Shown here in pieces: positions 1 to 24,000 of a DNA stretch of 24,000 nucleotides. This DNA is from an uncultured Granulosicoccaceae bacterium (GTDB lineage Bacteria > Pseudomonadota > Gammaproteobacteria > Granulosicoccales > Granulosicoccaceae). The stretch spans positions 74,095 through 98,094 of the forward strand of contig CAZNIS010000012.1 in the NCBI GenBank assembly GCA_964573105.1, in the 5' to 3' direction. How positions within the stretch are numbered: the stretch's first letter is position 1; each line of letters opens with the position of its first letter. The position numbers and the translations under genes are program-made. The notes beneath the pieces are model-generated. The model made no database searches and was not told the origin of the DNA. It saw nothing but the letters and a program-made list of their open reading frames with translations.

Positions 1-129
1 GCGTCAAACGAATCGAGAAATGGAAAATCGGCAAATCGCCGGGTTGACCTGCATTTTATTCAGTCGTTGACCGCGATACCACTTAAAAACAATTCTTCTA
101 TCAATATCAGCCAAAATAGCGCGGAGTAG
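1..129 (+). CDS. 3' end of an OmpA/MotB-like peptidoglycan-binding domain protein (5' part outside the window)
   Basis: Frame 1 is open from base 1 to TAG 127-129. Translation ASNESRNGKSANRRVDLHFIQSLTAIPLKNNSSINISQNSAE contains the A-N-R-R-V-[DE]-[LI] signature that closes OmpA_C-like domains. Only 42 aa are visible, so the call rests on that motif. Confidence 0.55.
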   Translation, partial: ASNESRNGKSANRRVDLHFIQSLTAIPLKNNSSINISQNSAE

Positions 130-131
130 CC

Positions 132-3100
132 ATGTTTTATCTCATATCACAGGTGTTGCTGATTCTTCTGATCGCCACGGTACTAGGCGTACTGATTGGC
201 TGGATTCTACGCAAGATAAAAGCGTTGAGAACAGAAGAAAAACTCAAAGAGCGACTACGCCAGGCCGAGAGCACAATCGACCCGATCAAGCAGGCACTGT
301 CACAGGCACAAGGTGACATCGCCGGTCGCGACAGCAGCATTGCTGCACTGCAGACCAAGATCGATTCGATGTCGAAAGAAGTGCCGCCGCTGAAGGCTGA
401 ACTGAACTCGATCAAATCCGACGCGGGCGAGCAACAGGCTACTATCGCGAGCCTCAAGGCGATGGTCAACGACAAGGAAGACAAACTGTCGAAACTTGCC
501 GACGATCTGAACCAGGAAAAATCTTCCGTACGTGAAGTCGATGCCGCGCTGGCTGACGCAAACGGTCGACGTATCGAACTGGAGAACCGGCTGGCTGAGA
601 CCCGCGTGCAGCTGGAAAACAACGATGCCGCCGCACAGCGTGCACGCGCAGACAGTGCGAAACTGCAAAAAGAAATCAACGCGCTGCAGATCAAGCTGAA
701 CGATGCTGCCAATACCAGCGAATCGAAGCTCAACGAGCTCAAACGCAATCTCGATCAGGAGTCAAAAGGGCATTCAGACGCCTCACAGGCGCTGAAGGCC
801 AAACAGGCTGAAGCGGCGGGTTACCGAGCCGAGATTGAAAAACTCAAAGAGCAGCTGCGCGAGAAAACCACCGACTACAAACTGGCGATGGCTGATCGCA
901 CCGCGCTTGAGCGTCAGCTGGAGACCTTGCAGAACCAACTTGATCGCGCTCAGGAAGCACACGATCGAAAAGTTGCCGATCTGGAAAAAGCACTGGCCGC
1001 AAGACAGGCAATCTCCGATGAGGCCAACCGCCAGCTGACCGCAGGTGCTGCGAACCAGGCACGCCTGGAAGGTGAAATTGACCGTCTTCGCGACAAGCTC
1101 AACACCGGTGAAAAGCAGAACACCGAAGTCGCCTCTGATCGCGACGGACTAAAAAGCGAAATTGCCGCGCTGCAAACACAACTCGAAGAGTCTACCGGTG
1201 CAGTAGAAGCGCAACAGGCTGAAAAGGAAGCCGAGATCGCACAACAACGCGAGTCGATCGACGCACTGAATCGAGATCTGTTGGATGCAAAGAAAGAGCG
1301 CGCCGCATTCAGCGCCGAAGTCAACGACGCCAAAGCCAAACTCAAAGATACTGAAGCCCGCGCTGCCGGTTCGGAGAAAGAGCGAATCGCACTGGAAAAG
1401 CGCATTGATTCGCTTGAGCTCAAGATGCGTGAGCAGGCGAAAGACGGGCAACAGCGCGTCAGCGAGCTGGAAAAGCAGCTCGAGCAAAATGCCGCCGAAC
1501 TGTCACGCGCCGACGGCACCATCAAGTCGAGCGAGCAAAACAAACAGCAACTGGAAGAACGTATCCAGAAGCTGCGCGATGAACTGAACGAAAAAATTAC
1601 TGACGTCAAACTGGCGGCACAGCAGCGCACGACGCTTGAAAAAGAAATCGAGCGACTTCAAGGCGAAGTGGCCACCTTGCAGGAAGCCGTCAAGAAGTTG
1701 CAGGCTGAGCTTGACAACAGCAAAGAGCAACATCAAAAGAAGATATCGGATCTCAAGACTGCGCTGTCTGAGCAGGAAGCGCTGGCGGCAGACGGCAGCA
1801 AAGCGGCCAAGTCTCTCGCTCAGTCCGAGGCACAAAACAAAAAGCAGCAGTCGGAAATCAAAGCCGCTGGCGACAAGATTGCCGAGCTTACCCGCAAGCT
1901 CGACAAGAACAGCAATGAGCTGGAACAGGCTAACTCACAGGTCGCGGCACTGCGTGCAGAGAGCGATAAACTGTCGCAGGCCAAAGCCGGTCTTGAGAAA
2001 GAGACAAAGGCCAACGCCGCTCAGCTGGCAGACGCGAAGAAGCAAAAAGAGCAATTTGCTGACGCTGCGGGCAAGTTGTCCGAGATGACCCAACGCGAAG
2101 AAGCCCTGCGCGAGAAACTCGAGGCGCTGCAGAATCGCCAACAGGAACAGGCGACCGACCTGAAACTGGCCAAATCAGAAGCCGATCGCGCCAATCGAGA
2201 ACTTGAAAACGCGACTAAGAATGCAGCCAAAGCAGAGGAACTGCGTCGCGACAACGAGAAACTGACCACCGCGCGGGACGCTGCCGAGTCAAAGCAACAG
2301 CAAACAGCGGCACAACTCGACGCCTTGCAAAAAGAGGCGAAATCCCTGCGCGCAGACGCTGCCAAACTGGCCGCCCAAAGCACCGAACTTGCGAACGAAA
2401 AAACCGCCGGTGCACAAGCCAAGAAAGCCCTGGGTGCGGCAGAGCAGAAGGTCGCCGAACTCGCCGACAAACTGCAGGCGGCACAACAGCAAAGCACCCA
2501 GGATGCAACCGATGCCAAACTGGCAGTCTCAGCCAACGCAAACATGGAGCGCGAGCTCAATGCACTGCGCAGCGAACTGGCCGACCTGAAAGCACACTAC
2601 GACAACAATCGCGTCAACCTCGAAAAGGACAACACCGATCTGCAAAAGCTCTTGCACGGTGCAACCGGCAACCTGGATCGAGCCAAGTCAGAGCAGTCGA
2701 AGCTGCAGGCCGAGCGCGATCAGTTGGCAGCAGAGGTAGATCAATTGGCGACACGAGTCAAATCGCTTGAATCTGCCGCCGCCAAGGCGGGCACCAGCAA
2801 CGCCGAACTCAAACGCGAGCGCGAAGCACTGGCTGGCGCCAATGAGGCACTGGCGAAACTGGAAGCACAGAATGCCCGCCTGAGTGAAGAAATTCAAAAG
2901 CTCAAGGAAGGCGCTGTCGATGCAGCCACCAACGCAAAAGTGGCCGGTGTGGAAAAATCCACCCTCGAACGCGAAGTGGCCGACCTCAAAGCCAGGCTGC
3001 GCGATACCAGCGGCAGTGGCGAACAGAAGGTCGCCGCCCTGCAGGCAGAGATCGACAAGCTCAACAAGGCCGCCAACGACAACAAAACGCGTGCGGACCG

Positions 3101-3965
3101 TGGCGATGACGCCATGAAAGCACTCGAAAAGCAGCTGCAGCAACAAGCGGCTGCCGATGCCGAGCGCGCCGAGCAACTCACCGCCCAGCTCAAAGCCGAA
3201 AAGGCCGCCCGCGATAAAGCCACAGCGGCACTTGAAAAGAGCGAAAAGCAGGCAGCCCAGTTGCGCGACGATTTGAAAGAGCTCTCGACCGATCACAAGA
3301 TCGCGACCAATCAGAGCAAATCACTGGAGCGTGAGACCGGCAAGCTTGAAAAAGGTCTGCAGACACTAAAAGCCGATCTGGAAAAAGCCGCCGCCACCGC
3401 TCTGCAGAACAGCAACGACGCGCAGAACAAGGCCGCCGAAGTCGATCGCTACAAGCAAATGCTGGAAGCGCGCGAAAAAGAGCTTGAGCTGATGGCCGGC
3501 AAGGTTCCGGCACTGGAGCAGGCGCTGCGCGAGAAAGAAAAAAGCGAGACTCGCCTTGAGAACGAACTCAATGGTCTGCTGTCCGAGCTGAATTCGGTCA
3601 ACGGCAAGATTGAGGCAATGCAGGGCGATATCGCCAAGCGCGAGGCCGACAACGCTGACCTGAAAGGTGACTCTCAGGCTCTGCAGGAGCAACTGCTGCA
3701 ATACCAGGAGATCGACCAGGATCTGCGCAGCCGCATTGCCAAGCTGGAGAAACAGCTGACCGAAGAGCGCAAGGCAGCCGGCAAGAATCTGCTGTCGCGC
3801 ATCATGGAACTCGAAGCCATGCTCTCCGCCGAGCGACACAAGGCCGAATCCATGCGCGACTTTAGTGAGTTCTCCGGCATGTCGACCGTGCAGACCAGCG
3901 TCAAGACTTCTGTCAACGACAGCACTGGTTCACAAACCGACAAGAAAGGCAAAAAAGCAGGCTAG
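132..3965 (+). CDS. Membrane-anchored giant coiled-coil protein (1277 aa), function unknown
   Basis: ATG 132 is preceded by GGAG at 123-126, inside the last codons of the upstream gene. aa 5-25 form a hydrophobic helix (ISQVLLILLIATVLGVLIGWIL) followed by RKIK. The remaining ~1240 aa are E/K/A/L/Q/D-rich, heptad-like, with very few Pro or aromatic residues. The C-terminal tail is Ser/Thr/Lys-rich (TSVKTSVNDSTGSQTDKKGKKAG). No Walker or other catalytic motif seen. An intrinsic terminator follows. Confidence 0.9.
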   Translation: MFYLISQVLLILLIATVLGVLIGWILRKIKALRTEEKLKERLRQAESTIDPIKQALSQAQGDIAGRDSSIAALQTKIDSMSKEVPPLKAELNSIKSDAGEQQATIASLKAMVNDKEDKLSKLADDLNQEKSSVREVDAALADANGRRIELENRLAETRVQLENNDAAAQRARADSAKLQKEINALQIKLNDAANTSESKLNELKRNLDQESKGHSDASQALKAKQAEAAGYRAEIEKLKEQLREKTTDYKLAMADRTALERQLETLQNQLDRAQEAHDRKVADLEKALAARQAISDEANRQLTAGAANQARLEGEIDRLRDKLNTGEKQNTEVASDRDGLKSEIAALQTQLEESTGAVEAQQAEKEAEIAQQRESIDALNRDLLDAKKERAAFSAEVNDAKAKLKDTEARAAGSEKERIALEKRIDSLELKMREQAKDGQQRVSELEKQLEQNAAELSRADGTIKSSEQNKQQLEERIQKLRDELNEKITDVKLAAQQRTTLEKEIERLQGEVATLQEAVKKLQAELDNSKEQHQKKISDLKTALSEQEALAADGSKAAKSLAQSEAQNKKQQSEIKAAGDKIAELTRKLDKNSNELEQANSQVAALRAESDKLSQAKAGLEKETKANAAQLADAKKQKEQFADAAGKLSEMTQREEALREKLEALQNRQQEQATDLKLAKSEADRANRELENATKNAAKAEELRRDNEKLTTARDAAESKQQQTAAQLDALQKEAKSLRADAAKLAAQSTELANEKTAGAQAKKALGAAEQKVAELADKLQAAQQQSTQDATDAKLAVSANANMERELNALRSELADLKAHYDNNRVNLEKDNTDLQKLLHGATGNLDRAKSEQSKLQAERDQLAAEVDQLATRVKSLESAAAKAGTSNAELKREREALAGANEALAKLEAQNARLSEEIQKLKEGAVDAATNAKVAGVEKSTLEREVADLKARLRDTSGSGEQKVAALQAEIDKLNKAANDNKTRADRGDDAMKALEKQLQQQAAADAERAEQLTAQLKAEKAARDKATAALEKSEKQAAQLRDDLKELSTDHKIATNQSKSLERETGKLEKGLQTLKADLEKAAATALQNSNDAQNKAAEVDRYKQMLEAREKELELMAGKVPALEQALREKEKSETRLENELNGLLSELNSVNGKIEAMQGDIAKREADNADLKGDSQALQEQLLQYQEIDQDLRSRIAKLEKQLTEERKAAGKNLLSRIMELEAMLSAERHKAESMRDFSEFSGMSTVQTSVKTSVNDSTGSQTDKKGKKAG

Positions 3966-3980
3966 TTTCTGCGCAATGTC

Positions 3981-4010
3981 GCAACCCGCCCACGGGCGGG
4001 TGCTTTGTTT
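3981..4010 (+). terminator. Rho-independent terminator of the coiled-coil gene
   Basis: Stem ACCCGCC (3984-3990) / GGCGGGT (3995-4001), loop CACG, then T-rich tail GCTTTGTTT. Begins 16 nt after the stop codon. Confidence 0.7.
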
Positions 4011-4042
4011 AGCTCCGATAGTCGATTTACAATCAGCAAGCT

Positions 4043-4081
4043 TGCACCGATCATTCGGATCGGTGCAGCGTCAACCGAATG
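4043..4081 (+). other. Two mutually exclusive hairpins upstream of the mini-ORF
   Basis: Hairpin A is a perfect 10-bp stem, TGCACCGATC (4043-4052) / GATCGGTGCA (4058-4067), loop ATTCG. Hairpin B pairs CATTCGG (4052-4058) with CCGAATG (4075-4081). B uses the loop and first right-arm base of A, so both cannot form together. No U-run after either. Confidence 0.4.
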
Positions 4082-4111
4082 TAACATTGGCTTTGAGGGG
4101 ATGTTTCAGCG

Positions 4112-4261
4112 ATGTCCAGAAGAAGAAAGTCGCGCTTTCGCCTGGGTCGCGCAGGCAGAAGTTACCTGAGCGATGCGATAAAAATGATTGTCACCGGCGC
4201 CGCCACTCTGGCGGTCATTGGGGGCTCGGTGTATCTCGCCATGCTGATCGGCAGCTGGTAG
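4112..4261 (+). CDS. Possible 49-aa small membrane protein (basic N-terminus + one TM helix)
   Basis: Not in the ORF track (below its length cutoff). ATG 4112 to TAG 4259-4261 gives MSRRRKSRFRLGRAGRSYLSDAIKMIVTGAATLAVIGGSVYLAMLIGSW. GAGGGG at 4095-4100 lies 11 nt upstream. Three rare AGA codons and the lack of homology evidence keep confidence low. Confidence 0.35.
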   Translation: MSRRRKSRFRLGRAGRSYLSDAIKMIVTGAATLAVIGGSVYLAMLIGSW

Positions 4262-4273
4262 CGACCGCAGGGC

Positions 4274-6037
4274 TCAATCGGCACGCAGCACGGCCGTCGC
4301 CTCCCCCGCCTCTGCATAGACCAACTCACCATCGGCCCCGCTATTGAGTTCGGCTGCGTTCGCCTCGTCTGTGTCGATGTGCATTTCCAGGCGATATTTA
4401 TCGCTCACCCTGACCAGCACATCGCCGAACGACAGATCTCTCGGCCCACCCGTCACCGCGATCTCAACTACATCCCGATCTGCCACGCCAAACGCTGCGG
4501 CATCGTCCGGATGCATGTGAATGTGTCGCCGTGCGCAGATCAGCCCTTGCTGTAAATGCACCGTGCCGGCCGGCCCCTCCAGGGTTATCGGTGCCGAGCC
4601 TTCTACCTTACCCGAATCGCGAATCGGCGCATCGACGCCGAGCCTGAACTCATCGGTGCGGGCCACTTCTATCTGATCGACACTGCGAAGCGGGCCGAGC
4701 AGGCGCACCCCGTCAATGCGGTTGCGCGGACCGATCAGGTTCACTTTCTCTTCACAGGCATATTGCCCGGGCTGGGAGATATCCTTGTAGTGCGTCGGCT
4801 TTGCCCCTTTGCCGAATAATTTTTCAAAAGTCTCTGCAGTCAGGTGCAAATGTCTGGCGCTGACCGCGATCGGGATACCGCGCGCCGGCGTCGGTTTTGC
4901 CTGTCGCTCAACCGTGTTGGCCGACTGGCGCGCGATCATCAGTTCCTCGTCGGTCTTCACCACGACTGCTGCGACGCGCGAGCCGCGCTGCGAAATGATG
5001 GCCCGGTTGTGCTCTGTGCTGAGTTCGACATCGTGATTGGCATCGTCGTCGAGCAACAGACCCAGAAATTCCAGCCGCTGCAAAATGCGTCGCCGCATGG
5101 TGGCACTGTTTTCACCGATACCACCGGTGAACACCACGGCATCCAGGCCGCCCATCACAGCGGCGTAGCTGCCAATATACTTGCGCGCGCGATGGGCAAA
5201 AACATTGATCGCAAGCCGCGACGCATCGTGGCCCTGCTCTGCCTTGTCTTCGAGATCGCGCAGATCGTTACCGACCCCGGACAGCCCCGCAAGCCCACTT
5301 TGACGATTCAATAGATCATCGAGCTGCTGAATGGTGTAATCGCCACTGCGCAGCAGGTTGAGCATCGCACCGGCATCGATATCGCCCGCGCGGGTGCCCA
5401 TCACCAGCCCTTCAAGCGGCGTCGCCCCCATACTGGTCTCGGTGGATTTGCCGTACTCCACCGCGCAGGCACTGGCACCATTACCCAGGTGCAGCGTCAC
5501 TATGCGCAAATCTGCGATTGAGCTGCCGAGCGCCTCGGCGGCCTCACCTGCGACGTAACGATGCGAGGTGCCGTGAAAGCCAAAGCGGCGAATACGATGG
5601 CTGTTGGCAACGTCCTGTGGAATGGCATAAGTCTGTGCACGTCGTGGCATGCGGGCGTGAAATGCCGTGTCGAATACGGCGACCTGCGGCACCTTTGGCC
5701 ATACGTGCATCGCCTGTCGTATACCCTCGAGGTTAAACGGGTTATGTAGCGGCGCATCGGCTGCGCGTGCATCTATCTCGGCGATGACGGTGTCATCGAT
5801 CAATGTCGCATCGATAAATCGATCGCCACCATGTACCACCCGGTGGCCCACGACATCCACCTGGTGATCCGCGACCGCCTGACACAGATGTTCCAGCGCG
5901 GCGGCGTGAGTGGCAAACTCCCCGTCCGGATCACCAATTCGCGTGCACTTGCCGACGACGATGCGCGCATCGGTACGCAGGTCGATCAGTTGATACTTGA
6001 CACTCGAAGATCCGCAATTGACTACCAGCACATGCAT
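4274..6037 (-). CDS. ackA: Fusion protein: acetate/propionate kinase (AckA, aa 1-372) + PduL-type phosphate acyltransferase (aa ~387-587)
   Basis: N-terminal VLVVNCGSSSVKY, FHGTSHRY, FTGGIGEN and the C-terminal-type TDEELMIAR are acetate kinase hallmarks. After linker NTVERQAKPTPAR, the rest matches PduL along its length: IPIAVSARHLHL, QPGQYA, LLGPLRSVDQIEVARTD, ARRHIHMHP, LEMHIDTDEANAA. The PduL domain is roughly nt 4277-4879. Confidence 0.9.
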   Translation of the reverse strand: MHVLVVNCGSSSVKYQLIDLRTDARIVVGKCTRIGDPDGEFATHAAALEHLCQAVADHQVDVVGHRVVHGGDRFIDATLIDDTVIAEIDARAADAPLHNPFNLEGIRQAMHVWPKVPQVAVFDTAFHARMPRRAQTYAIPQDVANSHRIRRFGFHGTSHRYVAGEAAEALGSSIADLRIVTLHLGNGASACAVEYGKSTETSMGATPLEGLVMGTRAGDIDAGAMLNLLRSGDYTIQQLDDLLNRQSGLAGLSGVGNDLRDLEDKAEQGHDASRLAINVFAHRARKYIGSYAAVMGGLDAVVFTGGIGENSATMRRRILQRLEFLGLLLDDDANHDVELSTEHNRAIISQRGSRVAAVVVKTDEELMIARQSANTVERQAKPTPARGIPIAVSARHLHLTAETFEKLFGKGAKPTHYKDISQPGQYACEEKVNLIGPRNRIDGVRLLGPLRSVDQIEVARTDEFRLGVDAPIRDSGKVEGSAPITLEGPAGTVHLQQGLICARRHIHMHPDDAAAFGVADRDVVEIAVTGGPRDLSFGDVLVRVSDKYRLEMHIDTDEANAAELNSGADGELVYAEAGEATAVLRAD

Positions 6038-6203
6038 GAAGTGGCACTCGCCTCACAAGGGTTTGTTTCATACTACTACGGTTGAGCCGTGCAGTGCTTT
6101 TTTAACCGGCAGCATAAACGATGACTATGCGCCAGGCAGCCAGCTGCCACAGGCACCTCAGTGTAATAAGTCCACTTGCGATTCACGAGAAATAATCGCA
6201 AAC

Positions 6204-6231
6204 AAAAAAGGCGACCCGAAGGTCGCCTTTT
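6204..6231 (-). terminator. Rho-independent terminator of the beta-propeller gene (structurally bidirectional)
   Basis: AAAAAA GGCGACC CGAA GGTCGCC TTTT. The 7-bp GC stem is 6210-6216 / 6221-6227. On the minus strand TTTTTTGTTT follows. It lies 68 nt downstream of the stop at 6299. Confidence 0.85.
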
Positions 6232-6298
6232 CATTTCAGCGCGCCCCTGTCAATTTGGGGGCGGGTTGGTTACCGACAGTTGCGCACTGACATTTACC

Positions 6299-8521
6299 TC
6301 ATTGCGCCACAGATGTTGGCGCATCACTTCCCCACTGACCGTAGTGCAGTGAGCCGTTGTGAATCACGTATAGATCGCCGGCGGCGCCGATGATCGCGCG
6401 ATCGTTGTACAGCGATACGTAGCTCTGATCACCGTTGGCCTGGCTTTCGAAAATCCAGTCCGGCACTTCCTCGAAGCGTGCGGTCTGCTCGTTGACTTCC
6501 ATCGTCAGCAGATTGTTCGATGTCCAGGCCGCACTCGACCAGGGATTGCCTTCGCTGTACAACTCGCCATCGTGCAGCGACATGGGTATCGCCATACGCG
6601 CGTTGCGCGATTCGTTGCCGGCAAGCCAGGCAAATGCATGATGCTGTGACAGTGCTGGCGAGTCGGTGCCGCGCTTGCCAAAAATTCGATCGTCGGCGAC
6701 GACAGGCGTGGTCGGATCAGAGACGTCGAACAACGTGAGTTTCAGCCCCTGATACCAGGCGCCGCGACCATCACCCCAGCCGGCGTTGTCGTCCTCGACA
6801 GCATCTTTGCCCACACCTACCAGCAGGCCATCATTGACCGGGTGCAGGTAATCGGAATACCCGGGCAATTCCAGCTCACCGGCGATATAGGGATCGGCCG
6901 GGTTGGCCAGGTCCAGTACGTAGAGCGGATCGGTCAGTCGAAAGGTCACGAGATAAGCGCGATCCCCGATAAAACGGCTCGCATACAGCTGCTCGCCCTC
7001 TTTGCCTATGTGTGCGGGGCGATTGTCGTTGGGCAGCGTCGCGACGGTGCGCAGATTGCGATTGCCACCTTCGGTCAGAACGGACAGCGTCACCGGCGAA
7101 CCGGATCGGTTTTGATCGAAACTGACGATCCGCAGGTTGCCGTCTTTCTCACTCATGCGAAACGGTTTGCGATCCTGATTCCAGCCCAGGTGTCCCGGCA
7201 CGGTGCTGCTGCCTTTAAATGCAGGGTTGTTGCCTTGCAGACTGAACTTGTGAACGTCGGTGGTGATCTCAGGGGAATAGTCAAAAACGATCGGCCGGCC
7301 TTGGTCATCTTCAGAGAAGTTATACGAGTAACGCGTGGTCGCCAGATAGAGCGACTCGGTCGATACGTACATGGTTTCGGTGTCACCGACAAAGCAGGTG
7401 CTGTCCATCGAAATATCCTGACTATCCAGATCGACGGTGATGATCGAAATCACATCCGGGCTCGGGTAGATCAGATCACCGGGGGCCGGCGATGTACTTG
7501 AAGCCTCACCATCAGTGCCGTCAGCGGTGGTGTCTTCCTGCGGCAGCGCAACACTCGAATAGCACTGGTTGTCAGCGCTGACCAACACGCGATCACCGGT
7601 GACACCGTTTTCGGTCACCTGATAGCCCGGCAGCAGCGCCTCGGGGCTGGCATTCTCGATCACGGTGCGATTGGTTTCGAGCTGGCTTGCCTCATACGGA
7701 TACGCCACCAGACCTTCGGGCTGCGGGTGATAGCGCGTAACCAGAATCAGGCGGTTGCCGATCTTGCGACTGGACACGAGCTGGCCGTCGACGGTCAGCG
7801 TGCGCTGACTCGATACATTGGCGGGATCGGACGCATCAAACCAGGTGACCATTGTCTCAAGGCCCGACCACATGCGCGTGTCGAACCAGTAGCCCCAGAT
7901 ATCGAACGATCGTCGCGACATCATGATCAACTCGCGACTGTCGCCAGCACCGTGCAGGTACATGCCCTCCGGGGTCTGATTGTCCAGCTCGAGCGTGGTG
8001 CGTGACAACACCTCAGAGTTGTCGCCGGCAAGTCGATAGGCGCTCAGCGTATGGCTTTGCGGGGACGGCGCAAAAACGGAATCGGCAAGCACGAGATCGC
8101 CGGTCACTGGCAAGTAATCGGTCGATGCCGTCTCCAGCGAGAACAGCACGTCACCATCAATCTTCACGCGGTCTGCCTCGTCTACGCCAGACTCCTGCAC
8201 GTTAGTACCACTGAAGCGATCGCCACCACCACCGGATTCCGCCGTGCTGCTGCTATCGGCCACCGAGGTCGGCAAGCTATCGATGAAAACGCCATCTACG
8301 CCGCCGCCAAGTCCGGTGCTGGTGTAGTAGTTCAGCATCGATTGCTTGACCAGCGTATCGGCTTGGGCGGCCTCCAGCACGACATCATCGTCAGCCGGGC
8401 CGCCGGTCTGCTGTACCGAACCAGAGCCACCACAGCCGGCCAGCACCGCTGCGGCGGTCAGCGTAATTGCAGCCTGCCAGTGCGTTCTGGCCCGGCTGCT
8501 CACCTGTTTCACTCTTCCCAT
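6299..8521 (-). CDS. Secreted lipoprotein with C-terminal beta-propeller domain (Beta_propel/PF09826-like), function unknown
   Basis: I prefer ATG 8521, with AGGAG (revcomp of 8528-8532) 6 nt upstream, over the ORF-track start 8557. Signal peptide plus lipobox: AAAVLAGC-GGSG. Family-typical strings: FSGTNVQESGVDEADRVKIDGD and RFIGDRAYLVTFRLTDPLYVLDLANPADPYIAGELELPGYSDYLHP. Confidence 0.85.
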   Translation of the reverse strand: MGRVKQVSSRARTHWQAAITLTAAAVLAGCGGSGSVQQTGGPADDDVVLEAAQADTLVKQSMLNYYTSTGLGGGVDGVFIDSLPTSVADSSSTAESGGGGDRFSGTNVQESGVDEADRVKIDGDVLFSLETASTDYLPVTGDLVLADSVFAPSPQSHTLSAYRLAGDNSEVLSRTTLELDNQTPEGMYLHGAGDSRELIMMSRRSFDIWGYWFDTRMWSGLETMVTWFDASDPANVSSQRTLTVDGQLVSSRKIGNRLILVTRYHPQPEGLVAYPYEASQLETNRTVIENASPEALLPGYQVTENGVTGDRVLVSADNQCYSSVALPQEDTTADGTDGEASSTSPAPGDLIYPSPDVISIITVDLDSQDISMDSTCFVGDTETMYVSTESLYLATTRYSYNFSEDDQGRPIVFDYSPEITTDVHKFSLQGNNPAFKGSSTVPGHLGWNQDRKPFRMSEKDGNLRIVSFDQNRSGSPVTLSVLTEGGNRNLRTVATLPNDNRPAHIGKEGEQLYASRFIGDRAYLVTFRLTDPLYVLDLANPADPYIAGELELPGYSDYLHPVNDGLLVGVGKDAVEDDNAGWGDGRGAWYQGLKLTLFDVSDPTTPVVADDRIFGKRGTDSPALSQHHAFAWLAGNESRNARMAIPMSLHDGELYSEGNPWSSAAWTSNNLLTMEVNEQTARFEEVPDWIFESQANGDQSYVSLYNDRAIIGAAGDLYVIHNGSLHYGQWGSDAPTSVAQ

Positions 8522-8619
8522 TGCAAGCTCCTGTATCGTTAAGCTGTTCCCGGCCACCGACCTGAGTCCGATGACGCGAGCCTATGACGCGGCTGTCTAA
8601 TCAGCAGCATCTGTATATT

Positions 8620-8635
8620 TGGGTATTTTTTCCCA
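8620..8635. promoter_or_regulatory. Operator-like inverted repeat TGGG-N8-CCCA, site 1
   Basis: TGGG TATTTTTT CCCA, followed by TAA. Shares the 9-mer TTCCCATAA with site 2. Lies in the AT-rich divergent intergenic region. Confidence 0.4.
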
Positions 8636-8681
8636 TAATATAGCTTAGGTTTTCGCCAATGCAAGCCGAAACTTTACTAAA

Positions 8682-8697
8682 TGGGATTATATTCCCA
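8682..8697. promoter_or_regulatory. Operator-like inverted repeat TGGG-N8-CCCA, site 2 (core of the perfect 18-bp palindrome ATGGGATTATATTCCCAT)
   Basis: ATGGGA TTATAT TCCCAT at 8681-8698 is a perfect palindrome. Its centre is 62 bp from the centre of site 1 (about 6 helical turns). It sits where a -35 element for the TATAAT at 8718 would be. Confidence 0.45.
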
Positions 8698-8717
8698 TAA
8701 AATTTTAACCGTTCGAC

Positions 8718-8723
8718 TATAAT
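8718..8723 (+). promoter_or_regulatory. Consensus -10 box (TATAAT) placed for a leaderless transcript of the HTH gene
   Basis: TATAAT at 8718-8723 and ATG at 8731 leave a 7-nt gap, so the predicted start site is at or next to the ATG. No Shine-Dalgarno sequence precedes the ATG (TACCGCC). No good -35 element seen. Confidence 0.45.
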
Positions 8724-8730
8724 TACCGCC

Positions 8731-9585
8731 ATGAGCGCACTCCACCCTCACCTGCGAATGCTGATGCGCCGGGTCCTGCGACCCGTCGCAAGCCTGCTCA
8801 TGCGCAATGGCATCGCCTTCGCCGACTTTGCAGACGTCGCACGAAAGGTGTTCGTCGAGGTCGCCGAGGATGAATTCGCCATTCCCGGGCGCAAACAGTC
8901 AGTCTCGCGCGTATCAGTGCTGACCGGCATCAACCGCAAAGAGGTCAAGCGCTTGCTGGCCGAGCGAGAAGCACCGGATGCCGAACGAATTGACCAGGCA
9001 ACCACTGCCAGTAGCAATAATCGCGCAGCGCGAGTCATCAGTGCCTGGCTTCGCGAACCGGACTATCAGGATGACAAAGGCAACCCTGCGCTGCTCAGTT
9101 GGGGCAAGAACGAATCAAACGGATTCGAAAGTCTGGTCAAGCATCACAGCGGGGATATTCCGGCGCGCGCCATACTCGATGAACTCAAACGCGTCGGCGC
9201 GGTGAGCATGCCGGACGAATCGACGGTAAAACTGCTGGCCCATGGCTATGTGCCCAGCGCCAGCAACGACGAACTATTGAAAATCTCGGCGCAGAGTGCG
9301 GGTGATCTGCTCGACACCATCGAGCACAATCTGGCTGCCAACGAGCCACTGTCACGCCTGCAGCTCAGCGTTGCCTACGATGATCTGCCAGCCCAATCGG
9401 TCGAGCTCTTCAGGCAACTGAGCACAGAAAAGGGACGCGAGCTACTCGTGTACCTGGATCAGTTTCTGGCCACTCAGGATCGTGGCAGCAATCCGTCGGT
9501 CAAGGGCAGCGGGCGTTACCGCGCCGGGCTTGGCGTGTACTACTTTGAAGAAGATCTTGGCGAGGACCATGCTGATGGCAATTAA
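8731..9585 (+). CDS. Cytoplasmic protein with an N-terminal helix-turn-helix-like segment, uncharacterised family (putative regulator)
   Basis: 284-aa ORF with no signal peptide. The segment QSVSRVSVLTGINRKEVKRLL looks like an HTH. The N-terminal pattern LRPVASLLMRNGIAFADFADVARKVFVEVAEDEFAIPGRKQ resembles conserved hypothetical proteobacterial proteins, but I cannot name the family with certainty. Confidence 0.75.
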   Translation: MSALHPHLRMLMRRVLRPVASLLMRNGIAFADFADVARKVFVEVAEDEFAIPGRKQSVSRVSVLTGINRKEVKRLLAEREAPDAERIDQATTASSNNRAARVISAWLREPDYQDDKGNPALLSWGKNESNGFESLVKHHSGDIPARAILDELKRVGAVSMPDESTVKLLAHGYVPSASNDELLKISAQSAGDLLDTIEHNLAANEPLSRLQLSVAYDDLPAQSVELFRQLSTEKGRELLVYLDQFLATQDRGSNPSVKGSGRYRAGLGVYYFEEDLGEDHADGN

Positions 9586-10951
9586 TCACTGTGGTCGCAG
9601 GTGCGCAGTCTGGGTGCTGGCATTGTTTGCGATCGCGCTGCATAGCTGTTCCGGAGGCATCTCCGGCACCGGCGATGGCGGCCCGATCATCGTGGTCACC
9701 AACACAGACCTCATCGAGTCGAGTTCAACTATCGGCACGGGTGACGGTGGCATCGACGGAACTACCGATGGCACCACCGACGGCACCGCGCAGACAGACA
9801 GCCCCGCTTCGCTAACGCTGCCAGTGCAAATCTACTATGCGTTTCCGGCACCACTGATCGCACTGCCCGACAGCGCAACGCCTGACACCTCGGTGTACGC
9901 TGCACTGCGCGAGCAATTCACCGCAGCGACAGATATTTTATTGGACGCACAAGTCTGGGTAGATCTCGTCAGCGCGCAACTGCCAGACACCACGAGTGCA
10001 TGCTTCGCCGATACCAGCTGCATCAGCAGTCAGCTCAGTACCGGTTATCTCTACTCCGCAGACACGCTGCAGAACGATTTAACGCGCCGGCTGAATTCGA
10101 TCGACCCGCTGTTACCGGAGGATACGCAACTGGCGTTTGAAAACTCGATTCGCGAACAGCTCAATGCCAACCTGAACACCGTGATTGACATTGGCGTCGA
10201 CAACGCCCTGTCTGTCACCGGCGATCAGCACAACATTCGACTGCAGTCAGGTGATGCCACGCTCGATCTGACCTGGCGCCTGGACAATGGGGTCACAGTC
10301 ATTCGTTACACCACACCCGCGATCACCCTGCAGGCCAGGCACCAAACAGATGCCAACCGTTTCACTCTGCGCTTCTACAACAGACAATCCACCTCTGTGC
10401 TCGCAGCTGCTTTTGAATCGGTTGACGGTGGCAGGCTGTTTGAAGGAGATCTGCATCGGGCAGGTAACACGCCTATGCAACATTACTTTCGCGGGTTCAG
10501 TAGCCAGCAGGGTGGTACGCTGATTGCGCGCGATCCAAACCGCGACGCCACACAATCTCTGTCACGCGAGCGGTATTTGTCCAGCGGACAGTTAACTTCA
10601 CAGCAAGTGTGCGATCGTTGCGAGGTGTCGGAGAACTGGCTGGAACAACTCGATAGCGCCACGCCTGATGACGCACAATACGTAGCCTTTGAAGAACGGT
10701 TTGGCGGATTCGAGCAGAGCATTGCCGATGACATCTCGCTGAGCAATCTCGACGCAACCATTGACGAATGGGTAGTCACCAACAACGAAAGTGAGCAGTC
10801 ACCCAATCTCAATGCCGCCTGCCACGGACAACGCGTTGGCGACGCGCTACGTAATATCTGCTGGACGCTCGCGCTCGATCCGGAGCAGGCCCGCACCTAT
10901 CGCGAGCAGCTTCAACCCAATGGCGACTTGAGCTATCAGTTACTTGATTAA
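9569..10951 (+). CDS. Orphan lipoprotein (~460 aa), no recognisable domain
   Basis: In-frame ATGs at 9569 and 9575, with GAGG at 9562-9565, give MLMAINHCGRRCAVWVLALFAIALHSC-SGG (signal peptide plus lipobox-like LHSC). The start overlaps the upstream gene's 3' end by 17 nt. The ORF-track start 9482 would add a non-signal extension inside the upstream gene. Gly/Asp/Thr-rich linker (GTGDGGIDGTTDGTTDGT). Confidence 0.7.
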   Translation: MLMAINHCGRRCAVWVLALFAIALHSCSGGISGTGDGGPIIVVTNTDLIESSSTIGTGDGGIDGTTDGTTDGTAQTDSPASLTLPVQIYYAFPAPLIALPDSATPDTSVYAALREQFTAATDILLDAQVWVDLVSAQLPDTTSACFADTSCISSQLSTGYLYSADTLQNDLTRRLNSIDPLLPEDTQLAFENSIREQLNANLNTVIDIGVDNALSVTGDQHNIRLQSGDATLDLTWRLDNGVTVIRYTTPAITLQARHQTDANRFTLRFYNRQSTSVLAAAFESVDGGRLFEGDLHRAGNTPMQHYFRGFSSQQGGTLIARDPNRDATQSLSRERYLSSGQLTSQQVCDRCEVSENWLEQLDSATPDDAQYVAFEERFGGFEQSIADDISLSNLDATIDEWVVTNNESEQSPNLNAACHGQRVGDALRNICWTLALDPEQARTYREQLQPNGDLSYQLLD

Positions 10952-11005
10952 CAAGTATTGCAAAAGCACCTCAAGCGAAGCGCTGCATCCAGTTAGGTGC
11001 GGACA

Positions 11006-11722
11006 CTACATCGGGCAATAGACTGCACCCAGCATACGTCGCATCGAATTGTCCTGCACCAGTACAGCACAGCCGGTGTTCTCACCGGTTTTTGCTGCGG
11101 CAACGCGCAACGGATCAGCTTCGTCCGGGGACACTTGAGCCACCGGCACAAAGCTGCGCACGACGTGATGATTCTCCATGATCTTGCCCTTGTTTTCACC
11201 GGCAGACACGTCGGTGATCTGGTGGCGATCAAAATGGGCCAGCCAGATTGTCGCCGTCGATCCCAGCTCCCCCACAGAGATTTCCAGTTCGTCGTCGAAG
11301 CGCGTAATCTCGATCGTCAATTCCGGTACATCTTTGTCCAGTGCGCGCTGTACCTCAGCGCGGCGACTGCCCACAGCCGCGGTGGCACCGTTGACGATCA
11401 TCTGCGGCGTATAGACACCGGGACTACCCTGTAGTGACACACTGTTGTACTGACGCTGCCGGGTCGTGAAAGCGGCCTGAGAGAACGGATCTTTCCAGGT
11501 GCCGGCAGACCCATAGACGAGATCGTCCCAGTAGTCGACGTGAAACTCCAGCGCTACCACATCCGGGCGCTGTTCAATGACAGCGGCGAGAAATTCGTCA
11601 GCCGGTGGACAGGAGTAACATCCCTGTGAGGTAAACAACTCTATGACGGGTGCCGCATGGATACGCGCGGCGGGCAGCGAAAGGCAGATGGTCAACAGCA
11701 GTGCAGAGATTTTTGCAGCCAT
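11006..11722 (-). CDS. DUF1223 family secreted thioredoxin-like protein
   Basis: Signal peptide MAAKISALLLTICLSLPAARIHA, then the family-defining ELFTSQGCYSCPPADEFL motif. Length (238 aa) is typical. Confidence 0.85.
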   Translation of the reverse strand: MAAKISALLLTICLSLPAARIHAAPVIELFTSQGCYSCPPADEFLAAVIEQRPDVVALEFHVDYWDDLVYGSAGTWKDPFSQAAFTTRQRQYNSVSLQGSPGVYTPQMIVNGATAAVGSRRAEVQRALDKDVPELTIEITRFDDELEISVGELGSTATIWLAHFDRHQITDVSAGENKGKIMENHHVVRSFVPVAQVSPDEADPLRVAAAKTGENTGCAVLVQDNSMRRMLGAVYCPM

Positions 11723-11807
11723 GGGGCAAGGTCCGTAACGGGTCGATGCACTCTATGACTCGATACGGCGAGATTGGTTTCCAATGCGCCAGCCAGTATG
11801 GCTGGAG

Positions 11808-12605
11808 TCAGTAGCGAAAGTGTTTGATCTGCTCGCCCTTGCTGCCGATTTCCATCATGGCCTCGATACCGATACTCAGGTGAATGTGCGACCAGTCCTG
11901 CGTGACGAGCTTGTCTGAGTGCTCCATCTTGACGCCATCCGGTGTGATCGGCACATCTGACACTAGCAACAGCGCACCGCGTGCGATCTGATTCGCATGC
12001 CCTGCGATGAAAATGGTAGCCGTCTCCATATCGATACCGATGCAGGTCATTTCATGGAGTTTGCGGTGAAATTCGCGATCGTGCTCCCAGACCCGTCGAT
12101 TCGAGGTGTAGATGACTCCGGTACGATATTCATACCCCCGGTCGGCGACTTTATCAGAGACAAACTTATGCAACTTAAAAGACGGCAACGCCGGTACCTT
12201 CGGGTGCAGGTAGTCGTCGCTTGTGCCCTCGCCTCTGATCGCGGCGATCGGCAGAATGAAATTACCAATCTCGGTCGAGGTCTTCAGCCCGCCACATTTT
12301 CCAAGAAACAATACACCGGCCGGATGAATCGCGGTCAGCAGATCCATAACAGTCGCCGCGTTGGCCGAACCGATACCAAAATTGATGATGGTGATGCCCG
12401 CCGAATTGCTGGCCGCCTGCATCGGTCGCCCCTCGCCATGAATCTCGCACTCGAAGCGGGCAGCGAATTGACGAACATAGTCGTAAAAGTTGGTCAGCAG
12501 AATATAGCGACCGAACTTCTCCAGTGGCATACCGGTGTAGCGCGGCAGCCAGTTGGCGGTGATTTCGGCTTTACTTAAGGTTTGTTGATCGTCCTGTAAC
12601 TGCAT
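11808..12605 (-). CDS. AMP nucleosidase-like protein, catalytic (PNP_UDP_1 fold) domain only
   Basis: GGAGG (revcomp of 12616-12620) lies 10 nt before ATG 12605. ILLTNFYDYVRQFA, FGIGSANAATVMDLL, FLGKCGGL, AIRGEGTSDDY and GIDMETATIF resemble the C-terminal half of Amn / nucleoside phosphorylase family I. At 265 aa it lacks the ~200-aa Amn N-terminal regulatory domain. Confidence 0.65.
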   Translation of the reverse strand: MQLQDDQQTLSKAEITANWLPRYTGMPLEKFGRYILLTNFYDYVRQFAARFECEIHGEGRPMQAASNSAGITIINFGIGSANAATVMDLLTAIHPAGVLFLGKCGGLKTSTEIGNFILPIAAIRGEGTSDDYLHPKVPALPSFKLHKFVSDKVADRGYEYRTGVIYTSNRRVWEHDREFHRKLHEMTCIGIDMETATIFIAGHANQIARGALLLVSDVPITPDGVKMEHSDKLVTQDWSHIHLSIGIEAMMEIGSKGEQIKHFRY

Positions 12606-12733
12606 AACTTATCGACCTCCGAATGGATGTCGTGGCTAGTGTACTCCAGCACCGGTTAAAACCAGTAGCGAAAAACCGCGATCAGCATTTGTGATTGAAA
12701 TTCAGCAGCTATCGATACCTGCCAAAACCGTAT

Positions 12734-14251
12734 TCAACGCGGGTTTAATTGTCCGTAGAGTCGTGCAAATCGCACACCCAGTTCACGCAGGCCGACAGCT
12801 GAAAAGTGTGACCCGTCAGTGTCGTCTTCACGCGCGGGCAGATCGGTGGCCTGCACGCAACCACTCAGCGGATCCGCATCGCGGTTCAGTGCCATCAAGT
12901 GGCGATTCACCCCCACTGCACGACGGGTTTCACCACAGATAAACACTGTCCGTCCCGGTGAGGCCCACGGCTCTGAACGAAAGTTTTTTATCAGTGCCTG
13001 CAATTTGATCGGATAGTAATTTCGGTAGTCGGGAGAGCTTGCAGGAATACCACTGGCCAGTGGGTCCGAGGTACCGTGGAACTGCCAGTCGGTCTCGCCC
13101 TGATGCCACAGAATGCCATCAATGGTGTCGCGATGGGGCAGCGCATCGAGTGCCGCCTGCACCTTATCGCTCACCTCGCGATAAAACGGGCCATGGCGAT
13201 CCCAGTGTGATATTCCCTTGCCCGGTGCAGAGGCTACGATAAAGGCCGGCACCCTGCCCGAGCCGGACTGAGCCAGCGCTTTGCCAAAGTGAAACGCGAA
13301 ATTGTTATAGGGACGGCGGTTCGGATTCTCCTTCGAAAAATTTCCCGGATGTCCGTTGCGATCCCATACCTGATGCAGATCTGCCGTTTGCCAGCCGGCA
13401 CTGGTCCAGGCAAAGACGCGCTGATCCGGCTGATCGAGGCCCGGGTCGTAGGCGGTCATCGAACCCAGCACGTTCGATTGCCCGGTCACCAGTATCACGT
13501 CGGTAATGTCGGCGAGCGTCAGCGCTTTTTGCGCTCCAGCGCCGCCGACGGCTTGCGAGACGCTGCGATCGGAGGTGACGAGACAGGTCTTGCCGCGCTG
13601 CCAGCCGATGCCGTCGCCGTCTGGATCCATATCAGCCCGCTCACACACGGCGACGCCCGCATCGCTGGCACACAGCGCGTTATCAACCCAGCCAATCCCG
13701 TCGCGATCCGGGTCCTGGCGTGGCGAGGTACAGCGTCGCAGACCGGGTGCGGTAACGCGAGCAGGCTCCGTCGCCGACGGCGTCACCGGTTTATTGGTGG
13801 TGCGCTGCACCATGCAACTGGCGTTGTTCTCCCAGCCGTAGCCATCGCCGTCCGGATCGCTGTCATCGCGTGTACAAGGCGGGTGCACACCTGTGGTGGC
13901 GGGTGCGGGTTTTTGATCCGCAACAGCGCCAGACGGCATTCGGCAGGAACGATTGTCTTCCCAGCCCCAGCCATCGCCGTCCGGGTCAGAGTTGGTCTGG
14001 CAGGTCGCGTGTGTCGGGGCCGAGTCCGCTGCACCCCCTGCGACAATACACGACGCCTGATTTTCCCAGCCCCAGCCATCGCCATCCGGATCAGAGGCCG
14101 CCGACTGGCAGACTGGGGTGGCGGCAGCGGCCGCCTCGATAAACGGTCCGATAACAAGACCCGCCAGCAAGGCGAGTGCGCTTCGTGAAAGAACGACATT
14201 GGGGATTGGCAAAGCGATTATTCCGATGCGCTGACGGGGACATCCCGTCAC
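12734..14251 (-). CDS. Secreted SASA/SGNH-type esterase (sialate O-acetylesterase-like), paralog 1, with five N-terminal Cys-bracketed DPDGDG repeats
   Basis: The ORF-track start is GTG 14251. An in-frame TTG 13 codons downstream (TTG CCA ATC, nt ~14212) is also possible. Signal peptide ALALLAGLVIGPFIEAAAAA. Esterase domain motifs: VILVTGQSNVLG, ILWHQGETDW, FICGET, DGSHF. Confidence 0.8.
   Translation of the reverse strand: MTGCPRQRIGIIALPIPNVVLSRSALALLAGLVIGPFIEAAAAATPVCQSAASDPDGDGWGWENQASCIVAGGAADSAPTHATCQTNSDPDGDGWGWEDNRSCRMPSGAVADQKPAPATTGVHPPCTRDDSDPDGDGYGWENNASCMVQRTTNKPVTPSATEPARVTAPGLRRCTSPRQDPDRDGIGWVDNALCASDAGVAVCERADMDPDGDGIGWQRGKTCLVTSDRSVSQAVGGAGAQKALTLADITDVILVTGQSNVLGSMTAYDPGLDQPDQRVFAWTSAGWQTADLHQVWDRNGHPGNFSKENPNRRPYNNFAFHFGKALAQSGSGRVPAFIVASAPGKGISHWDRHGPFYREVSDKVQAALDALPHRDTIDGILWHQGETDWQFHGTSDPLASGIPASSPDYRNYYPIKLQALIKNFRSEPWASPGRTVFICGETRRAVGVNRHLMALNRDADPLSGCVQATDLPAREDDTDGSHFSAVGLRELGVRFARLYGQLNPR
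13583..14110 (-). repeat. Five protein-level repeats C-x4-5-DPD[GR]DG-[WYI]-GW-x-[NDR]-x3-C within paralog 1
   Basis: Cys pairs at aa 48/68, 84/103, 126/146, 174/194 and 203/223. Each brackets DPDGDGWGWEN, DPDGDGWGWED, DPDGDGYGWEN, DPDRDGIGWVD or DPDGDGIGWQR. The plus strand shows the recurring CCAGCC..ATCGCC.TCCGGATC pattern near 13600, 13690, 13832, 13962 and 14066. Confidence 0.85.
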
Positions 14252-14307
14252 TCAGAATACCTGACAAATTGCCTGAATTGCTTTGATGCGCCTGAAGGGA
14301 ACTTGAA

Positions 14308-14323
14308 CAACGGTAAACCGTTG
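14308..14323. promoter_or_regulatory. Perfect 7-2-7 palindrome CAACGGT-AA-ACCGTTG in the paralog 2 / paralog 1 spacer
   Basis: Located 6 nt downstream of the paralog 2 stop (14330) and ~57-72 nt upstream of the paralog 1 start. The 2-nt loop is too tight for a normal RNA hairpin, so a dimeric protein-binding site is more likely. Confidence 0.3.
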
Positions 14324-14329
14324 ACCCAA

Positions 14330-15343
14330 TCAGTCAACGAGGTTGAGATAAGCCTCAGCGTAGCTTTGACCGAGCGCTCGCAACCCCTCGGCTGTAAAGT
14401 GCACATATTCTGGCGCATCGTAAGTTGGCAAACCCTCACCACTGACGCAGGCCGTCCACGGATCGTTGTCGGTATTGAGCGCCATCAATCGGCTGTTAAT
14501 CGGTGCCTGCGCGGTCTCACCACAGATGAATGGCTTGCCGTTGTCAAACCAGTTTTCGCTGCGGAAATTAGAGATCAGGGCATACAGCTTATCGCTGTAA
14601 TATTCGCTGCCAACCATGACACCACCAAGGTCTGGATCGCTCGAGCCATTGATCACCCAGTCGGTCTCGCCCTGATGCCACAGAATGCCGTCAAAGGTGC
14701 TCTTGTGCGGCAACTCATTAAGTGCTGCCACCGCCTTGTTGCTGACCTGATTATAGAAATAGGTGCCATAGTCCCAGTGACTGATGCCCTCACCAGGTGC
14801 CGTCGCCAGCACAATGCCGACCACCCGATCGCTGTCGGCAGCCACCAGCTGTTTGCCAAAATGCAGGCCGAAGTTGTTGTGCGGATCGCCGTTCGGGTCG
14901 GTGCGCGGATTCCAGCCAAGATCCCACACCTGACGCAGACTGGCGCGCTGCCAGCCCTCGTCTGTCCAGGCATAGAAACGATCGACTGGCGCATCCAGCA
15001 CAGGATCGAAGTCAGTTTCAGCGCCGAGTGCATTTGACTGCCCGGTAATCAGCACCAGATCGGTGATACCGGATGGCATATCGACGACTGGTTTCGAATC
15101 GGGATCTTCGGGATCGGTGTTGTCACCCCCAACGACGATGACGGTATTACCGTCTTCCTCATCGCCACCCTGTGCCGCCGATGTATCGACCTCGGGCTCA
15201 GGTTGCGGCTGATTGCCAGACTCACCGCCAACCACAATGACAGTGCGGTCCTCGTCGCCATCGCCAGACGCGCACGCGGTTAGCACGGCCAACGCAACGG
15301 TTGTCAACGCTATACGCCAAGTCTGACTGAGTCTACCTTTCAC
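14330..15343 (-). CDS. SASA/SGNH-type esterase lipoprotein, paralog 2
   Basis: GTG start 15343 with GGGGG ~10 nt upstream. Signal plus lipobox: ALAVLTAC-ASG. Acidic linker with two TVIVVGG strands. Motifs: LVLITGQSNALG, ILWHQGETDW, FICGET, EYVHF. Confidence 0.85.
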   Translation of the reverse strand: MKGRLSQTWRIALTTVALAVLTACASGDGDEDRTVIVVGGESGNQPQPEPEVDTSAAQGGDEEDGNTVIVVGGDNTDPEDPDSKPVVDMPSGITDLVLITGQSNALGAETDFDPVLDAPVDRFYAWTDEGWQRASLRQVWDLGWNPRTDPNGDPHNNFGLHFGKQLVAADSDRVVGIVLATAPGEGISHWDYGTYFYNQVSNKAVAALNELPHKSTFDGILWHQGETDWVINGSSDPDLGGVMVGSEYYSDKLYALISNFRSENWFDNGKPFICGETAQAPINSRLMALNTDNDPWTACVSGEGLPTYDAPEYVHFTAEGLRALGQSYAEAYLNLVD

Positions 15344-15625
15344 CTAAACGAACCCCCGGCCTGTATCTGGACACCAAGTGTCTCAATTGCGTTACACACC
15401 GACCGCGAGCCGTTTCAGGTTTCAGCGTTTTATGAGCACTGGCATGGCGAGTACTGTCGACCACGCCCGATTTGGCAGTCAGGAGTTAACAAGCCAGTAT
15501 TCGGCGTCCCCCGGGGGTTCTGAAGACGCATTTCAGGTTGTTCGCGAACTTATCCGCAGTATCCGGGCGCGTCAGGCGACGCGCCAGGGCCTTCCCGTCA
15601 GGAAATCACGAGATCGCAGGCAGTT

Positions 15626-16618
15626 TCAGGATCCGGGCGGACGAGGCTGCATGGTGATGTACTCCCAGGCGTAATTGCTGCCGATTCTGCGCAGCCCTTC
15701 AGCCGAAAAGTGGATGCCATCACCCAGCGAAGGATAGCCTTCGCCCTCAACACAGGCGGTCCAGTCATCGCCATCGGTATTGAGCCGATTGAGACGGTTA
15801 TTGACCGGCAGGCCAATCGTCTCGCCGCAGATGAAGGGCTTTTCGTAGCCGTACCAGCTCTCGTTGCGAAAGTTGGTGATCAGCTGGTTGAGCTTGGTGG
15901 TGTAGTAGTCCGAATCGGCCGCATCGGACTCGCCCTGATGCCACAGGATTCCGTCGAATGAGGATTTGTGCGGTATCTGATTCAAGGCGTTCAGCGCCTT
16001 GTTGCGTATCTGACCAAAGAACTCACCATCGAGATCCCAGTGCGCGATTTCGCGCCCGGGCGCGGTTATCAGCACGATGGCGACACGGCGATCCGTCCGG
16101 TTTTCCGCGATGGTCTTGCCAAAGTGCATGCCGAAGTTATTGAACGGCTCGCGATCGGGATCCGAGTCAGAGAAATTGCCCGGATGGGTCAGATCCCAGA
16201 ATTGGTGCAAATCGGCGATGCGCCAGCCCTGATCGGTGAACGCATAGACACGACTGTTGGGCCGGTCCAGATCCTCATCGAAGGTGGTTGACGCACCCAG
16301 CGCATTTGACTGCCCGGTGATCATCACAAGATCGGTGATCAAATCCAGCCGAACATCATCGGGAATGAAGAAGTCGTCCGGCTCGAATGGTTGTTCGGCC
16401 GGTTCAGGTTCCGGCGTGCCCTGGTCGGGGTTATCGCCGCCGGCACCACCGACGACCACCACCGTACCGGAGTCTTCGTCATCGTCTTCTGCGCTACCGC
16501 CGGCACAGCCATGCAAAAACAGCGCGGCCAGCAACAGCAGTACGCCAACGCATCTATGGACGCGCCATTCTGACAATCGAGTGTCATTTATTATCGGGAA
16601 ACTTTGCACTAGAGCCAT
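15626..16618 (-). CDS. SASA/SGNH-type esterase lipoprotein, paralog 3
   Basis: Start uncertain: ORF-track TTG 16687, ATG 16618 (chosen) or TTG 16576; none has a clear SD. Signal plus lipobox: VLLLLAALFLHGC-AGG. Acidic linker with TVVVVGG. Motifs: LVMITGQSNALG, ILWHQGESD, FICGET, DGIHF. Confidence 0.8.
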   Translation of the reverse strand: MALVQSFPIINDTRLSEWRVHRCVGVLLLLAALFLHGCAGGSAEDDDEDSGTVVVVGGAGGDNPDQGTPEPEPAEQPFEPDDFFIPDDVRLDLITDLVMITGQSNALGASTTFDEDLDRPNSRVYAFTDQGWRIADLHQFWDLTHPGNFSDSDPDREPFNNFGMHFGKTIAENRTDRRVAIVLITAPGREIAHWDLDGEFFGQIRNKALNALNQIPHKSSFDGILWHQGESDAADSDYYTTKLNQLITNFRNESWYGYEKPFICGETIGLPVNNRLNRLNTDGDDWTACVEGEGYPSLGDGIHFSAEGLRRIGSNYAWEYITMQPRPPGS

Positions 16619-16791
16619 CCGTTTGCAGCCATGCAGCTGGCTGCACAGCGCTATCAGCAGGGACTCTCTTTGAACTAGTGAGAGCAAGGGGGTTCAGTAA
16701 AAACCCGCATTATATGCAAGCCCCACCTGCAAAACCGGCGAATTTTCCTAACTGTAGGCTAGTGCACTCTTAAGATTTTCACTCATCCTGG

Positions 16792-16818
16792 CAGGCGCGG
16801 CCAAGTGCCGCGCGCCTG
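16792..16818 (-). terminator. GC-rich hairpin downstream of paralog 4 (weak terminator candidate)
   Basis: Perfect 8-bp stem CAGGCGCG (16792-16799) / CGCGCCTG (16811-16818) with an 11-nt loop, 16 nt after the stop at 16834. No U-run follows on the minus strand, so it is not a canonical intrinsic terminator. Confidence 0.3.
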
Positions 16819-16833
16819 GATTGCCTTGCGCGC

Positions 16834-17916
16834 TCAACGTGGAAGTTGCCACCACATCTGATTGTACAAATCGGCATAGCGCTGCCCCATGGTGCGCAGG
16901 GCGGTGGCCAGAAAGTGGGCGCCATCTTCGTGCGTAGGCAGCCCGGCGGCAGCGATACAGCCGGTCCACGGGTCCCCATCGTGGTTTAACGCCATCAGCT
17001 GCGCGTTCACCGCAAACTGCGACGTTTCACCGCAGATGAAGGGTCGGTCAGCCGAGAACCAGCTCTCTGCGCGAAAATTGGCAACCAGCGAATTCAACGC
17101 CTGCGCGTAGGCTTCACCACCATTTGCATCGGATTCACCCTGATGCCACAGAATGCCATCCAGCTGGTTTTTGGTCGGATGTTCAGCCAGCGCGGCACGC
17201 ACCTTTCGATCGACCGCGCGATAGAAATCGCCATCCCGCTGCCAGTGAGCAATCGGCTGCCCGGGCGCAGTTGCCAACACAAATCCAAACACTCTGTTAG
17301 TGCCAGCGGTCAGTTGAACCATTCGCTTGCCATAGTGCAACGCCAGATTGTTCGACGGCGGTTCACTGCCATCATTGCCCGGATGCCAGCCCAGATCCCA
17401 GATCTGGTGCAAGTCGGCAATCTGCCAGCCACGATCGGTATAGGCCAGTACTCTCGAATCCGGGGAATCAAGGCCCGCATCAAAGCTCGTCCCCGCACCC
17501 AGCGCATTCGACTGTCCGGTCAACAGCACCAGGTCGGTGATATCTTCAAGCTGATGTGGCCCATTGATCGGCGTTGACCAAACCACAGGCTCTGTCACTT
17601 CGGGCTCGGCAGGTGTCTCGATAGTGAACTCGTCCTGCTCCAGCGTTTCCGCCGGTGGTTCTGTCTGCGCCAGCGCTGCATCGGGTTCTGCGGCGGCCGG
17701 GTCATTGACGGGCTCGAAAGCATCGTCATCAACCTGAGGCAGACCGGTAGCGGCGGTTTCAGGTTCGCTTGCCGACGGCTGGGTGACAGAGGGCGTGTCC
17801 GCCGGTGGGGTGACAGGCTCAAGTGAGGCACTGCTGCTGCAGCCGGCGATCACAGCCGCCAGTGATACCGCCGCCAGCAGTCGACCCGATCTGGTCAATT
17901 CAAAGCCAACCCACAC
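16834..17916 (-). CDS. SASA/SGNH-type esterase lipoprotein, paralog 4
   Basis: GTG 17916 with GGGAGAG (revcomp of 17925-17931) 7 nt upstream. Signal plus lipobox: LAAVIAGC-SSS. ~100-aa Pro/Glu/Ala/Thr-rich linker. Motifs: LVLLTGQSNALG, ILWHQGESD, FICGET, DGAHF. Confidence 0.85.
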   Translation of the reverse strand: MWVGFELTRSGRLLAAVSLAAVIAGCSSSASLEPVTPPADTPSVTQPSASEPETAATGLPQVDDDAFEPVNDPAAAEPDAALAQTEPPAETLEQDEFTIETPAEPEVTEPVVWSTPINGPHQLEDITDLVLLTGQSNALGAGTSFDAGLDSPDSRVLAYTDRGWQIADLHQIWDLGWHPGNDGSEPPSNNLALHYGKRMVQLTAGTNRVFGFVLATAPGQPIAHWQRDGDFYRAVDRKVRAALAEHPTKNQLDGILWHQGESDANGGEAYAQALNSLVANFRAESWFSADRPFICGETSQFAVNAQLMALNHDGDPWTGCIAAAGLPTHEDGAHFLATALRTMGQRYADLYNQMWWQLPR

Positions 17917-18002
17917 GTTTAGACTCTCCCGTCACAGCCGCAACGCGCGGCTCAAGAGTCTATGTATAGACCACCCTGCAGGCTTGGCTTGGCGGGTTTA
18001 CG

Positions 18003-19379
18003 TCAGCTCGCCAGCTGCCAGTGCGCGAAGGTTTGATCGATCGCTTTTGCTGCGATCGAAAACAGCTCATCGATCTCGGTTTTGCTGATGATCAGCGGCG
18101 GCGAGAGGATCATCGAGTCGCCAACCGCGCGCATTACAAGACCGTTGGATGAGGCAAAATCGCGGCACAACACACCGATGTCTCCCTCTTTCTCGAACGG
18201 CTGATTGGTGCCCTTGTTCGGCACCAGCTGAATCGCGCCCAGCATCCCGAGACCACGCACCTGACCCACAAACGGGTGCTCTGCCAGCTCTGCCAGCCGC
18301 TTTTGAAACCACGGTGCCGTCGAAGACTCAACGGTTTCGACGATCTTCTCGCGGCGCATCAGTTTTAGGTTAGCAATCGCTGCAGCGGCGCAGGCCGGAT
18401 GCCCCGAATAGGTGTAGCCGTGATTGAAGTCACCGCCCTGCTCCAGACCTTCGGCCACGTGATCGCTGACGACCACGCCGCCGATCGGCAAATAGCCGGA
18501 TGACAATCCCTTCGCCACTGCCATCAGATCGGGCTTGATGTCGAGCGTCTGACTGCCAAACCAGCGGCCTGTGCGGCCAAAGCCACAGATCACTTCATCG
18601 GCGACCAGCAAAATATTGTGCTCGCGACAGATGCGCTGAATCTCCGGCCAGTAGGTGTCCGGTGGCACAATCACACCGCCCGCGCCCTGAATCGGCTCGG
18701 CGATAAAGGCCGCCACCCGATCCGCCCCCAGTTGCGCGATGCGCTCCTCCAGCGCACGCGCGGCACGCAGGCCAAAGTCGGCTTCGTTCTCGTCGTAGCC
18801 GTTGGCAAACCAGTGCGGCTGCATGATGTGTTCGATATCGGGGATCGGCAGCCCGCCCTGCTTGTGCATCGGCTTCATGCCACCGAGACTCGCGCCGGCC
18901 ATGGTGCTGCCGTGGTAAGCGTTCTCGCGGCTGATGATGACTTTTTTATCCGGCTTGCCGACCGACGCCCAGTAGTGGCGCACCAGCCGCACCACGGTAT
19001 CGTTGGCCTCGGACCCGGAGCTGCAAAAAAACGTGCGATTAAGCCCGTCAGGTGTGAGCTCGGCCAGCAGCGCCGACAACTCGATCACCGGTGGATGGGA
19101 GGTCTGGAAAAAGGTGTTGTAGTAAGGCAGTTGCTCCATCTGCGCGTAGGCTGCATCGAGAATCTCGCGCTGCCCATAGCCTGCGTTCACGCACCACAAC
19201 CCGGCCATGCCATCGAGGTAGCGCACGCCGTCAGAATCGGTTAGATAAACCCCGGAGGCCTCTTTGATGACACGCGTGCCCTTTTTATTCAGCGCACGGG
19301 TATCGGTAAAGGGGTGCAAGTGATGGCTGGCATCCAGTGCTTGCAGTTTTTCGGTCGGCAGGTTGTGCAGACTACCCAT
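18003..19379 (-). CDS. Class-III PLP-dependent aminotransferase (omega-amino acid / putrescine:pyruvate transaminase-like)
   Basis: 458 aa. ATG 19379 with GGAG 8 nt upstream. HHLHPFTD, GMAGLWCVNAGYG, YYNTFFQTSHPP, the LVADEVICGFGRTG Asp motif and the AVAKGLSSGYLPIGG Schiff-base Lys region resemble SpuC / beta-alanine-pyruvate transaminase. The substrate cannot be called from sequence. Confidence 0.85.
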   Translation of the reverse strand: MGSLHNLPTEKLQALDASHHLHPFTDTRALNKKGTRVIKEASGVYLTDSDGVRYLDGMAGLWCVNAGYGQREILDAAYAQMEQLPYYNTFFQTSHPPVIELSALLAELTPDGLNRTFFCSSGSEANDTVVRLVRHYWASVGKPDKKVIISRENAYHGSTMAGASLGGMKPMHKQGGLPIPDIEHIMQPHWFANGYDENEADFGLRAARALEERIAQLGADRVAAFIAEPIQGAGGVIVPPDTYWPEIQRICREHNILLVADEVICGFGRTGRWFGSQTLDIKPDLMAVAKGLSSGYLPIGGVVVSDHVAEGLEQGGDFNHGYTYSGHPACAAAAIANLKLMRREKIVETVESSTAPWFQKRLAELAEHPFVGQVRGLGMLGAIQLVPNKGTNQPFEKEGDIGVLCRDFASSNGLVMRAVGDSMILSPPLIISKTEIDELFSIAAKAIDQTFAHWQLAS

Positions 19380-19442
19380 AGGTGGCTCCGGTCAGATACA
19401 GCGGCAGAAATTAACGCGGCCATCAGCGGGACGCGCAGACCA

Positions 19443-20123
19443 CTAGTCTAATTTGAGCTCAACCGGTTCACCAGCCGGATCTGCACTCAGATCGACGCCC
19501 GCGATGCTAGCAAGCTCCAGCGCGATTTCATCTGAGAGCTGACCCACCGCGGTGCTGTAGGCTGCCACCATCGGTGAGTAACCCCGCCCGGTAACCGGGA
19601 TGCGGAATTCTGATATCTGAGTTTTCAGCAATTTGGCAGGGCGATCGCCGGTCAGGATCTGCCAGCGCACCTGCAAAAACACCTGCCGACGCAGCGCGCC
19701 CAGCATTTGAATCACATCGAGCCTGACCTGGTAGTCAATCTGATTGCGCAGCCACGGATAGGGATAGAGTTTGTCCAGTGACAGTTGCTCGGCGATGTTT
19801 GCCATCATCACGCGGGTAATGTTTTCCCGCAGCGGCTCGCTCCAGCGATGGTATTCGGCCACCAGCAACTGATTGTTGTCCATCGGTGTGACGATGTTCG
19901 GCCGGTTAACCGTCTCCGGGATTGTCACCGGCCCAAGCCCAAGCGCAATCTCTTTCAGGTTCGCGATCGGCTGATCACGCGTACTGCTGGAATCGGGAGT
20001 GATCACGTAATAATCAGGCAACGGCGTGTTGATGCAGCCGGCCAACATCCACGCCAGTGCAAGTGCCAGCCACACGCGCGCGCTCTGCCACGCAGCAATA
20101 CCGGTTGAAACTCTATTTGCCAA
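19443..20123 (-). CDS. pqiC: PqiC-like lipoprotein (ABC-type transport auxiliary component)
   Basis: TTG start overlaps the pqiB 3' end by 11 nt. Lipobox ALAWMLAGC-INT. Size (226 aa) and position directly after pqiB fit PqiC/DUF330. Confidence 0.75.
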   Translation of the reverse strand: MANRVSTGIAAWQSARVWLALALAWMLAGCINTPLPDYYVITPDSSSTRDQPIANLKEIALGLGPVTIPETVNRPNIVTPMDNNQLLVAEYHRWSEPLRENITRVMMANIAEQLSLDKLYPYPWLRNQIDYQVRLDVIQMLGALRRQVFLQVRWQILTGDRPAKLLKTQISEFRIPVTGRGYSPMVAAYSTAVGQLSDEIALELASIAGVDLSADPAGEPVELKLD

Positions 20124-21810
20124 AAAGGAATTCCTCGGGTTTTCGCTCCACCGATTCTGCCACCAGTTGCACAGCCTTGGCCGCAGCCTGAATATCCTTG
20201 AGCGTGTTCAATACGTTGTAATACAGAGGCGAATCCGGTGCGATACCGGCGACCGATTCGGTGCTGGTATCCAGCAGTCCTTCCAGCACACCGGCCACTT
20301 TGTCCAGTTGCTTGCGCGAATCACTGGCCAGTCGCCAGTACTCTTTGATCGTCGCATCGGTGGCGTACATCACACCATCCACATCGCCCGGCAGATCCTG
20401 TTCATTGAAGCCACCGAGCAGCGCATCGGCCTCGCCCAGCGCACTGACGGCAGTGGCGAGCAAATCCTCCAGTGGCAAGGCATTGAGCTTGGCCAGTGTC
20501 TCCTGCACACCCTCGGTAATCTGATCCAGATCCGACGGCACGCTCGGCAGTATATCCATGCCCTCAGCGGTTTTGGCCAGGTGTTTCGGGCCATTGTCGG
20601 CATACATATCGAGCGCTACATACAATTGCCCGGTCAGCAAATTGCCGGTCTGCAGCTTGGCGCGCAGCCCCTGCGTGATCGCCTGTTTGATCAGATCGCC
20701 TTCATCGACATCGTTATCCTGAAAGCCGCGCACGCGCTCAGGCTGCAGTTCAATGACCACCGGCACTCGAACGGTCTCGAGTATTTCATCGTAGGTGAGG
20801 CGAACTTCCGTCACGGTGCCAATCTGCACGCCGCGAAATTCCACCGGCGCACCGGCCGACAAGCCGCGCACCGAGCCATCGAAATAGACCGTGAATTCCG
20901 TGCGCTTGCCGGCATCGCGCAGAATCGCCTCGCGCGCGGTGGTCTGCGATTCGTACAGCGTAAATGTGTGCCCACTCTCGACAGGCTCCGGAAAGGCAAA
21001 CTCCTCGATCACATCAAACGCCACACCGCCTTGCGCCAGTGCCTCAAGCGATGGCGTGTTGACTCGAAAGCCATCACTGTTGACCGTAAAATCAAAACCG
21101 CTGATATACCAAAAGCGCGTGGTATTGCGAATGATCTCGTGATGTGGCGCATCGATGAACACATCGAATTCCACGCCCTGATAATCATCGAGAAAGCGCC
21201 GCGCCTCGATCTGGCCGACCTTGACCTCGCGATAGTAGACGGGCGATCCGACCGACACATAACCGGCCTGATCCGATCGCAACACTAACTGCATGCCCGG
21301 TGCGTTCTCCGGTGTCAGCGGCGGTTGCTCCAGGCCGACGAAGCGCTTTTGAAATTCCCCGCCGGTCACCGAGTTGACCTGAATATATGCACCGGATAAC
21401 AACGTGCCCAGACCCGAGACACCGCTGGTGCCGACCCGCGGCCGAACCACCCAGAATCGCGCCCGATTGTTCAGATAGCGCCGGGTATCGGGATCCATTT
21501 TGGCCTGCACAACCACCGTCTCCAGATCCTCACTCAGGCGGATATCCTCGACCACGCCGATATTCACGTCGCGATAGCGGATCGGCGTCTTGCCGGCCAC
21601 CAGCCCCTCGGCGTTATCGAAGATTATCGTCACCGTCGGTCCCTGGCCTCGATAAAGCGAGAAGGCCAGATAAAAACCCAGACAGATCGCAAGCAACGGC
21701 ACCGCCCAGACCAGCGATACGCGCTGAAAGCGACGGCGCGGCACCACCACCGGCTCGACTGGCGGTGGATCGTCGCTATCGGGATCCGGATTGGGAGGCA
21801 CTGAGCTCAT
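20113..21810 (-). CDS. pqiB: PqiB-like multi-MCE-domain intermembrane transport protein
   Basis: 565 aa. N-terminal TM helix SLVWAVPLLAICLGFYLAFSLY. Repeated MCE-type segments (LVAGKTPIRYRDVNIGVVEDI, GSPVYYREVKVGQIE, AGAPVEFRGVQIGTVTEV). Helical C-terminal region. Confidence 0.85.
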   Translation of the reverse strand: MSSVPPNPDPDSDDPPPVEPVVVPRRRFQRVSLVWAVPLLAICLGFYLAFSLYRGQGPTVTIIFDNAEGLVAGKTPIRYRDVNIGVVEDIRLSEDLETVVVQAKMDPDTRRYLNNRARFWVVRPRVGTSGVSGLGTLLSGAYIQVNSVTGGEFQKRFVGLEQPPLTPENAPGMQLVLRSDQAGYVSVGSPVYYREVKVGQIEARRFLDDYQGVEFDVFIDAPHHEIIRNTTRFWYISGFDFTVNSDGFRVNTPSLEALAQGGVAFDVIEEFAFPEPVESGHTFTLYESQTTAREAILRDAGKRTEFTVYFDGSVRGLSAGAPVEFRGVQIGTVTEVRLTYDEILETVRVPVVIELQPERVRGFQDNDVDEGDLIKQAITQGLRAKLQTGNLLTGQLYVALDMYADNGPKHLAKTAEGMDILPSVPSDLDQITEGVQETLAKLNALPLEDLLATAVSALGEADALLGGFNEQDLPGDVDGVMYATDATIKEYWRLASDSRKQLDKVAGVLEGLLDTSTESVAGIAPDSPLYYNVLNTLKDIQAAAKAVQLVAESVERKPEEFLFGK

Positions 21811-21830
21811 CTGAAAGACATATGCAATCG

Positions 21831-22436
21831 CTAATCCCAGATTAGACGAGGATCGAGCGAAAGCGCTGAAAGCATGGTAAATATTACCGTTGCCCCGAAC
21901 GCCATCACACCAATGCCCGGGTCAATCTGGGCGAACGAGCCGATCTGCACCAGCGCCGCCAGGATCGCCACCACAAACACATCGATCATCGACCAGCGGC
22001 CGATGAATTCCGTCACCCGAAACAGCCGGGCGCGGTCGAGTCTGCGCTCCTCTGATCCGCGCTGAATCGAGATCAGCAGCCAGGAGATGGCGAAAAATTT
22101 CAGCAATGGCACCACGATACTGGCGACAAACACCACCAGCGCCACCGGATAGGATTTCAGCTCCACCAGTACCAGGATGCCGCTCAAGATCGTGTTCGGC
22201 TCCGACACACCAAATACTGAGGTGTGCATAATCGGATAGAAATTGGCAGGAAAATAGGCGATCACCCCGGCGATCAGCCAGGCCCAGGATCGCTGCACAC
22301 TCAACGGTTTGCGCGAATGCAGCACCGACTGGCACAGCGAGCAGCGCGACACCGCGAACAGATTGTGGGTCTCCAACTCAGACAAATTCCCACAGGCTTC
22401 GCACGACACCAGGCCGCTCTCGCGCGCACTCTTCAT
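21831..22436 (-). CDS. pqiA: PqiA-domain membrane protein, second half-size gene
   Basis: 201 aa. CEACG...CSLCQ zinc-ribbon-like pair followed by 4 hydrophobic helices. Start ATG 22434-22436 overlaps the upstream stop (ATGA overlap, 22433-22436). Confidence 0.8.
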   Translation of the reverse strand: MKSARESGLVSCEACGNLSELETHNLFAVSRCSLCQSVLHSRKPLSVQRSWAWLIAGVIAYFPANFYPIMHTSVFGVSEPNTILSGILVLVELKSYPVALVVFVASIVVPLLKFFAISWLLISIQRGSEERRLDRARLFRVTEFIGRWSMIDVFVVAILAALVQIGSFAQIDPGIGVMAFGATVIFTMLSALSLDPRLIWD

Positions 22437-23134
22437 TCGCGAGCACCGCGCGCCTGGCTGATGTTATCCCACAGCGTGTGGTTGTCAATCATCTGTGTGG
22501 CCGCCACTGACAGCAGATTCAGTATCGCAAACGCCCAGAACGATAGCCCCAGCTCAATGCTCGCCATGGTCGCCAGTTTCACCAGCGAGACGATGGTGCC
22601 GAGGAAATAGATCTCCATCATGCTCCACGGGGACATCCAGACAATCGCGCGAAACACGCGCTCGATGCCCTGCCAGTGCTGACCCAATCGCAGTGGCAGC
22701 AATATGTACAACAGGCCCGACATGCGCAGCAGCGGAATCGCCAGAATAAACGCCAGACACAGCGCCGCCAGCAGCCACATGCCCTCGGCCGACAGCGCAA
22801 ACACTGCCGATATCACCGAAATACTCTGATGATTTCCCGACACGCTGATGGTCAGAAACGGAAACGCATTGGCGATGATAAACATCACCAGCGCCGCCAC
22901 CGTAAACGCCAGCGATCGATCGATACTGTTTTCCTTGTGCGCGTAGAGCCATGCCTCACAGCGCGCACACCGCGCGCGCTCACCCGGTTGCAACACCGTT
23001 TTTCGATGCAGCAGATCGCACTGGTGGCAAGCCACCAGATCCGGCGCTACAGACATCGACTTAACAGGATCTTCGGAAACGTGTGTTGTCATCACAGAGG
23101 GGTAGTTCCGACCCGGATTGGTTGTCTGATCCAC
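22433..23134 (-). CDS. pqiA: PqiA-domain membrane protein, first half-size gene
   Basis: CHQCD...CARCE pair followed by hydrophobic helices. The ORF-track start is GTG 23134. In-frame ATGs at 23092 and 23056 are alternatives, so the start is uncertain. Confidence 0.8.
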   Translation of the reverse strand: MDQTTNPGRNYPSVMTTHVSEDPVKSMSVAPDLVACHQCDLLHRKTVLQPGERARCARCEAWLYAHKENSIDRSLAFTVAALVMFIIANAFPFLTISVSGNHQSISVISAVFALSAEGMWLLAALCLAFILAIPLLRMSGLLYILLPLRLGQHWQGIERVFRAIVWMSPWSMMEIYFLGTIVSLVKLATMASIELGLSFWAFAILNLLSVAATQMIDNHTLWDNISQARGARE

Positions 23135-23232
23135 AAAAAGACGATCAATTCAGCAATCCCGGATCGGTGCAAAGGGTGTTAGCGCTATCAAAAATGCGGC
23201 CAATTGTGGGCAAAATCAAAAATCAGCATACG

Positions 23233-23276
23233 TTTGGTGGCGATCACACTGCTTAGGGGCCAAGTGACCACCCAAA
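23233..23276 (-). terminator. Imperfect long hairpin downstream of the ATPase gene (possible terminator)
   Basis: On the minus strand TTTGGGTGGTCAC ... GTGATCGCCACCAAA (bulged), with T-rich GATTTTTGATTTTG ~10 nt further on. It lies between the stop at 23298 and the pqiA promoter region. Confidence 0.3.
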
Positions 23277-23297
23277 GTTCCGCCGCTTTCGAGCTGG

Positions 23298-24000
23298 TCA
23301 GTGACCCAGATACAAATGATCCTGACCCTCGATGCGCGTCTCGCCATCGTGCATATAAAGATTGACCGGTGGCTCGCCTGACAGCGCGCCAAGTGCCTCG
23401 ACTAAGGCTTTCGCATGGGTGACCACCATGATCTGCGACGCTTGCGATGCCCGATGGATCAATCGCGCAAGCGCGGGCAACAGATCCGGGTGCAGACTGG
23501 TTTCAGGCTCATTCAGTGCTAAAAACGCTGGCGGTCGCGGACTCAGCAACGCTGCAATCAAGCACAAATAGCGCAACGTGCCGTCTGACAGTTCCGCCGC
23601 CATGAACGGCCGATTGATCCCGTCTTTGCGCAAGCCAAAGGCAAATAGCCCTCCGCCCGCCTCGACAATCAAACGGCTGTCAGCAAAGGCATCGGTCACC
23701 GATTCATACAGCCCCTGCTCATCGCCAATCTCGATAATCGTCTGCAGCGCCGCCGCGAGATCCGAACCATCATCAGACAAAACCGGCGTGCGCACCCCGA
23801 CCTGCTGGCGACGCTGGGCGGCGCGCGTCTCGGTAGAAAACGTATGATAGAAACGCCAGCCCAGCAACGTCTGGCGAAGCGCGGATGCCTCCGGGTACAG
23901 ATGTGGCTCCTGCAACTGCGCAAGGACCGATTCCGACCCCAGCAGCACCGCTGGATAAGTCACCGTATCGCCATTCATGTCATGTAGCCAGGCGCTACCC
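23298..24000 (-). CDS. AAA_21/ABC-like ATPase (COG4637-type), N-terminus beyond the window edge
   Basis: The reading frame stays open upstream of the ORF-track Met (23978) to base 23999 (..GSAWLHD-MNGD..), so the gene is truncated by the window. ELSDGTLRYLCLIAALL (signature-like), PAFLALNEPETSLHP (Walker B/D-loop) and IMVVTHAKAL (H-loop) are present. The Walker A would lie outside the window. Confidence 0.75.
   Translation of the reverse strand, partial: GSAWLHDMNGDTVTYPAVLLGSESVLAQLQEPHLYPEASALRQTLLGWRFYHTFSTETRAAQRRQQVGVRTPVLSDDGSDLAAALQTIIEIGDEQGLYESVTDAFADSRLIVEAGGGLFAFGLRKDGINRPFMAAELSDGTLRYLCLIAALLSPRPPAFLALNEPETSLHPDLLPALARLIHRASQASQIMVVTHAKALVEALGALSGEPPVNLYMHDGETRIEGQDHLYLGH

Follow-up and report, generated by a model that had tools for sequence, protein, structure and literature searches.

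In known bacterial systems, the wall, the membrane and the organisation of the cytoplasm are connected by individual hub proteins or by energised stators. The window analysed here, a 24,000-nt stretch of an uncultured Granulosicoccaceae genome, opens with the 3′ end of a gene for an OmpA-like protein (the partner), followed directly by a gene for a very long coiled-coil protein (the giant); in this arrangement two separate proteins that are inherited together serve as the predicted wall anchor and cytoplasmic arm. The question is what such a pair does. The first-pass annotation had offered an envelope-anchored tether, a ruler, a cytoskeletal element or the cytoplasmic arm of a stator-like complex, and a tether or cytoskeletal element is still the best reading. 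We infer, with a probability of roughly 0.4, that the pair is a wall-anchored two-protein tether or scaffold leading from the envelope into the cytoplasm, and that its far end may bind the nucleoid.

Layout of the operon

All features described here lie on the plus strand. Positions 1–129 of the window are the 3′ end of the partner gene, its last 42 codons and the stop, identified by translation and by Pfam matches of the encoded protein above cut-off (OmpA 1.5e-14, BON 4.5e-8); frame 1 reads ...GKSANRRVDLHF...NSAE*, which is the end of an OmpA-C domain. In the bases gcGGAGtagccATG the Shine–Dalgarno sequence GGAG (123–126) falls in the partner's final codons, 5 nt 5′ of the ATG of the giant at 132, and the partner's stop TAG occupies 127–129, so that the intergenic gap is 2 nt and the ribosome-binding sequence sits within the upstream gene. 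Downstream of the giant gene of 1277 codons (132–3965; ORF list, translation and homologues), the two-gene operon is closed by an intrinsic terminator at 3984–4010, with a 7-pair stem containing 6 GC pairs (3984–4001) and a T-run. The sequence statements made at first pass (the OmpA stop, the GGAG, the ATG, the 1277 aa and the charges around the transmembrane (TM) segment) were all confirmed in the sequence. The unit had been drawn to 4261, and this end has to be moved back to the terminator; the separate 49-aa ORF at 4112–4261 is outside the operon.

The full partner gene, encoding 356 aa, was read on the same contig (L001/L002:8928–9998), L002 being identical to the window except for 2 mismatches in 13,965 nt. 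The operon's upstream neighbour is a divergent Zn-alcohol dehydrogenase gene. TM-bearing members of the family occupy two paralogous chromosomal loci per genome, with a third divergent clade, and the string GCGGAGTA[GA] together with the 2-nt gap was kept in 14 of 14 locus-1 orthologues; at locus 2 the gap is 23–28 nt long and contains GGAG, GGGAG or GGGG.

The partner is a predicted periplasmic, wall-binding protein

From the N-terminus, the partner comprises a TM/signal anchor and a BON domain, then some 140 aa of middle region, and finally an OmpA-C peptidoglycan-binding domain. Pfam scores were 54.6 bits for OmpA (PF00691, cut-off 27.2) and 33.7 bits for BON (PF04972, cut-off 27, aa 27–91), the latter rising to 49.2 bits in the paralogue L017, and the OmpA-C domain matched solved domains such as those of Pal, YiaD and Rv0899. 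The predicted peptidoglycan-binding core, HSD..G...YN..LS..RA plus NRRV, is kept across 18 homologues, in which H268, D270, N278, L281, S282, R285 and N326-R327-R328 are invariant; on this alignment the peptidoglycan-binding residues of the domain are predicted to be intact. Column identity is 0.64–0.66 in this core, 0.56–0.58 in the TM and juxtamembrane part and 0.25–0.4 in the middle region. Because the anchor is conserved like the binding core, unlike a disposable signal peptide, it looks functional, although the N-terminus could be a cleaved signal peptide instead. An AlphaFold2 model of the partner, made from an alignment of three close sequences, gave no usable fold (pLDDT 36.6), and a domain search found no match for two more BON-like repeats that the secondary structure in this low-confidence model had suggested. 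In favour of cleavage, many partner homologues carry VGA|T after the hydrophobic stretch.

The same domain order, N-terminal TM, BON and OmpA-C-like, is found in mycobacterial ArfA (Rv0899), compared with which the ~140-aa middle region of the partner is extra; ArfA is encoded with small membrane proteins and is not known to be paired with a coiled-coil giant. When the partner was compared with the Rv0899 structures (PDB 2l26 and 2lca), only the OmpA domains aligned.

An OmpA-like wall anchor is also shared by Zorya ZorAB and flagellar MotAB/PomAB (ZorB and MotB, respectively), and the partner matches the ZorB and MotB models through its OmpA-like domain. Zorya moreover adds a long cytoplasmic coiled-coil tail, which a passage on ZorA in a preprint describes (bioRxiv 10.1101/2023.12.18.572097). 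One rival reading makes the giant the cytoplasmic part of an ion-driven stator, either of the MotB/ExbD/TolR or of the Zorya type. In those systems, however, the tail belongs to a MotA-like ion channel, whereas the pair here comes without a channel, a TM acidic residue or ZorC/ZorD: the giant has a single TM helix, and the partner TM consensus MRL..A.L..LLG.VYW.GAT contained no Asp or Glu in any of 25 sequences, where stator subunits conserve a protonatable Asp. A MotA/ExbB/TolQ/ZorA-like gene was absent from every locus with called genes, and the stator idea fails because no such channel gene lies upstream, where the Zn-alcohol dehydrogenase gene is found. With PADLOC, no ZorA model matched the giant, ZorB matched the partner via the OmpA domain only, and the loci are syntenic chromosomal genes with no defence island. 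A stator arm is thus contradicted by the data and extremely unlikely. A defence-system reading was also considered and rejected, the PADLOC matches being coil and OmpA noise only.

The giant is a segmented rod with a predicted cytoplasmic location

The giant begins with MFYLISQVLLILLIATVLGVLIGWILRKIK and ends in ...SVKTSVNDSTGSQTDKKGKKAG. Its one hydrophobic segment (best 19-residue Kyte–Doolittle window 2.98, elsewhere ≤0.52) gives a single N-terminal TM helix at about aa 4–26 (141–209), predicted from hydropathy, charge and invariant residues to run N-out/C-in. This is followed by a conserved membrane-proximal coiled-coil segment (aa 27–80, 210–371), delimited by alignment and the N-terminal HMM, and by the variable coiled-coil rod (372–3692), delimited by heptad statistics, composition and local alignment. 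Alignments, AlphaFold2 and a profile define a conserved C-terminal helix module at aa ~1188–1244 (3693–3863; LRSRIAKLEKQL..ERKAAGKNLLSRIMELEAMLSAERHKAE), after which a predicted disordered, Ser/Thr-rich basic tail of 33 aa (3864–3962; pLDDT and charge) ends in KKGKKAG. In the alignment of the giant, M1, Y3, L4, Q7, V8, L9, L12, A15, L21, G23, W24, L26 and R27 are invariant.

Topology and coil statements were based on hydropathy, charge and heptad statistics. No charged residue precedes the hydrophobic stretch of the giant and 7 K/R occur in the 15 residues after it; all 24 homologues scored likewise have zero charge before the TM segment and 2–7 K/R in the following 15 residues, so that the first-pass placement of the rod by the positive-inside rule agrees with the charge distribution family-wide. 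The rod, ~1,250 residues of mostly heptad-patterned helix, is predicted to be cytoplasmic and the partner periplasmic, by opposite charge patterns across the family. A rod in the periplasm or on the surface, TolA- or adhesin-like, would put both proteins in a shared compartment where they could act together, and long helical periplasmic proteins such as TolA are known. This arrangement is nevertheless very improbable: none of the 24 members has a basic residue before the TM segment, a rod of 50–250 nm is too long for the periplasm, and the TM-less paralogues described below have no signal peptide. Moreover, the charge pattern of the giant is the reverse of that of TolA, whose N-in TM helix follows a basic cytoplasmic N-terminus and precedes a helical domain in the periplasm, and TolQR genes are absent at the locus.

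Heptad patterning was measured in 28-residue windows as a/d hydrophobic contrast against shuffled sequence, and 84% of residues 31–1250 fell in windows above the 95th percentile of the shuffles. The rod is rich in Ala, Leu, Glu, Lys and Gln and contains 4 Pro altogether. It breaks into ~14 segments with 15 register changes and is hence not a single uninterrupted heptad run. Thus the nearly uninterrupted coiled coil that had been described is real as a heptad signal but not in its continuity, and, with the coil broken into segments, the 150–180 nm derived for a continuous rod can only be a maximum. A windowed Smith–Waterman scan with shuffles detected an old internal duplication, aa ~190–310 against ~430–560 (local alignment score 120, shuffles ≤70); BLAST self-comparison of the giant gave 0 off-diagonal matches, and no DNA-level tandem repeat was found in the window. 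AlphaFold2 on the C-terminal 110 aa predicted one continuous helix to about aa 1251 (pLDDT 80), with pLDDT < 50 in the tail.

As had been claimed at first pass, neither ATPase heads nor a characterised family were found in Pfam, NCBIfam and PADLOC searches. No Pfam or NCBIfam family reached its cut-off on the giant, where SMC, Rad50 and myosin tail gave coil noise far below threshold; a test for SMC/MukB/Rad50, proteins with ABC ATPase head halves at both termini and a hinge or zinc hook, returned no SMC_N or AAA match, and the NCBIfam SMC model scored 121 bits against a cut-off of 567, in coil regions only. When the C-terminal module and the N-terminus of the TM-less paralogues were searched as profiles against the PDB, only chance coiled-coil matches appeared (E ≥ 0.035). 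To our knowledge, few bacterial coiled coils anchored in a membrane are as long as this arm.

A small family with fixed ends and variable reach

The supposed tight linkage of the pair was borne out by its homologues: an OmpA-like gene lies directly upstream and co-oriented, with gaps of 2–28 nt, in 27 of the 27 TM-bearing homologues with readable flanks. The pair in the window carries the family signature, which consists of an N-terminal TM segment with M[FLIT]YL[IV].Q and a final GW, the C-terminal helix with RI.E[LI]E.ML.AE, some 30 aa of basic tail and the OmpA-like gene directly upstream. Conservation covers the two ends of the giant, the N-terminal TM segment plus ~55 aa and the C-terminal helix of ~60 aa plus the basic Ser/Thr tail, and an HMM of the N-terminal 75 aa recovers the divergent members L036 (1e-26) and L116 (1.6e-28). 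At least 6 MAGs carry both loci, the two conserved chromosomal neighbourhoods differ, and partner identity falls to ~29% across members. Named sources are nearly all Granulosicoccaceae MAGs, and an exhaustive search of 1.84 billion proteins with the C-terminal-module profile returned only ~35 members. A metagenome scan with the partner alignment, whose patterns lay in the generic OmpA core, yielded unrelated OmpA proteins at 79 of 80 loci and one family member, L036. We found no paper describing an OmpA-like/giant coiled-coil pair. The pair may be an uncharacterised envelope-to-cytoplasm tether of one small marine bacterial family. In databases the family's proteins appear as ‘hypothetical protein’ (OED39267.1) or, spuriously, as ‘nucleoprotein TPR’.

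Across the family the giant is 420–1760 aa long and varies in the rod, by internal and tandem duplication; the rod of L036 contains a 411-nt repeat in 3.7 copies. Orthologues at the same locus span 633–1277 aa at one locus and 420–1695 aa at the other. Length variation by duplication between fixed ends favours a tether and speaks against a fixed ruler, which had been among the first suggestions and is now set aside. This natural series with fixed ends is an unusually clean test of spacer length in positioning; its practical limit is that the family is restricted to a poorly cultured marine group living with macroalgae.

The rod also bears on a cytoskeletal reading, in which the giant would co-polymerise with its paralogue and with the TM-less forms. 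Joined at their conserved rod ends, these proteins would form an intermediate-filament-like layer beneath the inner membrane, which the partner would pin to the wall and which would affect cell shape or mechanics, as crescentin-type proteins do. The rod is segmented and rich in coiled coil, conservation peaks at both of its ends as in intermediate-filament rods, one end module is common to several paralogues, and there are faint precomputed matches to the crescentin rod family PF19220. Crescentin, FilP and Scy are likewise long segmented coiled-coil rods with lineage-restricted sequences; we know of no TM segment or wall-binding partner in them. Proteins of the crescentin type are characterised by their rod domain and by nucleotide-independent self-assembly into filaments. 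However, PF19220 and PF00038 score the giant far below cut-off (e.g. 25.8 bits against 100), and orthologous rods that vary up to four-fold in length are hard to fit into a regular lattice. We regard such a skeleton as unlikely.

The distal end and its possible target

On the tether reading, the TM helices of partner and giant would associate within the inner membrane, and this would hold the rod in place on the immobile sacculus. A parallel dimer or higher oligomer is assumed for the rod, with a reach of up to ~175 nm in the window protein and ~50–250 nm over the family; it would act as an adjustable spacer that becomes longer or shorter as coil modules are duplicated. The working end that docks a cytoplasmic target would be the conserved distal helix together with the basic tail, and nucleoid DNA or another polyanion is the likeliest candidate for that target. 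Tails are 27–34 aa long with net charges of +1 to +7 in 24 homologues, and most rods are net acidic; some locus-2 tails have just +1 to +3, which counts against this reading.

TM-less paralogues of 152–297 aa share the C-terminal module, have no OmpA neighbour and look like truncated rods; they may compete with anchored rods for the target, or bridge to it. One member, L116/P0031, has a helix-hairpin-helix (HhH) domain appended after the distal helix, with matches to the PhaH model (C-terminal region, 4.3e-13) and to the C-terminal extension of NuoE (1.4e-20); L116, one short contig with a frameshift, is the only member to carry the domain, and the DNA idea depends on it. The PhaH-type domain (GIGP...RI.RD.WI.QA) is absent from the window protein. 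According to a review (PMC13052382), the HhH domain of Caulobacter PhaH binds DNA non-specifically, as do PhaM, PhaF and AlgP by their Lys-rich tails; these proteins grip a structure with one end and DNA with the other. The function of the HhH-type domain has elsewhere been termed obscure, in work on the D. shibae RC-LH1 protein-O, which consists of a TM segment, a flexible linker and the same type of domain (PMC12079452). In contrast with these tethers, the window protein lacks an HhH domain and has just a short basic tail, it would be anchored in membrane and wall rather than on a granule, and its DNA binding is putative.

Four syntenic high-GC metagenome loci, probably alphaproteobacterial, place a TM-BON-like-OmpA gene before a gene for a TM-linker-HhH protein. 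The TM segments of these HhH proteins and of the giant are alike by eye, and homology between them was rejected, the family N-terminal HMM giving E > 10; because of this score the high-GC gene pair is an analogy, with no homology demonstrated. A bolder form of the tether reading, which we consider decidedly doubtful, is that the pair is a transmembrane tether that is riveted to the wall and holds the nucleoid or another large polyanionic cargo, with its reach tuned between species by tandem coiled-coil duplication, and that it belongs to a wider unrecognised class (an OmpA-type wall anchor plus an N-out TM protein with spacer and DNA-binding end) that would include these TM-linker-HhH proteins. 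If the distal end does bind DNA, the pair would form a direct, transcription-independent physical link between sacculus and nucleoid.

The tail also carries a conserved short linear motif, AAN[ST], before its basic end, and as a sequence feature this motif points to a specific protein partner over plain electrostatics. Protein docking would suit a hub of the polar or landmark kind, in which a scaffold fixed to the wall would recruit clients to one site as the two-gene equivalent of FimV/HubP/PodJ or TipN. FimV, HubP and PodJ follow the same logic: one module binds peptidoglycan in the periplasm, the protein is anchored in the membrane, and a large scaffold on the cytoplasmic side links the wall to cytoplasmic organisation. 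In each of them a LysM or PG_binding_1 domain is part of one polypeptide chain, whereas here the wall-binding (BON plus OmpA-C) and cytoplasmic parts are separate proteins with a TM segment each. Against a hub, Pfam and NCBIfam searches showed no sequence relationship to FimV, HubP, PodJ or TipN, and the genes linked to the loci are housekeeping genes with no clients among them; a hub is thus unlikely. In layout the giant resembles TipN, EzrA, ZapG/YhcB and ZipA, in which little or nothing of the N-terminus lies outside before one TM helix and a cytoplasmic coiled coil, as described for ZapG/YhcB (PMC8163987). These proteins are not known to have a dedicated OmpA-type partner gene, they differ in a length of 130–900 aa and in their conserved ends, and the EzrA Pfam model did not match the giant. 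A reading of the AAN and basic C-terminus as a degron, prompted by a likeness to MuA-type ClpX signals and to the stretch of the ssrA tag that SspB binds, was set aside.

Gene organization and predicted membrane topology

The last 42 residues of the partner (...GKSANRRVDLHF...SAE*) are read in frame 1 from positions 1–129 (+) of the window, and the giant ORF of 1277 aa follows at 132–3965 (+). The first-pass annotation placed the stop codon of the OmpA-like gene at 127–129, a GGAG in its last codons and the next ATG at 132, and all of these are present: the Shine-Dalgarno GGAG is at 123–126 (+), within the sequence gcGGAGtagccATG. The giant is followed at 3984–4001 by a GC-rich hairpin with a 7-bp stem and a T-run, and the next gene beyond the operon, which is convergent (4274–6037, −), encodes a fusion of acetate kinase with a PduL-type phosphotransacylase. 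The metagenome scaffold L002 (146.6 kb) carries the same sequence as the window (2 mismatches over 13,965 nt) and yielded the full partner gene (356 aa), whose 5′ neighbour is a divergently transcribed Zn-alcohol dehydrogenase gene. Because this divergent gene precedes the partner and the hairpin follows the giant, the two genes form an operon. As to whether a MotA/ExbB/TolQ-like channel gene precedes the partner, the gene content upstream on L002 gives a clear no, the dehydrogenase gene being found there instead.

The partner begins with MRSTNVALLFALLAITYLIGTTLYV-DRIEQDI, and judged from its domains it is a genuine BON and OmpA-C protein: the BON domain (aa 27–91) scores 33.7 bits against a cut-off of 27 and the OmpA-C domain (aa 234–327) 54.6 bits against 27.2, and the ∼140 aa between them match no family. 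The domain order is that of mycobacterial ArfA. Peptidoglycan-binding core residues of the OmpA-C domain (H-[ST]-D..G...YN..LS..RA, then NRR) are invariant in 18 homologues. The body of the partner is predicted to be periplasmic, since its hydrophobic stretch has a single Arg on the N-terminal side and acidic residues on the C-terminal side. Column conservation is 0.56–0.58 in the TM and juxtamembrane region, 0.64–0.66 in the OmpA core and 0.25–0.4 in the middle, a pattern that would be expected for a retained, interacting TM and not for a cleaved signal peptide.

The sole hydrophobic segment of the giant is aa 4–26 (Kyte-Doolittle 19-residue score 2.98, elsewhere ≤0.52). It has no charge before it and seven K/R within the 15 residues after it; under the positive-inside rule, everything beyond this segment is therefore predicted to be cytoplasmic, which agrees with the side to which the rod had been assigned from the sequence alone. 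Invariant residues of the TM are M1, Y3, L4, Q7, V8, L9, L12, A15, L21, G23, W24, L26 and R27, and the ∼55 residues after it are also conserved. At the other end, I1202, L1205, R1223, I1224, E1226, E1228, M1230, L1231, A1233 and E1234 are invariant, and AlphaFold2 modelled the last 110 aa (12-sequence alignment, pLDDT 80) as one continuous helix to ∼aa 1251 followed by a disordered tail. In all 24 members scored, the tails measure 27–34 aa, are rich in Ser and Thr and carry a net charge between +1 and +7; they often hold AAN[ST] and often end in K/R-K-x-S/G, and most rods of the family are net acidic.

The rod between these conserved ends is free to vary. The giant is rich in Ala (17%), Leu (12%), Glu (12%), Lys (11%) and Gln (8.5%), with four Pro and no Cys, and 84% of residues 31–1250 lie in windows with heptad a/d contrast above the 95th percentile of shuffles, with the register changing 15 times over about 14 segments. 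No family of Pfam, NCBIfam or PADLOC scores above threshold, and the matches are solely to coils of SMC, Rad50, myosin, JetC and LmuB. An old internal duplication (aa ∼190–310 versus ∼430–560) scores 120, compared with ≤70 in shuffles; in the divergent clade, the L036 rod holds 3.7 tandem copies of a 411-nt unit and the L035 rod near-identical protein repeats. In one subgroup of locus-2 giants (L006:8001–11582, P0004; also L031 and L032), large internal repeats of ∼170 aa are not plain coil, and their motifs (FR.GDLE..DP, SGNS.FR..DF, DEDTDGKYR..DFANG.P) suggest that the rod contains small inserts that are folded or bind ions.

Distribution of the pair

A word-indexed search of 5.8 billion proteins returned four relatives, and scanning a single genome for each GTDB species gave 28 loci, all from MAGs whose titles read Granulosicoccaceae or ‘Chromatiales bacterium’. 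When all 1.84 billion representatives were searched with a profile of the C-terminal module, 64 hits came up, ∼35 of which are true members by motifs, the remainder being generic coiled coils. The OmpA-like gene lies directly upstream on the same strand in every member with the N-terminal TM motif (24 cases, plus L035, L036 and the short contig L116), so the outcome on the main refuting condition of the first-pass annotation, homologues that usually lack this neighbour, is in favour of the annotation. At locus 1, which includes the window, the pair lies between ADH and ackA-PTAC genes with a gap of 2 nt, a conserved GCGGAGTA[GA] and giants of 633–1277 aa. At locus 2 it neighbours ABC transporter, NUDIX, MlaA, GbsR/MarR-like and small DUF genes, with a gap of 23–28 nt, a GGAG-type site and giants of 420–1695 aa; in the divergent clade (L035 and L036) the neighbourhood is different, the gap is 12–15 nt and the giants are about 1240 and 1760 aa. 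Because the same pair stands at both loci, together in at least six MAGs, it was duplicated as a unit, and its two genes have remained linked down to ∼29% partner identity. The pair is real, conserved, uncharacterised and lineage-restricted.

Proteins of 152–297 aa carry the giant's C-terminal helix and tail but lack both a TM and an OmpA neighbour. At their conserved N-terminus they align weakly (hhalign probability 41%) with a segment inside the giant's rod, and they look like truncated rods, not carriers of a new domain. Two of one class (L019:5893–6765 and L023:5485–6378) sit between mnmE and mnmG-rsmG-parA-parB, the neighbours being named by eye from N-terminal sequences. This region is usually near the chromosomal origin; we treat the placement as a curiosity and do not count it as evidence.

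Helix-hairpin-helix domains and a possible role of the distal end

On the 2.9-kb contig L116, the partner gene is followed after a 21-nt gap by the family TM and rod, the conserved C-terminal helix and then a helix-hairpin-helix (HhH) domain of ∼75 aa; the rod holds a frameshift, probably a sequencing error. Matches to this domain are the C-terminal extensions of NuoE (1.4e-20) and of the ribosomal proteins L21 and S2, the model of the phasin PhaH in its C-terminal region (4.3e-13), and PDB chains 9wqv_a and 8yy9_O. Caulobacter PhaH binds DNA non-specifically via its HhH domain, and PhaM, PhaF and AlgP do so via Lys-rich tails (2025 review, PMC13052382). In protein-O (8yy9), a TM domain is followed by a long flexible loop and then by an HhH domain of the L116 type; the function of this domain was called obscure (PMC12079452).

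Directly after purD, four syntenic, alphaproteobacterial-looking high-GC metagenome loci (L049, L050, L054 and L111, about 3000–4700 in each) encode in succession a TM-BON-like-OmpA protein, a TM peptide of 28 aa and a third protein in which a TM is followed by ∼100 aa of acidic/Pro-rich linker and then by an HhH domain of the NuoE-extension/PhaH/protein-O type. Their OmpA domain and the family partner have in common a Cys pair ahead of the OmpA core, and the gene row may correspond, on a smaller scale, to the pair. Because the family N-terminal HMM does not detect these TM-linker-HhH proteins, we treat them as an analogy, drawn from a single further lineage. As a whole, the evidence that the distal end of such anchored spacers contacts DNA is suggestive but thin. 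The TM-coil-HhH architecture also occurs outside the giant family: an unrelated 2613-aa protein (P0042, L117:6001–13842, GCA_039028975.1) has a TM (...GFLLGWLL) at its N-terminus, continues as a very long coiled coil and carries two HHH_5 domains near the C-terminus, with no OmpA neighbour.

Proposed mechanism and related systems

Observed are the operon structure, the strict co-occurrence of the two genes, their domains, a topology read from charges, the heptad content, a rod that varies between conserved ends, and a distal module common to soluble paralogues. In our model, the TM helices of partner and giant would pair, the OmpA domain would hold the complex to the sacculus, and the rod would be a parallel oligomer projecting up to ∼175 nm (1185 aa × 0.1485 nm; ∼50–250 nm across the family), so that the distal helix and tail could dock on a cytoplasmic target. 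We prefer a parallel rod over a folded-back hairpin, because tandem internal duplications lengthen a parallel coil undisturbed but would leave one arm of a hairpin unpaired.

In architecture, the pair falls with a known kind of system, envelope-anchored coiled-coil scaffolds or tethers. It would work in the manner of FimV, HubP and PodJ, hubs that link wall and cytoplasm, and the giant has the build of TipN, EzrA or ZapG, but the pair belongs to none of these and has no defining sequence feature in common with them. We give the envelope-anchored tether into the cytoplasm, as modelled, a probability of about 0.4, roughly half of which falls to DNA or a polyanion as its target. Its main rivals, each about half as probable, are an intermediate-filament-like membrane skeleton and, marginally behind, a landmark hub that recruits proteins. 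Defining features of SMC proteins were looked for in the giant and are absent, as had been anticipated, and those of MotB-, ZorA- and TolA-like systems are likewise absent from the pair. Stator, periplasmic-rod and defence readings are contradicted by the evidence. The giants form a clean length series in nature, and the hypothesis of a nucleoid tether can be tested; the host group is hard to work with.

Other genes in the window

After the operon terminator, a 49-aa ORF (MSRRRKSRFRLGRAGRSY...LAMLIGSW; 4112–4261, +) has a basic N-terminus, a C-terminal hydrophobic helix, a promoter-like site at 4026–4054 and GAGGGG ∼10 nt before its ATG. It has no Pfam match, is called by gene callers on three contigs, and is conserved solely in the two closest relatives (L007 and L008). 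The convergent gene encodes a single 587-aa protein with acetate kinase at aa 3–370 and a PduL-type phosphate acyltransferase at aa 389–564, kept at 587–589 aa in all locus-1 neighbourhoods; this would be a one-polypeptide AckA-Pta pathway with PduL replacing Pta. Four consecutive SASA-family carbohydrate esterase genes (12734–17916, −), the first with three CBM_10 modules, fit a polysaccharide-degrading, alga-associated lifestyle. In a Pqi-type lipid transport operon (19443–23134, −), PqiA is split into ORFs at 21831–22436 and 22433–23134, followed by a PqiB with three MlaD domains and a PqiC-like lipoprotein. After a DUF6502 gene comes an ORF (9482–10951, +) that reaches at most 489 aa and has no Pfam match; it is called at 409 aa in L001 and 458 aa in L002, otherwise near-identical contigs, and L001 differs from the window by an indel near this ORF.

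What the first reader, a model, noticed from the sequence alone, without database searches (positions are those of the whole stretch)
4274..6037. Acetate kinase fused to a PduL-type phosphotransacylase in one polypeptide, outside any microcompartment locus
Seen: one uninterrupted 587-aa ORF. AckA hallmarks span aa 1-372. After a 14-aa linker there is a full-length PduL-like region carrying the RHxH and HIDTDEANAA metal-site-type motifs. Established: PduL (PF06130) is the non-homologous analogue of Pta, converting acyl-CoA plus Pi to acyl-phosphate. It is normally a ~210-aa protein in bacterial microcompartment operons, often with an N-terminal encapsulation peptide. AckA then converts the acyl-phosphate to the acid plus ATP. 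Inference: the fusion puts both steps in one chain, which could channel acetyl- or propionyl-phosphate. It replaces the classic ackA-pta operon, and no pta or shell-protein gene is visible in the 24 kb. I cannot tell how widespread this fusion is or whether it has been characterised.
Basis: partly seen in the sequence, partly recalled or inferred. Interest (0 to 1): 0.6.

Follow-up and report, generated by a model that had tools for sequence, protein, structure and literature searches.

The report
Acetate kinase–PduL fusion enzyme gene
This is a real, intact gene that joins the two enzymes linking acetyl-CoA, acetyl-phosphate and acetate/ATP into one protein; the design is common in marine bacteria, was already noted in a 2016 paper, and has never been studied at the bench, so it is a solid but ordinary find.

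Summary
Window 4274-6037 (minus strand) is one 587-aa ORF. It has a full-length acetate kinase domain (aa 3-370) and a full-length PduL phosphotransacylase domain (aa 389-564). Every catalytic and metal-binding residue checked in both domains is present, and the predicted folds match solved AckA and PduL structures.

It is not an assembly artefact. 78 of 80 related loci carry the same uninterrupted ORF, with a linker of constant length (17-22 aa).

The architecture is not new. Erbilgin et al. 2016 (PMC4784909) already reported PduL fused to Ack, without an encapsulation peptide, and proposed substrate channelling. It is typical of this organism's family, Granulosicoccaceae (64 of 81 genomes). 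It also occurs in Cellvibrionales, Oceanospirillales, Myxococcota and Planctomycetota. This scan has already noted it on other DNA, in at least 28 genomes.

- The genome keeps a standalone Pta on another contig, as do nearly all family members. The fusion therefore does not replace Pta here, although it appears to in four Pta-less gammaproteobacterial genomes outside the family.
- The genome has a microcompartment locus on another contig, but the fusion is distributed independently of shell genes.

I found no biochemical characterisation. Verdict: a new member of a known, uncharacterised architecture, of modest interest.

The parts
4274..6037 (-). Complete ackA-pduL fusion gene, 587 codons plus TGA stop
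   Evidence: 78 of 80 related loci have the same intact ORF of 581-654 aa
4922..6037 (-). Acetate/propionate kinase (AckA, ASKHA fold) domain, aa 1-372
   Evidence: PF00871 E 2.6e-127. Alignment to 1TUU/2IIR. N7, R66, H98, D123, H155, N186, R216, R260 and E364 correspond to M. thermophila N7, R91, H123, D148, H180, N211, R241, R285 and E384, and are invariant in 40 fusions. Foldseek TM 0.77-0.85 to solved AckA structures.
4877..4921 (-). Hydrophilic inter-domain linker, aa 373-387. Variable sequence, constant length.
   Evidence: 17-22 residues between invariant A369 and I388 in 40 homologues. In the model, helix 364-380 runs on from the end of the AckA match into the start of the linker, aa 381-387 are coil, and the first PduL strand starts at 388. 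No stop or frameshift in orthologues.
4346..4876 (-). PduL-type phosphotransacylase domain (PF06130), aa 388-564
   Evidence: PF06130 E 2.2e-72. Alignment to R. palustris PduL 5CUO, E 1.6e-42. Metal ligands H396, H398, E457, H505, H507, H553, plus R451 and S475, are present. Foldseek 5cuo TM 0.87, rmsd 1.5 A.
4277..4345 (-). C-terminal tail, aa 565-587. Low-confidence, semi-conserved (G570 invariant).
6203..6227 (-). Hairpin plus T-run (GGCGACC-TTCG-GGTCGCC-TTTTTT) downstream of the preceding beta-propeller gene. It separates that gene from ackA-pduL, which therefore looks monocistronic.
   Evidence: Read directly from the sequence. Not flagged by the consensus scan.
6038..6202 (-). 5' intergenic region that must hold the gene's own promoter and ribosome-binding site (possible GAGG at 6051-6054)
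   Evidence: No consensus sigma-70 site was found on this strand, so the promoter is inferred, not seen.

Best explanation
The gene encodes a cytosolic bifunctional enzyme. The C-terminal PduL domain has a di-metal active site. It interconverts acetyl-CoA plus phosphate with acetyl-phosphate plus CoA. The N-terminal AckA domain interconverts acetyl-phosphate plus ADP with acetate plus ATP. One chain therefore carries the whole reversible acetyl-CoA/acetate/ATP pathway. The two halves are joined by a short linker of fixed length. The gene stands alone, with a terminator upstream and a convergent gene downstream, and it is the only acetate kinase in the genome. It belongs to an old, mostly vertically inherited AckA-PduL clade. 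That clade is typical of Granulosicoccaceae and also occurs in other marine gammaproteobacteria and Myxococcota. It has nothing to do with microcompartments. Shown: the architecture, intact catalytic residues, the folds, conservation and distribution. Inferred: the two activities, acetate as the substrate, the direction of flux in the cell, and any channelling of acetyl-phosphate.
For: Full-length domain matches above curated cut-offs. All AckA catalytic and ATP-site residues are present and invariant in 40 homologues; the acetate-pocket residues are present, three of them invariant (L122 position L/M/I); the only departure from M. thermophila is F284->L. All six PduL metal ligands and the phosphate/CoA contacts are also present. 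AlphaFold model pLDDT 78.7, matching AckA (TM about 0.8) and PduL 5CUO (TM 0.87). 78 of 80 loci from other species have the intact fused ORF. Linker length is 17-22 aa in all 40 aligned. It is the only PF00871 and only PF06130 match in a 99.5%-complete genome. 64 of 81 family genomes have PduL, nearly all in open frames of 590-680 aa. 49 of those 64 have no shell gene. Four fusion-bearing genomes outside the family had no Pta match and no second AckA. 31 of 33 AckA-linked PduL domains fall in one starred clade. Erbilgin 2016 describes the same fusion and the same idea.
Against: No enzymology exists for any member that I could find. No promoter was recognised. The monomer model says nothing reliable about how the two active sites face each other, so channelling is pure inference. 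Part of the AckA domain (aa 203-254) is modelled with low confidence. A standalone Pta coexists in this genome, so the fused PduL domain is not strictly needed for acetyl-CoA/acetyl-phosphate exchange.
Confidence: 0.85

Rival explanations
1. Same enzyme, opposite physiological direction. It mainly activates acetate to acetyl-CoA (acetate -> acetyl-phosphate -> acetyl-CoA) as a high-capacity route beside Acs, for example for acetate released by the exported acetylesterases encoded 7-12 kb away. It would then not be making ATP by excreting acetate.
For: Both reactions are reversible (established; stated). The hosts are mostly aerobic marine heterotrophs (titles). Four SASA acetylesterase genes lie at window 12734-17916, and such esterases recur near the fusion in 7 loci. 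The genome also has a bona fide Acs.
Against: The esterase linkage is limited to a few family members, and no neighbour is conserved across lineages. Nothing in the sequence sets a direction.
Confidence: 0.4
2. The fused PduL domain serves the genome's microcompartment. That locus has an aldehyde dehydrogenase but no phosphotransacylase of its own, so the fusion would process its acyl-CoA product.
For: The BMC locus on contig C10 encodes EutN, BMC-H, AldDH and an Ldh-like dehydrogenase but no PduL or Pta. The fusion is the only PduL in the genome.
Against: There is no encapsulation peptide: the PduL domain starts right after a 15-aa hydrophilic linker. The two loci are on different contigs. 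49 of 64 fusion-bearing family genomes have no shell gene, and 6 of 21 shell-bearing genomes have no fusion.
Confidence: 0.05
3. Artefact: two adjacent genes (ackA, pduL) were joined by a sequencing or assembly error in the linker.
For: None beyond the general possibility in a 214-contig draft genome.
Against: 78 of 80 independent assemblies from several phyla have the same continuous ORF. More than 120 protein clusters of 585-602 aa carry both domains. Linker length is conserved.
Confidence: 0.01
4. The preferred substrate is propionyl-CoA/propionate or another short acyl chain, not acetyl.
For: PduL enzymes characterised so far act on propionyl-CoA as well as acetyl-CoA. NCBIfam names both halves generically: acetate/propionate family kinase and phosphate propanoyltransferase.
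Against: The propionate kinase equivalog scores 372.8 bits against a cut-off of 580. The acetate-pocket residues of M. thermophila AckA (V93, L122, F179, P232) are kept as V68, L97, F154, P207 (the role of these residues is from my own knowledge). It is the only AckA-family kinase in the genome, and in Pta-less relatives the only route.
Confidence: 0.15

Closest known systems
Ack-PduL multidomain proteins noted by Erbilgin et al. 2016 (PLoS Biol 14:e1002399, PMC4784909)
   Same: Same architecture: PF00871 followed by the PduL signature, no encapsulation peptide, annotated as acetate kinase. Same proposed role: PduL replacing Pta in a Pta-Ack pathway, with the fusion possibly aiding channelling.
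   Different: Nothing essential. That paper gives one paragraph and no enzymology. Added here are the distribution, the residue-by-residue check, the constant linker length, and the coexistence with a standalone Pta in this family.
Rhodopseudomonas palustris PduL (PDB 5CUO/5CUP), a BMC core phosphotransacylase
   Same: Same fold (TM 0.87, rmsd 1.5 A, 44% identity). All six zinc ligands and the phosphate/CoA contacts are the same.
   Different: rPduL is a free protein of about 210 aa with an N-terminal encapsulation peptide, encoded in a BMC locus. Here the domain is the C-terminus of an AckA, has no such peptide, and is unlinked to shell genes.
Classical AckA (Methanosarcina thermophila 1G99/1TUY; Thermotoga maritima 2IIR) working with Pta
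   Same: 45-46% identity, same fold, all catalytic residues.
   Different: Classical AckA is a free protein of about 400 aa, usually encoded next to pta (PF01515). This one is about 20 residues shorter in two N-lobe loops and carries a PduL domain. No ackA-pta operon exists in the genome.
cNMP-binding-AckA-PduL three-domain proteins (about 765-777 aa)
   Same: Sister subclade in the PduL-domain tree; same AckA-PduL core.
   Different: They carry an N-terminal cyclic-nucleotide-binding-type domain that the window protein lacks.

Membership tests
Acetate/propionate kinase family (PF00871, TIGR00016; ASKHA superfamily) | Full-length profile match above the curated cut-off | tested here: met
   PF00871 425.2 bits (cut-off 22), profile 2-392 of 392. 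TIGR00016 417 bits (cut-off 293.4).
Acetate/propionate kinase family (PF00871, TIGR00016; ASKHA superfamily) | Catalytic and nucleotide-site residues (M. thermophila N7, R91, H123, D148, H180, N211, R241, R285, G331-N335, E384) | tested here: met
   All present (N7, R66, H98, D123, H155, N186, R216, R260, G306-N310, E364) and invariant in 40 fusions. Only F284 is Leu. The list of residues is from my own knowledge of the AckA literature.
Acetate/propionate kinase family (PF00871, TIGR00016; ASKHA superfamily) | AckA fold | tested here: met
   Foldseek E 5e-41, target TM 0.77-0.85 to 1g99, 2iir, 3r9p, 4dq8. Residues 203-254 are low confidence.
Acetate/propionate kinase family (PF00871, TIGR00016; ASKHA superfamily) | Kinase activity on acetate/acetyl-phosphate | not testable with these tools
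   Needs an enzyme assay.
Propionate kinase equivalog (TdcD/PduW type, NF009045) | Score above the equivalog cut-off | tested here: not met
   372.8 bits against a cut-off of 580.
PduL phosphotransacylase (PF06130, NF011652) | Full-length profile match above the curated cut-off | tested here: met
   PF06130 243 bits (cut-off 25), profile 1-175 of 176. NF011652 246.6 bits (cut-off 209).
PduL phosphotransacylase (PF06130, NF011652) | Two-metal site: rPduL H48, H50, E109 (Zn1) and H157, H159, H204 (Zn2), plus R103 and S127 at the phosphate | tested here: met
   H396, H398, E457, H505, H507, H553, R451 and S475 are present. They are invariant in 40 fusions, except the H204 position in 1 of 40.
PduL phosphotransacylase (PF06130, NF011652) | PduL double beta-barrel fold | tested here: met
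   5cuo_A Foldseek E 1.1e-23, TM 0.87, rmsd 1.5 A over 175 columns.
PduL phosphotransacylase (PF06130, NF011652) | Acyl-CoA:phosphate acyltransferase activity | not testable with these tools
   Needs an enzyme assay.
BMC-associated (metabolosome core) PduL | N-terminal encapsulation peptide (short amphipathic helix on a linker) | tested here: not met
   The PduL domain begins at aa 388, directly after a 15-aa hydrophilic linker of variable sequence. The only helix before it (364-380) runs on from the end of the AckA match.
BMC-associated (metabolosome core) PduL | Encoded in or beside a shell-protein locus; co-occurs with shell genes | tested here: not met
   No PF00936/PF03319 gene in the window. 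The genome's BMC locus is on another contig. 49 of 64 fusion-bearing family genomes have no shell match.
Ack-PduL fusion proteins (Erbilgin 2016) | AckA and PduL in one uninterrupted polypeptide, conserved as such in orthologues, lacking an encapsulation peptide | tested here: met

The most novel reading that the evidence does not exclude
The fixed-length tether makes acetyl-phosphate a bound intermediate. That would give cells two separate acetyl-phosphate circuits. One is a sealed AckA-PduL line for acetate/acetyl-CoA/ATP exchange. The other is a free pool handled by the standalone Pta, fed for example by sulfoacetaldehyde acetyltransferase Xsc, which this genome also encodes. Acetate flux would then no longer disturb acetyl-phosphate-dependent signalling and protein acetylation.
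Probability: 0.15. Interest if true: 0.55.

Novelty: new member of a known kind. Interest (0 to 1): 0.3.

Why it matters
Acetate kinase and phosphotransacetylase form a textbook two-enzyme pathway for ATP gain and acetate use. Here the Pta step is done by the unrelated PduL enzyme, welded to the kinase, in a large set of abundant marine bacteria. In some of them it appears to be the only such route. Databases name these proteins only 'acetate/propionate family kinase', so metabolic reconstructions that look for Pta will wrongly score the pathway as incomplete. A natural fusion with a conserved tether is also a convenient test case for whether acetyl-phosphate, a signalling and acetylating metabolite, is channelled. 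For this particular window, the result is a correct annotation, not a discovery.

Tried and rejected
- The sequencing-run search for RNA or raw-read support was unavailable, so transcription and read-level integrity of the linker were not checked.
- The consensus promoter scan found no sigma-70-like site on the minus strand upstream of the gene. It also did not flag the obvious hairpin terminator that I read from the sequence.
- Synteny: clustering ORFs from 80 loci found no neighbour shared beyond 15-16 loci. The recurrent ones (Zn-ADH, DUF1223, DUF6502, M48 peptidase, photolyase, MoxR) have no evident link to acetate metabolism.
- Five literature searches for a characterised Ack-PduL enzyme found only the 2016 remark.
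- Phosphoketolase as an acetyl-phosphate source: absent from the genome.
- The 836-aa PTA_PTB open frame on C31 (809-aa ORF) is a MaeB-type NADP-malic enzyme, not a Pta.
- I considered and rejected a link to the genome's BMC locus, and an assembly artefact (see rivals).
- The monomer AlphaFold model was not used to argue for or against channelling. No inter-domain confidence or coordinates were available, and both parent enzymes are dimers.

Full report
**Observation.** Window 4274-6037 on the minus strand is a single 587-codon ORF with an ATG start and a TGA stop.
- Pfam finds a complete Acetate_kinase domain (aa 3-370, profile 2-392 of 392, E 2.6e-127) and a complete PTAC/PduL domain (aa 389-564, profile 1-175 of 176, E 2.2e-72).
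- NCBIfam agrees: TIGR00016 at 417 bits and NF011652 at 246.6 bits, both above their cut-offs.

**Are both halves intact?**
- I aligned the C-terminal 208 residues to R. palustris PduL (5CUO, E 1.6e-42) and converted chain numbering to the paper's numbering. All six zinc ligands are present: H396, H398, E457, H505, H507, H553. So are the phosphate and CoA contacts: S393, R445, L447, R451, Q455, S475, R543, N560.
- I aligned the N-terminal 376 residues to M. thermophila AckA (1TUU). N7, S10-12, K14, R66, H98, D123, H155, N186, R216, R260, G306-N310 and E364 sit at the positions of N7, S10-12, K14, R91, H123, D148, H180, N211, R241, R285, G331-N335 and E384. The acetate-pocket residues V93, L122, F179 and P232 are kept. 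The only departure is Leu for F284.
- In an alignment of 40 fused homologues (63-93% identity), these positions are invariant or nearly so. The ATP site is therefore canonical here. Earlier notes of this scan report that some three-domain relatives have a rebuilt ATP site.
- An AlphaFold2 model (pLDDT 78.7, pTM 0.63) matches solved AckA structures (target TM 0.77-0.85) and PduL 5CUO (TM 0.87, rmsd 1.5 A). No solved structure spans both domains.

**Is the fusion real?** Yes.
- The search for homologous proteins returned at least 120 clusters at 64-93% identity. All are 585-602 aa apart from a few fragments and a few with N-terminal extensions, and all carry PF00871 plus PF06130.
- A scan of one genome per species returned at least 538 relatives. 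The best 80 all cover both domains.
- When I called ORFs myself, 78 of the 80 loci held an intact fused ORF of 581-654 aa.
- The stretch between invariant A369 and invariant I388 varies in sequence but is always 17-22 residues long. That fits a constrained tether and is not what an accidental read-through would give.

**Context in the window.**
- The preceding gene on the same strand is a PF09826 beta-propeller protein. It is followed by a hairpin and T-run at 6203-6227.
- Downstream, a 49-aa ORF converges on the fusion's stop codon, 12 nt away.
- The gene therefore looks monocistronic. Other neighbours are a giant coiled-coil protein, DUF6502, DUF1223, a phosphorylase-family protein and four SASA acetylesterases.
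- Across 80 loci no neighbour is broadly conserved.

**Context in the genome.** The assembly is 7.5 Mb and 99.5% complete. Titles of the closest loci place it in the Granulosicoccaceae.
- The fusion is the only AckA and the only PduL in the genome.
- There is a standalone 330-aa Pta on contig C2 next to lon (NF007233 327.9 bits, cut-off 310) and a MaeB-type malic enzyme carrying a PTA_PTB domain.
- The genome also has a bona fide Acs, a bona fide sulfoacetaldehyde acetyltransferase Xsc (which makes acetyl-phosphate), and no phosphoketolase.
- A BMC locus lies on contig C10. It encodes EutN, BMC-H, an aldehyde dehydrogenase, a second BMC-domain protein, an Ldh-like dehydrogenase and RidA, and has no phosphotransacylase.

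**Distribution.**
- In 81 Granulosicoccaceae genomes, 64 have PduL, nearly all in open frames of 590-680 aa.
- In 400 genomes sampled across the class, only 8 have a match, and 5 of those are in open frames of fusion length (587-675 aa).
- Shell genes occur in 21 of the 81 family genomes. 15 genomes have both shell genes and PduL, 49 have PduL without shell genes, and 6 have shell genes without PduL. The fusion is therefore independent of microcompartments.
- A short standalone Pta is present in about 70 of the 81 family genomes. In this family the fused PduL coexists with Pta.
- Four fusion-bearing gammaproteobacterial genomes from outside the family gave no Pta-family match at all (E <= 1e-20), and their only AckA is the fused one. 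They are Luminiphilus nBUS_07, a Halioglobus chromosome, HTCC2143 and Gammaproteobacteria bacterium 45_16_T64. There the fusion does appear to replace the ackA-pta pair.

**Evolution.**
- An exhaustive search with the PduL domain alone found 2670 representatives at E <= 0.001. Among the top 150 I classed 20 as AckA-PduL proteins, 13 as carrying an extra N-terminal domain before AckA-PduL, and one as reversed PduL-AckA. All eight of the extended proteins that I scanned are cNMP-binding-AckA-PduL. There are also cNMP-PduL and a PduL with a receiver-like N-terminus (my reading of the sequence), among others.
- In a quick maximum-likelihood tree of 143 PduL domains, 31 of the 33 AckA-linked domains fall in one clade (SH-aLRT 95). 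That clade has two subclades, plain AckA-PduL (which holds the query) and cNMP-AckA-PduL. Two AckA-linked proteins lie elsewhere, which suggests independent fusions.
- A tree of 78 full-length fusions largely follows taxonomy (Granulosicoccaceae, Cellvibrionales plus Oceanospirillales, Myxococcota), with a few misplaced rows.
- Both trees are quick searches with moderate support. I use them only for these coarse statements.

**Mechanism.** The best reading is a cytosolic bifunctional enzyme that carries out acetyl-CoA + Pi <-> acetyl-phosphate + CoA (PduL domain) and acetyl-phosphate + ADP <-> acetate + ATP (AckA domain).
- Acetate as the substrate is inferred from three things: the conserved acetate pocket, the failure to reach the propionate-kinase equivalog cut-off (372.8 against 580 bits), and the fact that this is the cell's only AckA.
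- The direction of flux in vivo and any channelling of acetyl-phosphate are not shown by anything here. The constant tether length is only suggestive.

**Comparison with what is known.** Erbilgin et al. [quoted passage not shown] They add that these lack encapsulation peptides, that PduL may replace Pta there, and that the fusion may aid channelling.
- Five full-text searches found no enzymology of such a fusion.
- This scan has already recorded the architecture on other DNA: 30 notes in at least 28 genomes, covering both two- and three-domain forms.

**Verdict.** This is a correct and well-supported annotation of a new member of a known but biochemically unstudied architecture. Interest is modest. 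Two points add something:
- the coexistence of the fusion with a standalone Pta throughout this family, against apparent replacement of Pta in four Pta-less genomes of other gammaproteobacteria;
- the practical warning that Pta-based pathway calls will miss this route.

Noticed in passing
L007:7212-18210 (own genome, contig C10, about 85-96 kb): A microcompartment locus of unusual make-up. It encodes EutN, BMC-H, an unassigned 399-aa protein, an aldehyde dehydrogenase, a 208-aa BMC-domain protein, an Ldh/Mdh-like dehydrogenase and RidA. It is flanked by a glutamine-synthetase-like gene and by GATase/GXGXG/Glu_synthase genes that resemble N-methylglutamate synthase. There is no phosphotransacylase in the locus. 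The same shell pair occurs in 21 of 81 family genomes.
   Followed up: partly
Proteins P0122, P0128, P0130, P0138, P0144, P0153, P0158, P0197: PduL domains close to the query's are fused to other partners: cNMP-binding domain alone; an N-terminus that reads like a response-regulator receiver (not scanned); a truncated AckA N-lobe; an unassigned 173-aa N-terminus (P0122, whose PduL domain is 72% identical to the query's); and AckA in reversed order. Some may be gene-call fragments.
   Followed up: partly
L045, L046, L059, L067, L073: Five contigs from MAGs labelled Acidimicrobiales carry fusions that nest, with full support, inside the Granulosicoccaceae clade. This is either contig mis-binning in those kelp-associated metagenomes or a recent cross-phylum transfer.
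   Followed up: no
Genomes of L087, L076, L036, L030 (G479-G482): Four gammaproteobacterial genomes outside the family (Luminiphilus nBUS_07, a Halioglobus chromosome, HTCC2143, Gammaproteobacteria bacterium 45_16_T64) have no PTA_PTB-family match at all, not even a MaeB-type malic enzyme. The fusion is their only acetate kinase.
   Followed up: partly
window 4112-4261 (+): A 49-aa ORF with a basic N-terminus and one hydrophobic helix ends 12 nt from the convergent ackA-pduL stop codon. It has no Pfam match.
   Followed up: no
window 12734-17916 (-): Four tandem SASA-type carbohydrate acetylesterase genes, one with CBM10 modules, lie 7-12 kb from the fusion. Similar esterases recur near the fusion in 7 family loci. 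They would release acetate, but the linkage is weak.
   Followed up: partly
G000:C4:61425-63152 (L090): A bona fide sulfoacetaldehyde acetyltransferase Xsc (957.7 bits, cut-off 676.4) makes acetyl-phosphate from sulfonates. The standalone Pta is not next to it but beside lon on contig C2.
   Followed up: no

Follow-up and report, generated by a model that had tools for sequence, protein, structure and literature searches.

Four consecutive minus-strand genes fill positions 12734-17916 of the window, the 24,000-nt stretch of Granulosicoccaceae DNA analyzed here, and they raise the question of what a tandem set of related proteins does for this bacterium. A sequence-only reading had taken them for diverged SASA/SGNH esterase paralogs. 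The open reading frames were recovered where that reading had placed them, at 12734-14251, 14330-15343, 15626-16687, and 16834-17916 (paralogs 1 to 4, respectively), separated by spacers of 78, 282, and 146 or 215 bp. Its estimate that roughly half of the positions are identical corresponds to 49-57% pairwise amino acid identity among the ~240-aa cores. The motifs TGQSN[AV]LG, DGILWHQGE[ST]D, and FICGET occur in all four proteins, and the C-terminal strings DGSHF, EYVHF, DGIHF, and DGAHF are present in paralogs 1-4, respectively. The ITD motif, in contrast, is less uniform than had been described: paralog 3 reads ITDLVMITGQSN, with Met at the position given as an invariant Leu. The composition of the array matches that of the neighboring genes, and tRNA and Rfam scans of the window gave no match. 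Separate promoters had been suggested from the spacers; a promoter/terminator consensus scan found no promoter-like site there and fewer sites than in shuffled controls, which neither supports nor refutes the suggestion. A TATAAT was spotted by eye ~90 bp upstream of the paralog 3 ATG.

The family of the four proteins was examined with the PF03629 profile. All four open reading frames matched SASA above the gathering score (E 2.5e-19 to 8.7e-27), with 70-95 bits against a cut-off of 24.8 and coverage from profile position 3 to 224-226 of 226, a similarity far beyond chance. NCBIfam gave no family match for any paralog; its sole result was a sub-cut-off "lipo-invert tail" hit (E 0.005) to the signal and linker of paralog 3. 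In the AF2 model of paralog 4, the core was predicted with pLDDT mostly >90, and a Foldseek search of the PDB with this model placed 2apj and 1zmb at the top (E ~1e-13, target TM 0.6-0.8); NanS (3pt5) and the sialic-acid esterases of mammals were also among the leading matches, with other SGNH esterases ranking after these SASA-fold proteins. Profile and model thus assign the four genes to the SASA (PF03629) branch of SGNH hydrolases, with a predicted alpha/beta/alpha SGNH fold.

The presumed catalytic Ser and His align with the motifs of solved SASA-fold proteins. In sequence matches to 1zmb, 2apj, and NanS, the C-terminal blocks align through the block V His, and block V of the window proteins lines up with DGIH of 1zmb and DNLH of 2apj; for GQSN, alignment to 2apj and NanS comes in weak stretches below threshold. 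Identity to characterized enzymes is 18-23%. The conserved sequence blocks are kept across 103 homologues and 142 locus copies. The block I Ser (GQSN) is present in all four paralogs, in 103 of 103 homologues, and in 140 of 142 locus copies, the rest being alignment gaps, and the block V His is invariant in 141 of 142 related copies, the remainder again an alignment gap. The residue three positions before this His is acidic in the four window proteins (DGSH, EYVH, DGIH, and DGAH). The Glu that had been noted there in paralog 2 is real, and is the commonest residue at this position across the paralog 2 clade. Across the subfamily an acid at this site is not universal (Asp in 84, Glu in 20, and other residues in ~34 of 142 copies), and the triad geometry can therefore not be taken for granted in all copies.

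Paralog 1 differs from the others in its N-terminal part. Its longest open reading frame encodes 505 aa (12734-14251, minus strand; Pfam SASA E 2.5e-19, CBM_10 E 8.9e-17), the database form has 478 aa, and the true start probably lies near 14194 or further downstream. The protein consists of a Sec-type signal, five CBM10-like modules, and the SASA core, and its AF2 model has a mean pLDDT of 86.5. By motif inspection, the predicted export signal is a hydrophobic region followed by AAA|ATP, in agreement with the type-I signal peptide proposed from the sequence. The core spans 12737-13519 on the minus strand, with Ser259 at 13475-13477, WHQGETD at 13088-13108, Asp479 at 12815-12817, and His482 at 12806-12808. 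Five DPDGDG repeats had been reported, and five repeats were found (at aa 54, 89, 132, 180, and 209), but one of them reads DPDRDG. What the sequence-only reading did not recognize is that these repeats belong to CBM10-like modules. They form five Cys-bounded units of the pattern C-x5-8-DPD[GR]DG-[WYI]GW-x5-C (13571-14110, minus strand), with ten Cys within aa 48-223, and match Pfam CBM_10 in three stretches at 61.7 bits against a cut-off of 23; the combination of CBM_10 and SASA is precomputed for dozens of homologues. A tandem-repeat finder run on the DNA found no repeats, and the five modules have therefore diverged at the DNA level. Each module was modeled by AF2 as a single beta-hairpin (pLDDT ~80-90), joined by linkers of low model confidence. 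Against the solved CBM10 1e8r, GWGWE..SC alone aligns (E 0.017). Judged from the sequence, the modules resemble the second half of the CBM10 of Cellvibrio japonicus Xyn10A (1e8r/1qld), with which they share the GWGWE-x3-SC half and the bounding cysteines; they are shorter than that domain, and its N-terminal aromatic half is replaced by the acidic DPDGDG loop, which may bind calcium.

Paralogs 2-4 had been read as lipoproteins with acidic or Pro-rich linkers, and motif inspection, with a signal peptide ending [LVI][ASTVI][GAS]C as the criterion, agrees with this for all three, the lipoboxes of paralogs 2 and 4 being canonical and that of paralog 3 atypical. Paralog 2 (14330-15343, minus strand; Pfam SASA E 3.1e-23) is a predicted lipoprotein of 337 aa with the lipobox LTAC at 15272-15283, an acidic linker containing two VIVVGG motifs, and a SASA core at 14333-15076 (Ser103 at 15035-15037, Glu312 at 14408-14410, and His315 at 14399-14401). 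Paralog 3 (15626-16687, minus strand; Pfam SASA E 9.8e-25) is a 353-aa open reading frame from a TTG at 16687. Its likely start is the ATG at 16618 (MALVQS...), giving ~330 aa, because this start is kept in the related contigs L001 and L002. Its putative lipobox LHGC (16505-16516) has His at -2, and orthologues carry LTAC and LTGC at the same place; an acidic linker with VVVVGG and a SASA core at 15629-16351 follow (Ser127 at 16307-16309, Asp323 at 15719-15721, and His326 at 15710-15712). Paralog 4 (16834-17916, minus strand; Pfam SASA), the exact sequence of which had no record in the contig index, is a predicted 360-aa lipoprotein with the lipobox IAGC at 17839-17850. Its Pro/Glu/Ala-rich linker of ~95 aa (17554-17838) is modeled as disordered (AF2 pLDDT 53-66, no secondary structure), and its SASA core lies at 16837-17553 (Ser136 at 17509-17511, Asp331 at 16924-16926, and His334 at 16915-16917). 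Most homologues of the array proteins are also predicted lipoproteins.

The array might have been an assembly artefact or a set of decaying redundant duplicates, an explanation weighed because the sequence-only reading had brought it up; nothing was found in its favor, and we give it almost no credence. The paralogs are only 56-62% identical at the DNA level, their longest common exact run is 33 nt, and L001 and L002, Granulosicoccaceae MAG contigs from two independent assemblies, keep the same four-gene order. All four reading frames are intact, with invariant catalytic residues. The dN/dS of each core against its orthologues is 0.02-0.11, indicating strong purifying selection, and that of the linkers is 0.13-0.37; these values are rough, as dS is saturated (>1). 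The paralog clades follow array position, are older than the genera, and are common to many Granulosicoccaceae MAGs. They carry clade-specific substitutions, and an insertion of ~13-19 aa after block III occurs only in the paralog 1 and paralog 2 clades. Low core dN/dS, clades common to many MAGs, and clade-specific conserved features argue for retention rather than decay, as had been proposed.

Synteny showed that the array is conserved throughout the family, with a copy number that varies, and is not peculiar to this genome, a point missed by the earlier description. At ~25 loci, arrays of 1-6 copies occupy the same slot, between a class-III aminotransferase gene and a PNP_UDP_1-family gene (AT3-PNP). 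The former, identified by Pfam (18003-19379, minus strand), forms the conserved upstream boundary and is adjacent to the array wherever a related locus extends that far. The latter, identified by Pfam (11808-12605, minus strand), is by synteny the downstream boundary at the majority of related loci, with DUF1223 as the next conserved gene on this side at a few. A functional tie of the array to these flanking genes was considered and rejected, the conservation being positional only and offering no functional rationale. Singleton copies occur elsewhere in the genomes, bringing the total to at least 5-9 per well-sampled genome. An exhaustive search of 1.84 billion representative proteins at E <= 1e-30 returned only 82 50%-identity clusters of this subfamily.

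The surroundings of the array point to no substrate. As the sequence-only reading had stated, the window contains no glycoside hydrolase, TonB-receptor, sialic-acid, or sugar-transporter genes; polysaccharide lyase and sulfatase genes are also absent from it. The six singletons examined lie mostly amid unrelated genes (mfd, a DegP-like protease, and ABC transporters), with the exception of one, where a DUF5722+CBM_10 protein is encoded at a distance of two genes. A gene for a fusion of acetate kinase and PduL phosphotransacylase (4274-6037) lies 6.7 kb from the array, and some relatives have it in synteny. The Granulosicoccaceae are a marine lineage reported from macroalgae. Granulosicoccus belongs to the core epiphytes of kelp and further macroalgae; on kelp and other seaweeds few bacteria are as abundant or as persistent, and its way of life there is poorly understood (PMC9238374, PMC10233909). 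The macroalgal link for the genomes studied here is drawn from MAG labels and this literature. Literature searches on acetylesterases or carbohydrate esterases in Granulosicoccus or Granulosicoccaceae gave nothing relevant, and one on fucoidan deacetylase and SGNH yielded just an alginate review.

The explanation that we favor, with a probability of about 0.6, is that the array encodes four anciently diverged, individually exported SASA serine O-acetylesterases that deacetylate extracellular host- or biofilm-derived glycans. Its observed basis comprises the family assignment, the fold, conserved motifs, purifying selection, synteny, and variation in copy number; esterase activity, localization, substrate class, and division of labor are what we infer. 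By family chemistry, the part of nucleophile would fall to the Ser of GQSN and that of base to the His in the [D/E]-x-x-H-F block, with the oxyanion hole built from the GQSN and WHQGE[ST]D blocks. Outside the cytoplasm, the invariant Cys pair (FIC-GET ... C) is probably joined by a disulfide bond. Sequence motifs suggest that paralog 1 is released through Sec, and its five small CBM10-like modules could anchor it to an insoluble glycan. Paralogs 2-4 probably carry a lipid anchor; because none has Asp at +2, the outer membrane is its most likely site, and flexible acidic or Pro-rich stalks would keep their catalytic domains off the membrane. Once exported, the enzymes would take O-acetyl groups off acetylated glycans outside the cell that stem from the host or a biofilm, and different paralog clades may serve different substrates or locations, as the sequence-only reading had also supposed. 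The conserved chromosomal slot is the site at which the subfamily has grown and shrunk, between one and six copies. If borne out, an expanded set of exported acetylesterases that varies in copy number and lacks partner glycosidases would point to "acetate stripping" or glycan unmasking in the seaweed lifestyle and would offer candidate enzymes for marine polysaccharide deacetylation.

A bolder version of this explanation is doubtful. It holds that a compact SASA subfamily, found for the most part in Granulosicoccaceae and present at no fewer than 5-9 copies per genome, is niche-defining for the members living on macroalgal surfaces and constitutes a deacetylase set tuned to different O-acetylated host polymers. 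If true, the subfamily was amplified partly at one birth-and-death hotspot, and its surface-tethered and glycan-tethered deacetylases would target host wall or mucus polymers, for example, acetylated fucoidan. Acetate would then be harvested, or glycans unmasked, without accompanying glycoside hydrolases, and copy number would track host range.

Three other functions were weighed against the deacetylation of external glycans. Remodeling of the cell's own envelope or matrix is unlikely. In that case, the substrates would be O-acetylated peptidoglycan, LPS, or capsule, or else an exopolysaccharide bearing acetyl groups, for example, bacterial alginate or cellulose, and the lipoproteins would face the periplasm. 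The predicted lipoprotein nature of three of the four paralogs and the lack of catabolic partners encoded nearby fit this idea, and bacterial alginate production on kelp surfaces has been discussed (PMC9238374). However, no acetyltransferase (PatA/B, AlgI/J/F/X, or WssF-I) or exopolysaccharide genes lie beside the array or the examined singletons, such numerous diverged copies with variation from one to six are a poor fit to housekeeping, and the CBM10-like modules carried by many members suggest an insoluble polymer outside the cell. For Ape-type peptidoglycan esterases in particular, the Pat genes are missing near the array and the family differs, and this candidate was rejected.

The same modules, suggestive of polymer binding, speak against esterases for small non-polymeric host esters, such as acetylated algal metabolites or lipids, serving acetate harvest or detoxification. 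SGNH hydrolases are often promiscuous, and aryl esterases and acyltransferases appear at lower Foldseek rank, but the best matches are carbohydrate esterases. The nearby acetate kinase-PduL fusion gene would suit acetate harvest, yet its closeness reflects general regional synteny rather than a specific linkage, and we regard this function as improbable. Equally improbable are strict sialate O-acetylesterases of the NanS/SIAE type, which would strip 9-O- or 4-O-acetyl groups from animal-host sialic acids for sialidases and the Nan pathway. Some homologues are named "sialate O-acetylesterase" at NCBI, but these names are automatic transfers from Pfam. NanS and mammalian SIAE are among the structural matches, but the sequence match to NanS is weak (E 0.0019, 18% identity) and worse than those to the CE6-type 1zmb and 2apj. 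One related genome is from a bryozoan associate, whereas in the literature the genus is described chiefly from macroalgae. Macroalgae are not known to produce sialic acids. Moreover, no nan genes, sialidase, or sialic-acid transporter were found in the window or beside the examined singletons.

Exported glycan O-acetylesterases, the reading that we prefer, have relatives among several known systems. CE6 and CE20 have a GQSN-type block I and the SGNH mechanism in common, and the hallmarks of CE20 are a DxH block V and an SGNH domain interrupted by an ancillary (X448) domain (PMC12313940). The window proteins share with CE20 (XacXaeA and Fl8CE20_II, 9h4u) the SASA Pfam domain, the GQSN block I, and the Gln replacing the Asn of SGNH (PMC12313940). 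In contrast to CE20, their cores are uninterrupted over ~240 aa, with no CE20 insert domain, and have [D/E]-x-x-H; 9h4u aligns over a 60-118-residue fragment only, and assignment to CE20 was rejected as the family differs. NanS (YjhS, the E. coli 9-O-acetyl-N-acetylneuraminate esterase) and mammalian SIAE (8f9o-8f9r) share the SASA fold, with the GQSN serine and the QGE block aligned. Their similarity is weaker (14-18% identity; the NanS sequence match covers 79 residues), they possess extra structural elements of their own that are reflected in lower TM scores and aligned lengths >300, and the array lacks a nan-operon context.

The closest counterparts are two CE6-type proteins of solved structure, 1zmb, a putative acetylxylan esterase of Clostridium acetobutylicum, and 2apj, Arabidopsis At4g34215, which were the best matches both in sequence (E 2.4e-7 and 5e-5, respectively) and in structure. 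Neither is known to have a well-defined natural substrate. The array has no xylan-utilization genes nearby, and no GH10, GH11, GH43, GH67, GH115, or other GH gene was found in the 24-kb window or beside the six examined singletons. Like the window proteins, both belong to PF03629 and have a contiguous single-domain SGNH/SASA fold of ~230-250 aa, in which the block I GQSN, the QGE-x-D block, and the block V D-x-x-H line up. At 20-23% identity, the window proteins differ from them in adding ITD...TGQSN, FICGET, and the invariant Cys pair, and in being, as predicted, exported with lipoprotein stalks or CBM10-like modules. In enzymological terms, the array is an ordinary extension of a well-known family, a tidy gene-family expansion rather than a new kind of system.

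Four consecutive minus-strand genes occupied 12734-14251 (P1, 505 aa), 14330-15343 (P2, 337 aa), 15626-16687 (P3, 353 aa), and 16834-17916 (P4, 360 aa) of the window. Alignment of the four products delimited a common C-terminal core of approximately 240-260 aa with about 85 invariant columns, including TGQSN, DGILWHQGE, FICGET, and the C-terminal HF. Two Cys residues were also invariant in every core and would fit a disulfide in an exported protein. Pairwise identity between the cores was 49-57% for protein and 56-62% for DNA, the longest exact DNA run in common among the paralogs was 33 nt, and the GC and GC3 of the array were like those of neighbouring genes. The listed P3 ORF opens at TTG 16687; an ATG at 16618, which is kept in orthologues, is more probably the start. 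The observation and main interpretation of the sequence-only reading, a tandem array of four diverged SASA/SGNH esterases, proved right, and its quoted strings and spacers were correct apart from small details: the ITD motif is present but P3 has Met there, and of the five DPDGDG repeats counted in P1, one reads DPDRDG.

All four proteins matched nearly the whole Pfam SASA profile (PF03629; E 2.5e-19 to 8.7e-27), with scores well over the gathering score, and an NCBIfam search returned no specific model for them. The best PDB sequence matches were 1zmb (a Clostridium putative acetylxylan esterase; E 2.4e-7), 2apj (Arabidopsis At4g34215), and NanS (3pt5). The QGESD block was covered by these alignments, and the D-x-x-H block by those with 1zmb and 2apj; GQSN was matched to 2apj and NanS through weak stretches below threshold. 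In an AlphaFold2 model of P4 built from 103 homologues, the core was confident (pLDDT mostly >90) and the N-terminal linker of ~95 residues was of low confidence and without secondary structure. Foldseek placed 2apj and 1zmb at the top of the PDB (E ~1e-13), followed by NanS (1e-9), mammalian sialic-acid esterases, and other SGNH carbohydrate esterases. The block I Ser (GQSN) and block V His were invariant at every aligned residue in the 103 database homologues and in 142 copies from related genomes. The acid position three residues before this His was Asp in 84 of the 142 copies, Glu in 20, and another residue in about 34; the Glu of P2 was typical across the entire P2 clade and is therefore a clade character, not decay. 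P1-P4 are almost certainly SASA-family serine esterases.

P1 begins with a hydrophobic signal, ending between AAA and ATP, followed by five modules with two bounding Cys each (C-x5-8-DPD[GR]DG-[WYI]GW-x5-C). These scored 61.7 bits with Pfam CBM_10 (cut-off 23). Their GWGWE..SC half was the only part that aligned with the solved Cellvibrio CBM10. AlphaFold gave each module as a beta-hairpin (pLDDT ~80-90) joined by low-confidence linkers, and the CBM_10 plus SASA architecture was frequent among homologues. The P1 repeats are CBM10-like modules, which had not been recognized from the sequence alone. A CBM_10-like module was also found in a DUF5722 protein (minus strand, 6090-7922 of locus L013, from a Bugula-associated Chromatiales genome), encoded two genes away from a singleton SASA copy, so several secreted proteins of the lineage bear CBM10-like modules.

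P2, P3, and P4 have the lipoboxes LTAC, LHGC, and IAGC, respectively, followed by acidic or Pro-rich sequence, and the homologues were mostly lipoproteins too. Directly past the lipobox Cys, the very acidic linkers contained a short hydrophobic motif, T-V-[IV]-V-V-G-G, in two copies in P2 (15125-15142 and 15224-15241) and one in P3 (16445-16462). It was kept in the orthologues at loci L001 and L002 despite otherwise fast-evolving linkers and may serve in sorting or in strand docking. The signal and linker region of P3 weakly matched NCBIfam NF058595 'lipo-invert tail' (E 0.005).

Two MAG contigs, L001 and L002, had all four genes in unchanged order, with core identities of 78-93%, ruling out an assembly artefact. 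Flanking genes were mostly 91-98% identical, falling to 60-78% for DUF1223 and the ORF next to it, so the window comes from a close relative. A 489-aa ORF (9482-10951, plus strand) had no match in a Pfam search; it was conserved beside DUF1223 in L001 at 60% identity, and its first ~100 bp overlapped the DUF6502 gene's end. In approximately 25 loci, the array lay in one slot, after PqiABC and a class-III aminotransferase gene and usually before a PNP-family gene and DUF1223. This slot held one copy in L056, two in L029, three in L003, L006, L015, L032, and L064, four in the window, L027, and L047, five in L004, L020, and L065, and six in L011 and L017, and the relative orientation of array members was changed in L003, L006, and L007. 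The array is a family-wide conserved locus of variable copy number, which is a new finding. Every MAG also had singleton copies outside the array, giving at least 5-9 copies per well-sampled assembly (at least nine in CALISD and at least eight in CALGKA and CAYLZS). In the window, PqiA was split into two adjacent ORFs of 201 and 233 aa (21831-23134, minus strand; 4-bp overlap) with one PqiA domain each, and relatives were split alike. Elsewhere in the window, a 1277-aa ORF (132-3965, plus strand) lay where A was in extreme excess over T (AT skew 0.3-0.5) and matched only coiled-coil Pfam families such as Myosin_tail and Filament, weakly and below threshold; its product resembles a giant coiled-coil protein.

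In a neighbour-joining tree, copies clustered by array position, with a first-position clade containing P4, a P2 clade, and a last-position clade containing P1, indicating that the duplications are older than the divergence of the sampled lineages. P3 and its L001 and L002 orthologues formed a long branch adjoining the P2 clade, and two clades of larger arrays were absent from the window; the history is one of birth-and-death evolution at a fixed locus. Measured against the L001 and L002 orthologues, dN/dS was 0.02-0.11 for cores and 0.13-0.37 for linkers; saturation of dS makes these figures rough, yet the cores are clearly under strong constraint. The paralogs are ancient and under purifying selection, also a new finding. 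Conserved clade-specific differences included an insertion of ~13-19 residues right after block III, in the P1 and P2 clades only, and Val for Ala beside the catalytic Ser in P1.

One genome per GTDB species was scanned with two short peptide patterns, which could bias the taxonomic picture; this yielded 129 relatives, of which the 80 best matches, from 77 distinct loci, were kept. Apart from one MAG labelled Robiginitomaculum and two genomes with no label finer than Chromatiales, of which one came from the bryozoan Bugula neritina, these best 80 were in MAGs labelled Granulosicoccaceae. When 1.84 billion representative proteins were searched exhaustively with HMMER, 82 clusters passed E <= 1e-30 and 307 passed E <= 1e-10, so the subfamily is small; it is expanded within, and largely confined to, this lineage, which is likewise new. 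The Robiginitomaculum-labelled copy (L055, JALZUP010000262.1, 3939-4733; 47-53% identity) lay on a 7.4-kb contig and was either transferred horizontally or binned in error; Robiginitomaculum, an alphaproteobacterium, has been reported from this algal habitat too. Among the database matches, P0250, P0252, P0257, P0286, and P0305 differed from the window genes in carrying the SASA core N-terminally or internally in very large proteins (1021-5548 aa).

As the sequence-only reading had claimed, the window genes included no glycoside hydrolase, TonB receptor, sugar transporter, or sialic-acid gene, nor any lyase or sulfatase. Six examined singletons had unrelated neighbours, e.g., mfd, a DegP-like protease, ABC transporters, aminotransferases, and oxidoreductases, the DUF5722 protein being near one of them; the context therefore points to no substrate. 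In the literature, Granulosicoccus is a core member of the epiphytic bacteria on kelp and on green, brown, and red macroalgae (PMC9238374, PMC10233909), and our literature search on acetylesterases and carbohydrate esterases of Granulosicoccus and Granulosicoccaceae found no paper mentioning the array esterases.

We propose, with a probability of about 0.6, that the cell exports P1-P4 as O-acetylesterases whose substrates are extracellular, acetylated glycans of the host surface or biofilm. One paralog would be held on an insoluble polymer via its CBM10-like modules and three would be anchored to the outer membrane by flexible stalks, with the clade-specific loops perhaps reflecting different substrates; confidence in any specific substrate is low. 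Less support attaches to true sialate esterases, for which NanS is a structural match, to remodelling of the cell's own glycans, and to small-ester hydrolysis for acetate harvest. A 587-aa fusion of acetate kinase (PF00871) and PduL-type phosphotransacylase (PF06130) was encoded at 4274-6037 (minus strand) and was syntenic near the array in L032 and L038; a link to esterase-released acetate is speculative. If the expansion of the esterases is a host-glycan adaptation of seaweed-surface bacteria, the array gains interest.

The array esterases belong to an already known kind of enzyme. In CE20 enzymes, an ancillary domain is inserted and the corresponding block reads DxH (PMC12313940), whereas the window cores are uninterrupted and have [D/E]-x-x-H, and for these reasons they resemble the CE6/NanS type rather than CE20.
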